Source of the DNA: Dehalococcoidia bacterium
GTDB taxonomy: Bacteria > Chloroflexota > Dehalococcoidia > Lucifugimonadales > UBA2985
NCBI GenBank assembly: GCA_965219025.1
Contig: OZ244716.1
Coordinates: forward strand, 221,175-285,174
Length of the DNA stretch: 64,000 nt
Direction of reading: 5' to 3'
The notes under the pieces were generated by a model. That model ran no database searches and was not told where the DNA came from. It was given only the letters and a program-made list of their open reading frames with translations. Positions within the stretch are counted from its first letter, which is position 1; every line of letters begins with the position of its first letter. The position numbers and the translations under genes were made by a program. Positions 1-64,000 of this stretch are shown in pieces.

Positions 1-729
1 GCGGAGCTCGTGGGCAACGTCGGCCATCAGGCTCCGGCGCTGCTGCTCAGCGCTCTCCAGGTCCTCAGCCATTGAGTTGAAGGTGCGGCCCAGGTTGGCA
101 ATCTCGTCCAGGCCCCGGACCTCCACGCGCTGCGACAGGTCTCCGGCTCCCAGCCGCGTGGCTGCTGCACTCAGGTCCCGCGCCGGCGCCAGCACGCGCC
201 TCGATAGCAGGGACACGATGAGCACACCTCCCGCCATGGCTGCGAGGCCCGTCCACAGAAGCGACCGGTTCAGCGCTGAGGCGAGAATCGACACCTTAGG
301 TTCTTCCACCTCCAGGGGCGCGATGTTCGGAGCCATCGCAACGGAGCCTACTCGCTGGCCCCTGCTCAGCAGAGGCATGTCGAGCCAGGAGAAGACGCCC
401 GGAGAGCTCGCAGCCGCGGAGCCGCCCGTGTTGGAGTCAGCGACTACCGCCCCGCTTTCGTCCCTCACCACCACGCGCACGCCGTAGAGGGCGCCGGCCT
501 GCTCAACGGCCGCCTGTAGGCCGCCCCATCCCCTTGTGGCCGTGTAGTACTTAGTGATCATCTGGCCTATCCTCTCAGCCCTCGCCTCCTCCACCTCTCG
601 GTCGAACTTCTCCGCTGCCTGGTTAGCCGTAAAGCCCACGTACATGCTGACGCTCGTCAGCGCGAGGGCAAGCACGAGGGCGAATGCCGCTATCAGCCGG
701 AACTGCAGACTGAAGAACCACTTACTCAT
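1..729 (-). CDS. sensor histidine kinase, N-terminal part (gene continues beyond window edge)
   Basis: Not in ORF track because there is no stop in the window. Hand translation from ATG at 729-727 stays open to position 1. It gives MSKWFFSLQFRLIAAFALVLALALTSV (TM helix), a second hydrophobic segment LLWTGLAAMAGGVLIVSLL, a HAMP-like region DEIANLGRTFNSMAEDL, then the H-box LMADVAHELR at the edge. The start overlaps the response regulator stop (ATGAGTAA). Confidence 0.85.
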   Translation of the reverse strand, partial: MSKWFFSLQFRLIAAFALVLALALTSVSMYVGFTANQAAEKFDREVEEARAERIGQMITKYYTATRGWGGLQAAVEQAGALYGVRVVVRDESGAVVADSNTGGSAAASSPGVFSWLDMPLLSRGQRVGSVAMAPNIAPLEVEEPKVSILASALNRSLLWTGLAAMAGGVLIVSLLSRRVLAPARDLSAAATRLGAGDLSQRVEVRGLDEIANLGRTFNSMAEDLESAEQQRRSLMADVAHELR

Positions 730-1411
730 GCCCGAACCTGTACCCAACCCCGTAAATCGTCTGAATGTAACGCTGTCCGCCGTTCTGGGCCTCCAGCTTG
801 CGCCGCAGGTTAGAGACGTGTGCGTCCACCGTCCTGTCAAACCCGTCGAAATCGTAGCCGAACACCCTGTCGATGATCTGCTCGCGAGTGAATGTTCTCC
901 CCGGCTCTCGCAACATCAGCGCCAAGAGACGAAACTCCGTCGGTGTGAGCGTGAGCCTGTACTCCTTCACATATGCGGCGTGGTCGCGCAGGTCGACGCG
1001 CACCTCGGCAAAGCTGATTTCCGTGGGGCCGCGCACAAGCTCGTCGCGTGCGGTGCGCCTGAGGACTGCGCGAACGCGGGCCGCCAGCTCCCGCGGACTG
1101 AAGGGCTTGGTGACGTAGTCGTCCGCACCCAGGTCGAGGCCGGCCAGCCTGTCCTCTTCCTCCACGCGTGCGGTGAGCATGACCACCGGCACCTGCGATT
1201 CGGCCCGCAGGCTGCGGCATACCTCCATGCCGTCAAGGCCGGGCAGCATCAGGTCCAGCACCACCAGGTCCGGCGAGGCCTCCCTGGCAAGTCGCAGCCC
1301 ATCTCTGCCGTCCCCCGCGGTCACCACCTTGTGGCCATCTCGCCTCAGGTACAATGCCACGATCTCCAGTGTGCCCGGATCGTCTTCAACTATCAGAATT
1401 GTGCTGCCCAT
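722..1411 (-). CDS. OmpR/PhoB-family response regulator (receiver + winged-helix DNA-binding domain)
   Basis: ILIVEDDP...DLVVLDLMLPGLDG...DDYVTKPFSPRELAARV receiver motifs. C-terminal LTPTEFRLLALML...RTVDAHVSNLRRKL...YIQTIYGVGYRF is a typical OmpR-type output domain. Confidence 0.95.
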   Translation of the reverse strand: MGSTILIVEDDPGTLEIVALYLRRDGHKVVTAGDGRDGLRLAREASPDLVVLDLMLPGLDGMEVCRSLRAESQVPVVMLTARVEEEDRLAGLDLGADDYVTKPFSPRELAARVRAVLRRTARDELVRGPTEISFAEVRVDLRDHAAYVKEYRLTLTPTEFRLLALMLREPGRTFTREQIIDRVFGYDFDGFDRTVDAHVSNLRRKLEAQNGGQRYIQTIYGVGYRFGHE

Positions 1412-1567
1412 TGTTTCGTCCCTGGAAAGCCGACGGCTGTTGGATTGCAGAGGGGCGGAGCACCCGGCCCCGCCCCTCGAACCATTGGGTGCGCCCTGAA
1501 CCGCTCGCCGGAGTCCTCGATCACGGCGGGACTGGTGGCGCCGGGGCCGTATCAGGTGCGTGTATAT

Positions 1568-2173
1568 CTAACGCTTGTCTCCAAAGCCGTGGCCTTCCTT
1601 ATCGCGAAAACCGTCGCCCCACGATCCATGTCCTTTGAAGGCCGGGGGCTGGAAGTCGATCTCCGGCATGTCATCGAGCCACGTCTTGTAGGCGTCTGCC
1701 TCCTCCTGCGTGAGATGGCCCATCTCAACGAGCTTGGCCAACCAGCCCGCAACCTTCTCATCCAGCTCTCCGCCGAATCCATGAAAGTTCTTGCCGTGGA
1801 AGCCGCGTCCCCACGCTTCAATTCCCTTGAGTGCGGGGAATTCACCCTCCGGCCTCGCGGCGAGCCAGTCCTGGATCGCGTCTGCGTCTTCCTGCGTGAG
1901 CAAGCCCTTCTCCACAAGGGCCGCCAGCCCGTCCGCGGCCTTCTGCTCTGCCTGCTCGGCAATCGCCTGGTCGAATGCGTCCTCCACCTGCTCCTGCTCG
2001 ATTCCCAGAATCTCGGCCACGCGGGCAATCACGCCGCTCATCCGCGACGATTTGCCATCCCCGTCCGAATCCCGCAGGCTGTGATCATCGCTCTGGGCAA
2101 CTACAGCGCCTCCCACCAGTCCGGCTGCGAGCAGTCCTACAAGGATGGAGGACACTATCCAACGCTTCTTCAT
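1568..2173 (-). CDS. secreted hypothetical protein with an internal two-fold repeat and a Gly/His-rich tail
   Basis: N-terminal signal-like MKKRWIVSSILVGLLAAGLVGGAVVA. Two related segments: LVEKGLLTQEDADAIQDWLAARPE..GFHG and LVEMGHLTQEEADAYKTWLDDMPE..GHGFG. Lies directly upstream of and co-directional with the response regulator / histidine kinase pair. Confidence 0.7.
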   Translation of the reverse strand: MKKRWIVSSILVGLLAAGLVGGAVVAQSDDHSLRDSDGDGKSSRMSGVIARVAEILGIEQEQVEDAFDQAIAEQAEQKAADGLAALVEKGLLTQEDADAIQDWLAARPEGEFPALKGIEAWGRGFHGKNFHGFGGELDEKVAGWLAKLVEMGHLTQEEADAYKTWLDDMPEIDFQPPAFKGHGSWGDGFRDKEGHGFGDKR

Positions 2174-2294
2174 GGCAACTCTCCTCTGATAAAGTCCGTG
2201 GTCCGTTGACTACGTTATACCACCGCACTTTGAAGAGATTTTGAAGTTTGGAGCACTTTGGGGCAATCTGCGAACAGCCGAACCGCGGCCTGCG

Positions 2295-3587
2295 TCACTG
2301 GGCCGGGTGAGGTTCCAGCGCCCGCGCGGCCGCCTCGATGGTGTAGTCTACGTCCGCCTCCGTATGCGCAGTGGACACGAACGCCGCCTCGAAGGCAGAC
2401 GGCGCGAGGTAAACGCCGCTTTCTATCATGCGGTGAAAGAGGGACGCATAGCGGACGCGGTCGCTGGCCATTGCGGATTCCGCGTCCACCACCGGCCCAG
2501 CGTTGAAGAACGACGACAGCATTGAGCCAACCCGGTTGACGACAAGAGGCATGCTTGTCACCGCGGCCTCCGCCGCAATACCGTGGGCAAGCCTAGCCGC
2601 AAGCGACTCCAGGCCGTCGTAGACCCCCGGCCGCGCAAGCGCTCTAAGGGTCGCGATGCCCGCCGTTACGGCAAGCGGGTTGCCGGAGAGCGTCCCCGCC
2701 TGGTACATGGAGCCGAGAGGCGCAACAACCTCCATGACCTCCCTGCGACCGCCGTAAGCGCCGACCGGCAGGCCCCCGCCTATGATCTTGCCAAGGCACG
2801 TGAGGTCCGGAGTCACGCCGTAGAGCGTCTGAGCGCCTCCGTAGGAGACCCTGAACCCCGTTATCACCTCGTCGAATATCAGGAGAGCGCCCTCTCGGCT
2901 AGTAATACTGCGCAGCCCGTCCAGGAAGCCGGGTGCGGGCGGAATCACTCCCACGTTTCCGGCAATCGGTTCAAGTATCACGGCCGCCACACCGCCCTGG
3001 TGCGCCTCGAAGAGCCTCTCGACGGACGCCCGGTCATTGTATCGGGCGACCAGCGTTTCGCCTGCGTATGCGGCCGGAACGCCAGCGCTATTGGGTACGC
3101 TGTAGGTTGCTCCGCCGGAGCCGGCTTCCACCAGCAGGCCATCGGCGTGGCCGTGGTAGCAGCCTGCGAACTTTATTATCTTGTCACGGCCCGTGAAGGC
3201 TCTCGCTGCCCTCACGGCGCTCATCGCCGCCTCCGTCCCGGAGCTGACCAGCCGCACCATCTCCACCGACGGCAGCGCGTCCGTGATGATCTCCGCCAGC
3301 TCGAGCTCGCCCTCCGTGGGCGCGCCAAAGCTCAGCCCCTTCGAAAGCGCAGCGCTCAGGGCGTCCACTACCTCTGGATGCGCGTGGCCGAGGACCAGCG
3401 GCCCCCACGAACCCACGTAATCGATGAACTCGTTGCCGTCCACGTCCCACACGCGGGAACCCTGGCCGCGCCGGATGAACAGCGGCCCGCCTCCCACGGC
3501 GCGGAACGAGCGCACGGGGCTGTTCACGCCACCAGGTATGAGGGCCTGTGCCCGCTCGAAGAGGTTGGCCGAGCGTGAGGTATCCAC
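2295..3587 (-). CDS. hemL: glutamate-1-semialdehyde 2,1-aminomutase
   Basis: 430 aa. N-terminus [25 protein letters not shown]...[26 protein letters not shown] is the canonical HemL signature; class III aminotransferase length. Confidence 0.95.
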
Positions 3588-3642
3588 GGGCTACAGACCT
3601 CCTCCGCAGGCATGGTCTTTCCTCGCGAATAAGAGATGGCTG

Positions 3643-4902
3643 CTACTCAATGCCAAGTTCTGCTCTTGCATCCCTCTCGACCCTCCTGTACACCTCATGC
3701 AGGGGCAGACCCTCCCGCAGCGCAATCTCACGGCAGTCCTCGAACTCCGGCGAAAGGCCCGCAACGCGGCCGTCCACGCGCTTCACCTTGACTGCGGCCT
3801 GTCCCAATGACGTGTTCACTACGATCACCTCCCGGTCCGCCTCGTACCGCCTCAGTGAATGCACCCTGACTCCCAGCGTGGAAGTCTCCTCCAGAATCGC
3901 GCCGGCCAGGGCAGACTCCATGCCGGGACGGCAGATCACGCTGAGTGTTACTGCGGGCCGGTTCTTCTTCATCTGTATGGGCGTGAACCATGCGTCCAGC
4001 GCCCCGCGGCCCATGAGCACGTCCTGAACGTGCCCCAGCAGCTCTGGCGTCGAATCGTCGATGTTGGTTTCCAGCAGCGACACCTGTGCCACGGAGCCGC
4101 TCTCCTCGGCCTCACCCACCCACAGCGCCAGCACGTTCGGGATCTCTTCCGAGTCCCGCGAGCCTGCGCCGTAACCCAGGCCCTCGACTCGCATGGGCGC
4201 CGCGTCGAAGTCCGCAAGCGTGGTTATGAGTGCAGCTCCGGTGGGCGTTACGAGCTCGCCGGCCGTCAGATACGGCCCGCGAGGCGGGACGACCTTCGCT
4301 CCCGTCATATGTATAAGCTGCATGGTGGCCGGCGCGGGCGACGGCAGCGGCCCCTTTCGAGACGATATGGTCCCCCATCCACACGGCAGGGGCGACGAAT
4401 ACAGTTTCTCGATGCCCAGAAGCGACAGCCCGGCCACGACGCCCACCACGTCCACTATCGTATCCAGATCGCCCAGTTCGTGGAGCGCATGCCCTTCGCC
4501 GTGCACCCGCGTCTCGGCCTCTTCCAGCCTCTCCAGGACAAGGCGGGCGCGCTCCTTTACAGGCGCGGCCAGCTTGCTTCCTTCCACCATTCCCATGAAG
4601 TCGCGCATGGTGTAGGCGCCGGCGACGCGGGGCTCGTGAGACACGGTGACCAGCGTGCCGCGGATGATGCCTCGATGCACCACGTCCGCTTCGAGAGAGA
4701 ACCCGTTCACCGGGAGTTTCGCGAGCTCGGCGCGCAGGTCTTCGAGCGGCAGTCCCGCGTCGACCAGCGCGCCCAGCAGCATGTCACCGCTGGCCCCGCC
4801 AATGCAGTGCAGGTATCCGGCCCTCAGAGCCAACTCCCCAGCGTCAAGATTGCTTCGTCCGTTCCCGCGCGGCGCTCCCGGACGTCCACGTGCGCTCCTC
4901 AA
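3643..4902 (-). CDS. larC: LarC-family (DUF111) nickel insertion protein
   Basis: YLHCIGGASGDMLLGALVDAGL N-terminal motif and ~400 aa length typical of LarC/DUF111. The ATG at 4902 overlaps the upstream gene by 59 nt. An in-frame TTG at 4833 (giving ALRAGYLHCIGG...) would remove the overlap and fit family N-termini better. Confidence 0.85.
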   Translation of the reverse strand: MRSARGRPGAPRGNGRSNLDAGELALRAGYLHCIGGASGDMLLGALVDAGLPLEDLRAELAKLPVNGFSLEADVVHRGIIRGTLVTVSHEPRVAGAYTMRDFMGMVEGSKLAAPVKERARLVLERLEEAETRVHGEGHALHELGDLDTIVDVVGVVAGLSLLGIEKLYSSPLPCGWGTISSRKGPLPSPAPATMQLIHMTGAKVVPPRGPYLTAGELVTPTGAALITTLADFDAAPMRVEGLGYGAGSRDSEEIPNVLALWVGEAEESGSVAQVSLLETNIDDSTPELLGHVQDVLMGRGALDAWFTPIQMKKNRPAVTLSVICRPGMESALAGAILEETSTLGVRVHSLRRYEADREVIVVNTSLGQAAVKVKRVDGRVAGLSPEFEDCREIALREGLPLHEVYRRVERDARAELGIE

Positions 4903-5491
4903 GCCAGGGGTCGGCGCTGCTGTTGTATCCCCGGACCTCCCAGAAGCCCGGCCTGTCGCGCGCCATGAACTCGATGCCGTTCACCCACTTGGCGCTCTTC
5001 CAGCCGTAGCGGCCCGGCACAACCAGCCGCAGCGGCCAGCCGTGCTCCATCGATAGTGGAAGCTCGTCGTGGGAGTGGGCCAGGAGCACGTCCGATCCCC
5101 GCAGAATATCCAATGCCAGGTTGGTGGTATAGCCGCCGTAGCAGTGTATGGTCGCGAACCGGGCGTCCGGCCACGGGTCGGCCAGCCGCAGCACCTCGCG
5201 GAAGGCCACGCCCTGCCACAAGTTGTCCAGCCGGCTCCACCGTGTCACGCAGTGCATGTCCGCATTGAGAGACGTCTGAGGCATGGCCGTGATGTCTTCC
5301 CAAGCGAGTGTAACGTCGTTCGCGAGACCGAACAGGCGCAACCGCCACGTCGCGATGTCGACGTCGGGAGTTCGGCCGTAGGTGAAGACGGGAAACTTGT
5401 CGGTGACGAACTGCCCCGGAGGAACGGGTCCCTCTCGTTCTCGCTCGAGCTCCGGGCTGTACGCGGGCCGGACCATCAAGCCACCCTCCAT
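4844..5491 (-). CDS. molybdopterin-binding oxidoreductase (sulfite-oxidase / YedY-like catalytic domain)
   Basis: WRLRLFGL...MHCVTRWSRLDNLWQGVAFREVL...HGWPLRLVVPGRYGWKSAKWVNGIEF resembles the Oxidored_molyb domain. Confidence 0.8.
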   Translation of the reverse strand: MEGGLMVRPAYSPELEREREGPVPPGQFVTDKFPVFTYGRTPDVDIATWRLRLFGLANDVTLAWEDITAMPQTSLNADMHCVTRWSRLDNLWQGVAFREVLRLADPWPDARFATIHCYGGYTTNLALDILRGSDVLLAHSHDELPLSMEHGWPLRLVVPGRYGWKSAKWVNGIEFMARDRPGFWEVRGYNSSADPWLEERTWTSGSAARERTKQS

Positions 5492-5592
5492 TCGTTGCTA
5501 CCTCTTCGTGAAGCGCCCCGCGCTTCGCTCCCATGATAACCCATAAGCGTCCCCGCCGCAAAACTCACGCATTGGCATAGGCGTGGGACTTG

Positions 5593-5622
5593 TTGACGCT
5601 CCGCAACCTTCACCGCTACTAT
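5593..5622 (+). promoter_or_regulatory. candidate sigma70-type promoter (TTGACG-18-TACTAT) upstream of the 5701-9131 gene string
   Basis: TTGACG at 5593-5598, 18-nt spacer, TACTAT at 5617-5622. Read directly from sequence; no experimental support. Confidence 0.3.
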
Positions 5623-5700
5623 ACGCCTTGGCCGGTTTCGCGATGCGCGGGACGCCAGCCTGCGCCGTACCGGCACGCAACACAGGAGTGAGTCACTGCA

Positions 5701-5943
5701 ATGGAAGATGACACCATCGGAATGGAGGACATGGTCCTCATATTCGAGGTAACCGACGACCTGGGAATCGACCGCGAGTTGGTCTCCGTGCCGCTCGGCA
5801 AGGAAGACCCCGGAATCGTGCGTCTGCTGGAAACCGGCGAGGTGGAGATTGTGGTGCCGGTGTCCGTTCCACTGGAGGACTGGGCCGAAACGCTGCGGGC
5901 CGAGCTTGTGTCGCTTGGCCTGGACACCGGCGAGGAGGAGTAG
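5701..5943 (+). CDS. small acidic hypothetical protein (80 aa)
   Basis: ORF with ATG start, tightly followed (2-nt gap) by the next ORF. Very Asp/Glu-rich; no recognised family. Confidence 0.5.
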   Translation: MEDDTIGMEDMVLIFEVTDDLGIDRELVSVPLGKEDPGIVRLLETGEVEIVVPVSVPLEDWAETLRAELVSLGLDTGEEE

Positions 5944-5945
5944 CC

Positions 5946-6326
5946 TTGGAGGGACAGGGCTTCATCTCGCTAGAGGTGGAGGACAGTGACAACTGCCCCG
6001 GCCTTCCACTGATGACCTACCAGCTTCTGGGACGCGCTGCTCGCGTGGTGCAGGTGCACATCGCGGGTCCGCACTGGCCTGAGGAGCTCCACTGGGTTAC
6101 GGGGTGGCAGAGCGAACGCGGCGGCTCGCCGTGCCCGGCGTACTACGCGCGCATTTCCGACTCCGGCGCAGGGAGCGCATTCCTGCTCTACGGAGGCGAC
6201 TGGGGCCTTCGATTCAAGCGCGGTAGCGAAGGCGAGGAGTGGGATACGGAAGACCCCGAGCAGTGGGGCGAGCCCTGGCTCGTGCTTGCCGAGGAGTCGG
6301 ACATAGTGGCGGAGGATCCCGGGTAG
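5946..6326 (+). CDS. hypothetical protein (126 aa, TTG start)
   Basis: ORF packed between 5943 and 6330 with 2-3 nt gaps, which suggests co-translation with its neighbours. No recognised family. Confidence 0.45.
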   Translation: MEGQGFISLEVEDSDNCPGLPLMTYQLLGRAARVVQVHIAGPHWPEELHWVTGWQSERGGSPCPAYYARISDSGAGSAFLLYGGDWGLRFKRGSEGEEWDTEDPEQWGEPWLVLAEESDIVAEDPG

Positions 6327-6329
6327 CAG

Positions 6330-9131
6330 TTGAACGCTACGCGGACCAGGGGTCTACTTGCGCTGGCCTCTCTGGCGCTTGCGCTCGCGGGCCAGTACTT
6401 CCTCGAGCACGCGGACTCCCTGGCGATCGGGCTGCTGCTGTTCGCCGCTGGAGGCGCGGCTCTCGTAGCGGCCCGACCCCGCGAGACAGCCCTGTTCCGC
6501 AGCGACCAACTCACGCCGGCCCCACAAGAGCAAAGCAGCGAGGATGACCGACCGCGCAGGTTTGTCCTGGCGCTGCTCGCCGCGTTGCCCCTTCTCGCGC
6601 TGAGCCTGTATCGCTCCCACTCTAACCCCGACGACGGCCTGGCCTGGACGCTCCATGCCGCCAGCGTGGTCGCATTCCTCTACGTGCTGCTGCGACCATC
6701 GCCGGCCAACGTCATACGCAGGCTCAGGGGGGCGATCAAGCGGCCGTCCGCGGCCACTCGTGTCGAGATCGCGGCCGTGGGAGCCGTACTTGCTCTCGCG
6801 CTCCTGCTCCGCGTGGTTGCGCTGGAGGGCCTGCCCTTCGGCCTGTGGTTTGACGAGGCCGTCCACGGCGTGAGCGCCGTCGAAATGCTGGAGGACAGCT
6901 CATACCGCCCCATCTTCGTGCCGGCTGCGAACCTTGCGTCTCCGTTCATTGCCATCCAGGCGGCCTCGGTAGCCGTACTCGGCAGAAGCGCGACCGCGGT
7001 AAGGCTGCCATCGGCGCTGCTCGACGTGGGGTTCATACTGCTGCTGTACCTGCTGCTGCGCCGCCTCATGGGATGGCGCATCGCCCTGCTGGTCGCGTTC
7101 CTGGTGGCCGTATCTAGCTGGGACGTTACGTGGGGCCGGAGCGGTATGCCGGGCACGACCGCGACTCTCCTTGGAGTCGGAACGGTGTTCGCTTTCCTGT
7201 GGGCATTGCGCAGGAACGACATGGCGTCTTTCGCGCTTGCCGGAATGGCGCTGGGCTCGGGCTTCTGGTTCTACCAGGCACTCAGAACCCTGCCCGCCGC
7301 ACTGCTTCTCATCGCCGGCTTCGTCCTTGTGAAGTACCGCCCGCCCGTCCGCGAAGCCCTGTTGCGTGCGGCGTCGTTCACGGCCGGCGCCGTGCTGGTC
7401 GCTGCGCCCCTGCTGCAGTACGCCGTTACCAACGCCGAGTTTTTCTGGAAACGGGCCGTCATTGTCACGTCTCTCAACAGAGGCCCTGCTATCGACCCAA
7501 TCACCTCGATTAGGCCGAATCTGGACAGCTACCTCCTCATGTTCAACTACAGCGGCGACGTGAACGGCCGACACAGCCTGCCATTGGAGCCCATGCTGTC
7601 GTTTGGCGCCGGGGCTGTGGCGGTTCTCGGTTTCCTGTACTGCCTGTCCAGGCCTCACCGTCCGGTGCCGTTCCTGCTGCTGGTGTGGTTTTTCGTAGCG
7701 CTGCTGCCAGGCCTGATTACGCTGCCATTAGAGGCGCCGAACAGCCTGCGAGTCGTGGGAGCGTTGCCCGTAGCCTACGCGTTTGCGGGCGTTGGCATTG
7801 CGGCCGTGATGGTTGCCGCGGCAAGCCTGTTCCCAACGCCAAGGCATGCTGCCGCCGTACTGGGAGCGACGCTGGCCCTGGGTCTCGCCGTCACCGCCTA
7901 CGACAACTTCCACACCTACTTTCATCTCCAGAGGGACAGCATGATCTCCTGGGGTTCCTTCGGTCCCGAGCAGACCGAAATCGCCCACCGGCTGCAGGAC
8001 CTGCCCTCGTCCGACTACGACGTGATACTTTCACCGTACCTGCCCTACTACCCGGTCATCAGTTATCTGGTGGACGACCCACCGCGAATCGAGTCCTTTG
8101 TGCCGGCCAGGCACCCACCGGCGTCCGGAAGCAGCGAGGGCGCCCTGGTCTTCTTCGACACCCGCCAGCAGCAGCACTTCAAGAGTTTCGAGGAGTTCTA
8201 TCCCGGCCGGAGCTTCTCGCTGGTTGACTTTGGGAGGGGGCCGCTGCAACCAATCCTCTACTCGATGGAGGTGAATTCACTCGACGTGTTCCGCCCGCAG
8301 GGGATTACGCTGCGACTGTCCACTCGGGCCTCTGGACAGCAGGCCGTTACCGAGAATACGGTGTCCCGCATCGAACTCCCCTGGGGAGAGTTCGGCACGA
8401 GGCTGCCGCTCTCCGCCGAATGGACCGGCTCGCTCTACGCGCGCGACTTTCAAAGGTACAAGCTCACGCTGGAGGGCTCACAGGACGCAATGCTCACGAT
8501 AGACGGCGCGGAGGTGCTGAGCGGCCCGGGTGAGACCGAGGTCCCGCTCGCGGTGGGCTTCCACAGCGTGAGGGTCCAGGACGTGGTGCGGGACACGAAC
8601 GGCCGGACGCGCTTGACGTGGGGCCGCCCGGGGGATGAGCCAAGTGTGGTGGGCACGCCAAACCTCTACGTCGGCGATCGCTCTCACGGCCTGCTGGGCA
8701 CTTACATGGCTCCCAGCTTCCCGGAAAAGCCCACCGAGGCGTTCCAGCAGATCGACCCCATGCTCTTCTTCTTCTTCCACAAGCGTCCATACATAGGGGA
8801 GTTCAGAATACGCTGGGAGGGTGGCCTGCTCATCGATGAAGCAGGCGAATACGGCTTCAGGCTAGACTCCAGTGGTCCGGCTACGCTGACAATTGGGGGC
8901 TCGGTCGTGGTGGCCAACCCGGGGCTCGCCGAGGAAGTGCCCGGCGCGTTCGAGTCCGGCAGTGGGACCCTGCGACTAGCGTCCGGCACACATCCTATAC
9001 GGGTAACCTTCCGTCACGAGCTCGGCGATCCCCAGATCACCCTGCATTGGTGGGCACAGGGCTATGAGCAGGGAGTCGTTCCAATACCGCCGGACAAACT
9101 GATTCCCGCTCCTCCGCAGCCACCGAAATAG
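6330..9131 (+). CDS. polytopic membrane GT-C glycosyltransferase (ArnT/PMT, GT39/GT83-like) fused to two C-terminal PA14-like domains
   Basis: About 12 hydrophobic helices in the first ~560 aa. First-loop motif LPFGLWFDEAVHG matches the DE(x)xH motif of ArnT/PMT-type enzymes. The C-terminal ~350 aa contain two segments resembling PA14/GLEYA folds: EWTGSLYARDFQRYKLTLEGSQDAMLTIDGAEVL and GLLGTYMA...FRIRWEGGLLIDEAGEYGFRLDSSGPATLTIGGSVV. Confidence 0.8.
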   Translation: MNATRTRGLLALASLALALAGQYFLEHADSLAIGLLLFAAGGAALVAARPRETALFRSDQLTPAPQEQSSEDDRPRRFVLALLAALPLLALSLYRSHSNPDDGLAWTLHAASVVAFLYVLLRPSPANVIRRLRGAIKRPSAATRVEIAAVGAVLALALLLRVVALEGLPFGLWFDEAVHGVSAVEMLEDSSYRPIFVPAANLASPFIAIQAASVAVLGRSATAVRLPSALLDVGFILLLYLLLRRLMGWRIALLVAFLVAVSSWDVTWGRSGMPGTTATLLGVGTVFAFLWALRRNDMASFALAGMALGSGFWFYQALRTLPAALLLIAGFVLVKYRPPVREALLRAASFTAGAVLVAAPLLQYAVTNAEFFWKRAVIVTSLNRGPAIDPITSIRPNLDSYLLMFNYSGDVNGRHSLPLEPMLSFGAGAVAVLGFLYCLSRPHRPVPFLLLVWFFVALLPGLITLPLEAPNSLRVVGALPVAYAFAGVGIAAVMVAAASLFPTPRHAAAVLGATLALGLAVTAYDNFHTYFHLQRDSMISWGSFGPEQTEIAHRLQDLPSSDYDVILSPYLPYYPVISYLVDDPPRIESFVPARHPPASGSSEGALVFFDTRQQQHFKSFEEFYPGRSFSLVDFGRGPLQPILYSMEVNSLDVFRPQGITLRLSTRASGQQAVTENTVSRIELPWGEFGTRLPLSAEWTGSLYARDFQRYKLTLEGSQDAMLTIDGAEVLSGPGETEVPLAVGFHSVRVQDVVRDTNGRTRLTWGRPGDEPSVVGTPNLYVGDRSHGLLGTYMAPSFPEKPTEAFQQIDPMLFFFFHKRPYIGEFRIRWEGGLLIDEAGEYGFRLDSSGPATLTIGGSVVVANPGLAEEVPGAFESGSGTLRLASGTHPIRVTFRHELGDPQITLHWWAQGYEQGVVPIPPDKLIPAPPQPPK

Positions 9132-9211
9132 CCCAAATTGCCTCCAAATAGGGTTACGCTTGCGCTCAACTTGTTATAGAATAGGCGCAATCTAGTTTCG
9201 GAGGTGACTCC

Positions 9212-9352
9212 ATGCAGGGCTATTGCGTGAAGTGCCGTTCTCAGCAAGAGATGAGCAACACCCAGGCCATCACAATGAAGAACGGCCGTCCAGCCACCCA
9301 GGGCACGTGCCCGGTGTGCAGCACCAAGATGTTCCGCATCGGCAAGGCATAG
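9212..9352 (+). CDS. 46-aa zinc-ribbon miniprotein (DUF5679-like)
   Basis: Below the ORF-track size cutoff. GGAGGTG at 9200-9206, ATG at 9212, TAG at 9350. Translation: MQGYCVKCRSQQEMSNTQAITMKNGRPATQGTCPVCSTKMFRIGKA, with CxxC...CxxC. From memory this matches the DUF5679 pattern (C.KC....M.......MKNGR.A..G.C..C.TKMFRIGK). Confidence 0.75.
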   Translation: MQGYCVKCRSQQEMSNTQAITMKNGRPATQGTCPVCSTKMFRIGKA

Positions 9353-9647
9353 CTAATCTACCAAGCAACGGAGGCCGCCTGAGTTTCCCATTGGAGTCGG
9401 GCGGCCCTGCTTGGATTTGTAAGTCACCTCTCCGCTCGGCGGCACAACTGGCCGAGCCCGGCTCTTGGATTCTGTCGTCAGCTCTGTTGGGAGTGCGTGG
9501 AGCCAGTTATTCCAGTTCAGCCACGCCCGCTTCTCTCCCTTCGCATCCCTCACGTACGGGCCCGACCAGCGCCCCTCACCTATCCAGCGCGGTAGGAGTT
9601 CTCGTTCTATTCCAACCTGACCACTCCCCTCACCTGAGCCATATCTC

Positions 9648-10439
9648 ATGACCACGGATAGCCTCAAGCACGTCGACGTGAAACGTTCCGGCCAGCTTGC
9701 CCTGGTGACGATGAACAGGCCGGACAAGCTCAACGCGCTTACGTCCCCAATGGCGGCGGAGTTGCACCTGGCCCTGGCTGCGATTGCGGGCGACAGCAAC
9801 GTTAGGGTATTGATTCTGACCGGCGCGGGCCGTGGCTTCTGTTCCGGCGCAGACGTCAACGAGCTGGTCGGGTCGGATGAGGGCGCCGTGGATGTTCAGC
9901 CGGGCCTCGGCATCACCGAACTCAGCGCCCGGATCCGGAACATGCCTCAGCCTGTGATCGCAGCGGTGAACGGTGTTGCGGCCGGAGCGGGCCTTTCAAT
10001 CGCCCTGGCATGCGATATCAGAATAGCCTCGCAGGAGGCGGGCTTCTCCTCGATATTCGTCAAGCGCTCGCTGGTTCCGGACGCGGGCGCGTCGCTCCTG
10101 CTACCGAGGGTAGTTGGCGCCGCCGCGGCGATGGAGATGGCGTTAACCGGCAGCGTCTACGATGCTCAGTGGGCACTGGAGCAGAAATTGGTCAGCCGCG
10201 TGGTGCCGGCGGACAGGCTCATGCAGGAGGCCTCAGCCCTGGCTGACGAAATCGCAGCCAACCCGCCTCTGGCCGTCCGCGCCACGCGCAGCCTGCTGAG
10301 CGGTGGCGAAGACGCCGAATTGGCCGCAGCGATGCAGCGCGAGAGCGAGGCCAACGCACTGCTGTCGGATACCGACGATGCGAGAGAGGCCGCTCGCGCG
10401 TTCCTCGAAAAGCGCCCGCCCGTCTACCGGGGCAGGTAG
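9648..10439 (+). CDS. enoyl-CoA hydratase/isomerase (crotonase) family protein
   Basis: LVTMNRPDKLNAL...LTGAGRGFCSGADV...PVIAAVNGVAAGAGLSIALACDIRIAS are classic crotonase oxyanion-hole motifs. Confidence 0.92.
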   Translation: MTTDSLKHVDVKRSGQLALVTMNRPDKLNALTSPMAAELHLALAAIAGDSNVRVLILTGAGRGFCSGADVNELVGSDEGAVDVQPGLGITELSARIRNMPQPVIAAVNGVAAGAGLSIALACDIRIASQEAGFSSIFVKRSLVPDAGASLLLPRVVGAAAAMEMALTGSVYDAQWALEQKLVSRVVPADRLMQEASALADEIAANPPLAVRATRSLLSGGEDAELAAAMQRESEANALLSDTDDAREAARAFLEKRPPVYRGR

Positions 10440-10789
10440 GCCGCGCGCCCACGCGATTCCGTCACCACGCCTCCTCATGCAGGCGGTTCCACGGCACCAG
10501 TCGGCCGATCTCCCTGCTCTGGGAATCGACGCCTCCATAGGCCACCACCGCGTCGGAAGGAAGGCCCGCGCCGGAGAGGTGGCGCGTACGCGACGCGCCC
10601 GGTCGAACAGGCCGTGGCAGAATCGCCCGCCTAGAACTGTGATAATTCAAGATGCCGCCTTCAATTGGCACTATCACACCCAGGTTTCCCAGCAAGTAGC
10701 CCTTCAGTGGCACCTGTCCGCGGGCCGCGTGAACTTGGCAAATCCAACCGAAATCTTCCACAACATATAGTGCCGGAGAAGTGACGCAA

Positions 10790-10798
10790 TGCTATAAT
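10790..10798 (+). promoter_or_regulatory. candidate extended -10 promoter element (TGcTATAAT) upstream of dnaE
   Basis: TGCTATAAT at 10790-10798, 28 nt before the dnaE TTG start. No convincing -35 element. Confidence 0.3.
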
Positions 10799-10826
10799 CA
10801 CGGGAGTTTTTCCATCCGGGGCAGAA

Positions 10827-13800
10827 TTGTTCGTCCACCTCCACAACCACACCGAGTTCAGCATGCTCGACGGTCTCAGCCGCATCGCTCCTATGGTTGA
10901 GCGCGCCAGTGGCCTCGGCATGACTGCCCTCGCCATCACCGACCACGGAGGCCTCTACGGCGCCATCGACTTCTACACCGCATGCAAGGAGGCCGGGATC
11001 AAGCCCATCATAGGCTTGGAGGCCTACCTTGCCCAGGGCAGCCGGCACAGCAAGTCCGCCTCAGACCGAATTCCCTATCACCTGCTTCTGCTGGCCCGCA
11101 ACATGGAGGGGTATCAGAACCTGCTACAGCTCACCTCCAAGTCCCACCTTGAGGGCTTCTACTACAAGCCCAGGGTGGACAAGGAGCTATTGCGGTTGCA
11201 CGGCTCGGGTCTCATTGCCTTCTCAGGATGCCCCACCGCGGAGGTGCCGAGGCTCCTGCTCGAAGGCCGCTTGGACGACGCACGCGAGACCGCGCTGTGG
11301 TACCGCGACACGTTCGATGACTTCTACCTGGAGATCCAGCGTCACGAGAACGTACCGGAACTGGACCGCCTGAACGATGCTCTCCTAGAACTTGCGCGTG
11401 ACACCGGCCTGCCCCTCGTGGCGACCAACGATTGCCACTACACCCATCAGGTGGACGCGGAATCACAGGACATTCTCATCTGCATCCATACGAACACCAA
11501 CCAGCTCGACGAGAAGCGCCTCAGGATGTCCGACGACTCCTACTACCTGAAGACCTCCCGGGAGATGGAGGAGCTCTTCGCCGACCTGCCGGAGGCGGTT
11601 GCCAACACGCAACGGATAGCAGAGCTGTGCGACGTGGAGCTGGACTTCTCCCAGCTTCGCCTGCCGGAATTCAAGCCGCCGGACGGCATGACGCCCGAGC
11701 AGTACCTGGAGAGCCTGTGCCGGGAGGGTCTGTCCATGCGTTACCAAGACCCCTCCCCGGAGGTGCGCCAGCGCCTGGACTACGAGCTGGACGTCATCGA
11801 GAAGACCCAGTTCGCCAACTACATGCTAGTCGTCTGGGACATTGCAGCATTCACCCGCAAGCAGGGCATCCTCTTCGGAGTGCGTGGCAGCGCAGCCGCA
11901 AGCCTCGTGCTCTACTGCCTGGGCGTCACCGACATCGATCCCCTGCGGCATCGCCTGGTCTTCGAGCGGTTCCTCAACCTTGAGCGCCGCGAGATGCCGG
12001 ACATAGACATGGACTTCCAGGACGACCGCCGGGACGAGGTGATCGCCTACGTCCGCAGGAAGTACGGCGGCGACCACGTGGCGCAGATCATCACCTTCGG
12101 CACCCTTGGCGCCAAGGCCGCCATCCGCGACACCGGCCGCGCTCTCGGCATGACCTTCTCAGACGTGGACAGGGTCGCAAGACTCATACCTGCCAAGAGC
12201 CACAACCTGGAAGAGGCACTTGACACCAGCCCCGAACTCCGCGAGATCTACCAGGCCGACGACTCGCTCAGGAATCTGGTGGACAAGGCGCAGAAGCTCG
12301 AGGGTGTGGTGCGCCACACCAGCACGCACGCTGCCGGCGTGGTCATCACCAAGGAGCCGCTTGTCGAGTACTTGCCGCTTCAGCGGCCAGTGCGCGGGGA
12401 CTCGGCGGAAGACATGGCCATGACCCAGTTCCCAATGAACCCCATAGCCCAGCTGGGCCTGCTCAAGATGGACTTCCTGGGCCTCACCAACCTCACCATC
12501 CTGTCGCACGTCCGCGACGCCGTGGCGGACCGGCGCGGCACGGACCTGGGCTTGGACCTGGGCAGCATACCTCTGGACGACCAGAGGACATTCGACCTCC
12601 TCTCCTCCGGCGAGACCACCGGCGTTTTCCAGCTGGAGGGAGCCGGGATGCGAAGGTACATCCAGAAGCTCAAACCCACCTCCCTTAGCGACGTCTCGGC
12701 CATGATCGCCCTGTACAGGCCAGGGCCCATGGAGCACATCGACACCTTCATCGACGCCAAGTACGGCAGAGCCCCCATTCGCTATCCGCATCCCACCATG
12801 AAGGACATCCTGGAGGAGACCTACGGCGTAATCGTATACCAGGACCAGGTGCTGCTCATTGCCCAGGCCTTCGCGGGCTACTCTCTCGGCGAGGCGGACG
12901 TGGTGCGCAAGGCGATGGGCAAGAAGAACCCGGAGGTGATGCAGAAGGAGAAGGAGCGGTTCCTGGAGGGCGCGACCGGGAAGGGGTTCCCCCAGAGCCT
13001 GGCGGAGGAGGTGTTCCAGCTAATCGAGCCCTTCGCCGGATACGCCTTCAACAAGGCCCACAGCGTGAGCTACGCGATGATCGCCTACTGGACCGCCTAC
13101 TTCAAGGCCAACTACCCTGAGGAGTACATGGCGGCGGTGATGAACGCCCACTCCGGCCAGACGGACAAGATCGCCACCGACGTAGCGGAGTGCCTCCGCC
13201 TGGGCATCCCCGTGCTGCTGCCGGACGTCAACCGCAGCGAGCCCCAATTCTCGATTGAGGAGCGAGAGGACGGCCGGTCCGCCATTCGGTTCGGTCTTGC
13301 CTCGGTCAAGAACGTGGGGTACATGGCCGTATCGCCTCTGGTGGAGGAGAGAAAGCAGAACGGCACGTTTAGCTCCGTCGAGGACATGTGCCGCCGCGCG
13401 GACATGGCGTCGCTCAACAAGCGTTCACTGGAAAGCCTGATAAAGGTGGGCGCCTTAGACGACCTTGGCGGCCGCCGCTCGCTCATCGATAGCATTGATA
13501 GTATCACCTCGCTGGCGCAGCACGAGGCGCAACTTAAGACCTCCGCACAGACCTCGATGTTCGACCTTATGGGAGAGTCGGCATCCGCACCCATAATCCC
13601 GGTTGGGCCGGATAACAGCGACGTGGAGCAACGCGAACAGCTGGCCTGGGAGAAGGAGCTGCTCGGCAGCTTTGTTTCGGAGAACCCGCTCAGCGCGCTG
13701 GCACACCGGCTACCCGACAACGTCGTCGTCTCCCGCGAACGCCTGGATGGCGATATGGACGGCAAGCGCGTGACCGTGGTTGGTCAGGTGTCTCATCGCC

Positions 13801-14507
13801 GGAACGGCTTCACCAAGGAAGGCAAGCCGTTCGCCTCCGTGTCTTTGGATCTGCTGGGTGGCAGCGTGGAAGTTATGGTGTGGTCAAACTCGTACGACAG
13901 GACGCAGCACCTCTGGTACGAGGGAAACCTCGTGCAGATCGCGGGCCGGGCTCGGCTACGCGGCGAGGAGCTCTCGCTCTCCTGCGACGAGGCCTCGGCC
14001 TACGCTCCCGACGAGGAAGGCGACACGGCCCGGAGTCAGGAACCCGACGACCGGGACACAACCGCCGGCGGCTCGGCGGCTCGCGTACCGTCCGCGGCAA
14101 CTAATGGCCTTGGCGCACCATCGCTGCCTGACGCGGCCTCCAACGGAAACGGTAGCGCGTCAGCCGGCTCCTCCGTACCAGGCGCCACCAACGGCTCTTC
14201 AAGCCTTGCGGCAGCCGCAAATGGGAGCGACGGCGCTGCATCTCGGTCCGCAAAGCTGTGGATCAAGCTGGAGGAGTCCAGCGATCCGGTGCACGACGAG
14301 TACCTGCTGCGGGGTGTGGTGAAGCTGCTGATGAACTACCCGGGCCATGGCGCTGTTGGACTGAGGATTGTCAGCGATGGCAGGACGGTTATCGGAGAGT
14401 TGCCGGAACTGCCTATCAACTACTGCCCCGAGCTCCACGAAGAGCTGGAGGCGATGGTTGGCGCCGCCGGCGTGGAGGTAGAGGGCGGCGACCGCGAAAC
14501 GCCGTAA
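10827..14507 (+). CDS. dnaE: DNA polymerase III alpha subunit
   Basis: TTG start giving MFVHLHNHTEFSMLDG (PHP domain). Followed by polymerase core motifs (GVRGSAAASLVLYCLGVTDIDP, PDIDMDF), an OB-fold region, then a low-complexity linker and a terminal ~85-aa module. Confidence 0.97.
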   Translation: MFVHLHNHTEFSMLDGLSRIAPMVERASGLGMTALAITDHGGLYGAIDFYTACKEAGIKPIIGLEAYLAQGSRHSKSASDRIPYHLLLLARNMEGYQNLLQLTSKSHLEGFYYKPRVDKELLRLHGSGLIAFSGCPTAEVPRLLLEGRLDDARETALWYRDTFDDFYLEIQRHENVPELDRLNDALLELARDTGLPLVATNDCHYTHQVDAESQDILICIHTNTNQLDEKRLRMSDDSYYLKTSREMEELFADLPEAVANTQRIAELCDVELDFSQLRLPEFKPPDGMTPEQYLESLCREGLSMRYQDPSPEVRQRLDYELDVIEKTQFANYMLVVWDIAAFTRKQGILFGVRGSAAASLVLYCLGVTDIDPLRHRLVFERFLNLERREMPDIDMDFQDDRRDEVIAYVRRKYGGDHVAQIITFGTLGAKAAIRDTGRALGMTFSDVDRVARLIPAKSHNLEEALDTSPELREIYQADDSLRNLVDKAQKLEGVVRHTSTHAAGVVITKEPLVEYLPLQRPVRGDSAEDMAMTQFPMNPIAQLGLLKMDFLGLTNLTILSHVRDAVADRRGTDLGLDLGSIPLDDQRTFDLLSSGETTGVFQLEGAGMRRYIQKLKPTSLSDVSAMIALYRPGPMEHIDTFIDAKYGRAPIRYPHPTMKDILEETYGVIVYQDQVLLIAQAFAGYSLGEADVVRKAMGKKNPEVMQKEKERFLEGATGKGFPQSLAEEVFQLIEPFAGYAFNKAHSVSYAMIAYWTAYFKANYPEEYMAAVMNAHSGQTDKIATDVAECLRLGIPVLLPDVNRSEPQFSIEEREDGRSAIRFGLASVKNVGYMAVSPLVEERKQNGTFSSVEDMCRRADMASLNKRSLESLIKVGALDDLGGRRSLIDSIDSITSLAQHEAQLKTSAQTSMFDLMGESASAPIIPVGPDNSDVEQREQLAWEKELLGSFVSENPLSALAHRLPDNVVVSRERLDGDMDGKRVTVVGQVSHRRNGFTKEGKPFASVSLDLLGGSVEVMVWSNSYDRTQHLWYEGNLVQIAGRARLRGEELSLSCDEASAYAPDEEGDTARSQEPDDRDTTAGGSAARVPSAATNGLGAPSLPDAASNGNGSASAGSSVPGATNGSSSLAAAANGSDGAASRSAKLWIKLEESSDPVHDEYLLRGVVKLLMNYPGHGAVGLRIVSDGRTVIGELPELPINYCPELHEELEAMVGAAGVEVEGGDRETP

Positions 14508-14801
14508 CGCGGCTGCGCTCTGTCCTAACCCACCATGACCACTGGCCTCACGCCGGTCCGGATGCTACAATTCACTAACCGGTCTCAAAAACATGGGACA
14601 CGATCCGTCTGCGTGCCAAGCAGGAGCACGGGCGCCTTGGGCAAGGCTCGGGAACGGTACTGGAGTGTCCCTCTCGACGGGTGCAGACGGCTGGGCGCAT
14701 CGGGCCCTCATACGGGACAGGAAACTTCCGTCAGGCCAGTAATTCATTGGTGCAATAGGGCCATCTCGTATAGGCCTTTAACCTTGCGGAGACAATAATA
14801 A

Positions 14802-15791
14802 ATGGAGAACGCTATTTACACCCCAGAGGGCTACACGGATCGAATACGACAAGAGCTCGGAAACTGCCTCATTGAGACGAATCTTTCTCAAGGTGAGAAG
14901 TTCATAGGCAAAGTACGGGATCGATATGATCTTGGGGATCGTATGGTACTCATCACCACCGACCGACAGAGTGCCTTCGACCGGGTGCTGGCCGCTGTCC
15001 CCTTCAAAGGGCAGGTCCTCAACATGACGAGTGCATGGTGGTTTGAACAGACCCGCCATATTGTGCCAAATCAGGTTCTGTCCATCCCCGATCCAAACGT
15101 CACAATTGCCCAAAAATGCACCGTCTTCCCGATTGAGTTCGTGGTGCGTGGATACATCACCGGAACCACGAGCACCTCCCTCTGGACGGTCTACCAGAGT
15201 GGTCGTCGTCACTACTGTGGCATCGATTTGCCCGACGGCCTAACGAAAAACCAGAAGCTCCCGACGAATTACCTCACACCGACTATCAAGGCGGAGGACC
15301 ACGACCGCCCGATCAGCCCTGACGAGATCGTGTCCGAGAACTGGATGACGGCCGAAGATTGGGAACAATGTAGCCGCATCGCGCAGGAACTCTTCGCTTT
15401 CGGTCAAGCCAAGGCAGCCGAACATGGCCTGGTTCTCGTCGATACCAAATATGAGATGGGCCGTGACGAGAACGGTGAGATCCTTCTGATCGACGAGATC
15501 CACACCCCTGACTCTAGTCGCTACTGGATCGCCGACTCTTATCAACAGCGCATGCGGGAGGGACAGGAACCGGACAACGTCGACAAAGAATTCCTCCGGC
15601 TCTGGTTCACGGAGAATTGCAACCCCTACGAGGATGAGGTCCTACCACCAGCACCGAATGACCTTGTAATCGAGCTCTCGAGACGCTACATCTACCTTTA
15701 CGAGACGATCACCGGTCGCTCTTTCGAGTTTCCAGAGGCCGACCAACCGATCGGGACACGTTTGGAAAGCACCCTTGAAGGAATCGCATGA
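14802..15791 (+). CDS. purC: phosphoribosylaminoimidazole-succinocarboxamide (SAICAR) synthase, long form
   Basis: GKVRDRYDLGDRMVLITTDRQSAFDRVL...FVVRGYITGT...LVLVDTKYEMG are SAICAR synthetase motifs. Visibly lower GC than the flanks. Confidence 0.9.
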   Translation: MENAIYTPEGYTDRIRQELGNCLIETNLSQGEKFIGKVRDRYDLGDRMVLITTDRQSAFDRVLAAVPFKGQVLNMTSAWWFEQTRHIVPNQVLSIPDPNVTIAQKCTVFPIEFVVRGYITGTTSTSLWTVYQSGRRHYCGIDLPDGLTKNQKLPTNYLTPTIKAEDHDRPISPDEIVSENWMTAEDWEQCSRIAQELFAFGQAKAAEHGLVLVDTKYEMGRDENGEILLIDEIHTPDSSRYWIADSYQQRMREGQEPDNVDKEFLRLWFTENCNPYEDEVLPPAPNDLVIELSRRYIYLYETITGRSFEFPEADQPIGTRLESTLEGIA

Positions 15792-16027
15792 AGGTATACG
15801 GAGGGCAATGGGGCCAAGGTGATTCCGCTTCCATTTCAATTGGCAGAAAGCCCTCTCCAATGAACATGAAGTGTAGGCTAACCAGGCGCTCAACTTGACC
15901 GAGCCAGCGAAGGTTGTTAGAGTTTTCGCTTCGCTTCGCATACACCGTTAACTCTTCTCCGACGGTTCGTCGCCGGGGCTCGTCAAGTTAGCTTGATCGT
16001 TAAGCCGAAATTGAATCGAGCACAAAA

Positions 16028-16687
16028 GTGAAAAAATACATTCTCTTTGACCACGATGGGGTCTTGGTCGAAACTGAACAGTGGTATTACCTAGCCAACC
16101 AACGCGCGCTGGCATCTCTCGGAATTGATCTCCCACGAGACGCATATTTGGTGAATATGGCCGATGGAGTTTCCGCGTGGGAGGCGGCACGAGTTTCAGG
16201 AATATCCGAGTCTGAAATTAAACGTGGCCGAGAACTAAGAAACCGATACTACCAGGAATACCTGATGACCGAAGACATCGAGATCGAGGGTGTCCTGCCA
16301 ACACTAGCCAAACTCGCTGATAGGTATAGGATGGGTATAGTTACCACATCCAAACGAGCTGACTTCGCCCTGATACACGAAAAGCGATCTATTCTAGACT
16401 ATATGGAATTCTATTTGACTGTGGAGGATTACGAGCGAGCTAAACCACATCCCGAACCCTATCTGAGGGGGCTTCAACGCTTTGGCGCTACTGCCGCTGA
16501 AACGGTGGTTATAGAAGACTCGGCGAGAGGGTTGAAGTCGGCAATAGCGGCGGGTATTGACTGCATCGTGGTTGCAAACGAGTTCACTGCAGCTCACGAT
16601 TTGTCCAAAGCAACTGCCAAGGTCGCTACGTTTAGGGAGTTGCCATCTACTATAAAGGGATTAACAAGTTTAGCCAGGCGACGCTGA
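16028..16687 (+). CDS. HAD-superfamily hydrolase (beta-phosphoglucomutase-like subfamily IA)
   Basis: GTG start. ILFDHDGVLVETE (DxDG motif I), VTTSKR (motif II), VVIEDSARGLKSAIAAGIDCIVV (motifs III/IV). Confidence 0.85.
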   Translation: MKKYILFDHDGVLVETEQWYYLANQRALASLGIDLPRDAYLVNMADGVSAWEAARVSGISESEIKRGRELRNRYYQEYLMTEDIEIEGVLPTLAKLADRYRMGIVTTSKRADFALIHEKRSILDYMEFYLTVEDYERAKPHPEPYLRGLQRFGATAAETVVIEDSARGLKSAIAAGIDCIVVANEFTAAHDLSKATAKVATFRELPSTIKGLTSLARRR

Positions 16688-16739
16688 AAGGCGCGCGCCT
16701 GCCAAAAGCGTTCGGTCTTAGAAAACGAGAGTCATGAAC

Positions 16740-17447
16740 CTATCCCAAAATCTTTGACAGTGTGGTCATGAAGCAGGCGATAGTCAGGAATGCGATGTAG
16801 ACGTCGGTCTGCGGATCGTACCGCACCACCAGCCGACGCCAGTTGCCCAGCCAGCCATGAGTACGCTCCACCTTCCAGCGACACGTGCTGACCGGGTACA
16901 CCTTCGGAGGACGGCCGGTACGCTTGCGTCCAGGCCAATGACGCTGAGGAACCGAGGGACGAATCCCTCGTCGTCGCAGTTCCCGCCGGAACTCTGCGCT
17001 GTCGTAGCTCTTGTCAGCAGTCAACGAGTCAGGTCTCTTCTTGGACCGGCCTCGAGCACGAGGGACGCGAACCCTGTCCACCACATCCAGTCCACTGTCA
17101 CCTCGGATACGCTGGCACCGGTCACATCGAAGGCCAGAGGCAATCCCTCTCCCTCGGTCATCATGTGGACCGTGTTCCCCTTACCCTTCCATCCGTAGTC
17201 GACGTCCTCTCCCCCCTTTGGCTGGGACGAAACTTCCATCCAGGAACGCCTGGCTCCAGTCCAGCCTGCCCTGTTCGTCCAGGGTCCTCAGAACTCTGAG
17301 CCAGGTGTGCTCCCACATTAGCTGCTCATCTGAGAAAGCCGGCTGTTCAGTCATCCAGCCTCGCTTGACTATAGAGCAGGCTAGCTTTACTATGCCACAA
17401 CCGACCAGCATCACCGGAGCTTCAGGTGAGCAGCAGCAACCGGACAT
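16740..17447 (-). pseudogene. decayed IS5-family (IS427/IS1031-like) transposase remnant
   Basis: Transposase-like peptides are spread over three frames. (1) 17181-17447: ...FSDEQ...LDWSQAFLDGSFVPAKGG. (2) 17021-17239: KGGEDVDYGWKGKGNTVHMMTEGEGLPLAFDVTGASVSE. (3) 16740-17084: RGRSKKRPDSLTADKSYDSAEFRRELRRRGIRPSVP...WKVERTHGWLGNWRRLVVRYD. The first frame switch is at CAAAGGGGGG (17211-17220), a plausible slippery run. The second shift and the shortened N-terminal part argue for decay. I could not define inverted repeats. Confidence 0.7.
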
Positions 17448-17470
17448 TCAGATTCAAGGTGTAGGCGATC

Positions 17471-18115
17471 ATGAACAACGAGAAGCTAGCCGGACTGGCC
17501 TTGATCATTCTGGGCGCCGTTATCATGTTCCCCCACATTATTGGCTTCGAACTCTTGTGGCAGTGGTGGCCGCTATTCCCCATTGCCGCCGGGCTAGTCA
17601 GCCTCCGCAATGGCAACTGGAAGGGCGGTTTGATCGTAATCGCGGTTTTCTCCGCGCTCCTTTTCCACAATTTGGGCTATTTCATCATCGACTTTTCGAC
17701 ACTCTGGCCCGTGCTGATCATAGCAATTGGGCTGGCGCTCCTATTCGGCCGCCGGCCCTTCGCTAGAGTCCCGTTCGCCAATGTCGGCCAGTCGCTAGAC
17801 GTCGACAGCATATTCTCCGGCAGTAGACAGAACGCAACCGGGAAGGGATTCACCGGGGGCAACGTATCGGCCACATTCGGCAGCGCCGAAGTCGACCTGA
17901 CCTCCGCCGATATTGTTGACGGCGCGGCCACGGTCAACGCAAGTGTTCTCTTCGGCAGCGTGAGTCTCCGCGTCCCGCAAGACTGGGCAGTCGACATTCA
18001 ATCGTCCGTGATGTTCGGCAGCATTGAGACGAAGCGTCCGGAACCCCCGGAGCCCAAGGCACGGCTTGTGGTCACGGGGTCCTGCTGGTTCGGAGAGATC
18101 CAGGTCACGTCCTGA
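17471..18115 (+). CDS. LiaF-like / DUF2154 membrane protein (cell-wall-stress-response-like)
   Basis: Four N-terminal hydrophobic helices. C-terminal beta-rich region ATFGSAEVDLT...VNASVLFGSVSLRVPQDWAVDIQSSVMFGSIE resembles LiaF C-terminal domains. Confidence 0.6.
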   Translation: MNNEKLAGLALIILGAVIMFPHIIGFELLWQWWPLFPIAAGLVSLRNGNWKGGLIVIAVFSALLFHNLGYFIIDFSTLWPVLIIAIGLALLFGRRPFARVPFANVGQSLDVDSIFSGSRQNATGKGFTGGNVSATFGSAEVDLTSADIVDGAATVNASVLFGSVSLRVPQDWAVDIQSSVMFGSIETKRPEPPEPKARLVVTGSCWFGEIQVTS

Positions 18116-18248
18116 CCTGCGCGAGCTGCGCATAGCACATCTCGAGCCAAGAGCTGGCGCTGCTCACGACACTGCACGAGACGCGGCCGATTGACTGCGC
18201 AGCCTCAAACTGCGAATGACCACGGTGTGTTGAGGAACAGAACGACTG

Positions 18249-18789
18249 CTAAATCCCGAATGCGCCGCCGCGCTCCATGGCCAGGAGGTTCAGCTTCATG
18301 TCCACGCCGTCCGGGCCGCCGTAGCCGCGCATCGCACCGCTGCTGCCGACCACTCGATGGCACGGCACGATGAAGGGCACGGGGTTGGCCCGCATCGCCT
18401 GTCCCACGGCGCGAGCCGCGCCCGGGCTGCCAATGCTGCGAGCTATCCAGCCGTAGCTGCGCGTCTCGCCGCGCGGTATAGCTCTTGCGGCCTCCCACGC
18501 CCTCATCTGGAAGTCCGTGCCAACCAGGTCCAGCTCATCGTCTAGAGGCGAGTCCTCGCCGCGGAAGTATCGCTCGAGCCGGCCCTCCAGGTCCGGAAAG
18601 TGCGACTCCGCCGCCAACCCATCGCGGCCGCACGTCAGGTGTTCGATGGCGTCCGCCGGCGACTCCTGCGAGAGGTTCAGCCTTCGTATCCCGGCCGGCG
18701 AGGCGAGTATGCCCACCCAGCCTGCCGCCACCTCGAACACGCCGTAGTGCAGTCCCTCGCGTGGCTCTTTGTGCATCGTGACCTCCATC
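18249..18789 (-). CDS. ogt: methylated-DNA--protein-cysteine methyltransferase
   Basis: ETRSYGWIA...[29 protein letters not shown] contains the PCHRV active site. The track start at 18857 overlaps the upstream gene. ATG at 18789 (MEVTMHKEP) or 18777 (MHKEP, preceded by GGAGGT) is more likely. Confidence 0.9.
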
Positions 18790-18799
18790 GAAGCGCGGG

Positions 18800-19042
18800 C
18801 TAGTTGGGGTCGTCCGCAAGCGCAGTTAGCTGGTCCATGTGCGCCCCGATGTAGCACTGGCCGAAGTAGTAGACGCGATAGTCCTTGCCGTCCCTGTTCT
18901 CGGTGTACTGCCGCTTGGGTTCCAGGTTGTTGGAGCGCAGGTAATCGTCCACCTGAGTGTCCTGCTCGCTTGGCGCTTCCCCTTCGAATAGGAGCAGCAC
19001 CCTATCCTGGCACTCGGCCGCGGTTATCACTTCTATCTTCAT
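18800..19042 (-). CDS. hypothetical protein (80 aa)
   Basis: ATG preceded by AAAGGGAGG with good spacing. Co-directional with ogt and 10 nt upstream of it. No recognised family. Confidence 0.55.
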
Positions 19043-19105
19043 ATCGTAGCGCCTCCCTTTCGTTTGCGTCCCATTCTAGTCGAAAGGCCGGGCCGAGGCC
19101 ACACT

Positions 19106-20092
19106 TCAGCCGCCGTTGGACAGCAGCCGCGCCGCCTCCTTGGCGTGATACGAGATCACGATGTCAGCGCCGGCCCGCTTGATGGCGGTGAGCGCTTCCA
19201 TCGCGGCCGCCTCGCCGTCCAGCCAGCCGTTCGCCGCCGCAGCCTTAAGCATCGAGTATTCGCCGCTGACGTTGTAGGCGGCGATGGGCAGGGCAAACCT
19301 GCGCCTTGCCCTGGCTATCACGTCCAGGTAGGCCAGCGCGGGCTTGACCATGAGTATGTCCGCACCCTCCTGGAGGTCAAGCTCCATCTCGTGAAGTGCC
19401 TGACGAGCGTTTGCGGGGTCCATCTGGTATCCCCGGCGGTCGCCGAACTGCGGAGCCGAGTCGGCCGCCACGCGGAAGGGGCCGAAAAACGCGGAGGCGT
19501 ACTTAGCAGAGTAGGCCATGATTGGCGTGTCAGACCGGCCTGCGGAGTCCAGCGCGCGCCGAATTGCGCCCACCTGGCCGTCCATCATCGCGGAGGGCGC
19601 GACCACGTCCGCCCCGGCCTCCGCGTGCGAGACCGCGGCGCGCGCGAGGAGCTCAAGGGTGGCGTCGTTGTCCACGCGTCCGCCGTTCAGGACGCCGCAG
19701 TGGCCGTGGTCCGTGTACTCGCAGAGGCAAACGTCCGTCATCACGGCGAGTCCGGGCGCAGCCTGCTTCACGGCCTGGATGGCCTGCTGGACTATGCCTT
19801 CGGGGTCGTAGGCCTCGCTTCCGGCGGCGTCCTTGGAGGCGGGCAACCCGAACAGCAGCACCGCGGGTATGCCCAAGGCCGATACCTCAACCGCCTCCTC
19901 GGCCAGCCGGTCCGGCGACATCTGGTAGACTCCGGGCATCGGCTCCACCGGCTCGCGGACTCCCCGGCCATGCGTGGCGAAGAGTGGGTAAACGAAGTCC
20001 TGAACGTTGAGCGACGCCTCCGCCGTCATGCGTCGCAACGCCTGTGACTCCCGCAGCCGCCTCAGCCTTGTGAGTGGAAAGCGCGAGGTCAT
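19106..20092 (-). CDS. hemB: porphobilinogen synthase (delta-aminolevulinic acid dehydratase)
   Basis: RLRRLRESQALRRMTAE...FVYPLF...CLCEYTDHGHCG...MVKPALAYLD...AAYNVSGEY are HemB motifs. The internal ATG at 20092 (MTSRFPLTRLRRLR) avoids overlap with the upstream gene ending at 20103. Confidence 0.95.
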   Translation of the reverse strand: MTSRFPLTRLRRLRESQALRRMTAEASLNVQDFVYPLFATHGRGVREPVEPMPGVYQMSPDRLAEEAVEVSALGIPAVLLFGLPASKDAAGSEAYDPEGIVQQAIQAVKQAAPGLAVMTDVCLCEYTDHGHCGVLNGGRVDNDATLELLARAAVSHAEAGADVVAPSAMMDGQVGAIRRALDSAGRSDTPIMAYSAKYASAFFGPFRVAADSAPQFGDRRGYQMDPANARQALHEMELDLQEGADILMVKPALAYLDVIARARRRFALPIAAYNVSGEYSMLKAAAANGWLDGEAAAMEALTAIKRAGADIVISYHAKEAARLLSNGG

Positions 20093-20102
20093 ATCACACC
20101 TC

Positions 20103-21638
20103 CTACGTCCCACCGGCTGGACTTGAAGCGAAATGGTCAACCAGCGCATCGGCAAGCGCTTCAACCGTGGCCTGCGAGGCAACCACGTCAACGTGCAGGC
20201 CTGCGGCCCGCGCTGTCGCCGCGGTCACGGGTCCGATGCACGCCACGGCCGCGCCGTCCAGTGCCGACGCGTCGCCCTCAAGCAAGGACAGCAGATTGGT
20301 CAGCGTGGATGAGCTTGTAAGCGCGATCGCGTCCACTCCCTCGCCGGAGAGCAGTTCCCGAACGCGCTCCCGCGAATCCTCCGGCGTCACCGTGCGGTAC
20401 ACCGCCACGTCGTCGACGAGCGCGCCGGCTCGCTCCAGGCCAACTGACAGCGCCTCACGTCCCGCCTCAGCTCGCAGCAGCAGCACGCGTTCCCCTGCTA
20501 TGCCAGCCTCTGACAGACCGTCGACTATCGACTCGGACACCGACTCTCGCGGCTGCAGGTCTGCGACGATCCCGCGCTCACGCAGGGCCGTAGCTGTCGC
20601 CGACCCCACGGCGCACACGCGCGCGGCCCCGAACGCCCGCGCGTCCAGCCCCAGCCGCTCCATGCGGCCGAACGCCTCCTGAACGCCATTCACGCTCACG
20701 AACACAACCCAAGCGTAGGTGTGAAGCGACCTTAGCGCCCCATCCAGCCGCGCGCTTTCCTCCACAGGCTGTATCTCTATGGTAGGAACCTCAATGGGCT
20801 GCGCGCCCCTCTCTCTAAGCTGCTGCGACAGGGCGCCCGCCTGCGCACGGGTCCTTGGCACCAGCACGCGCCTGCCGAATAGCGGCCTGTCCTCGAACCA
20901 GCGGATGCGCTCGCGCAGCGAGACCACCTCGCCGAATACTGTAACGACGGGCGCCGCCAGCCCTGCGCCTTGCCCCAGACCTACGATGTCCGCGAGGCTG
21001 CCCGAGACGGTGCGCTGGTGCGGCTCCGTGCCCCACTCGACCAGCGCCGCCGGTGTTGATTCGTCCATGCCATACTTACGCAATGCGTCCACTATTGCAG
21101 GCAGAGTCTCCCACCCCATCATCACGACCAGTGTGCCAGGCGTCCTGGCAAGTCGCTCCCAGTCCACGGCGGACTCGGGCTTGGCCGGGTCCTCTGCACC
21201 GCTGACGAACGTGACCTGGGACGCGATCCGGCGATGCGTCACGGGGATGCCCGCGTAGGCCGGGGCCGCGATCGCCGACGACACACCGGGCACCACCTCG
21301 AAACGTACGCCTGCCTCCGCCAGCCACTCGGCTTCCTCGCCGCCGCGGCCGAAGACAAAGGGATCGCCGCCCTTGAGGCGTACCACGCGCAGTCCCTCCC
21401 GCGCCCGGTCTGCCAACAGCCGGTTGATCTCCTCCTGCGACATCCGTCGGTCCCCTCTGGCCTTGCCGGCGTCCACCATCTCGGCCTCGGAAGGAGCCTC
21501 ATCCAGCAAGCCGCGGTTGACCAGCCGGTCGTGAACGACCACGTTGGCGGTACGGAGCATGGCCAGCCCGCGAGCCGTGATAAGGCCGGGGTCGCCGGGG
21601 CCTGCGCCAACCAGGTATACGACGCCGGGCTCTCTCAC
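20103..21638 (-). CDS. bifunctional uroporphyrinogen-III C-methyltransferase / uroporphyrinogen-III synthase (CobA-HemD fusion)
   Basis: N-terminal VYLVGAGPGDPGLITARGL...VVHDRLV...VVRLKGGDPFVFGRGGEE is SUMT-like. The C-terminal ~250 aa have a HemD-like repeat architecture. Confidence 0.9.
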   Translation of the reverse strand: MREPGVVYLVGAGPGDPGLITARGLAMLRTANVVVHDRLVNRGLLDEAPSEAEMVDAGKARGDRRMSQEEINRLLADRAREGLRVVRLKGGDPFVFGRGGEEAEWLAEAGVRFEVVPGVSSAIAAPAYAGIPVTHRRIASQVTFVSGAEDPAKPESAVDWERLARTPGTLVVMMGWETLPAIVDALRKYGMDESTPAALVEWGTEPHQRTVSGSLADIVGLGQGAGLAAPVVTVFGEVVSLRERIRWFEDRPLFGRRVLVPRTRAQAGALSQQLRERGAQPIEVPTIEIQPVEESARLDGALRSLHTYAWVVFVSVNGVQEAFGRMERLGLDARAFGAARVCAVGSATATALRERGIVADLQPRESVSESIVDGLSEAGIAGERVLLLRAEAGREALSVGLERAGALVDDVAVYRTVTPEDSRERVRELLSGEGVDAIALTSSSTLTNLLSLLEGDASALDGAAVACIGPVTAATARAAGLHVDVVASQATVEALADALVDHFASSPAGGT

Positions 21639-22552
21639 TCCCCTGCTCCGGACTCCAGAATCTCGGCCGCTCCCATCGTGAACAGCTCTTCCGCCAGGGC
21701 GCGACCAGCTTCATCAGGCTCTCCCGCCTTCCGGGAGAGCCGGGCCTTGATCATCTCGCTTCCATCGACTGATGACACCATGCCGACCATGACGACGGCG
21801 TCTCCATCGACGGTGGCGTGGGCGGCGATGGGTACGCGGCAACCGCCGCCCATGGCCACCACGAATGCTCTCTCGGCGGCGACCGCCATGCAGGTAGGGG
21901 CGTCCCGGATGGCGTCCAGCAAGCGCAGCAGGTCCTCCCTCTCCGAGCGGACTTCGACGGCCAGGGCGCCCTGGCCGGGCTCCGGCACCATGTCGTAGGG
22001 ATCGAAGTACTGCGCGATGCGGCCCCCCAGCCCCAGCCTCAGCAGGCCGGCGGCGGCCACCACCACGCCTTCGTAGCCGTTGCCGTCCGCCCTGCCGATG
22101 CGCGTTTCCACGTTGCCGCGGACAGGCTCCACTATCACGTCGCTGCGAAGTGCGCGCAGCTGCGCGGTACGACGCGGGCTGCTCGTGCCGATGACTGAGC
22201 CGGCGGGCATCTCGGCCAGCGTGCTCTGCGATGCGTTAACCAGCACGTCGCGGGGGTCGCTACGCGGGCAGACCACCATGACGGTCAGGCCGTCCGGGGT
22301 CGCAGTGGGAAGGTCCTTCAGGCTGTGCACAACCATGTCTACGTTGCCGTCCTGCAGAGCTGCCTCCAGCGCGCCGGTGAAGACGCCCTTGCCGAGTCCG
22401 GCCAGCGGTGCGTCCGGCATTGCGTCGCCGGCGCTTCGAATTACGACGACGCTCGGCTCGACGTCAGGTGAGATTCGTCTCAGGTGCGACAGCACCTCCT
22501 CGGTCTGCGCGAGCGCAAGGCGGCTGCCGCGGGTGCCCACTGCGATCTTCAT
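21635..22552 (-). CDS. hemC: hydroxymethylbilane synthase (porphobilinogen deaminase)
   Basis: MKIAVGTRGSRLALAQT...HSLKDLPT...GNVETRI...QGALAVE...GGCRVPIAA are HemC motifs. 4-nt overlap with the downstream gene. Confidence 0.95.
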   Translation of the reverse strand: MKIAVGTRGSRLALAQTEEVLSHLRRISPDVEPSVVVIRSAGDAMPDAPLAGLGKGVFTGALEAALQDGNVDMVVHSLKDLPTATPDGLTVMVVCPRSDPRDVLVNASQSTLAEMPAGSVIGTSSPRRTAQLRALRSDVIVEPVRGNVETRIGRADGNGYEGVVVAAAGLLRLGLGGRIAQYFDPYDMVPEPGQGALAVEVRSEREDLLRLLDAIRDAPTCMAVAAERAFVVAMGGGCRVPIAAHATVDGDAVVMVGMVSSVDGSEMIKARLSRKAGEPDEAGRALAEELFTMGAAEILESGAGE

Positions 22553-22580
22553 TGACGCTCCCTCAGCCCGTTCCCCTCTC

Positions 22581-23837
22581 CTAGCCCGCGTCGGGGTCGT
22601 CCTTCAGCCCGAACAGCTGCTGCGTCGCCTCCAGGTAACCGGGGTCTTCCTTCAGAGCCGAGATGGGGTTGTGGAGCAGCTTTCGCACGATGGCCCTGCT
22701 CATCGCTTCGATGCGCTCCACCTCGTCCTGACCCAGGTGCGGCATCTGCCGGAGCGTCTTTGCCACCTCGCCGAGGCGTAGGGCCTCTGCGTGCGCTTCA
22801 AGCCTCGCGATGGACGGGTCCAGGCTTCGCGACTCCCACCAGTCTCGAAACCGCAGCATTTCCTCATCGATAATGCGTTCAACTGCGTCCACTTCCTGTC
22901 CGCGTTCGTCCCGGTTGGCGCGTGAAACCGACTCCAGGTCGTCCAGGTCAAGCAGGGTCACGCCGGGAATGTCGCCGACGGCTGGGTCTGCGTCGCGCGG
23001 GACTGCTATGTCCACAATCACCAGGGGGGAGCCGTTTCGGGACCTGACAGCCTCCGCCACCGTGTCACGCGAAAGCAGCATGTCGTGCGAATCTGTCGAG
23101 CTGACCACGATGTCGGCCGTGGATAGCACCTCCGGCAGGTCCGTCAGGGGCCGAGCATAGGCTTCCAACTCGGCTGCAGCTTCGCTGGCGCGGGAGAGGG
23201 TGCGATTGAGCAACTCCATGCGGCCCACGCCCCGGTATCGGAGCGCCTGGGCCACGAGCTTCCCGGCCTCTCCTGCGCCGACCACGGCCGCGCTCGCACG
23301 GCCCAGGTCACCTATCGTGCGGCGGGCCAGCTCCACCGCGGCCGAGCCGATGGACAGCGCGTTGTCACCGATAGCGGTCTCGCGTCGGGCCCGCCTGCCC
23401 ACCCGCAACGCGTGGTGGAAGACCCTGGAGACGACGCCCCCCGCGCAGCCCTGCCCCACCGATGCGCCGTACGCATCCCTCACCTGCCCAAGCACTTCTG
23501 ACTCGCCGAGGATCTGCGAGTCCAGGCCGCTCGTGACACGAAAGAGATGACACACAGCCTCCTCGTGCTCGTAGAAGTAGAAGGCACTAGATGTATGGCC
23601 GGCTTGCGGCGGGAGCCTGTGCATCAGCAGCTCATTCAGCTTGTCGTGTACGTCGCAGGCGTTCTCCCCTGTGACGTAGATCTCGGTGCGGTTGCAGGTG
23701 GACACGATGACACCGCCGCCCAGCGCGTCCTTCAGCGCAAGAAGCGCCTGCGGCAGCTCCTCGCGGGTAAAGGCCACGCTCTCCCTGACCTCGAGAGGCG
23801 TCTGCCAGTGACTAAGGCCGAGCACGAAGAGCTTCAT
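22581..23837 (-). CDS. hemA: glutamyl-tRNA reductase
   Basis: LGLSHWQTPLEVRE...STCNRTEIY (catalytic Cys motif)...VVGAGEAGKLVAQAL NADPH site. Confidence 0.95.
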   Translation of the reverse strand: MKLFVLGLSHWQTPLEVRESVAFTREELPQALLALKDALGGGVIVSTCNRTEIYVTGENACDVHDKLNELLMHRLPPQAGHTSSAFYFYEHEEAVCHLFRVTSGLDSQILGESEVLGQVRDAYGASVGQGCAGGVVSRVFHHALRVGRRARRETAIGDNALSIGSAAVELARRTIGDLGRASAAVVGAGEAGKLVAQALRYRGVGRMELLNRTLSRASEAAAELEAYARPLTDLPEVLSTADIVVSSTDSHDMLLSRDTVAEAVRSRNGSPLVIVDIAVPRDADPAVGDIPGVTLLDLDDLESVSRANRDERGQEVDAVERIIDEEMLRFRDWWESRSLDPSIARLEAHAEALRLGEVAKTLRQMPHLGQDEVERIEAMSRAIVRKLLHNPISALKEDPGYLEATQQLFGLKDDPDAG

Positions 23838-24514
23838 TGCGCCGCCGAGACTCCGGTGGCGGCGCCTTCGAGTAGGGCGCGCTTGAGGGACTGCTTGGCC
23901 GCCTCCCTATCCGTGTGGAACAGGGTCACCAGGTCCCTGCTGAGGCAGGCTTGCCAATGTTCTGCGTCGATCACGGCGCCCTCGCTGCGAAGCTCAAGCC
24001 TCACCTCGGACAGTATGGGCGCGAGGTCTGCGTAGTCTAGGGCCGGGCTGTCCTGCAGCTCCACCCTGAGCTTGCGGGCAAGGGCCGGGCTCAGGCCCGC
24101 CGTGGAAATGGCCACGGTCACTTCGCCTTTTCTCACGATCGACGGCGCGATAAAGGTGCACAGGTGTGTGACGTCGACCACGTTCAGGGGGACATTGCGA
24201 GCTGTCGCCTCGCGGGATATGCGGTCGTTCAGGGCGGAGTCGTCGGTGGCAGCGATGGCGATGAACGCGCCTTCAAGATCGCCGTCGCGGTACTCGCGCT
24301 TCTCCAGGCCGATCATGCCGGTGTCAGCCATGCCCTGGATTGTCTCGGTGACCTCAGGGCTGATGATGCATACTTCGGCGCCGCTCTCCAATAGCGCGGC
24401 GATCTTCCCCTCCGCCACCTGCCCACCGCCGACTATCACGCAGCGCCGGTCTCTCACGTCCAAGTATACCGGGTAGTATGGTGCCAAGAGGCGCCCTCCG
24501 CCGTTTATGCGCAA
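23834..24514 (-). CDS. sirC: precorrin-2 dehydrogenase / sirohydrochlorin ferrochelatase (SirC / CysG N-terminal-domain-like)
   Basis: YPVYLDVRDRRCVIVGGGQVAEGKIAALLESGAEVCIISPE is a Rossmann motif typical of siroheme synthase N-domains. 4-nt overlap with the hemA start. Confidence 0.85.
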   Translation of the reverse strand: MRINGGGRLLAPYYPVYLDVRDRRCVIVGGGQVAEGKIAALLESGAEVCIISPEVTETIQGMADTGMIGLEKREYRDGDLEGAFIAIAATDDSALNDRISREATARNVPLNVVDVTHLCTFIAPSIVRKGEVTVAISTAGLSPALARKLRVELQDSPALDYADLAPILSEVRLELRSEGAVIDAEHWQACLSRDLVTLFHTDREAAKQSLKRALLEGAATGVSAAQ

Positions 24515-24630
24515 GAGTAAGCCATTGCACGCCTCAGGTCAACACCGCTTCTATCCGGCGACTGCCTGCTCTATACTTTGGATACCGACCTACCGGCCAG
24601 CCAGCCACTTCTTACGGAGAACTGCCGCCC

Positions 24631-25785
24631 ATGCCATTCAGTTTTCGGGTCGAATGCACCGACGGCCCTGCGAGGGCCGGCAGCATGGACACGCCGCACG
24701 GCCTGGTACCCACTCCCGCCTTCATGCCTGTCGCCACGCAGGGCTCGGTGAAGGCCGTTGCGCCCGACGACCTCACCGCGATAGGCACGACCATCGTCCT
24801 CTCGAACACGTACCACCTGATGCTCCGCCCGGGCATCCGGCTGGTGCGCGACATGGGCGGCCTCCACAGGTTCATGGGCTGGCGTGGCCCCATCCTAACC
24901 GACAGCGGCGGCTTCCAGACTCTCAGCCTGGGCCGTCTGAGCAGCCTATCCGAGGAAGGAGTCACCTTCCGCTCGCACATCGACGGCAGCGAGCAGCTCC
25001 TCTCGCCGGAGCTGGCAGTCGAGTACCAGGAGCAGCTTGGGGTGGACATTGCGATGGTGCTGGACCACTGCCCGCCCTACGGCGCTGAGGAGTCCACCCT
25101 GCGCGAGGCCACGTCAAGAACGCACCGGTGGGCCCTGAGATGCCGTGAGTCGCACCGCCTGGAAGATCAGGCGCTGTTCGCGGTGGTACAGGGGGGCGTG
25201 AGCCGGGAGCTTCGTCTGGAGTCTGCGTCGGCGCTGGTGGCCATGGACTTCGATGGCTACGCGCTGGGAGGGCTTACCGTTGGTGAGCCAAAGTCGATGA
25301 CCTACGAGATGGTCTCGCTCATGGGCGGAATCCTGCCAGCGGACAAGCCCCGATACCTGATGGGCGCAGGTTCGCCGGAAGACCTGGTCACCTGCATCGG
25401 CCTGGGCATGGACATGTTCGACTGCTCGCTGCCCACGCGCGTCGCCCGCAACGGGGGCCTCTTCACGGCGGACGGGCGCGTCAACGTGCACTCCGCTCCG
25501 TACCGCGAGAGCGACGGCCCCATCGACGACTGCTGCGACTGCTACGCCTGCGCGAGCTTCTCGGCGGCGTACCTGCACCACCTGTTCAGGGCCAGGGAGC
25601 TGCTGGCGTATCGGCTGGCCAGCGTGCACAATCTGCGGTTCGTCACGCGGCTGATGGAGGAGGCGCGCGCAGCGATTGTGGAGGGGCGGTATGCCGCTTT
25701 CCGCGATGGGTTCCTGGCCCGCTATCGCGCCACGGATGAGGACGTCAGGCGGACGCAGAAGGAGAAGTGGCTCCGCCGAAAGTGA
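24631..25785 (+). CDS. tgt: tRNA-guanine transglycosylase (queuine tRNA-ribosyltransferase)
   Basis: MPFSFRVECTDGPARAGSMDTPHGLVPTPAFMPVATQGSVK...ILTDSGGFQ...YALGGLTVGE...CDCYAC zinc site. I chose the ATG at 24631 because it fits family N-termini; the track start at 24478 adds 51 unrelated residues. Confidence 0.95.
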   Translation: MPFSFRVECTDGPARAGSMDTPHGLVPTPAFMPVATQGSVKAVAPDDLTAIGTTIVLSNTYHLMLRPGIRLVRDMGGLHRFMGWRGPILTDSGGFQTLSLGRLSSLSEEGVTFRSHIDGSEQLLSPELAVEYQEQLGVDIAMVLDHCPPYGAEESTLREATSRTHRWALRCRESHRLEDQALFAVVQGGVSRELRLESASALVAMDFDGYALGGLTVGEPKSMTYEMVSLMGGILPADKPRYLMGAGSPEDLVTCIGLGMDMFDCSLPTRVARNGGLFTADGRVNVHSAPYRESDGPIDDCCDCYACASFSAAYLHHLFRARELLAYRLASVHNLRFVTRLMEEARAAIVEGRYAAFRDGFLARYRATDEDVRRTQKEKWLRRK

Positions 25786-25800
25786 AAGGCGCGTGATGTC

Positions 25801-25860
25801 CGCTCACCCCCGCATCGGTGTGCGGGGCAGGCTCTGGGCCTGTCGAAGGGCGTGAACGGG
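25801..25860. repeat. REP-like intergenic repeat, family B copy (contains hairpin CCCCGCA-6 nt-TGCGGGG)
   Basis: gctcacccccgcatcggtgtgcggggcaggct... is closely related to the reverse complement of 43445-43483 (gctcacccccgtatcaggtacggggcaggct...). Aligned by eye. Confidence 0.6.
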
Positions 25861-25907
25861 CACAGCTCAAGCCTTGAGCCCCACCTGAGCCGTTCCCCCA
25901 AATCGCC

Positions 25908-26435
25908 TTACTCACCATTGCGGGTCGCCCGGAGAGCCTGTTCGAAGCGTTCCAGCCGCTCCCGCAGATCTGCAACGCTTGCCTCGGTCTGCCGTCCCGC
26001 CGTATCGATGACGATGCCGGCCTGCCAAGGCTCGTATTCACGGTCGCACACCTGCTGCCACGTTGGCAAGACATGTCCCGCGATGTCGGCTATCCGTGTC
26101 TCGACCCTGCGCCGGTGCTCCGCCCGGTCGGTACAGGCGATCTCAACTTCGATGTAGGGCGTGCCCGCACGCACGGCGACGTCCCGCCAGGCGGCTCGGG
26201 TCAGTTCAATCGGGTTCACGGAATCGGCGATCACGGAGTGGCCCAGCCTCAGATTGTCCTCAGCGACAGCGTAGGCGACCACGTACTCCTCTGATCCAGA
26301 AATGGTTACGGACGAGTTGCGCAACGCCTGCTCGATGGAGTCTATGCGCAGATGAACGGCGCCGATGGCCCGTGCCAGTCCCCCACCGATCGTTGTCTTG
26401 CCCACCCCGGGAAGGCCGCCAAGGATATACAACAT
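25908..26435 (-). CDS. P-loop kinase-like ATP-binding protein (AAA_33-type)
   Basis: MLYILGGLPGVGKTTIG is a Walker A motif at the N-terminus. 175 aa, typical of small nucleotide/antibiotic-kinase-like proteins. Substrate unknown. Confidence 0.7.
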   Translation of the reverse strand: MLYILGGLPGVGKTTIGGGLARAIGAVHLRIDSIEQALRNSSVTISGSEEYVVAYAVAEDNLRLGHSVIADSVNPIELTRAAWRDVAVRAGTPYIEVEIACTDRAEHRRRVETRIADIAGHVLPTWQQVCDREYEPWQAGIVIDTAGRQTEASVADLRERLERFEQALRATRNGE

Positions 26436-26523
26436 CGGATGGTGCTACGCAGCTAGCCGCGGTTCCAAGTCCCTGCGTCCGCCGCTCACCAGCCCTTCGG
26501 GCGACGCGCAGCCACCTTCCATT

Positions 26524-26563
26524 GTCATTTCGAGCGAAGCGCAGCGGAGTCGAGAAATCCAGG
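26524..26563 (+). repeat. REP/MITE-like repeat, family A arm (gtcatttcgagcgaagcgcagcggagtcgagaaatccagg)
   Basis: Related copies or arms occur at 27873-27901(-), 44308-44331(-), 45981-46005(-), 57267-57317(+), 57398-57436(-), 61860-61884(+), 62021-62057(+) and 62163-62178(-). Confidence 0.65.
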
Positions 26564-26646
26564 ACCTGACGCCATCGTACACACCTCGCCCCTCACCGGC
26601 AGCGCGCTGGGGAATACCAATTGTCAGCAGCCCGCAGCCGCTCTAA

Positions 26647-27872
26647 GGAAACTCTGAATAATGCCCTTGGATTGTGGCATACTGAGGCCAGGCAAGCCAA
26701 GACCGAGGGGGAGTGACCATGACGGACCAGCCAACCTTTGCCGACTTGGAGTACCAACACAAGAAGCGACAGACCCGTCGGGAGGTGTTTCTGAAGCGAA
26801 TCGACACCCTTATTCCTTGGGAGAGGTTGGAGGAGCGCATCCAGTCGCACTACTTTAAGGCGGAACGGGGTCGCCGGCCTTACCCCCTGTCGGTGATGCT
26901 TCGGGTCCACATCGTCCAGCTCTGCTACAACCCCCGCCTTCGCGAGGGCAGGCTCTGAGTGATCCAGGGATGGAGGATCTGTTGTATGAGGCGGAGTCAG
27001 TAAGGCGATTTGCGGGACTGCGTCTAAGCGAGCCGTTGCCTGACGAGAGCACTATCCTGCACTTCCGGCATCTACTGGAGAAGCACGGGCTGGGGGAAGG
27101 GCTGTTTGAGGAGATCAACAGGCATCTGGAAGAGCACGGGGTACGACTGCGAGAGGGAACCATAGTGGACGCCACCATCATAGAAGCGCCGTCCTCCACC
27201 AAGAACCGGGCCGGGGAGCGGGACCCGGAGATGCGTCAGGTGAAGAAGGGGAACCAATACCACTTCGGGATGAAGCTGCACATCGGGGTGGATTCGGAGA
27301 CTGGCTTGGTGCACAGCTTCGCTACCACATCGGCCAACGTGCATGATGTGACCCAGGCTCACCGGTTATTGCATGGTGGGGAGTCCCAGGTGTGGGGGGA
27401 TGCTGCCTACATCGGGGTGCAGAAGCGGGAAGAGCATCTGCAGTTGGCGGTACAGTGGCAGGTGGCAATGAAGCCGGGACAGAGGCGGAAACTGGAACCT
27501 GGGGACCCGGTGGCAATAGGGGAAAAGGTGAAGGCATCTATCCGAGCCAAGGTGGAACACCCCTTTCTGGATGTGAAGAGACTATCGGGCTACGCCAAGG
27601 TACGCTATCGGGGCTTGGCCAAGAACACAGAACGGCTGGCGCTGCTGCTAGGGCTGTCCAACCTGAACCGGGCCCAGGGCCACTTGGCTGGTTGACCCAG
27701 GGGGTAGTGGGCCCAAAAGCGGGGCTGAAGCCACGAAACGGCCGGAGAGGATAGGGCAAAGGACCGAAATTAACCGCACCATCAACAAACAAGACAACAA
27801 CCGGGAGGGCAAGCCTACTTCTGCACCCGGCAATCAATAAATCAGCCCGGCAGCACTTTGTTCAGACCTTCC
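26647..27872 (+). mobile_element. IS5-family (IS5-group) insertion sequence with imperfect terminal inverted repeats and YTAR target duplication
   Basis: IRL is GGAAACTCTGAATAATGCCC (26647-). The reverse complement of IRR is GGAAGGTCTGAACAAAGTGC (ends at 27872). About 14/20 positions match, and IRR resembles the E. coli IS5 end as I recall it. Flanking tetranucleotides are CTAA (26643-26646) and CTAG (27873-27876), matching the IS5 YTAR target. The internal transposase resembles InsH. Confidence 0.85.
26713..27695 (+). pseudogene. IS5/InsH-like DDE transposase, reading frame interrupted
   Basis: ORF1 (26713-26958) reads TFADLEYQHKKRQTRREVFLKRIDTLIPWERLEE...GRRPYPLSVMLRVHIVQLCYN. ORF2 (26970-27695) reads MEDLLYEAESVRRFAGL...GTIVDATIIEAPSSTKN...RDPEMRQVKKGNQYHFGMKLHIGVD...KASIRAKVEHPFLDVKRLSGYAKVRYRGLAKN. 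Together they are collinear with E. coli InsH from memory. The two halves lie in different frames, separated by about 23 extra nt at 26932-26954. Confidence 0.85.
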
Positions 27873-27901
27873 CTAGATTCCTCGACTACGCTTGGAATGA
27901 C
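27873..27901 (-). repeat. REP/MITE-like repeat, family A arm (inverted relative to 26524-26563)
   Basis: ctagattcctcgactacgcttggaatgac; its reverse complement is gtcattccaagcgtagtcgaggaatctag. It abuts the right end of the IS5 element. Confidence 0.6.
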
Positions 27902-27996
27902 TGTGGTTTCTGGCCCCCTAACACTGCGATAGTCGAAGGGTCTGACACTCACCGATAGTCTGCGCGGACGGCCGCGCGTTCCGTTCGCCGCTGAGC

Positions 27997-28278
27997 CTAG
28001 CGCGAGCCGCCCGCAACGGCCGGCACTATGCTGACTTCGTCGCCGGCGCTTATGGCGGTCTCCAGGCCCTCCAGGAACCGCACGTCCTCGCCGTTGACGT
28101 AGATGTTTACGAAATGGCGCAGGTCCCCCGCTTCATCGCACAGCCGCTCCTTAAGGCCGGGGTACTGGGCCTCCAGCGATTCTATGATCTGCACCAGGTT
28201 ATCCCCGTCCACGGACGCCTTGTCCTGGCCGTTGGTCACCCTGCGCAGCGGAGTGGGTATTCGAACAACTACGCTCAT
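27997..28278 (-). CDS. CysO/MoaD/ThiS-family sulfur carrier protein, C-terminus ...AVAGG-SR
   Basis: [46 protein letters not shown]...[40 protein letters not shown]. From memory this is nearly collinear with M. tuberculosis CysO (..IPT.LR...GQ...GD.L...I.DLEA.Y.G..ERL...RFVNIYVN.EDVRF..GL.TAI..GD.V.I.PAVAGG). I prefer the ATG at 28278 to the track start at 28311. Confidence 0.85.
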
Positions 28279-28332
28279 CTGGCAATCCTCCTGGGCCTCT
28301 ATGCCTTTCACTTCAGCGCAATAGGGCCTGTG

Positions 28333-28575
28333 TTAGCTCTCGATCACGTCCCCGCTGACCGGATCGACTCTGACGCCCATCGACATGACCCAGTCCAGCC
28401 CGCTTTCGATTTCCTCGTCCTCACCCTCAAGCTCCAGAATCACCCAGCCCACGTCCTCTCTAACGTCCGCCCTGCGGATGTTAGTGACCACGCGGAACTT
28501 GTGTCCCAGGTCGAAGATCACGGGTTCAGTGACGAGGTCGGTGGGAAAGGTGAACTTGGCCCTTCGCTTAGCCAT
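28333..28575 (-). CDS. stand-alone NIL-domain protein (80 aa)
   Basis: FPTDLVTEPVIFDLGHKFRVVTNIRRADVREDVGWVILELEGEDEEIESGLDWVMSMGVRVDPV matches the NIL domain pattern (the NI(L/R) signature, as in MetN C-terminal domains). Confidence 0.75.
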   Translation of the reverse strand: MAKRRAKFTFPTDLVTEPVIFDLGHKFRVVTNIRRADVREDVGWVILELEGEDEEIESGLDWVMSMGVRVDPVSGDVIES

Positions 28576-28617
28576 TTGCTGCCCCTTCCATTGGTGATCG
28601 GGAATTCCGAGGCCGGC

Positions 28618-29901
28618 TCACGGCCTCACGCTCAGGGCCTCTTCGAACGAGGCGAAGGTGGGCTTGATGAGCACGGGCCTCACTGTGTCCTCCACCACTT
28701 CCTGCGTCTTGTAGCCGTTGCCCGTGATGAAGGCCACGGTGGTCTCCCACGGCTTGATCTGCCCCGAACGGGCCAGCCTCTTCAGCGAGGCTATCACCAC
28801 GCCGCCGGCCGGCTCCGTGAATATGCCCTCCATCTCCGCAAGCTCCTTGATGCCCTCCGCGACCTCCTCTTCCGGCACGGCGCACCCCGAGCCTCCCGTA
28901 GCCTCCAGGACCCTCAGCGCAAAGTAGCCGTCGGCGGGGTTGCCGATGGCCAGCGACTTGGCGATTGTGTTGGGCTTCACCGGCCTGATTGCGAAGTCGC
29001 CTGCCTCGTAGGCCGCCACGATGGGCGCGCATCCCTCCGCCTGGCAGATGAACATCTTGGTGCTGACATCGCCGATCAGCCCTGACGACGAGAACTCGTT
29101 CAGGCCCTTCCATATCTTGGTGAACAGCGAGCCGGACGCGCCCGGCACGATGCAGTTGTCGGGGGCCCGCCAGCCCAGCTGTTCCGCCACTTCGAATCCC
29201 AGGCTCTTGCTGCCCTCGGCGTAGTAGGGCCGCATGTTGATGTTCACAAAGGCCCAGTTGTAGTTGTCCGAAAGCTCGCTGCACAGCCTGTTCACGTCGT
29301 CGTAGCTGCCGTCCACGGCAACGAGCGTTGCGCCGTACACCGCCGCGCCCAGTATCTTCCCTCGTTCGAGGTCTGCGGGAATGAACACGAAGGCTCGCAT
29401 CCCGGCCCGCGCTGCGTGGGCGGCCACGCTGCCCGCAAGGTTGCCCGTGGAAGCGCACGCAAGCGTGTCGAACCCGAACTCTCGCGCCTTGGTGCTGGCC
29501 ACGGCGACCACCCGGTCCTTGAAGGAGAACGAAGGGTTCACCGCGTCGTTCTTGAGGTAGAGCTCATCCAGGCCGAGCGACCTTGCCAGGTTATCCGCCT
29601 TGATGAGCGGCGTGTAGCCGGCGTTGATGTCGATGGCGTTCTCGGCCTCCGCGGGCAGGAAGTCGTGATAGCGCCACATGGAGTGCGGCCCGCTCTCGAT
29701 TCGCTGGCGGGAGATCACACCGGAGATGGCGTCGTAGTCGTAGGTGACCTCCAGCGGCCCGAAGCAGAAGTCGCAGACGTTGAGAGGCTCGGCAGGATAC
29801 TCCCTGCCGCACTCCTTGCAGAACAGGCCTTTCACGTAGCTCACGGAACGGAGTCCTCCCCGGCTGCCCGCCGACCGACAGTTGCAGATGGCCTGCGCCA
29901 C
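28618..29901 (-). CDS. threonine-synthase-family PLP enzyme with N-terminal zinc ribbon (ThrC-like; true substrate uncertain)
   Basis: CKECGREYPAEPLNVCDFCFGPLEV zinc ribbon; NPSFSFKDR PLP-lysine motif; ACASTGNLAGS; GNPADG. A GTG at 29844 preceded by GGGGAGGA (giving VSYVKGLFCKECG) is a plausible alternative start to the ATG at 29901. Confidence 0.9.
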   Translation of the reverse strand: MAQAICNCRSAGSRGGLRSVSYVKGLFCKECGREYPAEPLNVCDFCFGPLEVTYDYDAISGVISRQRIESGPHSMWRYHDFLPAEAENAIDINAGYTPLIKADNLARSLGLDELYLKNDAVNPSFSFKDRVVAVASTKAREFGFDTLACASTGNLAGSVAAHAARAGMRAFVFIPADLERGKILGAAVYGATLVAVDGSYDDVNRLCSELSDNYNWAFVNINMRPYYAEGSKSLGFEVAEQLGWRAPDNCIVPGASGSLFTKIWKGLNEFSSSGLIGDVSTKMFICQAEGCAPIVAAYEAGDFAIRPVKPNTIAKSLAIGNPADGYFALRVLEATGGSGCAVPEEEVAEGIKELAEMEGIFTEPAGGVVIASLKRLARSGQIKPWETTVAFITGNGYKTQEVVEDTVRPVLIKPTFASFEEALSVRP

Positions 29902-29919
29902 TAGCGCAAGCTGCGCTTG

Positions 29920-29948
29920 ATGTTACAAGAGGCAGATATGGGTGTCAA
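29920..29948 (-). promoter_or_regulatory. candidate sigma70 promoter for the ThrC-like operon (TTGACA-17-TAACAT on minus strand)
   Basis: Reverse complement of 29943-29948 is TTGACA, then a 17-nt spacer, and the reverse complement of 29920-29925 is TAACAT. Confidence 0.45.
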
Positions 29949-29954
29949 GGCAAG

Positions 29955-29990
29955 CCATCCTTGCAACACCATCACGCCTCACCTATAATC
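29955..29990 (+). repeat. 36-bp perfect direct repeat, copy 1 (contains TTGCAA-17-TATAAT promoter)
   Basis: ccatccttgcaacaccatcacgcctcacctataatc is identical to 31488-31523. -35 at 29961-29966 and -10 at 29984-29989. About 19 further nt downstream match roughly 14/19. Confidence 0.95.
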
Positions 29991-30091
29991 GGCTATACCC
30001 AAACGCCGGACTGATGGCCGGTACGATAGGGCTGCGTTGCCAAGCCTGGTTGGCTGCGGTGACGAAGGCGGGACAGAGCAAGGCCGTATAG

Positions 30092-30508
30092 ATGGTGACC
30101 GAGTCTGAAGCGAGTCGTGTGCTGGAGGAGCTCAAGGTCATTGGGGCTAACCTCTCTTGGCAGAATGACGGAGAGACTCTTCGTCTCGAGGCAACCGTCC
30201 TTTGCCTGGCATCCCAGGAAGTGCTCAAGCTTCGCGGGTTTGTTGGGCGGACGAACCGGAGCTTTGCATTGCTTTACCGGAATGCACCAATTCGCAAGTA
30301 TACAGTTCACGCATCGCACACAGATCCAGTAACTCGAATACGCATAACAGGGCCACACAAGCATACTTGGGATGATGAGTGGGAAGACAAGAGGGTATAT
30401 GTCCCAAGTGACATCCGAATTGGCGACCCCAATGAAGAGCTACTGGACTTCTTGAAGGAGTGCAACATCGAGTTATGGGGTGCGTATACGCAGGTGCTCT
30501 TCCCTTAG
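30092..30508 (+). CDS. hypothetical 138-aa protein with GPHKHTW motif
   Basis: ATG ORF and first gene of the cassette. C-terminal half reads HASHTDPVTRIRITGPHKHTWDDEWEDKRVYVPSDIRIGDPNEELLDFLKECNI. I cannot name a family. Confidence 0.6.
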   Translation: MVTESEASRVLEELKVIGANLSWQNDGETLRLEATVLCLASQEVLKLRGFVGRTNRSFALLYRNAPIRKYTVHASHTDPVTRIRITGPHKHTWDDEWEDKRVYVPSDIRIGDPNEELLDFLKECNIELWGAYTQVLFP

Positions 30509-30535
30509 CCGACAGATCATTGAGAAGGTGTCGAC

Positions 30536-31318
30536 GTGGCATTCGGAAGCTGTGCAGATGCAATTGAAAGCTATCTGGCCCATCTGAGGGGAGAATTCAC
30601 TGCCTCCCAATTTCAGGGCGGGTGCCTGCTGTCTACGCCCTTCGTTCGGCCTGATGGCGAGGGCATCGAACTGGAAGTTCAGATTGTGCAATCTGGACGC
30701 ATTCAAATCAACGATCTCGGGAACACGCTAGGCTACCTCTACATTAATGGGATCACGTTGAGCGGACCGCTGATGGCAAACGCCCGCCTGATTTCCAAAG
30801 CTCATGGTGTTTCAATCCTAAGAAACCGGCTGAGCATTGAGGTTGACGCTGATTTTCTTGGAATGGCAATACAAGGGCTTATACAGGCGTCACTTGGAGT
30901 AGTCGATCTGATCCACAAACGCCGGCCGACCTCTAGAGTGAACTTCGACGACGAGGTTGAGTCCGTCATAATCCGAAGTGGCGTTGCCTATGACGTCGGC
31001 TATGCTGTGCCCGGCAAGCGCGAACAGCATACAGTTCGATTCCACGTCAACTCCGGGCGCAATCTCTTGTTTCACCCGCTGTCTCCCGCGAGTGCATCGG
31101 CCGCTCGCAGTTGGGCTGAACGTCTCGCCTACAGGTTCACCGATATCCTAAACGGAGACGACCGCTGGCATCCGTATGCGATTCTTGATGACCGCGGCGC
31201 TAGGGAAGGGGTGTGGAGCTCCCATGCTCTCGTGCCATTGGCGGAATACGCCATCATGTGGTCGCAACGAGACAGCCTCGTTTCCGCCTTGGAGTGGAGC
31301 GGTAGCCCTCCATACTAG
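30536..31318 (+). CDS. DUF1828/DUF1829-like hypothetical protein (260 aa)
   Basis: GTG start 27 nt after the previous stop. The N-terminal pattern CLLSTPFVRPDGEGIELEVQIVQSGRIQINDLGNTLGYL resembles DUF1828 as I recall it (..TPF.d...d.i.iyv......i.lsDdG.T...L). The length fits a DUF1828+DUF1829 two-domain protein. Confidence 0.6.
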   Translation: MAFGSCADAIESYLAHLRGEFTASQFQGGCLLSTPFVRPDGEGIELEVQIVQSGRIQINDLGNTLGYLYINGITLSGPLMANARLISKAHGVSILRNRLSIEVDADFLGMAIQGLIQASLGVVDLIHKRRPTSRVNFDDEVESVIIRSGVAYDVGYAVPGKREQHTVRFHVNSGRNLLFHPLSPASASAARSWAERLAYRFTDILNGDDRWHPYAILDDRGAREGVWSSHALVPLAEYAIMWSQRDSLVSALEWSGSPPY

Positions 31319-31487
31319 AAGCCGCCACGTCGGAGACCGTCTGAAACTCACGTCCCTCGTCTTGCGCTCTCGTCGAAGTTTGCAAGGGCTAATATTTTGC
31401 GCCCGGACAAGGCCATCAAGGCGCGTGGGAGCTTCGCAGGTCGCTCCGGAAACTTCAGCGGATCCCCGCTGGAATTCCGCCTCCACC

Positions 31488-31523
31488 CCATCCTTGCAAC
31501 ACCATCACGCCTCACCTATAATC
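31488..31523 (+). repeat. 36-bp perfect direct repeat, copy 2 (aspS promoter TTGCAA-17-TATAAT)
   Basis: Identical to 29955-29990. -35 at 31494-31499 and -10 at 31517-31522. The aspS start is 35 nt downstream. Confidence 0.95.
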
Positions 31524-31557
31524 CGCTGGACTCACACGCCGGTTCGAGAGGTATGCC

Positions 31558-33357
31558 TTGCTGAAATCCGTTAGCTGCGGCGCGCTTCGCATCGAGGACG
31601 AGGGCCGTGAGGTCACGCTCGCGGGCTGGGTCCACCGCCGGCGCGACCACGGCGGTCTCGTGTTCATCGACCTGCGGGACTGGCGAGGCATCGTGCAGGT
31701 GGTGTTCAACCCGCAGGTAGCGCCGGACGCCCATGAAGCTGCCCAGAGCCTCCGCAGCGAGTGGGTGCTTCGCGTGCGCGGCGTCGTCGGCCAGAGGCCG
31801 CCCGGCACAGCAAACCCCAACATCCCAACAGGAGACGTGGAGGTCGTCGCAGCGACCCTGGAGGTCCTCAACCCGTCAATTACGCCTCCGTTCAGCCTCG
31901 AAGATGAGGCCGCAGAGGCCGACGAACTGGTCAGGCTCAGGTATCGCTACCTCGACCTGCGGCGGGCAGCCATCCGCGACAACCTGTTCCTGCGTCACCG
32001 GGTGGTCAAGTACATACGCGACTTCCTCTCAGAGCTGGAGTTCATCGAGGTGGAGACGCCAATCCTCACCAAGAGTACGCCGGAGGGCGCGCGGGACTAC
32101 CTGGTGCCCAGCCGGATTCATCCTGGCCAGTTCTACGCCCTGCCCCAGTCGCCGCAGCAGATGAAGCAGCTGCTGGTCATGGGCGGCGTGGAGCGTTACT
32201 TCCAGATCGCTCGCTGCTTCCGCGACGAGGACCTGCGGGCCGACCGCCAGCCGGAGTTCACGCAGCTGGACCTGGAGATGGGCTTCGTCGATGAGAGCGA
32301 CGTGCTAGAGCTTATGGAGCAGCTGTTCACGGGCCTTGCGGAGACGATTGTGCCCCACAAGCGCCTGCTCAAGCCCTTCCCAAGGCTCGCCTACGCCGAC
32401 GCGATGGACCGCTATGGCTCCGACAAGCCCGATCTGCGATTTGGACTGGAGCTTTCCGTCCTGTCGGACATAGCCGCAGAGTCGAATTTCCAGGTGTTCA
32501 AGAATGCGGTCGAGTCGGGCGGCGTCGCCAAAGGACTGGCCGCTCCCGGATGCGCATCGCTCCCTCGCCGCCAGGTGGACGCGCTGACCGACATGGCGCG
32601 CGAGCGCGGCGCGTCCGGTCTCGTGACCATCGCCCTCGACGGCGACCCTGACCACTCCCTGGACGACCTGACGGAGGACGAGTTTCGCTCGCCCGCGGCC
32701 CGCTACCTGACCACGGACGAGGTCAAGCGACTGGCTGCCCGCATGAACGCCTCCCGCGGCGACCTGCTGCTGATTGTGGCGGGCCCGCGCGAGAGCGTCG
32801 ACAATGCGCTCGGCGGCCTGCGGGTCGAGATGGGACGGCGGCTGGAGCTTGCGGACCCGGACCTGCTTGCATTCGGTTTCATCGTCGACTTCCCGCTGCT
32901 GGAGTGGAGGCCTGACGAGAACAGGTGGGACTCTCCCCACAACCCGTTCTCATCGCCCAAGGACGACCACCTGCCGCGGATGGATTCCGATCCCGGCTCG
33001 GTGCTGGCCAAGCAGTACGACCTTGTGTGCAACGGCATGGAGCTTGCCGGCGGCAGCGTGCGCAACCATCGCCGTGAGATCCAGGAGCGCGTGTTCGAGC
33101 TGTTGGGCCACAGCCGCGAGGCGATGCAGGAGCAGTTCGGTCAGATACTGGACGCGCTGGAGTACGGCGCTCCGCCCCACGGCGGCTTCGCCAGCGGAAT
33201 CGACCGCGTGGTCATGCTCGTTGGCGGCGTCGACAGCATCCGCGAGGTGATGGCCTTCCCCAAGACGCAGAGCGCCGTGGACCCGCTGTTCGGCGCACCG
33301 TCCCCCGTTTCGGAGCAGCAGCTGCGTGACCTCCACATACGCGTGGTTGGCGAGTAG
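31558..33357 (+). CDS. aspS: aspartate--tRNA ligase
   Basis: TTG start. VTLAGWVHRRRDHGGLVFIDLRD (OB anticodon-binding domain), FYALPQSPQQMKQLL, FQIARCFRDEDLRADRQPEFTQLD (motif 2), GGFASGIDRVVM (motif 3). Confidence 0.97.
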   Translation: MLKSVSCGALRIEDEGREVTLAGWVHRRRDHGGLVFIDLRDWRGIVQVVFNPQVAPDAHEAAQSLRSEWVLRVRGVVGQRPPGTANPNIPTGDVEVVAATLEVLNPSITPPFSLEDEAAEADELVRLRYRYLDLRRAAIRDNLFLRHRVVKYIRDFLSELEFIEVETPILTKSTPEGARDYLVPSRIHPGQFYALPQSPQQMKQLLVMGGVERYFQIARCFRDEDLRADRQPEFTQLDLEMGFVDESDVLELMEQLFTGLAETIVPHKRLLKPFPRLAYADAMDRYGSDKPDLRFGLELSVLSDIAAESNFQVFKNAVESGGVAKGLAAPGCASLPRRQVDALTDMARERGASGLVTIALDGDPDHSLDDLTEDEFRSPAARYLTTDEVKRLAARMNASRGDLLLIVAGPRESVDNALGGLRVEMGRRLELADPDLLAFGFIVDFPLLEWRPDENRWDSPHNPFSSPKDDHLPRMDSDPGSVLAKQYDLVCNGMELAGGSVRNHRREIQERVFELLGHSREAMQEQFGQILDALEYGAPPHGGFASGIDRVVMLVGGVDSIREVMAFPKTQSAVDPLFGAPSPVSEQQLRDLHIRVVGE

Positions 33358-33438
33358 CGGCGGCGTGCAGTTCACCGCTTCACAATCCGGCAACTGTGCG
33401 CTTATAATTGAAGGCACAGTCCCTATCAGGAGTCGTCC

Positions 33439-34794
33439 GTGAAAGTATCCCTGCTTGAAGAGGCCCAGAGCCAGGTTGTGCTTAGCATTGAGGTTGAGCC
33501 GCCCGAGCTGGATGAGCATCTCGACAGGGTCTACCGCCGGGCGGTGCAGCGCGTGAACATTCCCGGCTTTCGGAGAGGCAAGGCGCCGCGTTCCGTCGTG
33601 GAGCGAGAGCTTGGCCGGGACGCAATGGTGGAAGACGCGCTGGACACACTCCTGCCGCAGATCACGTCAATGGCAATCCAGGAACGGGAGTTGGACGTGA
33701 TCTCACTGCCCAAGGTGCGAGTCACCGAGTACGACCCTCTCATGGTCGAGGTCACGGTTCCCGTCAGGCCCGCCATCGACCTTGGCGACTACTACAGCTA
33801 CCGCGTCGAGCAGGAGAGCGTGGAAGTCGCGCCGGAGGCCGTGGACGAGCTGATTGACTCCATGCGAGAGGACGCCGGAACGTGGGAGCCCGTGGAGCGC
33901 TCCGTGGCCCTGGACGACCTCGTCACTCTCGAGGTACGCGGCCTGGTGGAGGAAGAGGTGGTCATCGAAGAAGAGCGAGTGGACTATCGCGTTTCGGCGG
34001 ACTCCACGGTACCTATGCCCGGCTTTGCCGACCGGCTCGTCGGCCTCAACCGGGACGAAGAGCAGCAGTTCTCGCTGCCCTTCCCTGACGACCACCCGCA
34101 GGAAAGCTGGGCGGGCAAGGAGTGCGCCTTCACGCTCACTGTGCACGAGGTAAAGGAGCGCAAGCTGCCGGACCTGGACGACGAATTCGCCAAGAGCCTC
34201 AATGCAGAAGTGGACTCCGTGCCGGCGTTGCGCGACAAGTTCCAGGAAGACCTGCTCAGGCGCAACCGGCTCATCGCTGACCAGACCTACCAGGAGAATG
34301 CTGTCCAGGCGCTGGTGGAAGGTTCAAAGATAGAGGTCCCGCCTCTACTTATCGACCACGAGATCGAGCACATAATCTCCGAGCAGCAGGAGGCCCTCCA
34401 GCGCCAGCAGGTGAGGATGGAGGACTACCTGAGCACCATCGGCAAGAGCGTGGAGCAGATACAGGAGGAGCTTCGGCCGTCGGCGGCCGATCGCATCACG
34501 CGCACGCTTATCCTCGGCGCACTCCGCGAGAAGGAGGGCATCGAGGTGACGCCCGAGGAGATAGACGAGGAGATTGAGTCTATGCTCGGGGAGTCGGAGG
34601 CCGCGACCGATTCCATGAGGCAGATGCTGGAGGGATCGCGAAACTCCATCGGCACCATGCTTCTCAATCGCAAGACCCTGGAGCGGCTCACAGCCATCAC
34701 CAAGGGCGAGGCCACCGAGCCCCTGCCGGCCGCGGCGAGCCCGACCGGCGAAACATCCGAAGAAGAAGAAAGCGAACCCGAAGAAGGAGCCTGA
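33439..34794 (+). CDS. tig: trigger factor
   Basis: [16 protein letters not shown] ribosome-binding signature; PPIase-like middle domain; acidic C-terminus. Conserved tig-clpP-clpX order. Confidence 0.93.
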
Positions 34795-34795
34795 C

Positions 34796-35413
34796 ATGCT
34801 TTACCCACCGCGTGACATTGTGCCCATGGTCATCGAAACCGGCGCCCGAGGCGAGCGCGCCTTCGACATCTACTCCCTGCTGCTCCGGGAGCGCATCATC
34901 TTCCTGGGCACGCCAATTCACGACCAATTGGCCAACGTCATCGTTGCGCAGCTGCTGTTCCTGGAGCGGGAGGACCCGGACAAGGACATAAGCCTGTACA
35001 TCAACTCGCCCGGCGGCGTCATAAGCTCTGGTCTAGCCATCTACGACACCATACAGCTGGTGAAGCCGGACGTGTCCACCATCTGCGTGGGCCTCGCGGC
35101 CAGCATGGGCACAGTGCTCCTCTGCGCCGGCGCCAAGGGAAAGCGGTATGCCCTGCCCAACTCCACCATCCACATGCACCAGCCGATGGGCGGCGCTCAG
35201 GGTCAGGCATCGGACATCGAGATCGCCGCACGGGAGATTCTGCGAATGCAGGACAAGATTCGCACGATCATCTCCGACCACACCGGGCAGTCCTACGAAA
35301 GGGTCGCCGGAGACACCGACCGGGACTACTACCTCAATGCTGAGCAGGCCATGGATTACGGCCTGGTAGACGAAGTGCTGGCCAAGGCGCAAGTAGAGAG
35401 CGCCGCCACCTAG
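34796..35413 (+). CDS. clpP: ATP-dependent Clp protease proteolytic subunit
   Basis: [30 protein letters not shown]...GLAASMG (active-site Ser)...IHMHQP. Confidence 0.97.
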
Positions 35414-35443
35414 AGCGGAAGCTACCTTCGTCCGGAGGGCGTC

Positions 35444-36742
35444 ATGCCAGACCCAATCGATACCCACTCCACCATATCCTGCTCCTTCTGCGGGAAGAGC
35501 CAGAGCCAGGTCAGGCGGCTCATCAGGGGCCCCGGTCGCACCTTCATCTGCGACAAGTGCATCGCCCTGTGGCAGCACACCATCGCCAGCGAGGCGCCTC
35601 CACCCGCTCCGCCCGCCGCGCCCGCGCCCATCAAGCGTCCCCAGAGCCTGAACCCCAGAACGCTCTCGCAGAAGCTCGACGAGTACGTGATCGGCCAGGA
35701 GCGCGCCAAGAAGGTACTGTCCGTGGCGGTCTACAACCACTACAAGCGCATCTGGTCAGAGGCCGAAACGGACGAGGACGTGGAGCTGGAGAAGACCAAC
35801 ATCCTGCTGGCCGGGCCCACGGGCTGCGGCAAGACCCTTCTGGCCCAGACCCTTGCGCGCGTGCTGGACGTTCCGTTCTGCATCGCAGACGCCACATCGC
35901 TCACCGAGGCCGGATACGTGGGCGAGGACGTGGAGAACATCCTGCTGCGTCTGATCCAGGCCGCCGACTTCGACATCCCCCGGGCCGAGCACGGAATCGT
36001 TTACATCGACGAAGTGGACAAGCTCGGTCGCAAGAGCGCCAATCCCTCCATCACTCGTGACGTCTCCGGCGAGGGCGTGCAGCAGGCCCTTCTCAAGATA
36101 ATCGAGGGGTGCACGGCAAACGTACCTCCGCAGGGGGGGCGAAAGCACCCGCACCAGGAGCTCATCCAGATCCGCACCGACGACATCCTCTTCATCTGCG
36201 GCGGCGCCTTCGAGGGGCTGGACCAGATCGTGGCCGGACGGAGGTCACGCGAGCGCCAGGGCATCGGATTCCGCTCCAGCGCCGCCTCCGAGAGGGACGC
36301 CACCCACGACAACGAGCTGCAACACCTCATACCAGAGGACCTGCTGGCGTACGGGTTCATACCGGAGTTCGTTGGGCGGTTGCCCCTGGTGGTAAGCCTG
36401 GAATCGCTGGACAAGGCCTCGCTCGTTCGGATCCTCACGGAGCCGAAGAACGCGATCGTAAAGCAGTACCAGCGGCTTTTCGAGCTGGACAACGTGGAGC
36501 TAGTCTTCACTGACACGGCGCTGGAGGCCGCCTCGGAGGACGCGATTCAGATGAAGACGGGCGCCCGCGGGCTGCGCTCGATCATCGAGCAGGCGCTGCT
36601 GGACGTGATGTACGAGCTGCCGTCCATGACGGGCGTGAGCCACTGCACCATCGACGCCGACACGATCCGAGAAGGCAAGCCCCCGCTACTGCAGTCCGAA
36701 ACCGGCGCGCCGGTGACCGCCCCCACCCAGAAGACGGCGTAG
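35444..36742 (+). CDS. clpX: ATP-dependent Clp protease ATP-binding subunit ClpX
   Basis: [15 protein letters not shown]...CDKC zinc finger; [15 protein letters not shown] Walker A; IVYIDEVDK Walker B. Confidence 0.97.
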
Positions 36743-36753
36743 ACGCCCGCTCC

Positions 36754-37371
36754 CTAGGCCGGTCTAATCCGCTTTGCCATGAAGATGTCCGGCTTGCCGA
36801 AGCCGTTGGCGTCCGGCAGCACTCCTACGATCGTGAAGCCGACCTTGCGATAGAACTCGTAGGGGTGGGCGTTGAGGTTGCGGATGCGCGCCAGGTGGCC
36901 AAGAACGTCATCGTACAGCTCGATGCCGCCCAGCGTCGTCTGGTTGTCCTCGTCTTCGGTGCCCAGCCAGATCGTGACGCCGCCTCGCTCCCGCACCCTG
37001 GCCTCGATGTCGGTGACCAGCCTGCGGCCAAGGCCCAGCCTCTGACGCTCCGGCCTCACCACCAGCGGATGCAGCTCCCATGCGAATCCATCGTACGCAC
37101 GGATCGCGCCCACCCAGCCAATGACCGTTCCGTCTCCGTCCACGGCTATACGGCTTATGCGACCCTCCGCAAAGAACTCCTCCACCTCAGTCCTGGCCGA
37201 CGCCATATCCGGCCATGCCGCCGGATGGTGCTCCATGAACACCTCGTACAGCAGCGTGGCGCACTGCTCGACGGCGGAGGCGTTGTCCGGCAGCAGGTCC
37301 ACGATGGGCAGTTCTGGCTCGTTCAACTCCACCTCCGACCTAAAGAAATCTACGCCGCCTGCGAATCTCAA
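36754..37371 (-). CDS. GNAT-family N-acetyltransferase
   Basis: LHPLVVRPERQRLGLGRRLVTDIE is the acetyl-CoA-binding motif A (Q/RxxGxG/A). Confidence 0.8.
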   Translation of the reverse strand: MRFAGGVDFFRSEVELNEPELPIVDLLPDNASAVEQCATLLYEVFMEHHPAAWPDMASARTEVEEFFAEGRISRIAVDGDGTVIGWVGAIRAYDGFAWELHPLVVRPERQRLGLGRRLVTDIEARVRERGGVTIWLGTEDEDNQTTLGGIELYDDVLGHLARIRNLNAHPYEFYRKVGFTIVGVLPDANGFGKPDIFMAKRIRPA

Positions 37372-37468
37372 CCTTACCAGAATCGATTGTCATGAAACCC
37401 CCTGTCAAGTATGATCCGACCATTCCTCCCTGCGAGAAGCGTGACCGGCAACAGGTTGATGGGGTAGC

Positions 37469-38038
37469 CTATCTATAGTCGGCCACCTTCTCACGTAGCC
37501 TGTGGAGCGGTATGGCGTCACCTGTTTCTATTAAGGTGGCAATGCCTCCTTCCACGCTCCACATTCCCCTGGAATAGCCTTGTACCACGTAGTGCCCCTC
37601 CCGCTCAATCAGGAACAGGACATACTTCTGGCCGACCTCAAATACCATGCGTTCCAGGTGTTCGTCTCCGCTGTACCCGACTCCGCCACTAGTAGGTTTT
37701 CTCGCCTTGATGACGAGGCTAGAAGGTGCATGTCCCTTGTAGGTATCCAGAACGCTCAGGTTCATTGTCTCGAGCAAGCGGACGGGCCAGGGCGTGACTT
37801 CGTCACTCTTCGCCGTGATCTCGCCCAAGACCACAGTGTCCGAATACCTGGCTACGTTATGGAAGGACGGCCGAGTCATAGGCAACTCGGCAGCTATCCG
37901 GCCTGTGTATCCCGCGTCTGTGGTGCGTGGAAGCTGATCCCAATCGTAGCGAAAAATGTTGAACACCACGAGTAGGCCCGTGGTCAGGAGAATCAGAAAG
38001 CCAAACAATAGCAGAGCTGCGTTCACCAATCGTCCCAT
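37469..38038 (-). CDS. membrane-anchored hypothetical protein (189 aa)
   Basis: N-terminal TM anchor AALLLFGFLILLTTGLLVVF. Lower GC than neighbours. No recognised family. Confidence 0.5.
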   Translation of the reverse strand: MGRLVNAALLLFGFLILLTTGLLVVFNIFRYDWDQLPRTTDAGYTGRIAAELPMTRPSFHNVARYSDTVVLGEITAKSDEVTPWPVRLLETMNLSVLDTYKGHAPSSLVIKARKPTSGGVGYSGDEHLERMVFEVGQKYVLFLIEREGHYVVQGYSRGMWSVEGGIATLIETGDAIPLHRLREKVADYR

Positions 38039-38184
38039 GCAAATTGCTCGTCAAGTGTACAGAGTGTTTGGATATGGTACAACAACTAGTGGGTGAATGA
38101 ACCTCCGGGAACTCCGCACAGGTCCCGGAGGCCTGACTGAATGGAGGTGAGCGCCGTGAGACCCAAACCTCTTCCTCCGGACCG

Positions 38185-38988
38185 TCAGCCCGCGTCCCGG
38201 ATGGCCCTCTCGACCGCATCGTTGAGGCAGAGACCATCAATCGAATTGCCCGCGCCGTCCACCACTTGCCTCTCCACTACGCGCACCCGGCCACTGGCAA
38301 ACGCCTTCAGCGTTTCGAGCACCAGCGGACGCTCCCGCTTAACGCCCTCCTCACGGATGAGGCGGAACAGCGGCTGCTCCTCGCCCTCGGAGGCCCGCAG
38401 CTCCTCGACACTGCGACCATCGATCTGCCGCCACAGGTCGTCAAACTCTCCGTCTCGTATGCGAAATGAGCAGTATGTCAGTACCGGTCCCCTGTCCAAG
38501 TCCTCGGTCGCAAGATGCATGTGCGACCCTGCCTCCTTTGCGCCCTCCGCGATGAGGCTCCATATCACTTCCTGCCACGTGCCCACGGGGCCGCCAGGCA
38601 GCGCCGGATGCAGGTTGAGCATGGTGTAACGGTTGCACAGCTCCCCGGCCGTGATGAGCATGTAGCCGGCCAGCACGCACACGTCGGGTCGGTACCGCTC
38701 CAGGAGGCGCATGACCTTTCTGTCGAACTGCTTGCGATGCCGCGAGAAGGGGCCTCCGCCCTGTTCCCTGCGGAATCGCTGAGAGGACAGCGTGACCAGG
38801 GGCGTGACGTATTCCTCCACCTGGCGGAAGAAGCGGTCGCTGCCCTCGGCCTCTCCCGGTTCGCGGTTGCTGAAGACGAACTCCATCCGGGCCGAAAGCT
38901 CCCCGCTCGCGATTGCGTCCTGCATGGTCCGGAGCAGCCCCAGTGAGCCCTCACCTCGCCCAGTCGAAAACCAACCCAGCTTCAGCAT
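38185..38988 (-). CDS. formyltransferase-family protein (PurN-like N-terminal domain with C-terminal extension)
   Basis: LGWFSTGRGEGS...PDVCVLAGYMLI...MLNLHPALPGGPVG...HLATEDLDRGPV matches the formyl_trans_N catalytic N-H-D pattern. Confidence 0.75.
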   Translation of the reverse strand: MLKLGWFSTGRGEGSLGLLRTMQDAIASGELSARMEFVFSNREPGEAEGSDRFFRQVEEYVTPLVTLSSQRFRREQGGGPFSRHRKQFDRKVMRLLERYRPDVCVLAGYMLITAGELCNRYTMLNLHPALPGGPVGTWQEVIWSLIAEGAKEAGSHMHLATEDLDRGPVLTYCSFRIRDGEFDDLWRQIDGRSVEELRASEGEEQPLFRLIREEGVKRERPLVLETLKAFASGRVRVVERQVVDGAGNSIDGLCLNDAVERAIRDAG

Positions 38989-39001
38989 CGCTTGCGTCGC
39001 C

Positions 39002-39667
39002 TCATGCGCGCTGCATCAGGCCCGCGAGCCTCTTGCGCGTCTTGGTTAACGTTGTTGCGAAGTGAATGAGGGGCAGCATCTGCCGCCTCGTCTGTGCTCC
39101 GCGGGCAAGCCCTTCCAGCAGACCCGCAGGCGTCATGTCGAAGGCGGGCACGTCCACGTAGCATCGGCCCACCTCCACGGGCGTGTGGGAGTCGGTCACG
39201 GACGAGGTCAGGACGCCGTGCTCCCGCGCGAGCGATTCGGCCGCCCGGTTGTCCCTCTGAAGCGTGTTTCGGGCGTTGAACGCCTCGATGATGTCCACGT
39301 GCGGGAGGATCTCGAGAAGCGCTTCCCGCTCGATGACGGACCGGCGGAAGTGGTCGAAGGGATGCGGCACCGAGACCAGTCCGCCTTGCTCCTTGATGAG
39401 CCGCACAGTCTCCAGGGGCGGCAAACCGCGCGGTATCTCCTCGTGCAGGAACAGCCCGATGATCTCGCCGCCCGCGCTCTTGATCTCCTCTCCGACGATG
39501 ACCGGGAACTGGGCCAGCCGCTTAAGCTCCAGCGCCCCCTCGATTGTGTTGTGGTCGGTTAGCGCAATGCAGTCCAGGCCGGTCTCCACGCACCGCCGCG
39601 CCAGTGTCTCCAGTCCCATGAACGAGTCGGGCGAGAAGCGGCTGTGGACGTGGAGGTCAATCCTCAA
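39002..39667 (-). CDS. PHP-domain metal-dependent phosphoesterase
   Basis: MRIDLHVHSRFSPDS...ALTDHNTIEGA...SVPHPFD...DSHTP are PHP His/Asp motifs. Confidence 0.85.
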   Translation of the reverse strand: MRIDLHVHSRFSPDSFMGLETLARRCVETGLDCIALTDHNTIEGALELKRLAQFPVIVGEEIKSAGGEIIGLFLHEEIPRGLPPLETVRLIKEQGGLVSVPHPFDHFRRSVIEREALLEILPHVDIIEAFNARNTLQRDNRAAESLAREHGVLTSSVTDSHTPVEVGRCYVDVPAFDMTPAGLLEGLARGAQTRRQMLPLIHFATTLTKTRKRLAGLMQRA

Positions 39668-39929
39668 TGCTCTCCTCCTGAGCGTCGGCCAGCAAACGCA
39701 TCTGCTCGCCGTATGCCGTCTGCAGTCTCGTGATACGGAGTTCAGCCGACGTCAGCAGCTCGTTGCAGATGCGCGCCAGGTGCATTCCCTCCTCGAAGAG
39801 GCGCGTGGCGTCCGAAAGGGAGAGGCCTCCCTCTTCCAACCTGCGTACCGTCTCTTCCAGGCGATTGTACGCTTCCTCGAAGGATTGCGCCTCGCCAGGC
39901 TTGTCATTGCTCATTAGTCTGCCTCTCAA
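39657..39929 (-). CDS. xseB: exodeoxyribonuclease VII small subunit
   Basis: SFEEAYNRLEETVRRLEEGGLSLSDATRLFEEGMHLARICNELL is a typical XseB sequence. Confidence 0.9.
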   Translation of the reverse strand: MRGRLMSNDKPGEAQSFEEAYNRLEETVRRLEEGGLSLSDATRLFEEGMHLARICNELLTSAELRITRLQTAYGEQMRLLADAQEESIED

Positions 39930-39949
39930 CTCCCGTGCAGTACGTAGAA

Positions 39950-41140
39950 CTATCCGCGCCCGTCGGCGAGCGTCTTCGCAGCGAACTGGCCGTCTCTCAC
40001 TCTGACCTGCACGTCGTCGCCTGCGGCTACCTGAGCGACGGACGTGACCGTTTCGCCGGTGTCCTGCCGCTGCACCATTGCGTAGCCCCGAGAGAGCACG
40101 TTGGCAGGGCTGAGTGTGCCAAGTCGGAACTCCAGCCCCCTGACGCGTTCGCCGCGCACGGCCAGATAGGCCTGCAGCGACCGGCTTGACGCGACTGACA
40201 GGTCATCGAGGCGCTGCCGCCAGGTGGTCGCGTCCGGGGCACCGCGGTTCAGTCGCCAAACCGACTGCTCCATATCGCGCACGCGCGTCTCCATGACGTC
40301 GCCCAGCCTCTGCGACAGCACGTTCACGTTGGCCTGAACTCGAACGACCAGCTCGCGCCGGTCCGGCACCGCCATCTCCGCGGCGGCCGACGGCGTGGGC
40401 GCTCTCGCGTCCGCCACCAGGTCCGCGACGGTGTAGTCCGTCTCGTGGCCCACGGCGCTTATGACCGGCGCACGGCTGGCGTAGATGGCGCGGGCTACCA
40501 CCTCCTCGTTGAAGGGCCACAGCTCCTCCAGAGAACCGCCTCCCCTTGCAACGATGACCACGTCAACGTCGTCCTCGCGGTCCACGGCCTCCAGCGCCTC
40601 CGCGATAGCTGCGGCGGCTCCTTCGCCCTGCACCGGAGAAGGCGCGAGCGCCAGCTCCGCCAGCGGATACCTGCGGCCGACTACGTTCTGGATGTCGTGC
40701 CAGACGGAACCGAACGGCGATGTTACCACGGCGATCCTGCGCGGGAACGGAGGCATAGGCCTCTTGCGGGACGGGTGGAACAGCCCCTCCGCCTCAAGCC
40801 TGGCTTTGAGCCGCTCCAGCTCCAGGTGACGCTCGCCCACGCCCTCCGGCTGCACCATGTCCACGTACAGCTGCAGGTCGCCGCGTACCTCGTACAGGGA
40901 GACGCGGCCATGGGTTATGACTGCGCCGCCGTCGCTGAGGTTCTCGCCGCCGGTGGCGGGACGGAACATGACGCACTTGAGCTGGCCTGTGCCGTCCTTG
41001 AGCGTGAAGTAGTAGTGGCCCGCCGCCGAGTTGAACAGGTTGGAAACCTCGCCGCGCACCCACATGTCACTCAGGACTCCATCCGCCTCGAGCGACTCCT
41101 TGAGGTAACGCGTGACCTGGCCTACGGAGTAGACCGGCAA
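39950..41140 (-). CDS. xseA: exodeoxyribonuclease VII large subunit
   Basis: YSVGQVTRYLKESLE...VRGEVSN....GHYYFTLKD (OB fold)...IAVVTSPFGSVWHDI...IVARGGGSLEELWPFNEE...PVISAVGHETDYT. Confidence 0.95.
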   Translation of the reverse strand: MPVYSVGQVTRYLKESLEADGVLSDMWVRGEVSNLFNSAAGHYYFTLKDGTGQLKCVMFRPATGGENLSDGGAVITHGRVSLYEVRGDLQLYVDMVQPEGVGERHLELERLKARLEAEGLFHPSRKRPMPPFPRRIAVVTSPFGSVWHDIQNVVGRRYPLAELALAPSPVQGEGAAAAIAEALEAVDREDDVDVVIVARGGGSLEELWPFNEEVVARAIYASRAPVISAVGHETDYTVADLVADARAPTPSAAAEMAVPDRRELVVRVQANVNVLSQRLGDVMETRVRDMEQSVWRLNRGAPDATTWRQRLDDLSVASSRSLQAYLAVRGERVRGLEFRLGTLSPANVLSRGYAMVQRQDTGETVTSVAQVAAGDDVQVRVRDGQFAAKTLADGRG

Positions 41141-41143
41141 GGC

Positions 41144-41707
41144 CTAGCCCACCCTTTCCAGGTACTCCCCGCTCCGCGTGTCCACTCGCACGGTCTCGCC
41201 AACGTTCACGAAGAACGGCACGTTGACCGTGAGGCCGGTCTCCAGCGTGGCCGGCTTGGTGCTCCCCTGGGCAGTGTTGCCCCTGAGCGACGGCGGCGTG
41301 TTGGCCACCTGCAGCTCCACATACGTGGGAAGCTCCAGCGAAATGGGTTCGTCGCGATAGAAGACGAGGTCCATCACGTCCTGTTCCTTCATGTACTGGA
41401 GGGCATTCCCCACCACGCCGTTCGTGAGAGGGTACTGGTCGAAGGTGGACATGTCCATGAAGTGGTAGAGGTCGCCGTCGCTGTAGAGGTACTGCGCCTG
41501 GCGAGTGTCCACCTCCGCAAGGGTGAGCTTCTGGTTGCCGGGCACGTTGCGCTCCATGGCGCGGCCGCTCCTGAGGTTCTTCAGCTTGAGAGTGAGAACC
41601 GGGGCCCGCTGCTGCATCTTCGTGTGCTTCCAGTCCGTGACCTGCCAGGGTTCGTCGTCCAGCACAATCACCGTGCCCCGCCTCAGATCGCTGTAGCTAA
41701 TCGTCAT
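41144..41707 (-). CDS. efp: elongation factor P
   Basis: DLRRGTVIVLDDEPWQV...KMQQRAPVLTLKLKNLRSGR...GNTAQGSTKPATLETG. Confidence 0.96.
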   Translation of the reverse strand: MTISYSDLRRGTVIVLDDEPWQVTDWKHTKMQQRAPVLTLKLKNLRSGRAMERNVPGNQKLTLAEVDTRQAQYLYSDGDLYHFMDMSTFDQYPLTNGVVGNALQYMKEQDVMDLVFYRDEPISLELPTYVELQVANTPPSLRGNTAQGSTKPATLETGLTVNVPFFVNVGETVRVDTRSGEYLERVG

Positions 41708-41722
41708 CTAAACGCTCCAGAC

Positions 41723-42799
41723 CTAGTCTATCTTGGGCGCATGGCTGATCACGCGCGCCCTGCCCTGCTCCAGGACCACCACGTCCTCTATACGAACGCC
41801 GCCCCAGCCGGAGATGTAGATCCCCGGTTCGATTGTGAAGGGCATCCCGTCCTCCAGCACCACCGGCGAGTTCGGCCCGACACCGGGCCGCTCGTGGATT
41901 TCGAGGCCCACGCCGTGCCCCAGGCTGTGCCCGAACTTCTCGCCGTAGCCCGCTTCCTCGATGACCGCACGCGCAAGCCCATCCGCCTCGCCCGCCGTCA
42001 TGCCGCTGCGCACGCCCTCAATGGCGGTCTGCTGTGCCCTTAGCACCGTGGTGTACACCTCGCGGAAGGTGTCGTCCTCGCGGCCGAGGCTCAGGGTCCG
42101 GCTGAGGTCGCTGCAGTAGCCCTGGTAGCGCGCGCCCATGTCGATTATGAGCGGCTGCCCGTCGCGGAGGGGCGTGTCGTCGGCGCGATGGTGCGGCAGC
42201 GCGGCGTTGGGGCCGGCCGCAACAATGGTATCGAACGACACGGAGTCGGCGCCCAGCTCCCGCATGGTCCGCTCCAGCATCCATGCCACCTCGCGCTCCG
42301 TCTGCCCGTCCTTCAGCGTCCGCGATACCTCCTCGAATGCCTTGTCCGAGATGTCGATGGCTCGTTGTAGCAACGCCATCTCCGCCTCGTCCTTGACGGA
42401 GCGCAACTCCTCGACCAGCCCGGCCGTGGGCACCAGGCTTGCACCGTCGCCGTTGCCGGCCTCGGCCAGATTCTTGGAGAGCCTCTCGTGCGTGGCCACC
42501 GTCATGTGCTGGCTTTCGAAGCCAAGGCGACGCACTCCAAGCTCGTTCAGGAGGTTGGTGAGCCAGTCCGAGCCGCCTCCGGCGACGCGGAGCACTCGGA
42601 ATTCGGGGGCCTGCTGACCGGCCTGCTCAATGTAGCGAAAGTCGGTTGCGAGCACGGCGGCGGCGGCGGTGATGATGAGGTTGCCCGCCGTGCCACTGAA
42701 GCCGGACACGTATCTTCTGTTCTCGTCCGAACCGATCAGTATGCCGTCGATCTCGTTGCTCTCGAAACGAGCCCTGATTGCGTCAAGTCGCGAAGTCAT
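41723..42799 (-). CDS. pepP: Xaa-Pro aminopeptidase (M24B family)
   Basis: Creatinase-like N-domain, then the pita-bread metal ligands (DMGARYQGYCSD, HSLGHGVGLEIHE, TIEPGIY). The ATG at 42799 overlaps the aroQ stop (ATGA). The track start at 42919 lies inside aroQ. Confidence 0.92.
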   Translation of the reverse strand: MTSRLDAIRARFESNEIDGILIGSDENRRYVSGFSGTAGNLIITAAAAVLATDFRYIEQAGQQAPEFRVLRVAGGGSDWLTNLLNELGVRRLGFESQHMTVATHERLSKNLAEAGNGDGASLVPTAGLVEELRSVKDEAEMALLQRAIDISDKAFEEVSRTLKDGQTEREVAWMLERTMRELGADSVSFDTIVAAGPNAALPHHRADDTPLRDGQPLIIDMGARYQGYCSDLSRTLSLGREDDTFREVYTTVLRAQQTAIEGVRSGMTAGEADGLARAVIEEAGYGEKFGHSLGHGVGLEIHERPGVGPNSPVVLEDGMPFTIEPGIYISGWGGVRIEDVVVLEQGRARVISHAPKID

Positions 42800-43242
42800 T
42801 CCACTGCCCTTTCGTTGAAGCTGGCGGCCAGGAAATCGAGAGCGGCCAGGTAGCCGCGCCATCCCAGTCCGCTTATCTGGCCCACAGCTATCGGGCCCAC
42901 AACGGAGCGATGCCTCCACCGCTCCCTCGCGTATATGTTGGAGATGTGCACCTCAACCACGGGCAGCCCCGTGTCCACCAGGGCCTCCCGCAGGGACAGG
43001 CCGTAGTGCGTGAGCGCCCCGGGGTTGATGACGATGCCATTCACCGAAGCGTAGCGCGCCTGAAGGACGTCGATGATGGCGCCTTCGCTGTTGGACTGGA
43101 AGAACTCGACCTCCGCTCCCAGCTCCTCGGCGCGATGGCGCACCATCTCCTCGATGTCGGACAGGGTCATGGTTCCGTAGACATCCCGGTCCCTGTGTCC
43201 GAGCATGTTGAGGTTGGGTCCGTTTATGACCAGAAGTCTCAT
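42796..43242 (-). CDS. aroQ: type II 3-dehydroquinate dehydratase
   Basis: MRLLVINGPNLNMLGHRDRDVYG...INPGALTHY...VEVHISNIYARE. Confidence 0.96.
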   Translation of the reverse strand: MRLLVINGPNLNMLGHRDRDVYGTMTLSDIEEMVRHRAEELGAEVEFFQSNSEGAIIDVLQARYASVNGIVINPGALTHYGLSLREALVDTGLPVVEVHISNIYARERWRHRSVVGPIAVGQISGLGWRGYLAALDFLAASFNERAVE

Positions 43243-43382
43243 GTTGGGGTTGCCCTTTCGCCCGGCCCGGCGGGATGAGCTTGATGCCCGCCGCAGCCTG
43301 CCCGCCTATATTACCAGAAGTTGCCGCTGAATCTCCATAGCAGAACCAGGCAACCTTTCGCGAGAGCGACGACAGCTGAAAT

Positions 43383-43505
43383 CCGTCCGCTCACGCCCTT
43401 CGACGGGCTCAGGGTGAGCGGACGGTAGCTACGTGATCTCCCGACCGCTCATAGCCTGCCCCGTACCTGATACGGGGGTGAGCAAGTCGAACCAATTGAG
43501 CGGGC
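43383..43505. repeat. REP-like intergenic repeats, family B (two units)
   Basis: Perfect 12-bp stem CCGTCCGCTCAC...GTGAGCGGACGG at 43383-43425. A second unit at 43444-43505 contains the ccccgtacctgatacgggg hairpin and is related to 25801-25860 and 57494-57599. Confidence 0.6.
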
Positions 43506-43578
43506 TGGGAGTAGAGGCCGCCCCCGCCCGCCTCAGCTATGGTAGAATAGCGTTGTATCGCCGCTTCGAGAGGGAATA

Positions 43579-43896
43579 ATGGTAGACGCCAACAAATCCG
43601 CGCCATCTAACCGCCCGCGGCCTGGCGGGCCTCCAAGCCGCCCGAACGAGGAAACCGCCCGCTTGGGCGACGAGATATACGAAAGCCACATCCGCCGGCA
43701 GGTGGAGGCCGACCACCGCGGAAAGGTGGTAGCTATAGACGTGGAAACGGGGAACTGGGCCATCGGCGAGGACGAGATTGCAGCGACGGACCGGCTCGTG
43801 ACCCAGTGCCCGGACGGGCATGACATCTGGTGCCTGAGGGTCGGCTATCGGTCCTTGTACAGCTTTGGGGGCGGGTTTCTGCGGAGTGCCGTTTGA
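43579..43896 (+). CDS. hypothetical protein (105 aa), upstream partner of a retropepsin-like protease
   Basis: ATG ORF with a Pro/Arg-rich N-terminus. Its stop overlaps the TTG start of the next gene (TTGA). Confidence 0.55.
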   Translation: MVDANKSAPSNRPRPGGPPSRPNEETARLGDEIYESHIRRQVEADHRGKVVAIDVETGNWAIGEDEIAATDRLVTQCPDGHDIWCLRVGYRSLYSFGGGFLRSAV

Positions 43897-44261
43897 TTGA
43901 GGGCGTGGTGAACTCCGCGTACGAAGCCGTCATATCACTTAACCTGCACGGTTCGGCGGGACGAACAAGGGAAGTTGAAGCTGCGATTGACACCGGGTAC
44001 AACGGCTTCCTGACTCTGCCTCACGCATTGGTGGCGAAACTGGGCCTGGCGCATCGCGGTAGAGGCCGCGCTACTCTCGCCGACGGCGGCGAGGCCCTTT
44101 TGGACGTCCACGAGGTTGCCATCCTCTGGGATGGTGTTCTGCGAAATGCCAGTGCCGCCGCCGACGCCATTCCACTCGTGGGAATGCGAATGCTTGATCA
44201 GCACAGCCTGTACGTCGAGGTCCGGGACGGCGGGCGCATAGTCATCCAATCCACGGAGTAG
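43893..44261 (+). CDS. retropepsin-like (clan AA) aspartic protease
   Basis: VEAAIDTGYNGFLTLP contains the D-T-G active-site motif in a ~120-aa protein, and LVGMRML is near the C-terminus. An in-frame TTG at 43893 gives the usual family length. Confidence 0.75.
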   Translation: MIEGVVNSAYEAVISLNLHGSAGRTREVEAAIDTGYNGFLTLPHALVAKLGLAHRGRGRATLADGGEALLDVHEVAILWDGVLRNASAAADAIPLVGMRMLDQHSLYVEVRDGGRIVIQSTE

Positions 44262-44307
44262 AGGCTACCGCCTTTCGACTACAAGCGCCGTCTTCTTACG
44301 ACCGTCG

Positions 44308-44331
44308 TTCCTCGGCTGCGCTCGGAATGAC
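44308..44331 (-). repeat. REP-like repeat, family A arm
   Basis: ttcctcggctgcgctcggaatgac; its reverse complement is gtcattccgagcgcagccgaggaa. Confidence 0.55.
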
Positions 44332-44360
44332 TGGAATCTGCGGCCGCTCCGGCCCGAACT

Positions 44361-45779
44361 CTACCCGTCCAAGCCCGCGTGGAAGCGGTGGTAGTCCACT
44401 ACCTTGCGCAGGGCCCGGGCCGCTCTGGACGGCGACGGGAAGGTCGGGATGCCAAGGTCGCGCAGGATGCCGTCCGTTTCCTCCATCGGGCCGCTCTCCG
44501 GGTATGGCACCGGCGTCCAGAACATAGCCATCATGGGCTTGCCGGACTTGTCCCGCGCCTCGCCGTACTGCTTCAGCTCGGATGCGATGTCCTCGGCACT
44601 CCTCCGACCGCGCTGTACGCTCCGCATCATGGCCACAACGTCCACGTTTGGGTCGCCTGTGAGGAGATCGAGGATGGTCTCCAGGTTGCTCCTGTTGATG
44701 CCTCCGATGTCCACCGGGTTGAAGTAGCTGGCGCCCACAAGCTGGAAGAACTCGGCCATGCTCTCAAGGGTGGGCTCCGATAGCGTCGGAACGTTTAGCC
44801 CGGCCCACGAGAACTCGTCGCTCATCGATACCGACTGCCCGCCGCTGCCGCCAATGATGCCAACACGGTCGCCGGTCACAGGCCCCATGTACGTGAGCAT
44901 CTTGGCAATGTCGATGACTTCCTGGAGCGAATCAGCGCGAATGGCGCCCGCCTGGCGAGCGCCCGCGTTCCATATCTCGATTGAGCCGGCCAGAGAGCCC
45001 GTGTGCGAGGCGGCGCTACGCCGACCAGCGTCGGTCTGTCCGCCCTTCCACAGCACAACCGGCTTCTTCGTCGCAACTTCGCGCAGCGCCCGGAAGAAGC
45101 GCTGGCCGTCCTTGGGCCCCTCGATGTAGGCGCAGATGACCTTGGTGGCCGGATCGTCGGCGAAGTACTGGAGCAGGTCCGGGCTGTCCAGCAGTATGGC
45201 GTTGCCGAAGCTGATGGTCATGTTGACCCCAACGCCACTGGCCTGCAGGCCCTGCGTCATGGCGGACGCGTGGGCGCCGCTCTGCGAGATGACGCTCACG
45301 CCGCCTGTGTAATCGACATTCTGACCTTCGCCGAACCGCATGCCGACGTGCGGATTGAACACGCCCATGCAGTTGGGCCCTATGACCAGTATGCCGGCCT
45401 CGCGTGCGGTCTCGGCTATCTGCTGCTGCATTTGCGCAGCCTCTTCATTGCCGGACTCAGCGAAGCCTGACGTGAACATGTGCATTGTCTTGACGCCCTT
45501 CTCCACGGCGTCCTTCAGCACGAATGGCACCGCGCGACGGGGCACGGCAACTACCACGTAGTCGACCGGCTCCGGGATCTCCACGAGGCTCTTGAAGTTG
45601 GGTATGCCCATCTCCTCGATGCCTACGATGTCGTCGGCGTTGATCTGCACGGAGTAGAGCGTGCCCTTGAAGTCGCTCATGTTGCGGAGCCAGACGTAGT
45701 TGTCGAATTTCCTGGCCCCGACCACGGCGACGACTTTCGGACTGAAGGCTGCGTCCAACTGCTCCTTGAGAACCGGCAT
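44361..45779 (-). CDS. CoA-binding acyl-CoA synthetase (ADP-forming) alpha-type protein
   Basis: VVAVVGARKFDNYVW (CoA-binding Rossmann fold)...GPNCMGV...ISQSGA...SAASHTGSLAGS (phosphohistidine loop). The ATG at 45779 is preceded by GGAGGTG. The 87 residues upstream in the track ORF look non-coding. Confidence 0.85.
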   Translation of the reverse strand: MPVLKEQLDAAFSPKVVAVVGARKFDNYVWLRNMSDFKGTLYSVQINADDIVGIEEMGIPNFKSLVEIPEPVDYVVVAVPRRAVPFVLKDAVEKGVKTMHMFTSGFAESGNEEAAQMQQQIAETAREAGILVIGPNCMGVFNPHVGMRFGEGQNVDYTGGVSVISQSGAHASAMTQGLQASGVGVNMTISFGNAILLDSPDLLQYFADDPATKVICAYIEGPKDGQRFFRALREVATKKPVVLWKGGQTDAGRRSAASHTGSLAGSIEIWNAGARQAGAIRADSLQEVIDIAKMLTYMGPVTGDRVGIIGGSGGQSVSMSDEFSWAGLNVPTLSEPTLESMAEFFQLVGASYFNPVDIGGINRSNLETILDLLTGDPNVDVVAMMRSVQRGRRSAEDIASELKQYGEARDKSGKPMMAMFWTPVPYPESGPMEETDGILRDLGIPTFPSPSRAARALRKVVDYHRFHAGLDG

Positions 45780-45837
45780 AGACACCTCCACATCTGCAAT
45801 GCGCGAACCGAAGATAGGCGCGTCCCGGAATGAGGAC

Positions 45838-45866
45838 AAGATACGCTTGCGCCGTAGTGCTGTCAA
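45838..45866 (-). promoter_or_regulatory. candidate promoter (TTGACA-17-TATCTT, minus strand) for the acyl-CoA synthetase gene
   Basis: Reverse complement of 45861-45866 is TTGACA, then a 17-nt spacer, and the reverse complement of 45838-45843 is TATCTT. Confidence 0.35.
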
Positions 45867-46418
45867 CGGGGAGCCGGGAGCGGCTTCAACCCAGCGCCAG
45901 GGGGCAAATCTCCCACCGCCCATGGTGTGCATGTCCAATCCACTTTCCCGCTCGATACCAATCGACCTGGTACTCATAGGCCGTCGGTTGCGAGCCGGAA
46001 TGACTGAGCGGCAAATCCCGAGGCTGACGTTCCATACCAACCTTCGAAGAAAGCTTGTCGTACACTGTGTGACTAGTGAGGGTAGCTTAGTGCGGAATTA
46101 CGAGTGCTGCATGGAGCTCAGTGCGCACACACTACACCCAAAGCTGATTCAGCCTAGTTCCCAAGAGAATGTCGTTTACAAATCGGATTGCAGCCGCCCA
46201 GCGCCAGCACTCAAGCCATCCAATTGGAGGGCAATCTCTTGTCCATAGGCCTATCCCTGAGGGGTTGGGCTTTAGGGGAACTATCGGTCTCTTAGTGCGT
46301 GAAGTTGCATTTGAGGTGACTAGGGGCGTACAATGAAATATCGGATGGACTGCACCGAGGTTCATCCAAAGTCGCCTAGACGGCTCCTTCAGGACGAGGG
46401 TAGGAGGCGAGAAGTCTA

Positions 46419-48809
46419 ATGCGGCCAGCAAGAGGCCCGATTGCGATAACGATAGTCGCTCTTCTCCTCCTCGCGTCCTGTAGCGAACCCCCGACTCCGG
46501 TATTCGTACCCACGCCTACGCCGACCGCCATACTCACACCCACTCCAACCGCCACGCCATCACCCACGCCTGCTCCGACTGCCATGCCATCACCCACGCC
46601 TGCTCCGACCGCCATGCCCACACCCACTCCAACCGCCACGGCATCACCCACTCCTGCCCCAACCGCCATGCCCACACCCACTCCAACGGCCACTCCATCA
46701 CCCACGCCTACTCCAACCGCCATGCCTACACCCACTCCAACAGCCACGCCATCACCCACGCCTACTCCGACCGCCGTACCTACACCTACTATGACTCCCC
46801 AAGAGACCGCTGCCACGCGTCTCGGCGAAATAGTCCCGTGGTTCAGCGACCCCCGGCATGACTTTCACAGGAAAGTCGCGAACTATCTCACTGATCTCTG
46901 GCTAAGAGACCGCAACCTTGCTGAAGCTGTGGCGCGGTTGGAGTGGGTCGTGGATGGCATCGTATGGACAGAGGAGTTAGTCCTTCAACATGTCAGTAAC
47001 CACCCTGAAGTGATGAAGCAATTGTTGGGCGTCCCTTGGTTTGTTGATGGGATAACGCATAACGAAGGGCAATTGCTATTTCGGCTGGCGTACAATGGTT
47101 TTGAAGAGCCGTACTTCTCATGGGTTCTACAGACAGCAGAATACACCTCTGCAGGGGATCTTCGCTCCTTCCTTCTAAGGGCCTTCCGTCAATTCGGCTA
47201 CAATGGCCTCACGAAGCCGAAGAATATTGATCAGCTTATGGCTCAATCCTGGATCAATGATGGCTTGGACGATGATGAGGCAGCCCTGCTGGTATACCTA
47301 GGATTCGCTGTCGCGTCTGGCGCGGAGTTCAACGACGCTCTCGACTCTTATGACGTGCAGTCTGCCTCTATTACTCTACCTCTGGCAGGAGACGTCACTA
47401 TCCGGGCCTTTCAGGAAGGCCCGTTCGCCCCGGATGACAACCTCCTCGAAATTGCGGTGAATGCTACGCCGGTGATTGAAGAAGTGATGGGAATTCCTCT
47501 TCCAACGACGGATATAATCCTGATTGTCCATCCCGATTTGGATTTTTCCGGAATGTATTCCTATGCGTCCTTGTTCATCCGTGAGTACTGGGCGGTTCCT
47601 CACGAGATCGCCCACTACTACACGGATGCCAACAATGCACCCAGCTGGCTCAAAGAAGGCACTGCAGAGTTTGCAGAAGCTTATGTGAACGACAGGACCG
47701 GAGTCGAGAGTCTTGACAACAGCCGATTGAGGCTATTAGACGGGGTCAGGAATTGCAGAGAACACAGTATGATCGAGCATCTATCGCACTTGTCAACCGT
47801 GAATGAGCTCGGCTTCGGCTGTTACTACTCGATGGGTGAGGACTTCTTGCACAGGGTGGTTGATTTGATCGGTCTTGAGGCGATGCAATCCATTCTGAAG
47901 GAACTATACCCTATGGAGAGAGTCCAAACAAGGAATGAACAAGCTATCAATATAAAATTCATAAGGGATGTTGATAATAGCGAGCATGTCATCTACCGAA
48001 CCTTTCTGAAGCATACACCACCAGAGTTGCGGGAGCAGTTTCGAGATCTTCACCGCCGGCTCCACGGCGGCCCGTTCTCACCACCATACTTGGACCGCCC
48101 GGATGACCACGGGGATCAGGCCTCTGAGGCTTCCCAGATAGTCGTCGGCGATGCGGTTGAGGGCAGATTGGATTACGAGTTTGATTTCGACTACTTCAGC
48201 TTCCGAGCGGATGCGGATCAGAAGTACCAAGTAAGCGTCACTCACGAGACCTTGCGTCCCACCAGCGTCTACCTGTTCGCTCCTGACGGCCAAACTCTGG
48301 AGATTATAGGCAAGCAATCGACGCCTTACGGACCAAAGATACTCTGGGTTGCGCCGCGCTCCGGCGCTTACCACTTTGTGGTGCACAACTTCGGTGATCA
48401 TACCGGCACATATGAGTTTACGATAAAAATCCATACTCCCCCGATAGACGACCATGGCGATACCTTGGCCGACGCCACCGGCATACTCCTCAATGAGGTT
48501 GTTAAAGGCACTTTGGACGATGGTCTTGATTTTGACTACTTTTGGATTGATGTTGAAGCGAACCAATGGTACCGCATATACCGCATGTATACCTCCGAGG
48601 ATCGTGGCGGTATTTTTTGGCTGTACTATTCAGACGAGACATGGGCCATGGAGGAGGTGCGAGAATTCCGTGGGGAAGTCAACGGACAAAGCTATCTCTT
48701 TGTGCCGGCTACCTCCGGGAGACGGTATTTCTCCATTGAGGCCCGTGGAGAAGCAGTTGCTGCCTACACCGTGATCATCCGGCAAGAACCAATTCCACAG
48801 GACACCTAA
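46419..48809 (+). CDS. lipoprotein with Thr/Pro-rich tandem-repeat linker, HExxH metalloprotease-like core and two C-terminal pre-peptidase (PPC)-like domains
   Basis: Lipobox LLASC. About 100 aa of ([13 protein letters not shown][AT]PTAM)n. [11 protein letters not shown] carries HExxH. Two DDHGD...G.LD...DFDYF...Y modules are typical of PPC domains. Confidence 0.8.
46488..46800 (+). repeat. coding tandem repeat (about 54-bp unit, with a 30-bp sub-unit) encoding the Thr/Pro linker
   Basis: Near-identical units such as acacccactccaac[cg]gccac[gt]ccatcacccacgcct[ga]ctcc[ga]ac[ct]gccatgcc recur 3-4 times. Confidence 0.85.
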
Positions 48810-48943
48810 ATCCAGCAGCCCAGCCAAGCCCTCCCATATTTGAGCAAATGGCGCTCCGAATCAAGTGAGAGGTCAGAGCAGGAGCACAGCGCAACCACTG
48901 CCGCAGTTCCCTAGACTTTACGCATTGGCAAGGCTGTGCTAGA

Positions 48944-49594
48944 ATGCCGCAATCGAATACGCTCAGGCGTCAGGTGTATCAATTGCGGGTAATCGCTGGA
49001 GAGGCTAAAGGTCGTCGCATAGCCAGTCGCAAGAGGCTGGGCGCACGACCCACCACCGAGAGAGTACGGTCGTCCTTGTTCTCAATCCTGGAGTCCAACG
49101 GCCTGGAGGGCAAGCGCGTCATCGACCTCTACGCCGGAACTGGCACTCTGGGAATCGAGGCTCTGAGCCGCGGCGCTGAGTGGGCCGACTTCGTCGAGGA
49201 CAACCCGAAGCGGTGCGCCCTGCTGCGGCGCAGCCTGTCCGAAATGCAGTTTACCGAACGCTCCCGCGTCTACTGCATGAAGGTGGAGCGGGCCATCAAG
49301 TCCCTCGACGGCGCCTACGACATTGTCCTCATGGACCCCCCTTACACCCTGGGGCCGGTGCACCACGTCATGGAGAAGGTGGGAACCCTGGCGCGAGAGG
49401 GGGGCATTGTGGCAGCCGGCCACTCCAAGCATCACGCCCTTGAAGCCGAGTACGGCGGCCTGGGACTGGTGCGTGAACGCAGGCACGGCGATACCGTCTG
49501 CTCGATCTATCAGGCCACCTCTCAGACCGAGACGCGCGCCGGGCGGCCGGCAGCGCAACAGGCCGCTCAACAGGAAGGAGGGGAGGTTTGGTAA
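48944..49594 (+). CDS. rsmD: 16S rRNA (guanine966-N2)-methyltransferase
   Basis: RVIAGEAKGRRI...RPTTERVRSSLFSIL...DLYAGTGTLGIEALSRGA...VLMDPPY. The true start may be the TTG at 48983 (MRVIAGE, AGGTG upstream), because the ATG at 48944 overlaps a TGcTAGAAT extended -10 element (48937-48945). Confidence 0.9.
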   Translation: MPQSNTLRRQVYQLRVIAGEAKGRRIASRKRLGARPTTERVRSSLFSILESNGLEGKRVIDLYAGTGTLGIEALSRGAEWADFVEDNPKRCALLRRSLSEMQFTERSRVYCMKVERAIKSLDGAYDIVLMDPPYTLGPVHHVMEKVGTLAREGGIVAAGHSKHHALEAEYGGLGLVRERRHGDTVCSIYQATSQTETRAGRPAAQQAAQQEGGEVW

Positions 49595-50070
49595 CCGCCC
49601 TGTATCCAGGCAGCTTTGACCCCATAACCTTTGGGCACATGGATATTGCTACGAGGTCGGCCGCGCTCTTCGACAAAGTGTACGTTGCCGTGGTGGACAC
49701 CCGCTCCTCCAAGTCAATCATGTTCAACACCGAAGAACGTCTGGAGCTTTGCAAGAACGCCCTCTGCGACTTCCCCAACATCGAGGTCATTCCATACACC
49801 GGACTCACAGTGAACCTGGCGCACAAGCTGGGAGCCGCCGTTATGGTCAGAGGGCTCCGCATGGGTTCCGACTTCGAGTATGAGTGCGAGATGGCTCTCA
49901 ACAATCAGAAGTTGGCGTCGGACGTGGACACACTCTACCTGATGGCCAGCCTGGACCACATCTACATAAAGTCCAGTCTCATCAAGGAAATTGCGGCCGG
50001 GGAAGGCAATATCAGCCACCTGGTCCCAAATAATGTGGCGGTAGCCCTTCGGGACAGATATCGCTCCTGA
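49588..50070 (+). CDS. coaD: phosphopantetheine adenylyltransferase
   Basis: ALYPGSFDPITFGHMDI...VRGLR...DFEYE...SSLIKEI. Confidence 0.96.
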   Translation: MVTALYPGSFDPITFGHMDIATRSAALFDKVYVAVVDTRSSKSIMFNTEERLELCKNALCDFPNIEVIPYTGLTVNLAHKLGAAVMVRGLRMGSDFEYECEMALNNQKLASDVDTLYLMASLDHIYIKSSLIKEIAAGEGNISHLVPNNVAVALRDRYRS

Positions 50071-50100
50071 GCTTAGGCGCCGCCTGAAAGGTGGATAGCC

Positions 50101-50580
50101 ATGAACATTGCCAGTCTTATGGAGAAGCTGGAGGAACTGGTCAGTACCGGCACGGGGGTTCCCGCAACCGGGAAGGTACTTGTCGACAAGGAGAAGATGG
50201 CGGAGCTTGTGAGCCAGATACAGTCCGCCCTTCCGGCAGACCTCCAGGAGGCCCAGGAGTTTCTTCAGATGCGGGAGAACCTCATCAACCAGGCTCTGTC
50301 CGAGGCGCGACGAATCAGGACGTCCTCCGAGGATGAGGCTCGCTCCCGCGTGAAGGAGAGCGAAGTTCTCAGGGAGGCCCACAAGCAGTCAGAGGACATT
50401 GTAGCCGAGGCCCAACGAAGAGCACAGCGGGTTCTGGAAGAAGCGGACATGCAGGCCAACTCACGGCGAGCGGACGCCGACAGATACGCTCAGGCCACTC
50501 TCACGAAGCTGGAAGAGGAGCTGTCCAATGTCCTCACCACCATCCGGCACGGCATCGATGCCATGTCCACGGCCAGATAG
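50101..50580 (+). CDS. coiled-coil hypothetical protein (159 aa)
   Basis: ATG ORF downstream of coaD. Highly charged heptad-like sequence (EARRIRTSSEDEARSRVKESEVLREAHKQSEDIVAEAQRRAQ). No enzymatic motif. Confidence 0.6.
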   Translation: MNIASLMEKLEELVSTGTGVPATGKVLVDKEKMAELVSQIQSALPADLQEAQEFLQMRENLINQALSEARRIRTSSEDEARSRVKESEVLREAHKQSEDIVAEAQRRAQRVLEEADMQANSRRADADRYAQATLTKLEEELSNVLTTIRHGIDAMSTAR

Positions 50581-50651
50581 GCCTCAGCCTGGCGCTATGG
50601 CGGGCTCGCCCGCTCACGACTCCGTGCGAAGCACCCCGGTGCAGTTGGTGT

Positions 50652-51233
50652 GTGGGGCGCGGCGGGACCACGAAAGAGCCTAAGTCGTCTATGACCCCGA
50701 GCACAGGCAGGGCGGTATTTTCGCGGCTCCTGCTGCCGGGGGCACTCCTGGGATTCCTGGCAGTGCTCTCCGCGTGCGCAACGGAGGCGGGGCCATCGGC
50801 ATCTCAAGATCTTGAGGTCGTTGCCCAGGGCATCGACAAGAACCTCATGTGCCCGATCTGTCCCAGCGAGACCATCGACCAGTCCCAAACGGAAATTGCC
50901 GAACAGATGAGGCGCACCGTGCGCGAGAGGCTCGCCGAGGGCGAGAGCCGTGACGAGGTACTCCGGTTCTTCGTGGAGCGTTACGGCGAAGAGATCCTCT
51001 CTGCGCCGCCAAAGAGTGGGTTCAACCTCCTGGCCTGGCTTGTTCCTCCGCTCGCACTGCTCATCGGAGGCGGTTCGCTGGCGCTGGTCCTGAGAGCCAT
51101 GCGCCGTGAGCACCACCGCATCTCTGAAGCACCTTCGCAGGGCGCGGCAGGGCTGGAGACCTACCTATCCGCGGTTGACCGCGATATACGCAACCTGACC
51201 GCCGAGGATGGCGGCGGAAGCGGTAAGGGATAG
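50652..51233 (+). CDS. ccmH: CcmH/CycL-type cytochrome c maturation protein
   Basis: LMCPICPSETIDQSQTEIAEQMRRTVRERLAEGESRDEVLRFFVERYGEEIL followed by a TM helix. CxxC thiol motif. An alternative ATG at 50691 is possible. Confidence 0.8.
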   Translation: MGRGGTTKEPKSSMTPSTGRAVFSRLLLPGALLGFLAVLSACATEAGPSASQDLEVVAQGIDKNLMCPICPSETIDQSQTEIAEQMRRTVRERLAEGESRDEVLRFFVERYGEEILSAPPKSGFNLLAWLVPPLALLIGGGSLALVLRAMRREHHRISEAPSQGAAGLETYLSAVDRDIRNLTAEDGGGSGKG

Positions 51234-51240
51234 CTGCGGA

Positions 51241-53247
51241 ATGGCCGATCTCGGTTATATTTGCCTGCTCATTGCGCTGGCGCTGGCCATATACTCCCCC
51301 GTGGCTTCAATGGCGGGAGTGCGGCTGGGCAGCCAGCAGCTGACACTGAGCGCACGGCGGGCAGTCCTCCTCGCGCCGGTTGCGCTCGCAGTTTCCACGG
51401 CCGGCCTGGTGGGCGCATTCGTGAACGCCGACTTCTCGGTGTCCTACGTGGCCGAGCACAGCAACCGCGCCATGGCGCCACAATACATCTGGGTTGCATT
51501 CTACGCCGGAAATGAAGGATCGCTTCTCTTCATCGCATTTGCCCTTTCCGTCCTGGCAGCGCTTGCGGTGTACTTCGCCCCAGCCTCGTTGCGTCCAAGC
51601 ATGCCGCACATCGGCGCCGTACTCATGCTCGTGCTGCTCTTCTTTCTGGCGGTAATGGTCTTCCTCGCAAACCCCTTTGCTCGGCTCGAATTCGTGCCTC
51701 CCGACGGCCGCGGCATCAACCCGCTTTTGACGCATCCGGGCATGTTCGTGCACCCGCCCATGCTGATGACCGGTCTAATCTCCTTCGCCGTGCCGTTCTC
51801 GATTGCGATGGGCTCGCTCCTTGCCGGACGCACCGCCGACGAGTGGGTCGACGCCGGCAGGACGTGGGGCATAATCTCGTGGGCGCTGCTGGGCGTCGGC
51901 CTGCTGCTGGGAGGATGGTGGGCATACACGATCCTGGGTTGGGGTGGGTACTGGGCGTGGGACCCGGTGGAGAACGCTGGATTCATGCCCTGGCTGGTGA
52001 TTACCGCCTTCATCCACTCGATCATGGTTCAGAAACGCCGGGGCATGTTCCGCATGTGGAACCTCGCGCTGCTCATCATCGCGTTCGGGTTCGCACAGTT
52101 CGGAATGTTCATCAATCGAGGCGGGCCGGTCCCCTCCGTCCACTCATTCGGCCAGTCCACGCTCGGCTGGATCTTCCTGGCATTCATGGGCGCCACGATG
52201 GTCGTTTCTTTCGCCGTGTTCTTCTGGCGGTACAACAGCCTGAAGAGCGCACAGACCCTGGAGTCCTCGCTGTCCCGCGAGGCTGCGTTCCTGGTGAACA
52301 ACCTGCTGTTTCTGGGAGTTGCATTCGTAACGCTTTGGGGCGTTGTGTATCCCCTTGTATCCGAGCTGTTCCAGGGCGAGATCGTGACGGTGGGCCAGCC
52401 ATTCTACAACCAGGTCAACGGCCCCATCTTCCTGCTTCTCATCCTGCTCATGGGCGTGGCCCCGTACATTCCCTGGCGACACGCGGGCTGGGCCAGCCTT
52501 AGGCGCGCCCTACTGGTGCCTGCCGGCGCCGCCGTGGTGGCGGTCGCGGGCCTGCTTCTGATAGGCGTGTACATACCCTGGGCGCTCATCTCGTACGGCC
52601 TGTGCGCGTTCGTGACGGCGGGCATACTGCGCGAGTGGGCCAGGGGAGCGCATGCCCGGCACCGGCGCGGCGAGAGCTACCCCGTCGCCTTTGGCAGGCT
52701 TATTGCCGCCAACCGGCCCCGGTATGGTGGATACGTTGTCCACCTGGCGGTCGTGCTGCTGGCGCTGGGCGTGACCGGCTCCTCCTTCTACGGAATCCAG
52801 CGTGACATCGCCCTCTCGCCGGGCGAGTCAGCCGACGTGGGCGAGTACACAGTCAAGTACATCGGAGCCTCCGCAAGAACATTCTCCGACCGCACCGAGG
52901 CAACGGCGGAGGTGCAGGCGTTCCGCGGCGACACCTTCCTGGGCACTTACTACCCGCGACGTGACTTCTACCCGAGCTTCAATATCGCCTCAACGCTGGC
53001 AGCCATACGGTCCACTCCCCTTGAGGACCTGTACATCATCCCTGGAGAGTTGCTCGACGACGGACGCACAATCCTCCGGGTTTACGTGAACCCGCTGGTG
53101 ATGTGGATGTGGGTCGCCGGGCCGCTGCTGATCGTGGGCGTAACGGTGGCTCTATGGCCTCAGAGAGAACAAGCCGCCGCCTACGCTTTCTCCCCCGGCG
53201 GATTGGCTGCCGGGACCGGGAGAAGGCCGGAGGCCTCCGCCGGCTGA
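51241..53247 (+). CDS. ccmF: cytochrome c-type biogenesis protein CcmF (heme lyase subunit)
   Basis: Polytopic protein with WGGYWAWDPVENAGFMPWL (WWD domain) and conserved His. I chose the ATG at 51241 (MADLGYICLL). Confidence 0.93.
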   Translation: MADLGYICLLIALALAIYSPVASMAGVRLGSQQLTLSARRAVLLAPVALAVSTAGLVGAFVNADFSVSYVAEHSNRAMAPQYIWVAFYAGNEGSLLFIAFALSVLAALAVYFAPASLRPSMPHIGAVLMLVLLFFLAVMVFLANPFARLEFVPPDGRGINPLLTHPGMFVHPPMLMTGLISFAVPFSIAMGSLLAGRTADEWVDAGRTWGIISWALLGVGLLLGGWWAYTILGWGGYWAWDPVENAGFMPWLVITAFIHSIMVQKRRGMFRMWNLALLIIAFGFAQFGMFINRGGPVPSVHSFGQSTLGWIFLAFMGATMVVSFAVFFWRYNSLKSAQTLESSLSREAAFLVNNLLFLGVAFVTLWGVVYPLVSELFQGEIVTVGQPFYNQVNGPIFLLLILLMGVAPYIPWRHAGWASLRRALLVPAGAAVVAVAGLLLIGVYIPWALISYGLCAFVTAGILREWARGAHARHRRGESYPVAFGRLIAANRPRYGGYVVHLAVVLLALGVTGSSFYGIQRDIALSPGESADVGEYTVKYIGASARTFSDRTEATAEVQAFRGDTFLGTYYPRRDFYPSFNIASTLAAIRSTPLEDLYIIPGELLDDGRTILRVYVNPLVMWMWVAGPLLIVGVTVALWPQREQAAAYAFSPGGLAAGTGRRPEASAG

Positions 53248-53302
53248 CCTCCATGAGCGCAGTTCGCACTTTCCGTGCCGGGACAACCGGCGCATCGTAG
53301 CC

Positions 53303-53767
53303 ATGCCGTACCTGCTCGGCCTACTGCTGGCTCTCTCGGCCGCTGCTCTCATTGCGTGGCCACTTATACGCTCCCGGCGTGCCTCGCCCCTACCACGTCC
53401 CAGCGCGCTCGACGCGCTGCGGGAGGTCCGGCGCCAACGGAACCAAGTGTACGACGACATCCAAACCCTGGGGCTGGATCGTGAGCTCGGACACGTAGCC
53501 GCGGACCAGTACTCGGAGGCGTTCGAGGCGCACCGACTACGCGCCGCCCTTCTTCTCAGGCAGGAGGAGGAGATGATGGCTGAGCTTGCGCCAAGAATGA
53601 ACGAAATCGAAGACGAGGTGCTGACCTACAGACAGGCAAACGGCAGCGTTATCAAGACGATTGAATGCGAGGACTGCGGCCGTCCCCAGGACGCCGACGC
53701 CCCGCTCTGCCCGCGCTGCACGACGGACAGCATCGGCCTTGCAGGCGCGGCCCCGGAGGCGGAGTGA
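53303..53767 (+). CDS. membrane-anchored hypothetical protein with C-terminal CxxC...CxxC zinc ribbon
   Basis: N-terminal TM LLGLLLALSAAALIAWPL, a coiled-coil middle region, and CEDCGRPQDADAPLCPRC at the C-terminus. Embedded in the ccm cluster. Confidence 0.6.
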   Translation: MPYLLGLLLALSAAALIAWPLIRSRRASPLPRPSALDALREVRRQRNQVYDDIQTLGLDRELGHVAADQYSEAFEAHRLRAALLLRQEEEMMAELAPRMNEIEDEVLTYRQANGSVIKTIECEDCGRPQDADAPLCPRCTTDSIGLAGAAPEAE

Positions 53768-54971
53768 GCCGAGCGTTCGCGGCCGCTCTTGCGTGCCTGG
53801 CGCTGGCCTCGGCGCTGGAGTTGAGCTCGCCGACCGCCTCGCTCGCGCAGGTCACGACGGACATCGAAGGACGCGTGGTCAACGGCACCGCCGGGGAGGA
53901 GGCGCCCTTCGGGCTCACCGTGACGCTGAGCGTGTTCAGGCTCGGCGACCTGCAGGACACACGCGAAACGGTCACCGGCGCCAACGGCGGCTTCGCATTC
54001 ATCGACGTGCCCGGCGGCGAGGGTCACGGCTACATCCTCAGCGCCGAATTCGGAGGCATCGTCTATACCTACGAGCGCGACTACCCGCTGCCTGAGGAGC
54101 CGGTCTCCCTCATGATCTACGAGAGCACTGACAGCCGCGACTCCATTTCGGTGTCCTCGCACAGCCTGGTGGTTGGCGGCGTCGACCCCGACAGCCAGAC
54201 CGTCGAGATTCTCGAGCTTGTGGGCCTCGAGAACAGCGGTGATCGCTCCTTCCTGGCCGACCTGTCGCAGGCGCAGGCCGGACAGATGGCCTTCCTACGC
54301 TTCACGCTGCCCACGACCGTCACGGACCTGGACGTGCAGAGCAGCATGAGGGGAGGCACCATCCTGCAGGTGGACCGCGGCTTCGCGATGACAACGCCCG
54401 TCAAGCCAGGCGAACACGAAATCGCCTACAGCTTCCGCACCTCGTACTCGGCCGGCAGGCTAACATTCGACCACGGCCTGCCCTTTGGTGCGGCGGCCTT
54501 CCGCGTGCTCCTGCCGGAGGGCGTGGGCCGCGTTTCGAGCCAAGAGCTACAGGAGATGGAGCCGCTTACGCTGGGCGACAGGACGTACCAGGGACTGGAG
54601 GGAAATGACCTACAGGCCGGCGCGCGTGTGGTGCTCAACTTCACCGATCTACCCCAGCCTTCGCTGTTGGCCCGTGTGCGGGCTGCCGCCACGGATGACG
54701 CATTCGTGCTGGTGTCGATTCCGATCGCGCTTGGCGCGTGGCTTCTGGCGCTGCTGGGATACGTGCTGCTGCGCTCCGGGCGGCCTGCCTCAGCCGCCGC
54801 AGGTGTTCAGGCCGACCGCGCCGCCGTCATAAGCTCCATCGCCCTTCTCGACGACCGGTTCCGCAATGGCGAGATCGAGCGGCAGGAGTACCTTCGCGAG
54901 AGGTGGGAGCTGAAGGACAGGCTGCTGATGCCCGCGGAGAGCGACGGGCACGAACAGGGGGAACCGAAGGC

Positions 54972-54975
<4 letters not shown>
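53764..54975 (+). CDS. secreted, C-terminally membrane-anchored hypothetical protein (CarboxypepD_reg-like N-terminal domain)
   Basis: The GTG at 53764 overlaps the upstream stop (GTGA). Signal peptide AAALACLALASALE. IEGRVVNGTAGEEAPFGLTVTL...GANGGFAFIDVP resembles carboxypeptidase-regulatory-like beta-sandwiches. C-terminal TM followed by LDDRFRNGEIERQEYLRERWELKDRL (SHOCT-like). Confidence 0.6.
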
Positions 54976-55531
<556 letters not shown>

Positions 55532-55535
<4 letters not shown>

Positions 55536-56041
55536 ACCGGCGGGTCGCCGTCCCTGAACAGCCTCCACCACGCCCGCAGTATCTCCCGGTCTCTGTCGAA
55601 TGCCAGCGGCGGCAGCGAGTCCGGCGCGAAGTAGCCGAGCTGCGATACCTCCGGGCCCGGTGCAGCGTCACCCCGCACGCTGTGGCAGTGGTAGGCGGCG
55701 ACCACGACTGGATGTCCCGACTCTGCGAAAAGGCCCACCAATCCTGTTATCTCGACGCGAAGTCCTGTCTCCTCCAGCACCTCCCTGGCCGCAGCCTGCT
55801 CCACGACCTCTCCCCTGTCCACGTAGCCGCCGGGCAGGCTCCAGAGGCCGTAGCCGGGCTGCGTGAGCCTCCGCACGAATAGCACGCGTCCGTCCGACTC
55901 CACAACGGTGGTGGCCGCCAGCTTGGGATCGTAGAAGACGACACGTCCGCAGGCGGCGCACACCGGCCGCTCCGCACCGTGCGCAACCCGCGCCTCAAGC
56001 GTCCCGCCGCACGATGGGCAGAACCGATCCTGCTGATTCAT
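55532..56041 (-). CDS. NUDIX hydrolase with N-terminal zinc ribbon
   Basis: MNQQDRFCPSCGG...CAACG; Nudix box GGYVDRGEVVEQAAAREVLEETG. Only the last 169 codons of the 527-aa track ORF are credible. Confidence 0.88.
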
Positions 56042-56128
56042 GGCGTTGACTATACCACACGCGAGCCCGTGTAGCTTTCGCTTCGCATTCCCTTGAAGCG
56101 CCGGACACGGCAGACTAGAATATGGTGT

Positions 56129-57244
56129 ATGAAGATCCTCGCGATTGACGTTGGAACCGGCACCCAGGACATCCTCCTGTTCGATACGCGGCGCGCGGTC
56201 GAAAACTCCGTGCAGCTCGTGATGCCGGCTCCAACCGTGATCGCCGCGCAGCGAGTTCGAAACGCCACCGAAACCCGAAGCGGCGTGGTGTTCACAGGCG
56301 TGAACATGGGTGGCGGGCCCGTAACAGGCGCGCTCTCCGACCACATAGCCGCCGGTCTCTCCGCATTCGCAACACCTTCCGCCGCCGTGACCTTCGACGA
56401 CGACCTGGACGCCGTACGCCGTATGGGTGTGGCCATCGTATCGCAGGATGAGGCGGACCTCCTGCCGGTCGCGCACGTCCGCCTCGCCGACGTGGACCTG
56501 CTCATGGTGCAACGCGCCCTGCAGGCTTTCGAGGTGGAGCCGGAGTGGGACGCGCTGGCGATCGCCGTATTCGACCACGGCAACGCTCCGCCCGGATACA
56601 GCGACCGGAAGTACCGTTTTGACCACTTGCGAACGCAGGTGGAAACGGGAGGCTCGGAGGCCGCATCGTTCGTCTATCTCGCCCATGAGGTGCCGGACTA
56701 CCTGACCCGCATGAGGGCCGTGGTCGACACGGTGGGCGACGACGTACCGCTGCTCATGACCGACACGGCGGTTGCGGCCGTCCTTGGCTCGCTCGAGGAC
56801 CAGCACGTGGCCTCTCAGGAGTGCAAGGTGGTCGCCAACCTCGGAAACGAGCACACCCTCGCATTCCACCTTCACGGCGACGAGATACTGGGCATCCTGG
56901 AGCACCACACCCACGTGCTCAACCGTGAGCGGCTGGAGCAGCACCTGACCGACCTGGCGACGGGCACGTCCGACGGGGACGCCGTGTGGCGGGAGCAGGG
57001 CCACGGCGCGATAGTAGTCCGCGGCTGCGATGAGATTGGGTTCCTCAGCATCATCGGGCCCATGCGCGGCCTGATGGCGGGCTCCCGGCTGCAACCCTAC
57101 TTCGCAGCGCCCCACGGCTCCATGATGCTTGCAGGGTCGTTCGGCCTGGTAAGAGGTTGGGCAGAGCGAATGCCATCACATCGCGAGGAGATACTGCACG
57201 CGCTCCGCGCCGTGGGCGAGGATGCGGCGCATCACCACCACTGA
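56129..57244 (+). CDS. DUF1786-like ASKHA-fold protein (putative pyruvate formate-lyase-activase-associated family)
   Basis: MKILAIDVGTGTQDILLFD is a phosphate-1 motif typical of actin/sugar-kinase-fold proteins and of DUF1786 as I recall it. Confidence 0.6.
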   Translation: MKILAIDVGTGTQDILLFDTRRAVENSVQLVMPAPTVIAAQRVRNATETRSGVVFTGVNMGGGPVTGALSDHIAAGLSAFATPSAAVTFDDDLDAVRRMGVAIVSQDEADLLPVAHVRLADVDLLMVQRALQAFEVEPEWDALAIAVFDHGNAPPGYSDRKYRFDHLRTQVETGGSEAASFVYLAHEVPDYLTRMRAVVDTVGDDVPLLMTDTAVAAVLGSLEDQHVASQECKVVANLGNEHTLAFHLHGDEILGILEHHTHVLNRERLEQHLTDLATGTSDGDAVWREQGHGAIVVRGCDEIGFLSIIGPMRGLMAGSRLQPYFAAPHGSMMLAGSFGLVRGWAERMPSHREEILHALRAVGEDAAHHHH

Positions 57245-57266
57245 GCGGCGCCCGCCAACCACCACC

Positions 57267-57436
57267 GTCAAGTCGAGCGAAGCCTAGCGCAAGCGGAGCA
57301 CAGTCGAGGAATCTAGGACGTCCCGCTTAACTACGCGCCCCGCACGATAAGCGACTCTCACTGCTCTTGGGGCGCGGTGTGTATTGCCTCGGTAGGCCCT
57401 AGATTTCTCGACTCCGCTGCGCTCCGCTCGAAATGA
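57267..57436. repeat. composite palindromic REP/MITE-like element (family A arms in inverted orientation, ~80-nt spacer)
   Basis: Left arm ...gtcgagcgaagcctagcgcaagcggagcacagtcgaggaatctagg (57267-57317). Right arm cctagatttctcgactccgctgcgctccgctcgaaatgac (57398-57436). Confidence 0.65.
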
Positions 57437-57493
57437 CAGTGCTTAGGGGTGGCGTTCCTGTCGGAGGGCGCAGGAGGCATACGCGGATACCCG

Positions 57494-57599
57494 GCCCGCT
57501 CATGGTGAGCTCGTCGAACCATTTGAGCGGGCCATCGGCTACGTGAGACTGCCGTCCGATCGTATCTTTCGACAAGCTCAGGCCAACCGGACTACGTGA
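57494..57599. repeat. REP-like repeats, family B
   Basis: gcccgctcatggtgagctcgtcgaaccatttgagcgggc and ...ctttcgacaagctcaggccaaccggactacgtgatc are related to 43383-43505 (cttcgacgggctcagggtgagcgg..ctacgtgatc; gtgagcaagtcgaaccaattgagcgggc). Confidence 0.6.
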
Positions 57600-58565
57600 T
57601 CAGCCTACCTCCATCACGATCTTTCCGAATACGCCACGGCTGTTGAGCAGCTCCTGCGCCCGCGTGGCCTCGGTCCACGGCAGGACCTCCTGCACGATGG
57701 TGCGCAGCGTCCCGTCCTCGAACCACGCCAGCATCTGCTCCCAGCCCGCCTGCGCCTCGTCCGCCTGAGCCTCGTTGAACACGCCCATCGCCTTCACCCA
57801 CTGCCCCTTCCGCTCCAGCTCCCGCTCCTCGTACTCTGAGCGCGGGCCGGTGTGGCCGCCCACCGTGACAACGCGGCCGCCCTCCGCGAGCGCCTTCAGC
57901 GTCGCATCGAAGGTGGTGCCCCCAACCGTGTCCAGCGCCATGTCCACGCCCCGACCGTCCGTAAGGCGCAGCAACTCCTCCGCGACGTTTTGGCTGGAGT
58001 AGTTCACGCCCGCCTCCGCCCCAAGCTCGCACCCCCGAGCCACGCGCTCGTCCGAACCGGCGCTGGTGAGCACGCGCGCTCCGAGCGCCTTCGCCAGCTG
58101 TATGCCCGCCATGCCGACGCCGCTGCCCGCCGCGTGGATCAACGCCGTCTGTCCTGGAGCGAGTTCCGCCATCTGAAATGCGTACCACGCAGTGAGGAAG
58201 ACGCACGGCAGAGAGGCCGCGTCGGCCATGGACATGCCGGCGGGAGGGCGATACGCCAGCGCGGCGTTTGTGACTGCGTACTCCGCATAGGCGCCCCTCA
58301 CGAGCGCCGTAACCGAGTCGCCGGCCTGCCAGCCGGTTACCTCCGCGCCCACCGCTTCGACCACTCCGGCCACGTCCAGCCCGGGAATCCTGGGAGGCTC
58401 CGGCTGTCCATCCGGGGCTGTACGCCTGCGGTAGAGGTCGGCGCGATTCAGCCCGATCGCCTGGGCCTTGATCAGGACCTGGCTCGCCTCAAGCTCTGGA
58501 TTCGGAACGTCCTCCAACCGTAGCTCGTCGCCGTCGTCAAGGAAGTGAATTCTAATGGCCTTCAC
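57600..58565 (-). CDS. NADPH:quinone oxidoreductase / zinc-type alcohol dehydrogenase-like (MDR family)
   Basis: VLIKAQAIGLNRADL...AGVVEAVG...LIHAAGSGVGMAGIQLAKALGA Rossmann motif...GKIVMEV. Confidence 0.9.
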   Translation of the reverse strand: MKAIRIHFLDDGDELRLEDVPNPELEASQVLIKAQAIGLNRADLYRRRTAPDGQPEPPRIPGLDVAGVVEAVGAEVTGWQAGDSVTALVRGAYAEYAVTNAALAYRPPAGMSMADAASLPCVFLTAWYAFQMAELAPGQTALIHAAGSGVGMAGIQLAKALGARVLTSAGSDERVARGCELGAEAGVNYSSQNVAEELLRLTDGRGVDMALDTVGGTTFDATLKALAEGGRVVTVGGHTGPRSEYEERELERKGQWVKAMGVFNEAQADEAQAGWEQMLAWFEDGTLRTIVQEVLPWTEATRAQELLNSRGVFGKIVMEVG

Positions 58566-58610
58566 GCTGTACCTCCTCTGGGTTAGGTCTACCTGGTTTC
58601 CGGCTTCGGT

Positions 58611-59285
58611 TCAGTCCGCCTCGGTGTCCTCCTGCGAATCTTCTTCCGTGGACCCTTCGGAGAACGCTGCATTCCGCCGGGCGGCCCATCCGCTCAGCCA
58701 GCGGCGGTACTCGTCGAGGGCGGGCGGCGCCACGAAGAACACCTCCACGCCTTCGGGAAACTGGACCTGGTGCCGCTCGTTGATGAACAGAACTCCGACC
58801 TCGTCTTCGCCGAGCGTCTCGTCGATGCGTTGAGCCACGTACTCGTACCGCCTGCGGGTGCCGTCCGCCAGCCACTCGCGCAGCATGGCGGGCACGCGCG
58901 CGCCTGCGAATGGCAGCATGAGGCAGCCCTGCAGGTCGAGGGTGTCCAGCAGGGCCTCCGCGTCCTCAGTGGCCTCGTACGAGGCCCCGGCCGCGCACCT
59001 CGCCGCTATGAACGCGTGGCATTGCCCGTCCACGCTCTCCATCCTGGCGAGCGCCTGCTCGCCGCCGTCCGTCACGCTCTCGTGATAGACGTGCCTGACC
59101 GGGCCGAGGCCCGCCTCCAATGATGCGACCTGGGCGCGGACCTGATCCCAGTAGCGCTCCACGATGGCGCTGCCCTCAGCCTCATCTACGGGAGGCGGGT
59201 ACACGCGGGGCACCAGAAGCAGCTTCCTCTTGCCACGGAACGCCTCTGATGAGGGCCGCTCCATTCGACCGAGCTCCTGGCTCAT
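58611..59285 (-). CDS. hypothetical protein (about 224 aa)
   Basis: Long ORF with typical high-GC third-position bias. I prefer the ATG at 59285 (MSQELGRMERP). No recognised family. Confidence 0.55.
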   Translation of the reverse strand: MSQELGRMERPSSEAFRGKRKLLLVPRVYPPPVDEAEGSAIVERYWDQVRAQVASLEAGLGPVRHVYHESVTDGGEQALARMESVDGQCHAFIAARCAAGASYEATEDAEALLDTLDLQGCLMLPFAGARVPAMLREWLADGTRRRYEYVAQRIDETLGEDEVGVLFINERHQVQFPEGVEVFFVAPPALDEYRRWLSGWAARRNAAFSEGSTEEDSQEDTEAD

Positions 59286-59495
59286 GGCTGCACCTCTGCT
59301 GAATCGACCTGGTACGCTGCACATATGGTAGCAGAGATGGCGTGGATTGACACGCCAGGCTTGGCCGGAACGTCGTTGAGCCCGCTTGTCAGGTCAGCGT
59401 AGGCCTCTCGGATGAGGTGAAGGGCACGACTCGCGCCCCACGCCGTTGACGTTTGGTTATACTTCTTTAGTCGTCCGCATCACGAAACCAAACGC

Positions 59496-59524
59496 TTGAC
59501 AGGAAGTCCACGCTGAAATAGTAT
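59496..59524 (+). promoter_or_regulatory. strong-looking sigma70 promoter (TTGACA-17-TAGTAT), about 360 nt upstream of the next annotated gene
   Basis: TTGACA at 59496-59501, a 17-nt spacer, and TAGTAT at 59519-59524. Confidence 0.45.
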
Positions 59525-59883
59525 CGGGTCAGCTGGTTAGCGTTCCGTTAGAGACGCCAGAGCCGGCATTACGCGTGCAGAAAGGGGGACGTCCGATGGC
59601 CCTGAGCGACTCAACCGCCACGCCTTTCACGCTCCCTCCTGAGCTGCACGGCGGCAGAATCATCAGCCATTCCGGCCGCACCTCTGTGGAACCTCCGGGC
59701 CTGCACCGGCCATAGGTATTACCGGCGCAGCTTCGCACTGCAGCGCAGCAGCCCAAGCTAATTTGCGGCTACTGCCATTCCCAAGTCCCTTTCTCACCCT
59801 GTCCCAGAGATTTAAGGCCGGACACCCATTGAACCGTCCGACCGGCCAGCCTGCTTACCTTACACCTGAGGAGAGCTATACGT

Positions 59884-61002
59884 ATGGACAACCGAGACAT
59901 CCGCTACTACTCGTCACTCTACGGCGGATTCTGGAGCTTTGACGTCCGCGACTTCTGCTACATGACCAACCAGTACTTCCCGCCGGACTCCTTCATCGAG
60001 GCCCTGAGCCGGAGGCTGACCCGGCTTGTGAAGTCCTACCCGTCCACCAACTGGTACCTCTCCTCCCTCGCGGCCCAGCCGCTCGGCCTGACCCACGAGG
60101 AGCTTGTCATTGCCAACGGCGCAAGCGAGCTCATCAGCGCCATTTCGGACCGGTTCGTTTCACGCCTGGCGGTGGCCGTCCCCACCTTCGACGAGTTCGT
60201 GAACCGCGCGGCCACGCAGGGCAAGACCGTGTCCGCCTACCAGCTCAGCGGCGACTTCCACCTGGACGTAGACGACTTTGCGCGTCACGTACTGGAATCC
60301 GGATCCAACGCGGCCCTTCTCATCAACCCGAACAATCCGACCGGGCTGTCCACGTCGAATGCGGATGTGCTGCGGTTCTTGGACACGCTGCGAAACCTCG
60401 ACCTTGTCATCATCGACGAGTCGTTCATCGACTTCGTGGACGCGGACCTGCACCCGTCCATCATGCCGCACCTCGCCGACTACCCCAACGCGATCGTGCT
60501 GAAGAGCCTGTCCAAGGCCTACGGCATCCCCGGACTGCGCCTTGGCTACGCCGCCTCAGCGAACCAGAGCAGGATCGCGGAGCTGCGCAGCCACCTGCCT
60601 ATCTGGGGCATAAACTCCCTGGCGCAGTTCTACCTGGAGACCATCGGGGAGTTCCGGCAGGAGTTCATCGAATCGTGCGCCGAGGTGAGACGGGCAACAC
60701 GCCTCCTCCACGACGGCCTGGAGGACGTGCCGTACCTCACGCCCTATCCCACGCATGCCAACTTCGTATTCAGCCGCGTGGCCGATGGCCTCACGTCGAC
60801 CGAGCTGACCACGCGCCTGTTCGAGCAGAGCCGGATCCTGATCAACGACTGCGGCCGCAAGCGCGGCCTGGACGGCAAATACGTCAGGATGGCGTCCCGC
60901 ACCGCGGAGGAGAACGCGCAGCTCGTGGAGGCCCTAATGGACCTTGCACGGCCGGAAGCCGCTAGCGGGGCAGCCAGCGCAGCAGGAGGTGCACAGCGAT
61001 GA
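59884..61002 (+). CDS. class I/II PLP-dependent aminotransferase-fold enzyme (HisC/CobD-like; possible phospho-amino-acid decarboxylase)
   Basis: NGASELI...INPNNPTG...IIDESFIDF...LKSLSKAYGIPGLRLGY (PLP lysine in SLSK) is the pattern of histidinol-phosphate aminotransferase / threonine-phosphate decarboxylase relatives. Confidence 0.8.
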   Translation: MDNRDIRYYSSLYGGFWSFDVRDFCYMTNQYFPPDSFIEALSRRLTRLVKSYPSTNWYLSSLAAQPLGLTHEELVIANGASELISAISDRFVSRLAVAVPTFDEFVNRAATQGKTVSAYQLSGDFHLDVDDFARHVLESGSNAALLINPNNPTGLSTSNADVLRFLDTLRNLDLVIIDESFIDFVDADLHPSIMPHLADYPNAIVLKSLSKAYGIPGLRLGYAASANQSRIAELRSHLPIWGINSLAQFYLETIGEFRQEFIESCAEVRRATRLLHDGLEDVPYLTPYPTHANFVFSRVADGLTSTELTTRLFEQSRILINDCGRKRGLDGKYVRMASRTAEENAQLVEALMDLARPEAASGAASAAGGAQR

Positions 61003-61832
61003 AGGCAGTCATACTCGCAGCCGGCCAAGGGTCAAGACTACGTCCGCTCACCAACAGCCTGCCAAAGTGCCTGGTGCCAATGTACCGCCGGCCCATGATC
61101 GAGTACCAGATGGAGTACCTCGACAGGGCCGGGTTCAGGGAATGCGTGATTGTGGTTGGCTACCTGGGCGACATGGTGCGCAGACGAATCGGGACCCGAT
61201 TCGGACGCATCGACGTCAAGTACGTCGCCAACGAGGTCTACGACCGCACGAACAACATCTACTCGCTCTGGCTAGCCCGCCACGAGCTCAACGACGATGT
61301 GCTGCTCCTGGAGGGCGATCTGGTCTACGAGTACGGGCTGCTCCAGGACATGCTCAGGAATCAGAGCCGCAACGTGGCGGTGGTCGATCGCTTCCGTCCG
61401 CCAATGAACGGCACCGTGATTCTGGCCCAAGACGGCGTCAGCACGGCGATGGTGCTCAAGTCACAGCAGTCGCCCGAATTCGACTTCACGCGCGCACTCA
61501 AGACAGTCAATATCTACACGCTCTCACGCGAGAGCCTGGCCACGGCGATTGTTCCAAGGTTGGACGCATTCGTATCCCAGGGACTCACCGGCGAGTACTA
61601 CGAGGCGGTTATGTCAGACCTCATCGGCCGCGGAGAGCTTCAGATGGCGGTCCACCTCGCCGGCAAGCGCATGTGGACGGAGATCGACACCGAAGAGGAG
61701 CTGCACGAGGCCGAGCAGCAGTTTGCAGGTCTGTTCACCACGGCCCACGCCATGCCGAAGACTGCGGCAGCTCGCGCTGCCGCATACGGCAACGCGGCTT
61801 CTGCCGGAGAGCGGCGGGCGCGCCAGCAGTAG
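60999..61832 (+). CDS. LicC-like nucleotidyl(cytidylyl)transferase
   Basis: MKAVILAAGQGSRLRPLTNSLPKCLVP is the NTP-transferase signature. Size and motifs resemble phosphocholine/phospho-alcohol cytidylyltransferases. 4-nt overlap with the upstream gene. Confidence 0.8.
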   Translation: MKAVILAAGQGSRLRPLTNSLPKCLVPMYRRPMIEYQMEYLDRAGFRECVIVVGYLGDMVRRRIGTRFGRIDVKYVANEVYDRTNNIYSLWLARHELNDDVLLLEGDLVYEYGLLQDMLRNQSRNVAVVDRFRPPMNGTVILAQDGVSTAMVLKSQQSPEFDFTRALKTVNIYTLSRESLATAIVPRLDAFVSQGLTGEYYEAVMSDLIGRGELQMAVHLAGKRMWTEIDTEEELHEAEQQFAGLFTTAHAMPKTAAARAAAYGNAASAGERRARQQ

Positions 61833-61859
61833 GCCGCGCCGCAGCCGCCTGCCACCGTG

Positions 61860-62178
61860 GTCACTCTGAGCGCAGCGAAGAGTCCAAAGCCTGCCGCCAT
61901 CATGCGCGCCCCGCGGCCCAGTGGCGCTGCCTGCTATCCGCCTCGCCCGGGTGCCAGCTCCCTGCTTCCGCAGACTCTTGATTAGCTCCAGCGTTGTTCG
62001 CTAGGAAATGCCCTTCGTTTGTAATTCTGAGCGCAACGCGGTGGAGCCGAAGAATCCGGAACCTCTGCTGACTCCACCACCCGTCCCCAGAACCGGACCA
62101 GTCCTGACCTCCTAGGGCCGACATTGCACGATCGTCTTGGACGCGAGTTACGCAAAGGTCTGCTTCCGCAGGGATGAC
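61860..62178. repeat. cluster of three family A REP-like arms
   Basis: gtcactctgagcgcagcgaagagtc (61860-61884,+), gtaattctgagcgcaacgcggtggagccgaagaatcc (62021-62057,+), and cttccgcagggatgac (62163-62178), which is the reverse complement of gtcatccctgcggaag. Confidence 0.55.
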
Positions 62179-62286
62179 GGCAGTAGGAGGTTAACCCGCC
62201 CGCCCCGCGCGCTTCTCACGCCCTACGTTGGCGGCTACAATGACAGCCGCGCACATTGAAACACCTCAGGCGCAAGGAGGACCCAA

Positions 62287-62646
62287 ATGGAGCCAGTAGC
62301 CTGGGATCGAATTCAAGAGGACCGGCTCATTGAGGGTATCACTCGCCGCATAGTCACCGGCGACAAAGTGATGCTGGGACGCCTGCACTTCCCCAAGGGC
62401 GCCAAGGTGCCCGCCCACACCCACGAAAGCGAGCAGATCACCCACGTCGTCAGCGGCGCGTTGCACTTCGTGGTCGCGGGCGAGGAGATGGTGGTACACG
62501 CCGGCGAGACTCTCGTAATTCCGTCGTTCGTCGAACACAGCGCCGAAGCGCTGGAGGAAACCGACGACATCGACGCGTTCGGCCCCATACGCACGGACTG
62601 GCTGGACGGCTCCGACGCCTACCTTCGCGCAGATCCGGCCCGGTAA
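62287..62646 (+). CDS. cupin-domain protein
   Basis: GAKVPAHTHESEQITHVVSGALHF...GETLVIPSFVEHSAEA gives the two cupin His-containing motifs. Confidence 0.8.
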   Translation: MEPVAWDRIQEDRLIEGITRRIVTGDKVMLGRLHFPKGAKVPAHTHESEQITHVVSGALHFVVAGEEMVVHAGETLVIPSFVEHSAEALEETDDIDAFGPIRTDWLDGSDAYLRADPAR

Positions 62647-62656
62647 AAGCGCCCGG

Positions 62657-63934
62657 CTAGATCACCCTGCTTTCGCGGAGGAGCACCAACTCGGAGGGGC
62701 TGAGCCCCATCTCCTGGCTCAGGACACGCTCGTTGTCTTCGCCCAGCATCGGCGCACGGCGGCGCATTCGCCACGGAGTCTTGCTGAACATCGCCGGGTG
62801 GCCGGGGTAAGCGAACGACTTCCCAAGCTCCGGGTGCTCCACCTCCGGGAAGAAGCCCCTGTCGTCGCGAAAGTGCTCGTCCTCCAGGTTCTCCTCCGGC
62901 GAGCGTATGACCGCCCACGCCAGCCTGATCTGCTGGCCGCCGTGGTAGGACTCGTCCGCGGGCTGCGCGGCGATGAACTCCTCAATTCGCTCCCTGAGAA
63001 AGTCCATCTCCGGGCCGCTGCGCACGCCTTGGCTGATCAGCTCCCGGTACTTGTCTTCCTTAAGGCCCTCCGCCATCTCCTTCTCGTCCATCCACGTCAC
63101 CATGCGGTTCCACCGGTCGAGCGACCTGGGCGGAATGTCGAAGCCGTTTATGAGCTTGTTGTCGGAGCTGGTGAACTGGCTCGACGGCGTGGGCGTGAGG
63201 CCGTGGTGTCGCCCCGTCTGGCGAATCGGCACCTTCCTATCGAAGAACCAGTTGGGCATGGCGGCCTCGGTCGTGCAGGAAAGCGACTCGTGGATGGACA
63301 CGTCAACCCACTGGCCCTGGTCCGTGAAGTCACGATAGACCACGGCGGTCATGGTGCCCATCACGCCGAAGTTGCATCCCGTCGCATAGCCCATCCAGCC
63401 GTCGCTGCAGATGGGCGGCGCGTCCTCGATGTGGTCGTAGCCGCAGCTGGCCATGATGCCGCCCATCGCCATGGACACCAGGTCGGACGCCTTCATGTCC
63501 CTGTACGGCCCCGTCTGGCCGAACGGCGTCAGCGACGTCATCACTATCTTCGGGTTTATCTTGGACAGCTCCTCGTAGCCAAGGCCGAGGGAGTCCAGGT
63601 AACCAGGCTGAAACGACTCCAGCACCACGTCCGCCTTCTTCACCATCTCCCTGAGAATGGAGGCGCCGCGACCCGTGGTGATGTCCAACGTGACACTTTC
63701 CTTGTTGGTGCTGTGGTACCAGAAGAGCAGGCTGTTGTTGGGGTCCGGCTTGTCCTGGTAGAAGGGGCCGATGTGCCGCGCCGGGTGGCCCGCCGGCGGC
63801 TCTACGATGGTCACCCTTGCGCCCATGTCCGCCATCATCTTGCCCATGTACATGCCCTTCTCGTCCGTAAGGTCGATTACGACCAGGTCCTCCAGGGCCA
63901 TGGGCTGTGAATCGAGGTTGCTCGTTATCGTCAT
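62657..63934 (-). CDS. family III CoA-transferase (CaiB/BaiF)
   Basis: LEDLVVIDLTDEKGMYMGKMMADMGARVTIVEPP...DVVLESFQPGYLDSLGLGYEEL is the typical N-terminal signature. Confidence 0.9.
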   Translation of the reverse strand: MTITSNLDSQPMALEDLVVIDLTDEKGMYMGKMMADMGARVTIVEPPAGHPARHIGPFYQDKPDPNNSLLFWYHSTNKESVTLDITTGRGASILREMVKKADVVLESFQPGYLDSLGLGYEELSKINPKIVMTSLTPFGQTGPYRDMKASDLVSMAMGGIMASCGYDHIEDAPPICSDGWMGYATGCNFGVMGTMTAVVYRDFTDQGQWVDVSIHESLSCTTEAAMPNWFFDRKVPIRQTGRHHGLTPTPSSQFTSSDNKLINGFDIPPRSLDRWNRMVTWMDEKEMAEGLKEDKYRELISQGVRSGPEMDFLRERIEEFIAAQPADESYHGGQQIRLAWAVIRSPEENLEDEHFRDDRGFFPEVEHPELGKSFAYPGHPAMFSKTPWRMRRRAPMLGEDNERVLSQEMGLSPSELVLLRESRVI

Positions 63935-64000
63935 TTCGCTCCTCGCTGCACCGGCCGGCGGTGCCTCTTCGACTAGAACACCGCCTGTTCGGACATCTCA

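Follow-up and report, generated by a model that had tools for sequence, protein, structure and literature searches.

A PDC-M24-type cassette between duplicated aspS promoters at a variable site in Dehalococcoidia, with a possible route of movement through short promoter homology

Non-autonomous elements flanked by att sites include ICE-derived cis-mobilisable elements and the ssrA-targeted islands of Dehalococcoides. Such elements use a core that is defined by the recombinase, usually the 3' end of a tRNA or tmRNA gene, and Hackl et al. are said to have described decayed cargo islands beside tycheposons. Another route is Campbell-type integration, familiar from suicide plasmids, in which circular DNA enters by a single crossover through a cloned segment of homology. 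In E. coli, defence hotspots lie between core genes, with no identifiable mobilisation (Hochhauser et al., 2023, PMC10121019), and core defence hotspots are likewise described in P. aeruginosa (Johnson et al., 2023, PMC10250203). How defence islands enter and leave such hotspots without identifiable mobility is an open question (PMC10121019), and flanking direct repeats find no mention in that work.

The locus considered here belongs to a Dehalococcoidia bacterium (GCA_965219025.1, contig OZ244716.1, positions 221,175-285,174 of the forward strand). This stretch of 64,000 nt is called the window, and coordinates below are counted from its first letter. Related loci compared with the window are designated by L-numbers (L001, L002, L016, L019, L033, L038, L039 etc.); about 16-18 kb of sequence was examined per relative, and L003 was compared at the right flank only. 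The features of the locus are as follows.

28618-29844, minus strand: ThrC-like PLP enzyme gene (Pfam PALP, 6e-70), first gene of a ThrC-like/NIL/ThiS operon
29920-29948, minus strand: promoter-like site of the ThrC-like operon, TTGACA-17-TAACAT
29955-29990, plus strand: left copy of the aspS promoter core, with -35 at 29961-29966 and -10 at 29984-29989
29991-30058, plus strand: decayed copy of the aspS 5' region (leader, start codon and roughly 8 codons), travelling with the cassette
30092-30508, plus strand: cassette gene 1 (ORF1), 138 aa, PDC-M24A/DUF6978-like (PADLOC profile match)
30536-31318, plus strand: cassette gene 2 (ORF2), 260 aa, PDC-M24B with N-terminal DUF1828 (PADLOC and Pfam)
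31319-31487, plus strand: non-coding 3' part of the cassette, with a small hairpin at 31456-31471
31488-31523, plus strand: right copy of the aspS promoter core, with -35 at 31494-31499 and -10 at 31517-31522, followed by the true leader
31558-33357, plus strand: aspS (aspartyl-tRNA synthetase), with a TTG start and the RBS GAGAGG at 31546-31551

The ThrC-like gene, with the NIL and ThiS genes downstream of it, forms the left conserved flank, and its orthologues begin with MSYVKGL, corresponding to position 29844. This synteny block is seen in L001, L002, L016, L019, L038 and L039 and stops at 29954, 6 nt beyond the -35 hexamer of the ThrC-like promoter-like site. The right conserved flank is aspS, whose product carries tRNA-synt_2 (Pfam, 3.9e-115), GAD and OB-fold domains and has orthologues in 23 Dehalococcoidia/Chloroflexota loci; the right block begins at 31483-31491 in L001, L002 and L019 and at 31546 in L016. 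Exact look-up of the aspS and ORF2 products returned no matching record. An IS5-family element also lies in the window, at 26646-27872.

Between these flanks the content varies in every genome, and different cargo was indeed found at the same site, as the sequence-only reading had envisaged. The occupants are an IS481-like element in L001, a lipoprotein gene in L002, an IS1595 transposase, an MTase-HNH gene and a 305-aa gene in L019, and CAP and NYN genes (the latter with a weak HEC-09 match), a 291-aa gene and the cassette in L016. The closest relative, L001, whose aspS is 94.5% identical to that of the window at the nucleotide level, also provides the empty site: minus its own IS481-like insertion it reads TGTCAA-GGCGAGGTGTCC-TTGCAA, collinear with the left junction in the window. 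The ThrC-like and aspS promoters stand there back to back, 12 nt apart, which is the compact divergent pair postulated for the locus without its insert. The left core of the window occupies the position held by the single promoter in the empty site, at the same 12-nt spacing from the ThrC-like -35 hexamer as in that site, in L038 and in L039; the right core matches the single L001 promoter at 33 of 36 positions, the first 3 nt being at the IS boundary. The complete layout, from the ThrC-like gene through left copy, ORF1, ORF2 and right copy to aspS, recurs in L038/L033 and L039, and the cassette is present at the site in three other lineages (L038/L033, L039 and L016, in the last with a deletion). 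In this clade, the ThrC-like/aspS spacer is a hypervariable hotspot between two divergent promoters.

This site resembles the chromosomal defence hotspots in its fixed position between two housekeeping genes, in cargo that differs between close relatives and includes defence-type genes, in the landing of IS elements and in the frequent lack of a mobility gene. Within this small genome sample, the defence-type cargo consists of PDC-M24 in four lineages, MTase-HNH in L019 and NYN in L016. The site differs from those hotspots in being a 12-nt spacer between divergent promoters, in having an occupant bracketed by the duplicated promoter and first codons of a flanking gene, and in its mixed content, not all of it defence, which includes CAP-domain, lipoprotein and other genes. 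The deletion in L016 fuses a truncated ORF2 to the aspS RBS and so amounts to an experiment of nature on the left promoter. Upstream of aspS in that locus, the best promoter-like site (10/12) is the left copy, with a weaker one (9/12) inside ORF1; from these motifs, aspS appears to be transcribed only through the cassette remains.

The cassette of the window is bracketed by a perfect 36-nt direct repeat, CCATCCTTGCAACACCATCACGCCTCACCTATAATC, which occurs exactly twice in the window (29955-29990 and 31488-31523), as the sequence-only reading had it. Allowing up to 3 mismatches revealed no further match in the window, and dinucleotide-preserving shuffles gave none either (0/100). The promoter claimed for each copy was recovered as a near-consensus TTGCAA-17 nt-TATAAT, identical to the consensus at 10 of 12 positions, and the -10 hexamer of the second copy does end 35 nt upstream of the aspS TTG start at 31558. 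The degraded extension of the repeat is real as well: 14 of the next 19 nt match, giving 55 nt at 91% identity, and the similarity past the 36-mer is significant, its score being reached in 1 of 2000 shuffles. Past the 55-mer, the likeness of the left copy to aspS is marginal in the window alone (121/2000 shuffles). In the decayed left stretch, GTTGGCTGCGG aligns with aspS codons 5-8, and the decayed aspS 5' stretch (29991-30058) is nearly identical in L033/L038 and L039; in L016, a likeness to the aspS RBS, start codon and some 4 codons is still discernible downstream of the left promoter copy. The repeat is what remains of a duplication, about 100 nt long, that comprised the aspS promoter, leader and first codons. 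The sequence-only reading had compared it with an att-type site; it is instead the best-kept part of this older, longer duplication of the aspS 5' region. From its motif and position, the left copy is presumed to be the promoter of the cassette.

The left copies are aspS 5' fragments of unequal length with a common left end, which coincides with the conserved promoter's edge. The shortest, in L016, stops near codon 4, those of the window, L038 and L039 near codon 8, and that of L019 near codon 18-23. In L019, a 127-nt duplication accompanies different cargo, and the copy abuts the 3' end of an opposite-strand gene whose own junction to the promoter has the form found in L016. We infer that this is what single-crossover integration would yield if a neighbouring fragment had been circularised. 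A 93-nt inverted match upstream of aspS in L008 was set aside, as it lies within two paralogous small ORFs and is not a promoter duplication. Distant cassette homologues (L034-L037) showed no convincing flanking repeat, with short pairs of 15-25 nt at chance level in L034 and no pair of at least 16 nt in L035-L037; the promoter duplication therefore belongs to the aspS-linked cassettes and is not a trait of the gene family. Outside the coding sequence, these homologues resemble the cassette over no more than a few nt upstream of the ORF1 ATG and gave no sharper limits for the cargo. A JGI metagenome scan with a degenerate promoter-core pattern returned no match.

In L038/L033 and L039, 6-8 of the 36 positions distinguish the left core from the right one, and 36/36 identity was found in the window only among the compared loci. 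The left cores of L038 and L039 have a common, cassette-linked spacer (ACGGCCCA[C/T]CGCC), unlike their own right cores; the left core of the window is alone in having the resident spacer of the right copy and of L001. It differs from the L038 left core at 8 of 36 positions, all within the first 20, and the cassettes are 97% identical. The motif TATAATCGG was considered as a left-copy marker and rejected, being present also on the right in L033 and L039. A conversion signature is present in the left core of the window, and the perfect 36-mer would most simply be read as a secondary gene conversion from right to left.

The insert is AT-richer than its surroundings, as noticed by eye, with a GC content of 0.556 at 29991-31487 and 0.631 for the window (z = -2.15). 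Taken alone, this value is just moderately unusual, since 37 of 596 same-size windows were equally low. The GC3 of the cassette genes (0.58 and 0.59) separates them much better from host genes such as aspS (0.85), the ThrC-like gene (0.88), tig (0.81) and clpP (0.83), and the tetranucleotide distance of the insert was in the top 8% of windows (16/199). The composition of the insert is atypical, that is, foreign.

The proposed horizontal acquisition is borne out by third-position divergence, which in the cassette is decoupled from that of the host flanks. Between the window and L033/L038, third positions differ by 0.043-0.065 in the cassette and by 0.28-0.36 in the flanks; for L039 the values are 0.094-0.13 and 0.24-0.30. 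L016 gives 0.446 for ORF1 and 0.26-0.30 for the flanks, and the flanks of L001, which has no cassette, differ by 0.10-0.135. The cassette was exchanged recently, given that its divergence from L033/L038 is far below that of the flanks, and this exchange was horizontal, between diverged lineages. The block of high identity extends from about 29976 to 31464 against L033 and from about 30095 to 31295 against L039. Breakpoints that vary in this way are those expected from homologous recombination, not from a fixed att crossover.

These data also bear on a vertical history, in which one ancient duplication arose in the ancestor of the clade and was inherited, and the cassette never inserted into empty sites. 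L001, L002 and L019 would have lost it through recombination between the copies or other rearrangements, and its high similarity would reflect homologous allele replacement in occupied sites. Such a history would account for much of the pattern. The duplication is old, since in both L033 and L039 the left copy has diverged strongly from the right one (about 78% over 60 nt), and the cassette is found in L033 and L016, which are the most basal lineages here. The window/L033 breakpoints (about 29976 and 31464) fall inside the left-right interval, as replacement in an occupied site would have it, and over the 23 nt preceding the right core the divergence is like that of the flanks. We nevertheless consider this history unlikely. 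It requires at least three independent losses. The cassette common to the window and L033 (0.04-0.065) is younger than the split of the window from the cassette-free L001 (0.10-0.135), and a loss in L001 therefore has to be added. It also leaves the independent 127-nt duplication of L019, with its different cargo, unexplained. A foreign cassette between flanks nearly identical, up to the cores, to those of an empty-site genome would speak against it, and the window/L001 pair comes near to this.

As regards the cargo, the cassette does hold two genes, as first described, but their function is not wholly obscure, both products matching the PADLOC candidate system PDC-M24. ORF1 matched PDC-M24A (PDLC04533) with an E-value of 3e-10 over residues 1-132 of 138, and Pfam DUF6978 at 1.1e-5, below the cut-off. 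It is a small beta-rich protein with 110 homologues, in which H73, H76, H89, K90, H91 and C124 are invariant; its AlphaFold2 model (pLDDT 96) found no fold match in the PDB. ORF2 matched PDC-M24B (PDLC04539, E 1.3e-15 over residues 6-251 of 260; PDLC04540, 6.8e-15) and Pfam DUF1828 (1.5e-6). Foldseek matches of its AlphaFold2 model (pLDDT 88) were Can2 (E 7.7e-3), AF1548, XisH, Mus81 and McrC, none with E <= 0.001, and through this weak resemblance its C-terminal half may be PD-(D/E)xK nuclease-like. Searches of PDB sequences, NCBIfam and PHROGs with both proteins yielded nothing informative. A type II toxin-antitoxin pair is not supported, with no toxin or antitoxin family match in Pfam, NCBIfam or PDB sequences.

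PDC-M24 is one of 145 PADLOC candidates, nominated because its members lie inside BREX, DISARM or type I RM loci (Payne et al., bioRxiv 10.1101/2024.01.29.577857). In line with this system, both profiles (A and B) were matched, and the genes are adjacent, on the same strand, in the PDC-M24 order and 27 nt apart. Unlike the nominating members, the pair stands alone beside a housekeeping gene, not within a BREX, DISARM or type I RM locus, and the profile similarity of its proteins is moderate (the E-values of 3e-10 and 1.3e-15 given above). A literature search found no functional study of PDC-M24, DUF1828 or DUF6978. The gene pair is also present in L034, L037, L039 and L040-L042, and is kept together at unrelated loci in other genomes. 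No ORF2 match was obtained in a JGI metagenome scan with its peptides or in an IMG/VR viral scan, and plasmids gave no cassette homologues; phage homologues, in Halorubrum virus Humcor1 and two Streptococcus satellite phages, are distant (28-30% identity). On profile similarity and gene order, the cassette is a candidate anti-phage or toxin-like module of the PDC-M24 type.

The absence of an integrase or transposase between the repeat copies, stated by the sequence-only reading, was confirmed. In the variable regions of 9 related loci, IS transposases were seen but no integrase, and no integrase was detected among the ORFs of 27000-35000 (Pfam run on some of the window ORFs). The whole window contains no tRNA or tmRNA, 29500-31800 no Rfam family and 31310-31490 no structured element (z = -0.72), and no terminator was predicted between ORF2 and the right promoter copy. 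An integron gene cassette, which would end in an attC site and lie near an intI/attI platform, is not supported, given the lack of a structured 3' element, of an Rfam match and of an integrase among the ORFs of 27000-35000.

Site-specific integration by a tyrosine or serine recombinase acting in trans has to be weighed at this point; the promoter core would be its attachment site, and the cassette a non-autonomous passenger resembling a cis-mobilisable element or an integron cassette. Like att-flanked elements, the cassette has direct repeats derived from the target gene, cargo without a recombinase, a target function that the repeat would restore and variable occupancy. Several lineages use the same site, and two independent duplications, those of the cassette and of the L019 cargo, have a common left end. 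That end, however, could as well mark the limit of the only sequence kept between different occupants, the duplications stop on the right at different points (about codon 4, 8 or 18-23) and the exchange breakpoints differ between lineage pairs. The target, unlike that of att-flanked elements, is the 5' end and promoter of a protein-coding gene. Added to the lack of a cognate integrase in the window region and the 9 variable regions, and to distant cassette homologues that stand elsewhere without flanking repeats, this makes such a recombinase quite improbable.

The IS activity nearby, with an IS5-family element in the window and an IS481-like element at the spacer in L001, could suggest a target-site duplication by a transposon or MITE, or a mis-assembly joining contigs at a repeated promoter. 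Transposases nevertheless make far shorter duplications than the 36 to about 100 nt seen here, the cassette contains no transposase domain and no terminal inverted repeats join its ends. At least three other samples or MAGs (L033/L038, L039 and, with a deletion, L016) moreover gave this layout in independent assemblies. The independent assemblies and the end structure together effectively refute both possibilities.

The best joint explanation, to which we give a probability of roughly 55%, combines a hotspot, a foreign PDC-M24-type cassette, a duplicated aspS promoter, homology-driven exchange and a later conversion. Circular DNA with homology to the aspS promoter, leader and first codons would integrate by a single, Campbell-type crossover, placing the cassette downstream of the original aspS promoter position. 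The left promoter copy would then drive the cassette, and the second copy, at its right end, would keep aspS expressed. A reverse crossover between the copies would remove the cassette and restore the empty site. The cassette would spread between diverged lineages by recombination at the locus, with no recombinase of its own, and a later short gene conversion or crossover, from right copy to left copy, would have produced the perfect 36-nt identity. This mechanism of insertion and excision by homology-driven single crossover, with no dedicated recombinase, is inferred from the end structures only.

As in Campbell-type integration of suicide plasmids, the homology segment is present in full and in direct orientation on either side of the insert, and the left copy ends where homology ended, joined to the far end of the insert. 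The present case differs in being natural, in a very short homology of 36-130 nt, in having no plasmid backbone and in a circle that is hypothetical; neither a circular form nor an excision junction was observed. Two points speak against homology-driven single crossover. The homology arm, partly diverged and no longer than 36 to about 130 nt, comes close to the minimum for RecA-dependent recombination. A simple crossover also predicts reciprocal hybrid cores, but both cores of the window are of the resident type, and an extra conversion step or a donor with an identical core is therefore needed.

A bolder extension, which we regard as possible yet rather doubtful, is that the housekeeping promoter serves as a portable homology arm, driving the cargo, restoring aspS and offering the host machinery a site for excision and re-insertion. 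The 127-nt duplication of L019 would then be a second product of the same process. If true, this would mean a recombinase-free, promoter-targeted movement of small defence modules.

With respect to the question of how defence islands move, the locus is an unusually clean and small example, with an exact empty site and the same 1.5-kb cargo in diverged lineages. It also supplies a defined context for the candidate defence pair PDC-M24, in which ORF1 has a confidently predicted fold without a match in the PDB and ORF2, judging from its model, may be a nuclease. The cargo sits at one position at the nucleotide level, and the end structures point to single crossover through short promoter homology. 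If this mechanism is right, short conserved promoters of essential genes may be natural landing pads in organisms without classical mobile elements.

The locus is organised as follows (window positions).

28618..29844, minus strand: divergent ThrC-like gene (PLP enzyme), left conserved flank
29955-29990: left copy of the aspS promoter core (36-mer)
30092-30508: ORF1, 138 aa, between the repeat copies
30536-31318: ORF2, 260 aa, between the repeat copies
31488-31523: right copy of the core
31558: start of aspS, right flank

The perfect 36-bp direct repeat claimed in the sequence-only reading was indeed found, in exactly two copies, with no further match in the window when up to 3 mismatches were allowed and 0 matches in 100 dinucleotide-preserving shuffles. 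The near-consensus promoter attributed to each copy (TTGCAA-17-TATAAT) was present in both, and the similarity said to run beyond the core was confirmed by an ungapped extension to 55 nt at 91% identity. In line with the description of two genes and no integrase or transposase between the copies, a domain search of ORF1 and ORF2 revealed no recombinase or transposase domain. The insert was also AT-richer, as proposed (GC 0.556 vs. 0.631 for the window; z = -2.15, 6% of same-size windows being equally low), and codon usage is a far stronger mark of its atypical nature than bulk GC, with a GC3 of 0.58-0.59 in the cassette ORFs vs. 0.81-0.88 in the adjoining housekeeping genes. Several other stretches of the window have a low GC3 (0.49-0.66 vs. 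a median of 0.79), so that the cassette is not the sole compositionally atypical DNA there:

14802-17766: purC-like gene, HAD hydrolase gene and gene of unknown family
37469-38038: 189-aa ORF, inside a segment (37326-38186) without alignment to the related loci L002 or L019
46419-48809: 796-aa protein with a weak PPC domain
49714-50382: 222-aa ORF

By aspS, the window belongs to an uncultured Dehalococcoidia clade. In all relatives with both flanks, the ThrC-like block ended at window 29954, 6 nt outside the -35 hexamer of the ThrC-like promoter, and the aspS block started at 31483-31491 (31546 in L016), the interval between them having a different content in each genome.

Related loci: aspS nucleotide identity to the window; interval between the ThrC-like and aspS blocks
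L001: 94.5%; 1.1 kb, IS481-like element
L002: 88.9%; 1.8 kb, Pro/Thr-rich lipoprotein gene and 209-aa gene
L003: 88.3%
L019: 87.6%; 5.2 kb, IS1595 transposase, N6/N4 methyltransferase-HNH fusion and 305-aa gene
L016: 85.8%; 3.9 kb, CAP-domain, NYN and 291-aa genes, and the cassette
L033: 83.7%

The empty site sought in relatives was found in L001 once its IS was removed: it then reads TGTCAA-GGCGAGGTGTCC-TTGCAA, the left junction of the window being TGTCAA-GGCAAGCCATCC-TTGCAA. This IS481-like element (L001 6806-7930) is inserted precisely into the 12 nt that separate the ThrC-like and aspS -35 hexamers, which indicates that a second kind of mobile DNA uses this spacer. Its ends read ..CTCGTTCAG / CTGAACGAG.., TGTCC may be a 5-bp target duplication, and the element is probably frameshifted, since its HTH_32 and rve_3 ORFs lie in different frames. 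An IS5-family insertion was also noted in the window (26646-27872; ORF 26970-27695, DDE_Tnp_1 1e-28, DUF772), between an AAA_33 gene and the ThiS/NIL/ThrC-like operon; these 1.2 kb are wholly missing in L001, where the alignment is unbroken across that point. Upstream of aspS, L008 has a 93-nt match in inverted orientation (81%; 6309-6401 and 7890-7982), which was rejected as a promoter duplication because it falls within a pair of small paralogous ORFs (122 and 147 aa). These share the motif ..VTALVDTGA.YSMLPS.., resembling a retropepsin-like protease, and in the L006-L008/L020 group one such ORF immediately precedes aspS.

The order ThrC-like, left copy, ORF1, ORF2, right copy, aspS was found again in L038/L033, which represent one lineage given their 99.8% identity over a 1470-nt overlap, and in L039.

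Third-position differences from the window
L033/L038: ORF1 0.043, ORF2 0.065, aspS 0.359, ThrC-like 0.284
L039: cassette 0.094 and 0.130, aspS 0.297, ThrC-like 0.237
L001 (cassette absent): aspS 0.135, ThrC-like 0.098
L016: ORF1 0.446, aspS 0.300, ThrC-like 0.257

These values indicate that the cassette tree is discordant with the host tree, and that the cassette copy common to the window and the L033 lineage dates from after the divergence of the window and L001. The 100-nt identity profile fell from ~96% to ~83% exactly at the right promoter copy, and the breakpoints of the exchanged segment differed between comparisons (~29976-31464 vs. L033, ~30095-31295 vs. L039). That the cassette is foreign and exchanged, at a hotspot, is close to certain. 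A hairpin (CAGCGG-ATCC-CCGCTG, 31456-31471) was noted 17 nt upstream of the right promoter copy; it is not a typical terminator because it has no T-run, and the high-identity block common to the window and L033 ends within it.

When all copies were aligned, each left copy proved to be a fragment of the 5' region of aspS. The L019 duplication (6895-7019 and 7929-8055; 127 nt, 90% identity left vs. right) comprises promoter, leader and coding sequence to about codon 18-23, and brackets other cargo, an opposite-strand gene of unknown family (266/305 aa). Its product has a Cys-rich N-terminus and a membrane segment, and a homologue lies directly left of the left promoter copy in L016. This L016 copy takes in the RBS and start codon and stops near codon 4 of aspS. 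The window, L038 and L039 have one common, decayed left copy, still showing GTTGGCTGCGG (aspS codons 5-8); in the window, extension past the 36-mer was significant (1/2000 shuffles), and past 55 nt marginal (121/2000). The decayed leader travels with the cassette, since it is part of the segment with 97% identity between lineages. The L038 and L039 left cores have a common spacer, ACGGCCCA(C/T)CGCC, and 6-8 of their 36 positions do not match the right core of the same locus. Among left cores, only that of the window has the right-copy spacer, which is also that of L001; its 8 differences from the L038 left core all fall in the first 20 nt, with identity again from CGCCTCACCTATAATCGGCT onward. 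The perfect 36-mer is thus a secondary feature, private to the window genome; its probable origin is a short gene conversion from the right to the left copy, or a crossover that stopped short of 29991.

L016 also offers a natural deletion (7030-8001), with the left copy, ORF1 and a truncated ORF2, the right copy being deleted. There, ORF2 is cut after ~133 codons and joined ~12 nt upstream of the aspS ribosome-binding site, and the best promoter-like site upstream of aspS is the left copy (10/12), with a weaker 9/12 match inside ORF1. Since aspS is essential and the right copy absent, the left copy is presumably a working promoter, and aspS of L016 appears to rely on this duplicated promoter and on transcripts that read through what is left of the cassette. 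In the window, the left promoter would yield a 5' UTR of ~95 nt ahead of ORF1. A remnant frame of 23 codons (30037-30108), encoding ..LVGCG.. vs. ..SVSCG.. in aspS, begins at the decayed aspS TTG start and overlaps the ORF1 ATG (30092) by 17 nt; as ORF1 has no clear Shine-Dalgarno sequence, translational coupling is conceivable. No terminator was predicted between ORF2 and the right copy, so that aspS may receive transcripts from both predicted promoters. Both hexamers are intact in every left copy preceding ORF1, and the L019 left copy, which faces the end of a convergent gene, has TATTAT as its -10; as a single base change, this is weak evidence.

From a mechanistic point of view, the features to be explained are the absence of a recombinase; a duplication made of the promoter plus a variable number of aspS codons; a left end that is always the conserved promoter edge; a left copy whose right end directly abuts the far end of the cargo (in L019, 5 nt past the stop codon of the opposite-strand gene); and a cargo right side that runs into the right promoter as the same gene does in another genome (the L019 305-aa and L016 291-aa genes both reach it via a common AGTATATCAC motif). 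A circle formed from a stretch of DNA that extends from the cargo into aspS may have integrated by a single crossover (Campbell-type) in a recipient chromosome sharing only the promoter-to-aspS stretch with the circle; the reverse reaction between the two copies would yield the empty site. The duplications would have a common left end because genomes differ in what precedes the promoter, and the varying exchange breakpoints are as expected of homologous, not site-specific, recombination. Much of this pattern is also explained by a duplication that is old and vertically inherited, with subsequent losses and replacement of alleles. Campbell-type integration has further weak points: the homology is short, no circular form was observed, and an extra conversion step would be needed because both window cores are of the resident type. 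We give Campbell-type integration about even odds, and the whole package of hotspot, exchange and Campbell-type mechanism a probability of roughly 0.55.

Regarding the cargo, ORF1 matched PADLOC PDC-M24A (E 3e-10) and, below the Pfam cut-off, DUF6978, while ORF2 matched PDC-M24B (E 1.3e-15) and DUF1828; by sequence and gene order, the cassette qualifies as the candidate phage-defence system PDC-M24. The PDC systems form a set of 145 untested candidates, put forward on the strength of homologues that lie within BREX, DISARM or type I RM loci (bioRxiv 10.1101/2024.01.29.577857). The ORF1-ORF2 pair is kept together at unrelated loci elsewhere, beside nuoA, nusA and GMC oxidoreductase genes. The AlphaFold2 model of ORF1 was very confident (pLDDT 96, pTM 0.90) and had no PDB fold match (best Foldseek E = 0.1); with the invariant residues H73, H76, H89, K90, H91, W93, E123 and C124 in its family, ORF1 may adopt an undescribed metal-binding or catalytic fold. 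Structural matches of the ORF2 model (pLDDT 88) were all weak and all to PD-(D/E)xK-type nucleases, Can2 (E 7.7e-3), then AF1548, XisH, Mus81 and McrC. It is reasonable to predict that the cargo has a defence or toxin-like role based on a nuclease.

Assignment of the window cassette to transposons, integron cassettes or classical att/integrase elements was rejected, membership tests, which looked for an integrase in the cassette and in the variable regions of L001, L002, L016 and L019, placing it outside each class. In its behaviour, the locus resembles chromosomal hotspots described from E. coli and P. aeruginosa, in which the means by which defence cargo moves often cannot be identified (PMC10121019, PMC10250203). 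The initial view of a small horizontally acquired module at the aspS promoter was judged well interpreted, and the feature real: it is a defence-type islet in a core-gene hotspot, with mechanistically informative ends, a predicted function and an inferred mechanism. What is unusual here is that the promoter and 5' coding end of a housekeeping gene are duplicated on either side of the insert, an arrangement seen again around other cargo and one that bears on how such islets enter.

Follow-up and report, generated by a model that had tools for sequence, protein, structure and literature searches.

A low-GC gene pair between thrC and aspS

Two co-directional genes lie at positions 30092–31318 of the window (the whole 64,000-nt stretch of Dehalococcoidia DNA analysed here). 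Gene A (30092–30508, + strand) opens with ATG and encodes a protein of 138 aa matching DUF6978 and the PADLOC family PDC-M24A, and gene B (30536–31318, + strand) opens with GTG and encodes a two-domain protein of 260 aa matching PADLOC PDC-M24B. The spacer read off the sequence (30509–30535, + strand) measures 27 nt, confirming the arrangement described in the initial annotation; in relatives the two genes are either separated by ~20–45 nt or overlap by 4 nt. A Shine-Dalgarno-like GAGAAGG (30522–30528) ends 7 nt upstream of the GTG codon of gene B, and this start is backed by an alignment in which 24 homologues begin at the identical position.

The pair forms a low-GC insert with thrC on one side and aspS on the other (GC content of 0.50–0.53 within the pair versus 0.62–0.67 in the flanks), and the genes around it include the core genes thrC, aspS, tig, clpP and clpX. 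No Rfam families or tRNAs were detected in or adjoining the insert. The number of homologues (110 for A and 52 for B, identity 40–99%) and the low dN/dS of A between the window and locus L031 (0.076) establish that A and B are real genes.

The insert is accompanied by a 55-nt direct repeat. The upstream copy (29955–30009, + strand) duplicates the promoter region of aspS and contains a sigma-70-like promoter (29961–29989) that lies 102 nt ahead of the start codon of gene A, and the downstream copy (31488–31542, + strand; promoter 31494–31522) lies ahead of aspS, which has a TTG start at 31558. The two copies are 91% identical and each carries TTGCAA-N17-TATAAT, with 10/12 matches for the upstream copy in a promoter scan where the region yielded 4 promoter-like sites and 0.9 were expected. 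The promoter duplication proposed initially holds as a feature of the sequence, and the same promoter also precedes gene A in L031, L091 and L092. The region contained 0 terminator-like sites, thus none separating gene B from the downstream repeat copy. Flanking direct repeats were absent from the 30+ other loci searched, indicating that the promoter duplication is specific to the lineage of the window and not a general signature of mobility. An integron-type cassette was considered and rejected, as the flanking repeats duplicate the aspS promoter and leader and are not recombination sites.

Domain composition of the two proteins

Protein A matches the Pfam DUF6978 model (PF22398) along the entire model with an E-value of 1.1e-5 and a score of 26.2 bits, which is below the gathering cut-off of 29.6. 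The same model is matched by 39/39 members of the subfamily of A (best E 1.4e-12), and canonical DUF6978 members score ~1e-40 on it. Judged by these profile matches, A is a probable DUF6978 member. Profile searches seeded with diverse A proteins returned DUF6978 proteins only, and the A profile found no relatives among the IMG/VR viral contigs. NCBIfam gave no matches, the PHROGs matches were all to families lacking an assigned function, and sequence and profile searches of both proteins against PDB chains gave chance-level matches only.

Residues invariant in the subfamily of the window include R68, K69, T71, H73, H76, P88-H89-K90-H91, W93, Y103, D119, E123 and C124. Across the wide A family, H89 is invariant and K15, W23, R68, K90, H91, Y103, F120 and E123 are conserved at ≥90%. 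The His-rich text quoted in the initial annotation, HASHTDP...GPHKHTWDDEWEDKRVYVPSDI...FLKECNI, is present in gene A, and the metal or nuclease site suggested there for this half of the protein is a plausible candidate. The conserved Arg and His-Lys-His motif suggests, at the level of sequence, an RNase role. The predicted model of A (pLDDT 87, pTM 0.83) is a small alpha+beta protein in which helices 4–12 and 113–123 pack on an antiparallel sheet of ~7 main strands with one short extra strand. A Foldseek search of this model against the PDB and the viral BFVD retrieved no match with an E-value under 0.018, and the matches did not converge on one fold family.

The model of protein B (pLDDT 82) divides into two domains. 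The N-terminal domain (aa 34–121; 30635–30898, + strand) matches Pfam DUF1828 (PF08861) with 28.8 bits against a cut-off of 22, bearing out the family originally proposed from its sequence pattern, and all 25 of 25 B homologues match the same model. In its predicted fold the domain is similar to type III secretion chaperones and to proteins of the YbjN type, with Foldseek hits to 3cxj, 4h5b (DR_1245) and SycE that are weak (E about 1e-2).

The C-terminal domain (~aa 137–252; 30944–31291, + strand) is a divergent DUF1829 with a predicted restriction-endonuclease-like (PD-(D/E)xK-like) fold. The Pfam DUF1829 HMM (PF08862) directly matched neither B nor 25 subfamily members. An hhalign comparison of the B subfamily with a seven-protein alignment nevertheless covered B at full length (99.9% probability, E 6e-35, 248 columns), and the proteins of plasmids pRSB223 and pAOF1 in that alignment score 1.7e-33 and 6.4e-30 on DUF1829. 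These profile relationships place the C-terminal domain of B as a homologue of DUF1829, so that the DUF1828+DUF1829 architecture originally proposed from protein length is right at the family level.

In the model of the C-terminal domain, secondary-structure elements follow the order alpha-beta-beta-beta-alpha-beta. Foldseek retrieved the Can2 and Card1 nuclease domains, AF1548, XisH, Mus81 and EndoMS with high probability but weak E-values (≥9e-3) and, for the nucleases, target-normalised TM-scores not above 0.6; the best value was 0.62, to XisH. The predicted order of elements fits that of PD-(D/E)xK proteins (XisH 2inb/2okf, AF1548 1y88, Can2 and Card1), from which B differs in having no sequence-level PDB match and no recognisable D...(D/E)xK motif. 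A comparison of 14 diverse B proteins showed no conservation of such a motif; only F137 and D219 of this domain reach 90% conservation, and the acidic residue of a conserved FDF strand is replaced by Arg or Lys in the subfamily of the window. Within the Dehalococcoidia subfamily, the invariant charged residues of the domain are E142, H165, H170, E195, R196, D218, D219 and R220.

Linkage, natural variants and genomic context

Gene order is strongly conserved: A immediately precedes B in 36/39 B-seeded genome loci, and B immediately follows A in 29/31 scorable A-seeded metagenome loci, with the genes frequently overlapping or closely spaced. The co-occurrence that the initial annotation had proposed as a check is thus borne out in a fixed A-then-B order. 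Exceptions include L024 and L033, in which A is missing beside B, and L064, in which A is apparently intact and B has been destroyed by an internal deletion. The latter arrangement would be unlikely if A were strongly toxic, unless A is silent or a second B is present elsewhere.

The DUF1829 domain was lost independently three times, in L031, in the clade L037/L038/L039/L042–44 and in L048, with the DUF1828 domain, which accompanies A constantly, kept in every short-B variant. Members of the short-B clade have an intact A and an intact short B, with dN/dS values of 0.11–0.21 (for pairs with unsaturated dS), showing that the shortened A + DUF1828 pair stayed under purifying selection. Given the three losses, the purifying selection on the remainder and the unconserved catalytic positions, DUF1829 is unlikely to be the only effector. 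The idea that this domain works as an active restriction nuclease was dropped, since its catalytic motif is unconserved and the domain is dispensable.

In L031, the closest relative of the window, the pair is truncated and the flanking genes are retained. DNA identity to contigs L091 and L092 is 94–98% for A and B versus 85–89% for the flanking thrC, aspS and tig, a decoupling that fits a laterally exchanged accessory module, as read from sequence comparison. Common flanking genes in L016, L037–39 and L042 indicate that the pair can also be retained at one site for a long time.

The A-then-B pair is carried by chromosomes of Dehalococcoidia, by plasmids of proteobacteria and of one haloarchaeon, and by the lysogeny modules of prophages, a patchy distribution across phyla and both prokaryotic domains. 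The clade of the window was seen here in Dehalococcoidia/Chloroflexota only, and the window pair shares 13–27% identity with those members from prophages, plasmids and archaea to which it was compared. On the Haloarcula plasmid pNYT2 the pair adjoins a type IIG restriction–modification (RM) enzyme, a Schlafen/AlbA_2 protein and toxin–antitoxin (TA) genes; further plasmid copies are present on the IncP plasmid pRSB223 (JX469828) and the Acetobacter plasmid pAOF1 (AP018516). In three prophages the pair is situated between a cI/Peptidase_M78 lysogeny module and an integrase or recombinase gene. DNA methylases follow the pair in L047 and L050, and the 68 immediate neighbours in Dehalococcoidia loci include the Pfam families N6_Mtase (4), N6_N4_Mtase (2), Eco57I (3), Mrr_cat (2) and Methylase_S (2), counts that may overlap. 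Most Dehalococcoidia loci are situated among metabolic genes rather than in defence islands. A conserved operon partner was not found, as neighbours vary in almost every locus examined, and the homologues are not part of any conserved metabolic operon, a placement that the initial annotation had named as telling against its reading.

Relation to catalogued systems and candidate function

The pair was initially held to match no catalogued system, which proved incorrect: PADLOC-DB v2, the source of the models used here, lists it as PDC-M24. Protein A matches PDC-M24A (PDLC04533) with an E-value of 3e-10 (aa 1–132 on profile positions 1–139 of 151), and protein B matches two PDC-M24B models, PDLC04539 (E 1.3e-15, profile positions 4–252 of 255) and PDLC04540 (E 6.8e-15). 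PDC-M24 is one of 145 candidates labelled untested (Payne et al. 2024, bioRxiv 10.1101/2024.01.29.577857) and was nominated because it occurs inside BREX, DISARM or type I RM loci, with the cassette entry FAM_00129>>FAM_00065 and a table row figure of 153 for the two-gene cassette (bioRxiv 10.1101/2024.01.29.577857). Our literature search found no paper with PDC-M24 in its text and no experiment on the family. The window pair shares with PDC-M24 both HMM matches, the A-then-B order and the two-gene architecture, but is a divergent clade located among housekeeping genes and not within an RM, BREX or DISARM locus. On these profile matches, the window pair represents the mobile PDC-M24 candidate module in Dehalococcoidia and is not a new kind of system, and its novelty is limited by the existing entry in a public catalogue. 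The broader initial reading of a defence or addiction module, stripped of the claimed absence from catalogues, gains from the fixed-order co-occurrence, the plasmid and prophage locations and the RM neighbours.

A second comparison is with TumE, a toxin shown by experiment to block translation (Durairaj et al. 2023, PMC10584680). The fold described for TumE places two helices against an antiparallel sheet of seven strands and has no counterpart in the PDB; the toxin is usually encoded downstream of its partner, and one TumA partner is a remote RelB homologue (PMC10584680). The Haloarcula A protein matches Pfam TumE (PF20126 / DUF6516) above the cut-off (24.6 bits versus 23.4, E 2.6e-5), and TumE is also matched by 5/48 diverse DUF6978 proteins (best E 8.8e-6). 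The A protein of the window has no TumE match at E ≤1, and neither do members of its subfamily (0/39), so that the TumE link rests on other DUF6978 branches. The two systems are alike in being bicistronic with variable partners, and the predicted model of A resembles the published description of TumE: each is a small alpha+beta protein whose two helices lie against an antiparallel sheet, and neither has a PDB counterpart. They differ in that A is upstream of its partner in the window, and in that this partner is a DUF1828/DUF1829 protein and not one of the TumA types of that study. The validated defence system DS-6/HipAD (DefensePredictor) contains a DUF1829 protein predicted to bind a HipA-like toxin and DNA (PMC13092281). 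It resembles the window pair as a two-gene TA-like defence with DUF1829 on the non-toxin partner, but its toxin is a HipA-like kinase and its partner has DUF3037 where B has DUF1828.

We consider it about an even chance (probability roughly 0.5) that the pair is a TA-like abortive-infection or addiction module in which A is the effector and B holds A inactive. The assignment of A as the effector or toxin is, in itself, probable. We infer the toxicity and target of A, A–B binding, the trigger and the anti-phage effect as parts of the following scheme. Protein A (DUF6978) would be a small toxin distantly related to TumE, probably a metal-independent RNase acting via Arg68 and the His89-Lys90-His91 cluster. 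Both genes would be transcribed constitutively from the copy of the aspS promoter, and B would bind A and keep it inactive through the chaperone-like DUF1828. The DUF1829 domain of B may have an accessory role in DNA binding, autoregulation or the sensing of invaders rather than serve as a killing nuclease. Infection or loss of B would then free A, and translation would stop. A more specific proposal, that PDC-M24 is a working anti-phage TA system of a new type combining a TumE-superfamily RNase, a DUF1828 chaperone-fold inhibitor and a catalytically dead DUF1829 that senses invader DNA or controls the promoter, is tentative and in our view possible rather than probable.

In type II TA systems the toxin gene is expected never to occur without its antitoxin, and the antitoxin may be orphaned. 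Several observations count against a TA model of the present pair, namely the intact A beside a broken B in L064, the position of A upstream of its partner, unlike the usual TumE, together with the missing TumE match of the window protein, the location of most Dehalococcoidia loci outside defence islands, and the weakness of all Foldseek matches of B.

Rather than a TA pair, the locus could encode a sensor–effector defence, with B cutting invader DNA via its C-terminal domain and A, as a small sensor or regulator, turning B on or off. The resemblance of that domain to Can2, Card1, AF1548, XisH, Mus81 and EndoMS, the DNA methylases or RM genes that often adjoin the pair, and the many charged C-terminal residues invariant in the Dehalococcoidia subfamily would all agree with such an arrangement. 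We nevertheless judge it unlikely: DUF1829 was lost three times while the A + DUF1828-only pair remained intact under purifying selection, the candidate catalytic positions vary (including the FDF-strand acidic residue, which is Arg or Lys in the subfamily of the window), and the Foldseek E-values are weak (≥9e-3).

Many TA pairs serve both addiction and defence, so that a pure addiction or stabilisation module, without a phage role, overlaps with the TA-like module favoured here. Such a module would hitch-hike on plasmids and prophages, and its loss would kill or slow the cell. Its plasmid and prophage locations, its long retention at one site in L016, L037–39 and L042, the placement of most Dehalococcoidia loci outside defence islands, the occurrence of B without A in L024 and L033, and the DUF1828 partner that A has in 29/31 scorable A-seeded loci are as expected of addiction. 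This restricted role appears improbable given that the family occurs within BREX, DISARM or type I RM systems, that the position in prophage lysogeny modules is typical of superinfection-exclusion genes, and that A has been kept in L064 despite the broken B. Finally, a non-conflict function, for example governing the excision of mobile elements (the role suggested for XisH/XisI) or a housekeeping part in nucleic-acid processing, is very unlikely, for although XisH ranks among the closer structural counterparts of the C-terminal domain of B (target-normalised TM 0.62) and the window pair lies among the core genes thrC, aspS, tig, clpP and clpX, neighbours vary almost everywhere with no conserved operon partner, the family is spread patchily across phyla and both prokaryotic domains with low GC at this locus, and the pair is truncated in L031 with its flanking genes still in place.

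Dehalococcoidia are difficult to grow in culture and form a poorly studied host group. If the new type of anti-phage TA system proposed above is real, it would assign roles at once to three domains, DUF6978, DUF1828 and DUF1829, and would tie TumE toxins to phage defence in bacteria and archaea. The natural short-B variants predict that A and the first ~140 residues of B suffice, with A as the toxic part. As the family spans bacteria, archaea, plasmids and prophages, such a result would transfer widely.

Identity and linkage of the gene pair

The two genes are a Dehalococcoidia representative of a candidate system that is already catalogued, PDC-M24, whose PADLOC profiles PDC-M24A and PDC-M24B are matched by protein A (138 aa, E = 3e-10) and, at full length, by protein B (260 aa, E = 1.3e-15). 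PDC-M24 figures among 145 "phage defence candidates" chosen because their genes are found inside BREX, DISARM or type I RM loci (Payne et al. 2024, bioRxiv 10.1101/2024.01.29.577857), and no mention of it by name was found in the paper texts searched. Gene A (30092–30508, plus strand, ATG start) is separated from gene B (30536–31318, plus strand, GTG start) by a 27-nt spacer with GAGAAGG 7 nt 5' of the GTG, and the pair lies between the housekeeping genes for threonine synthase (thrC; 28618–29901, minus strand) and aspartyl-tRNA synthetase (aspS; 31558–33357, plus strand), the latter followed by tig, clpP and clpX. Two copies of a 55-nt direct repeat (29955–30009 and 31488–31542, 91% identical), each holding TTGCAA-N17-TATAAT, bracket A and B, and a scan of this region returned four promoter-like sites where 0.9 would be expected, and no site resembling a terminator. 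GC content is 0.50–0.53 within the pair vs 0.62–0.67 outside, and no Rfam families or tRNAs were found at the insert. The ORFs, their spacing and the duplicated promoter described in the initial annotation were all re-observed. The longest thrC ORF (28618–29901) encodes 427 aa from a GTG start, 19 codons more than the 408-aa gene called in three related loci (L031, L091 and L092), and the true start is probably an internal one near 29844.

Protein A scores 26.2 bits against the Pfam family DUF6978, slightly below the cut-off of 29.6, and all 39 members of its subfamily match this model. The A family is small, with 351 clusters (50% identity) in a set of 1.84 billion representatives; among the best 150 listed, almost every protein stands alone, with a length of about 140–160 aa. 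Protein B matches DUF1828 above the cut-off, while the Pfam DUF1829 model matched neither B nor any of 25 relatives. However, two plasmid-borne B proteins (on pRSB223 and pAOF1) reach about 1e-30 on DUF1829, and hhalign joined the window's B subfamily to a seven-protein alignment including both (99.9% probability, E = 6e-35, 248 columns), identifying B as a divergent DUF1828+DUF1829 protein.

A scan seeded with B (one genome per species) yielded 39 loci, all from Dehalococcoidia or Chloroflexota assemblies and nearly all from metagenome-assembled genomes, with A directly upstream of B in 36; of the remaining three, one is cut by a contig end, one (L024) retains only the last 17 codons of A and one (L033) lacks A. 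The metagenome scan seeded with A gave 34 loci, with B directly downstream in 29 and three cut by contig ends; another (L066) carries a truncated A without B, and in L064 (3980–4724 of the 386-kb contig Ga0080064_1000045) an apparently intact A adjoins a B broken by an internal deletion of roughly residues 26–185, with a frameshift. Neither of two outcomes that the initial annotation named as counting against its proposal, homologues occurring singly in conserved metabolic operons and a failure of the two genes to co-occur, was seen in the loci scanned. The initial interpretation is partly supported: the genes co-occur and the DUF1828+DUF1829 architecture guessed for the second gene is right, but the pair's supposed absence from catalogues was mistaken.

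Domain loss and history of the locus

The DUF1829 domain has been lost at least three times. In the closest genome (L031; amino-acid identity to the window of 93% for thrC and 89% for aspS), B ends at 146 aa through a deletion fusing it to the aspS leader, with A intact; in a clade of six loci (L037, L038, L039 and L042–L044) B is a DUF1828-only protein of 140–148 aa; and L048 pairs A with a DUF1828-only protein of 132 aa. Where examined in the short-B clade (L038 and L042–L044), the pair sits between glyoxalase-type and molybdopterin oxidoreductase genes, flanks apparently common to L016, which has a full-length B. The comparison of L039 with L042 gave dN/dS values of 0.11 (A) and 0.21 (short B), most other pairs being saturated at synonymous sites and giving no estimate, and both proteins are under purifying selection in this clade. 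These losses, together with purifying selection on the shortened pair, imply that DUF1829 cannot be the only effector and that A and DUF1828 form the conserved core. At their C terminus the short B proteins of the clade share the motif NFAQGR, with CFAQGR, SFAQGR and NFGQGR as close variants.

The upstream promoter copy in L031 (9457–9556) extends across the aspS leader and into aspS itself for four codons before reaching A, indicating that some 80–95 nt from the 5' region of aspS were duplicated by the ancestral insertion. This duplication, which left one promoter for A–B and one for aspS, is a local accident rather than a general signature; flanking repeats were absent from the other A–B loci searched. 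Compared with L091 and L092 (window 27996–34445), DNA identity is 95–98% for A and 94–97% for B vs 85–89% for thrC, aspS, tig and thiS, whereas the pattern is reversed relative to L031 (protein identity of 82% for A and 93% for thrC). The history of the pair is therefore decoupled from that of its flanks, which is compatible with recent lateral exchange between related lineages at a small variable site.

The extension of the promoter copy in L031 forms a 10-codon mini-ORF ending at the ATG of A, and the upstream copy in the window (29955–30091) diverges earlier, after CGCCGG. L031 also carries ~3 kb of extra DNA in the thrC–aspS gap upstream of the pair (6409–9557 of OY821663.2), with ORFs resembling, by eye, CAP/SCP-domain and NYN/LabA-like proteins; this gap therefore looks like a minor hotspot of variation. 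A 2.2-kb segment of the window (25791–27995) is absent from L091 and L092, where its flanks are only ~100 nt apart; it contains an ORF of 175 aa (25908–26435, minus strand) that bears the P-loop-like motif GxxGxGKT and, by reading of the sequence, an IS5-like transposase in two ORFs (26713–26958 and 26970–27695) that may be frameshifted.

Predicted structures and the TumE link

The confident model of A (pLDDT 87, pTM 0.83) has two helices lying on an antiparallel sheet, which consists of about seven main strands and a short additional one, and it has no meaningful match in PDB or BFVD. H89 is invariant across the wider A family, and K15, W23, R68, K90, H91, Y103, F120 and E123 are at least 90% conserved; by general enzymology, a His-Lys-His plus Arg set, as in A, is typical of metal-independent RNases, a putative activity of this family. 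The Pfam model "Toxin TumE" (PF20126, DUF6516) was matched by the Haloarcula A protein (24.6 bits, cut-off 23.4) and by 5 of 48 diverse DUF6978 proteins (best E = 8.8e-6), and five matches to a single family out of 24,736 models are very unlikely to be due to chance. TumE is an experimentally validated toxin that inhibits translation and that various partners encoded next to it can neutralise, and its fold is described much like the A model, likewise without a PDB match (PMC10584680). The TumE model matched neither the window's A nor any of 39 close relatives, so these are linked to TumE only by transitivity.

The two-domain model of B (pLDDT 82) shows weak resemblances (E at least 9e-3), of its N-terminal domain to 3cxj, DR_1245 (4h5b) and the type III secretion chaperone SycE, and of its C-terminal domain to the PD-(D/E)xK nucleases Can2, Card1, AF1548, XisH, Mus81 and EndoMS. 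The latter likeness would suit B as a nuclease effector controlled by A, but this arrangement is unlikely given the DUF1829 losses and the missing catalytic motif: D...(D/E)xK is not conserved across 14 diverse B proteins, among which only F137 and D219 reach 90% conservation within the C-terminal domain. The acidic residue of a widespread FDF strand is replaced by Arg or Lys in the window's B subfamily.

Proposed module and genomic settings

We favour, with a probability of about 0.5, a toxin–antitoxin-like defence or addiction module, in which A would be a TumE-like effector, the chaperone-like DUF1828 domain of B its binding partner and the DUF1829 domain an accessory DNA-binding or sensing domain. 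The validated anti-phage system HipAD/DS-6 offers a precedent, as its toxin has a DUF1829-containing partner predicted to bind both that toxin and DNA (PMC13092281). The main counter-evidence includes the indirectness of the TumE link and the apparently intact A beside a broken B in L064, the only case that speaks against a strong toxicity of A alone.

Outside Chloroflexota, A precedes B on the Haloarcula taiwanensis plasmid pNYT2 (L041, 4045–9524), where a gene for a type IIG RM enzyme of 1299 aa is directly followed by one for a Schlafen/AlbA_2 protein of 506 aa and then, ~0.5 kb further downstream, by the pair; gene pairs annotated as CopG/toxin and PemK/AbrB are found within 10 kb, and these surroundings look like a small defence island. 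The same order occurs on the IncP plasmid pRSB223, on the Acetobacter plasmid pAOF1 and on three prophage-like contigs, in the last of these settings between cI/Peptidase_M78 lysogeny genes and an integrase or recombinase gene; DNA methylases lie downstream in two loci (L047 and L050). A module serving addiction alone, without any action against phages, is an unlikely account of the pair. Neighbours in Dehalococcoidia are mostly metabolic genes, and Pfam matches among the 68 immediate neighbours include N6_Mtase (4), N6_N4_Mtase (2), Eco57I (3), Mrr_cat (2) and Methylase_S (2), counts that may overlap; by judgement rather than from a computed baseline, we consider methylase/RM-type neighbours commoner than chance. 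A non-conflict function of the pair is quite improbable. The pair offers a cheap, concrete functional test for three domains of unknown function.
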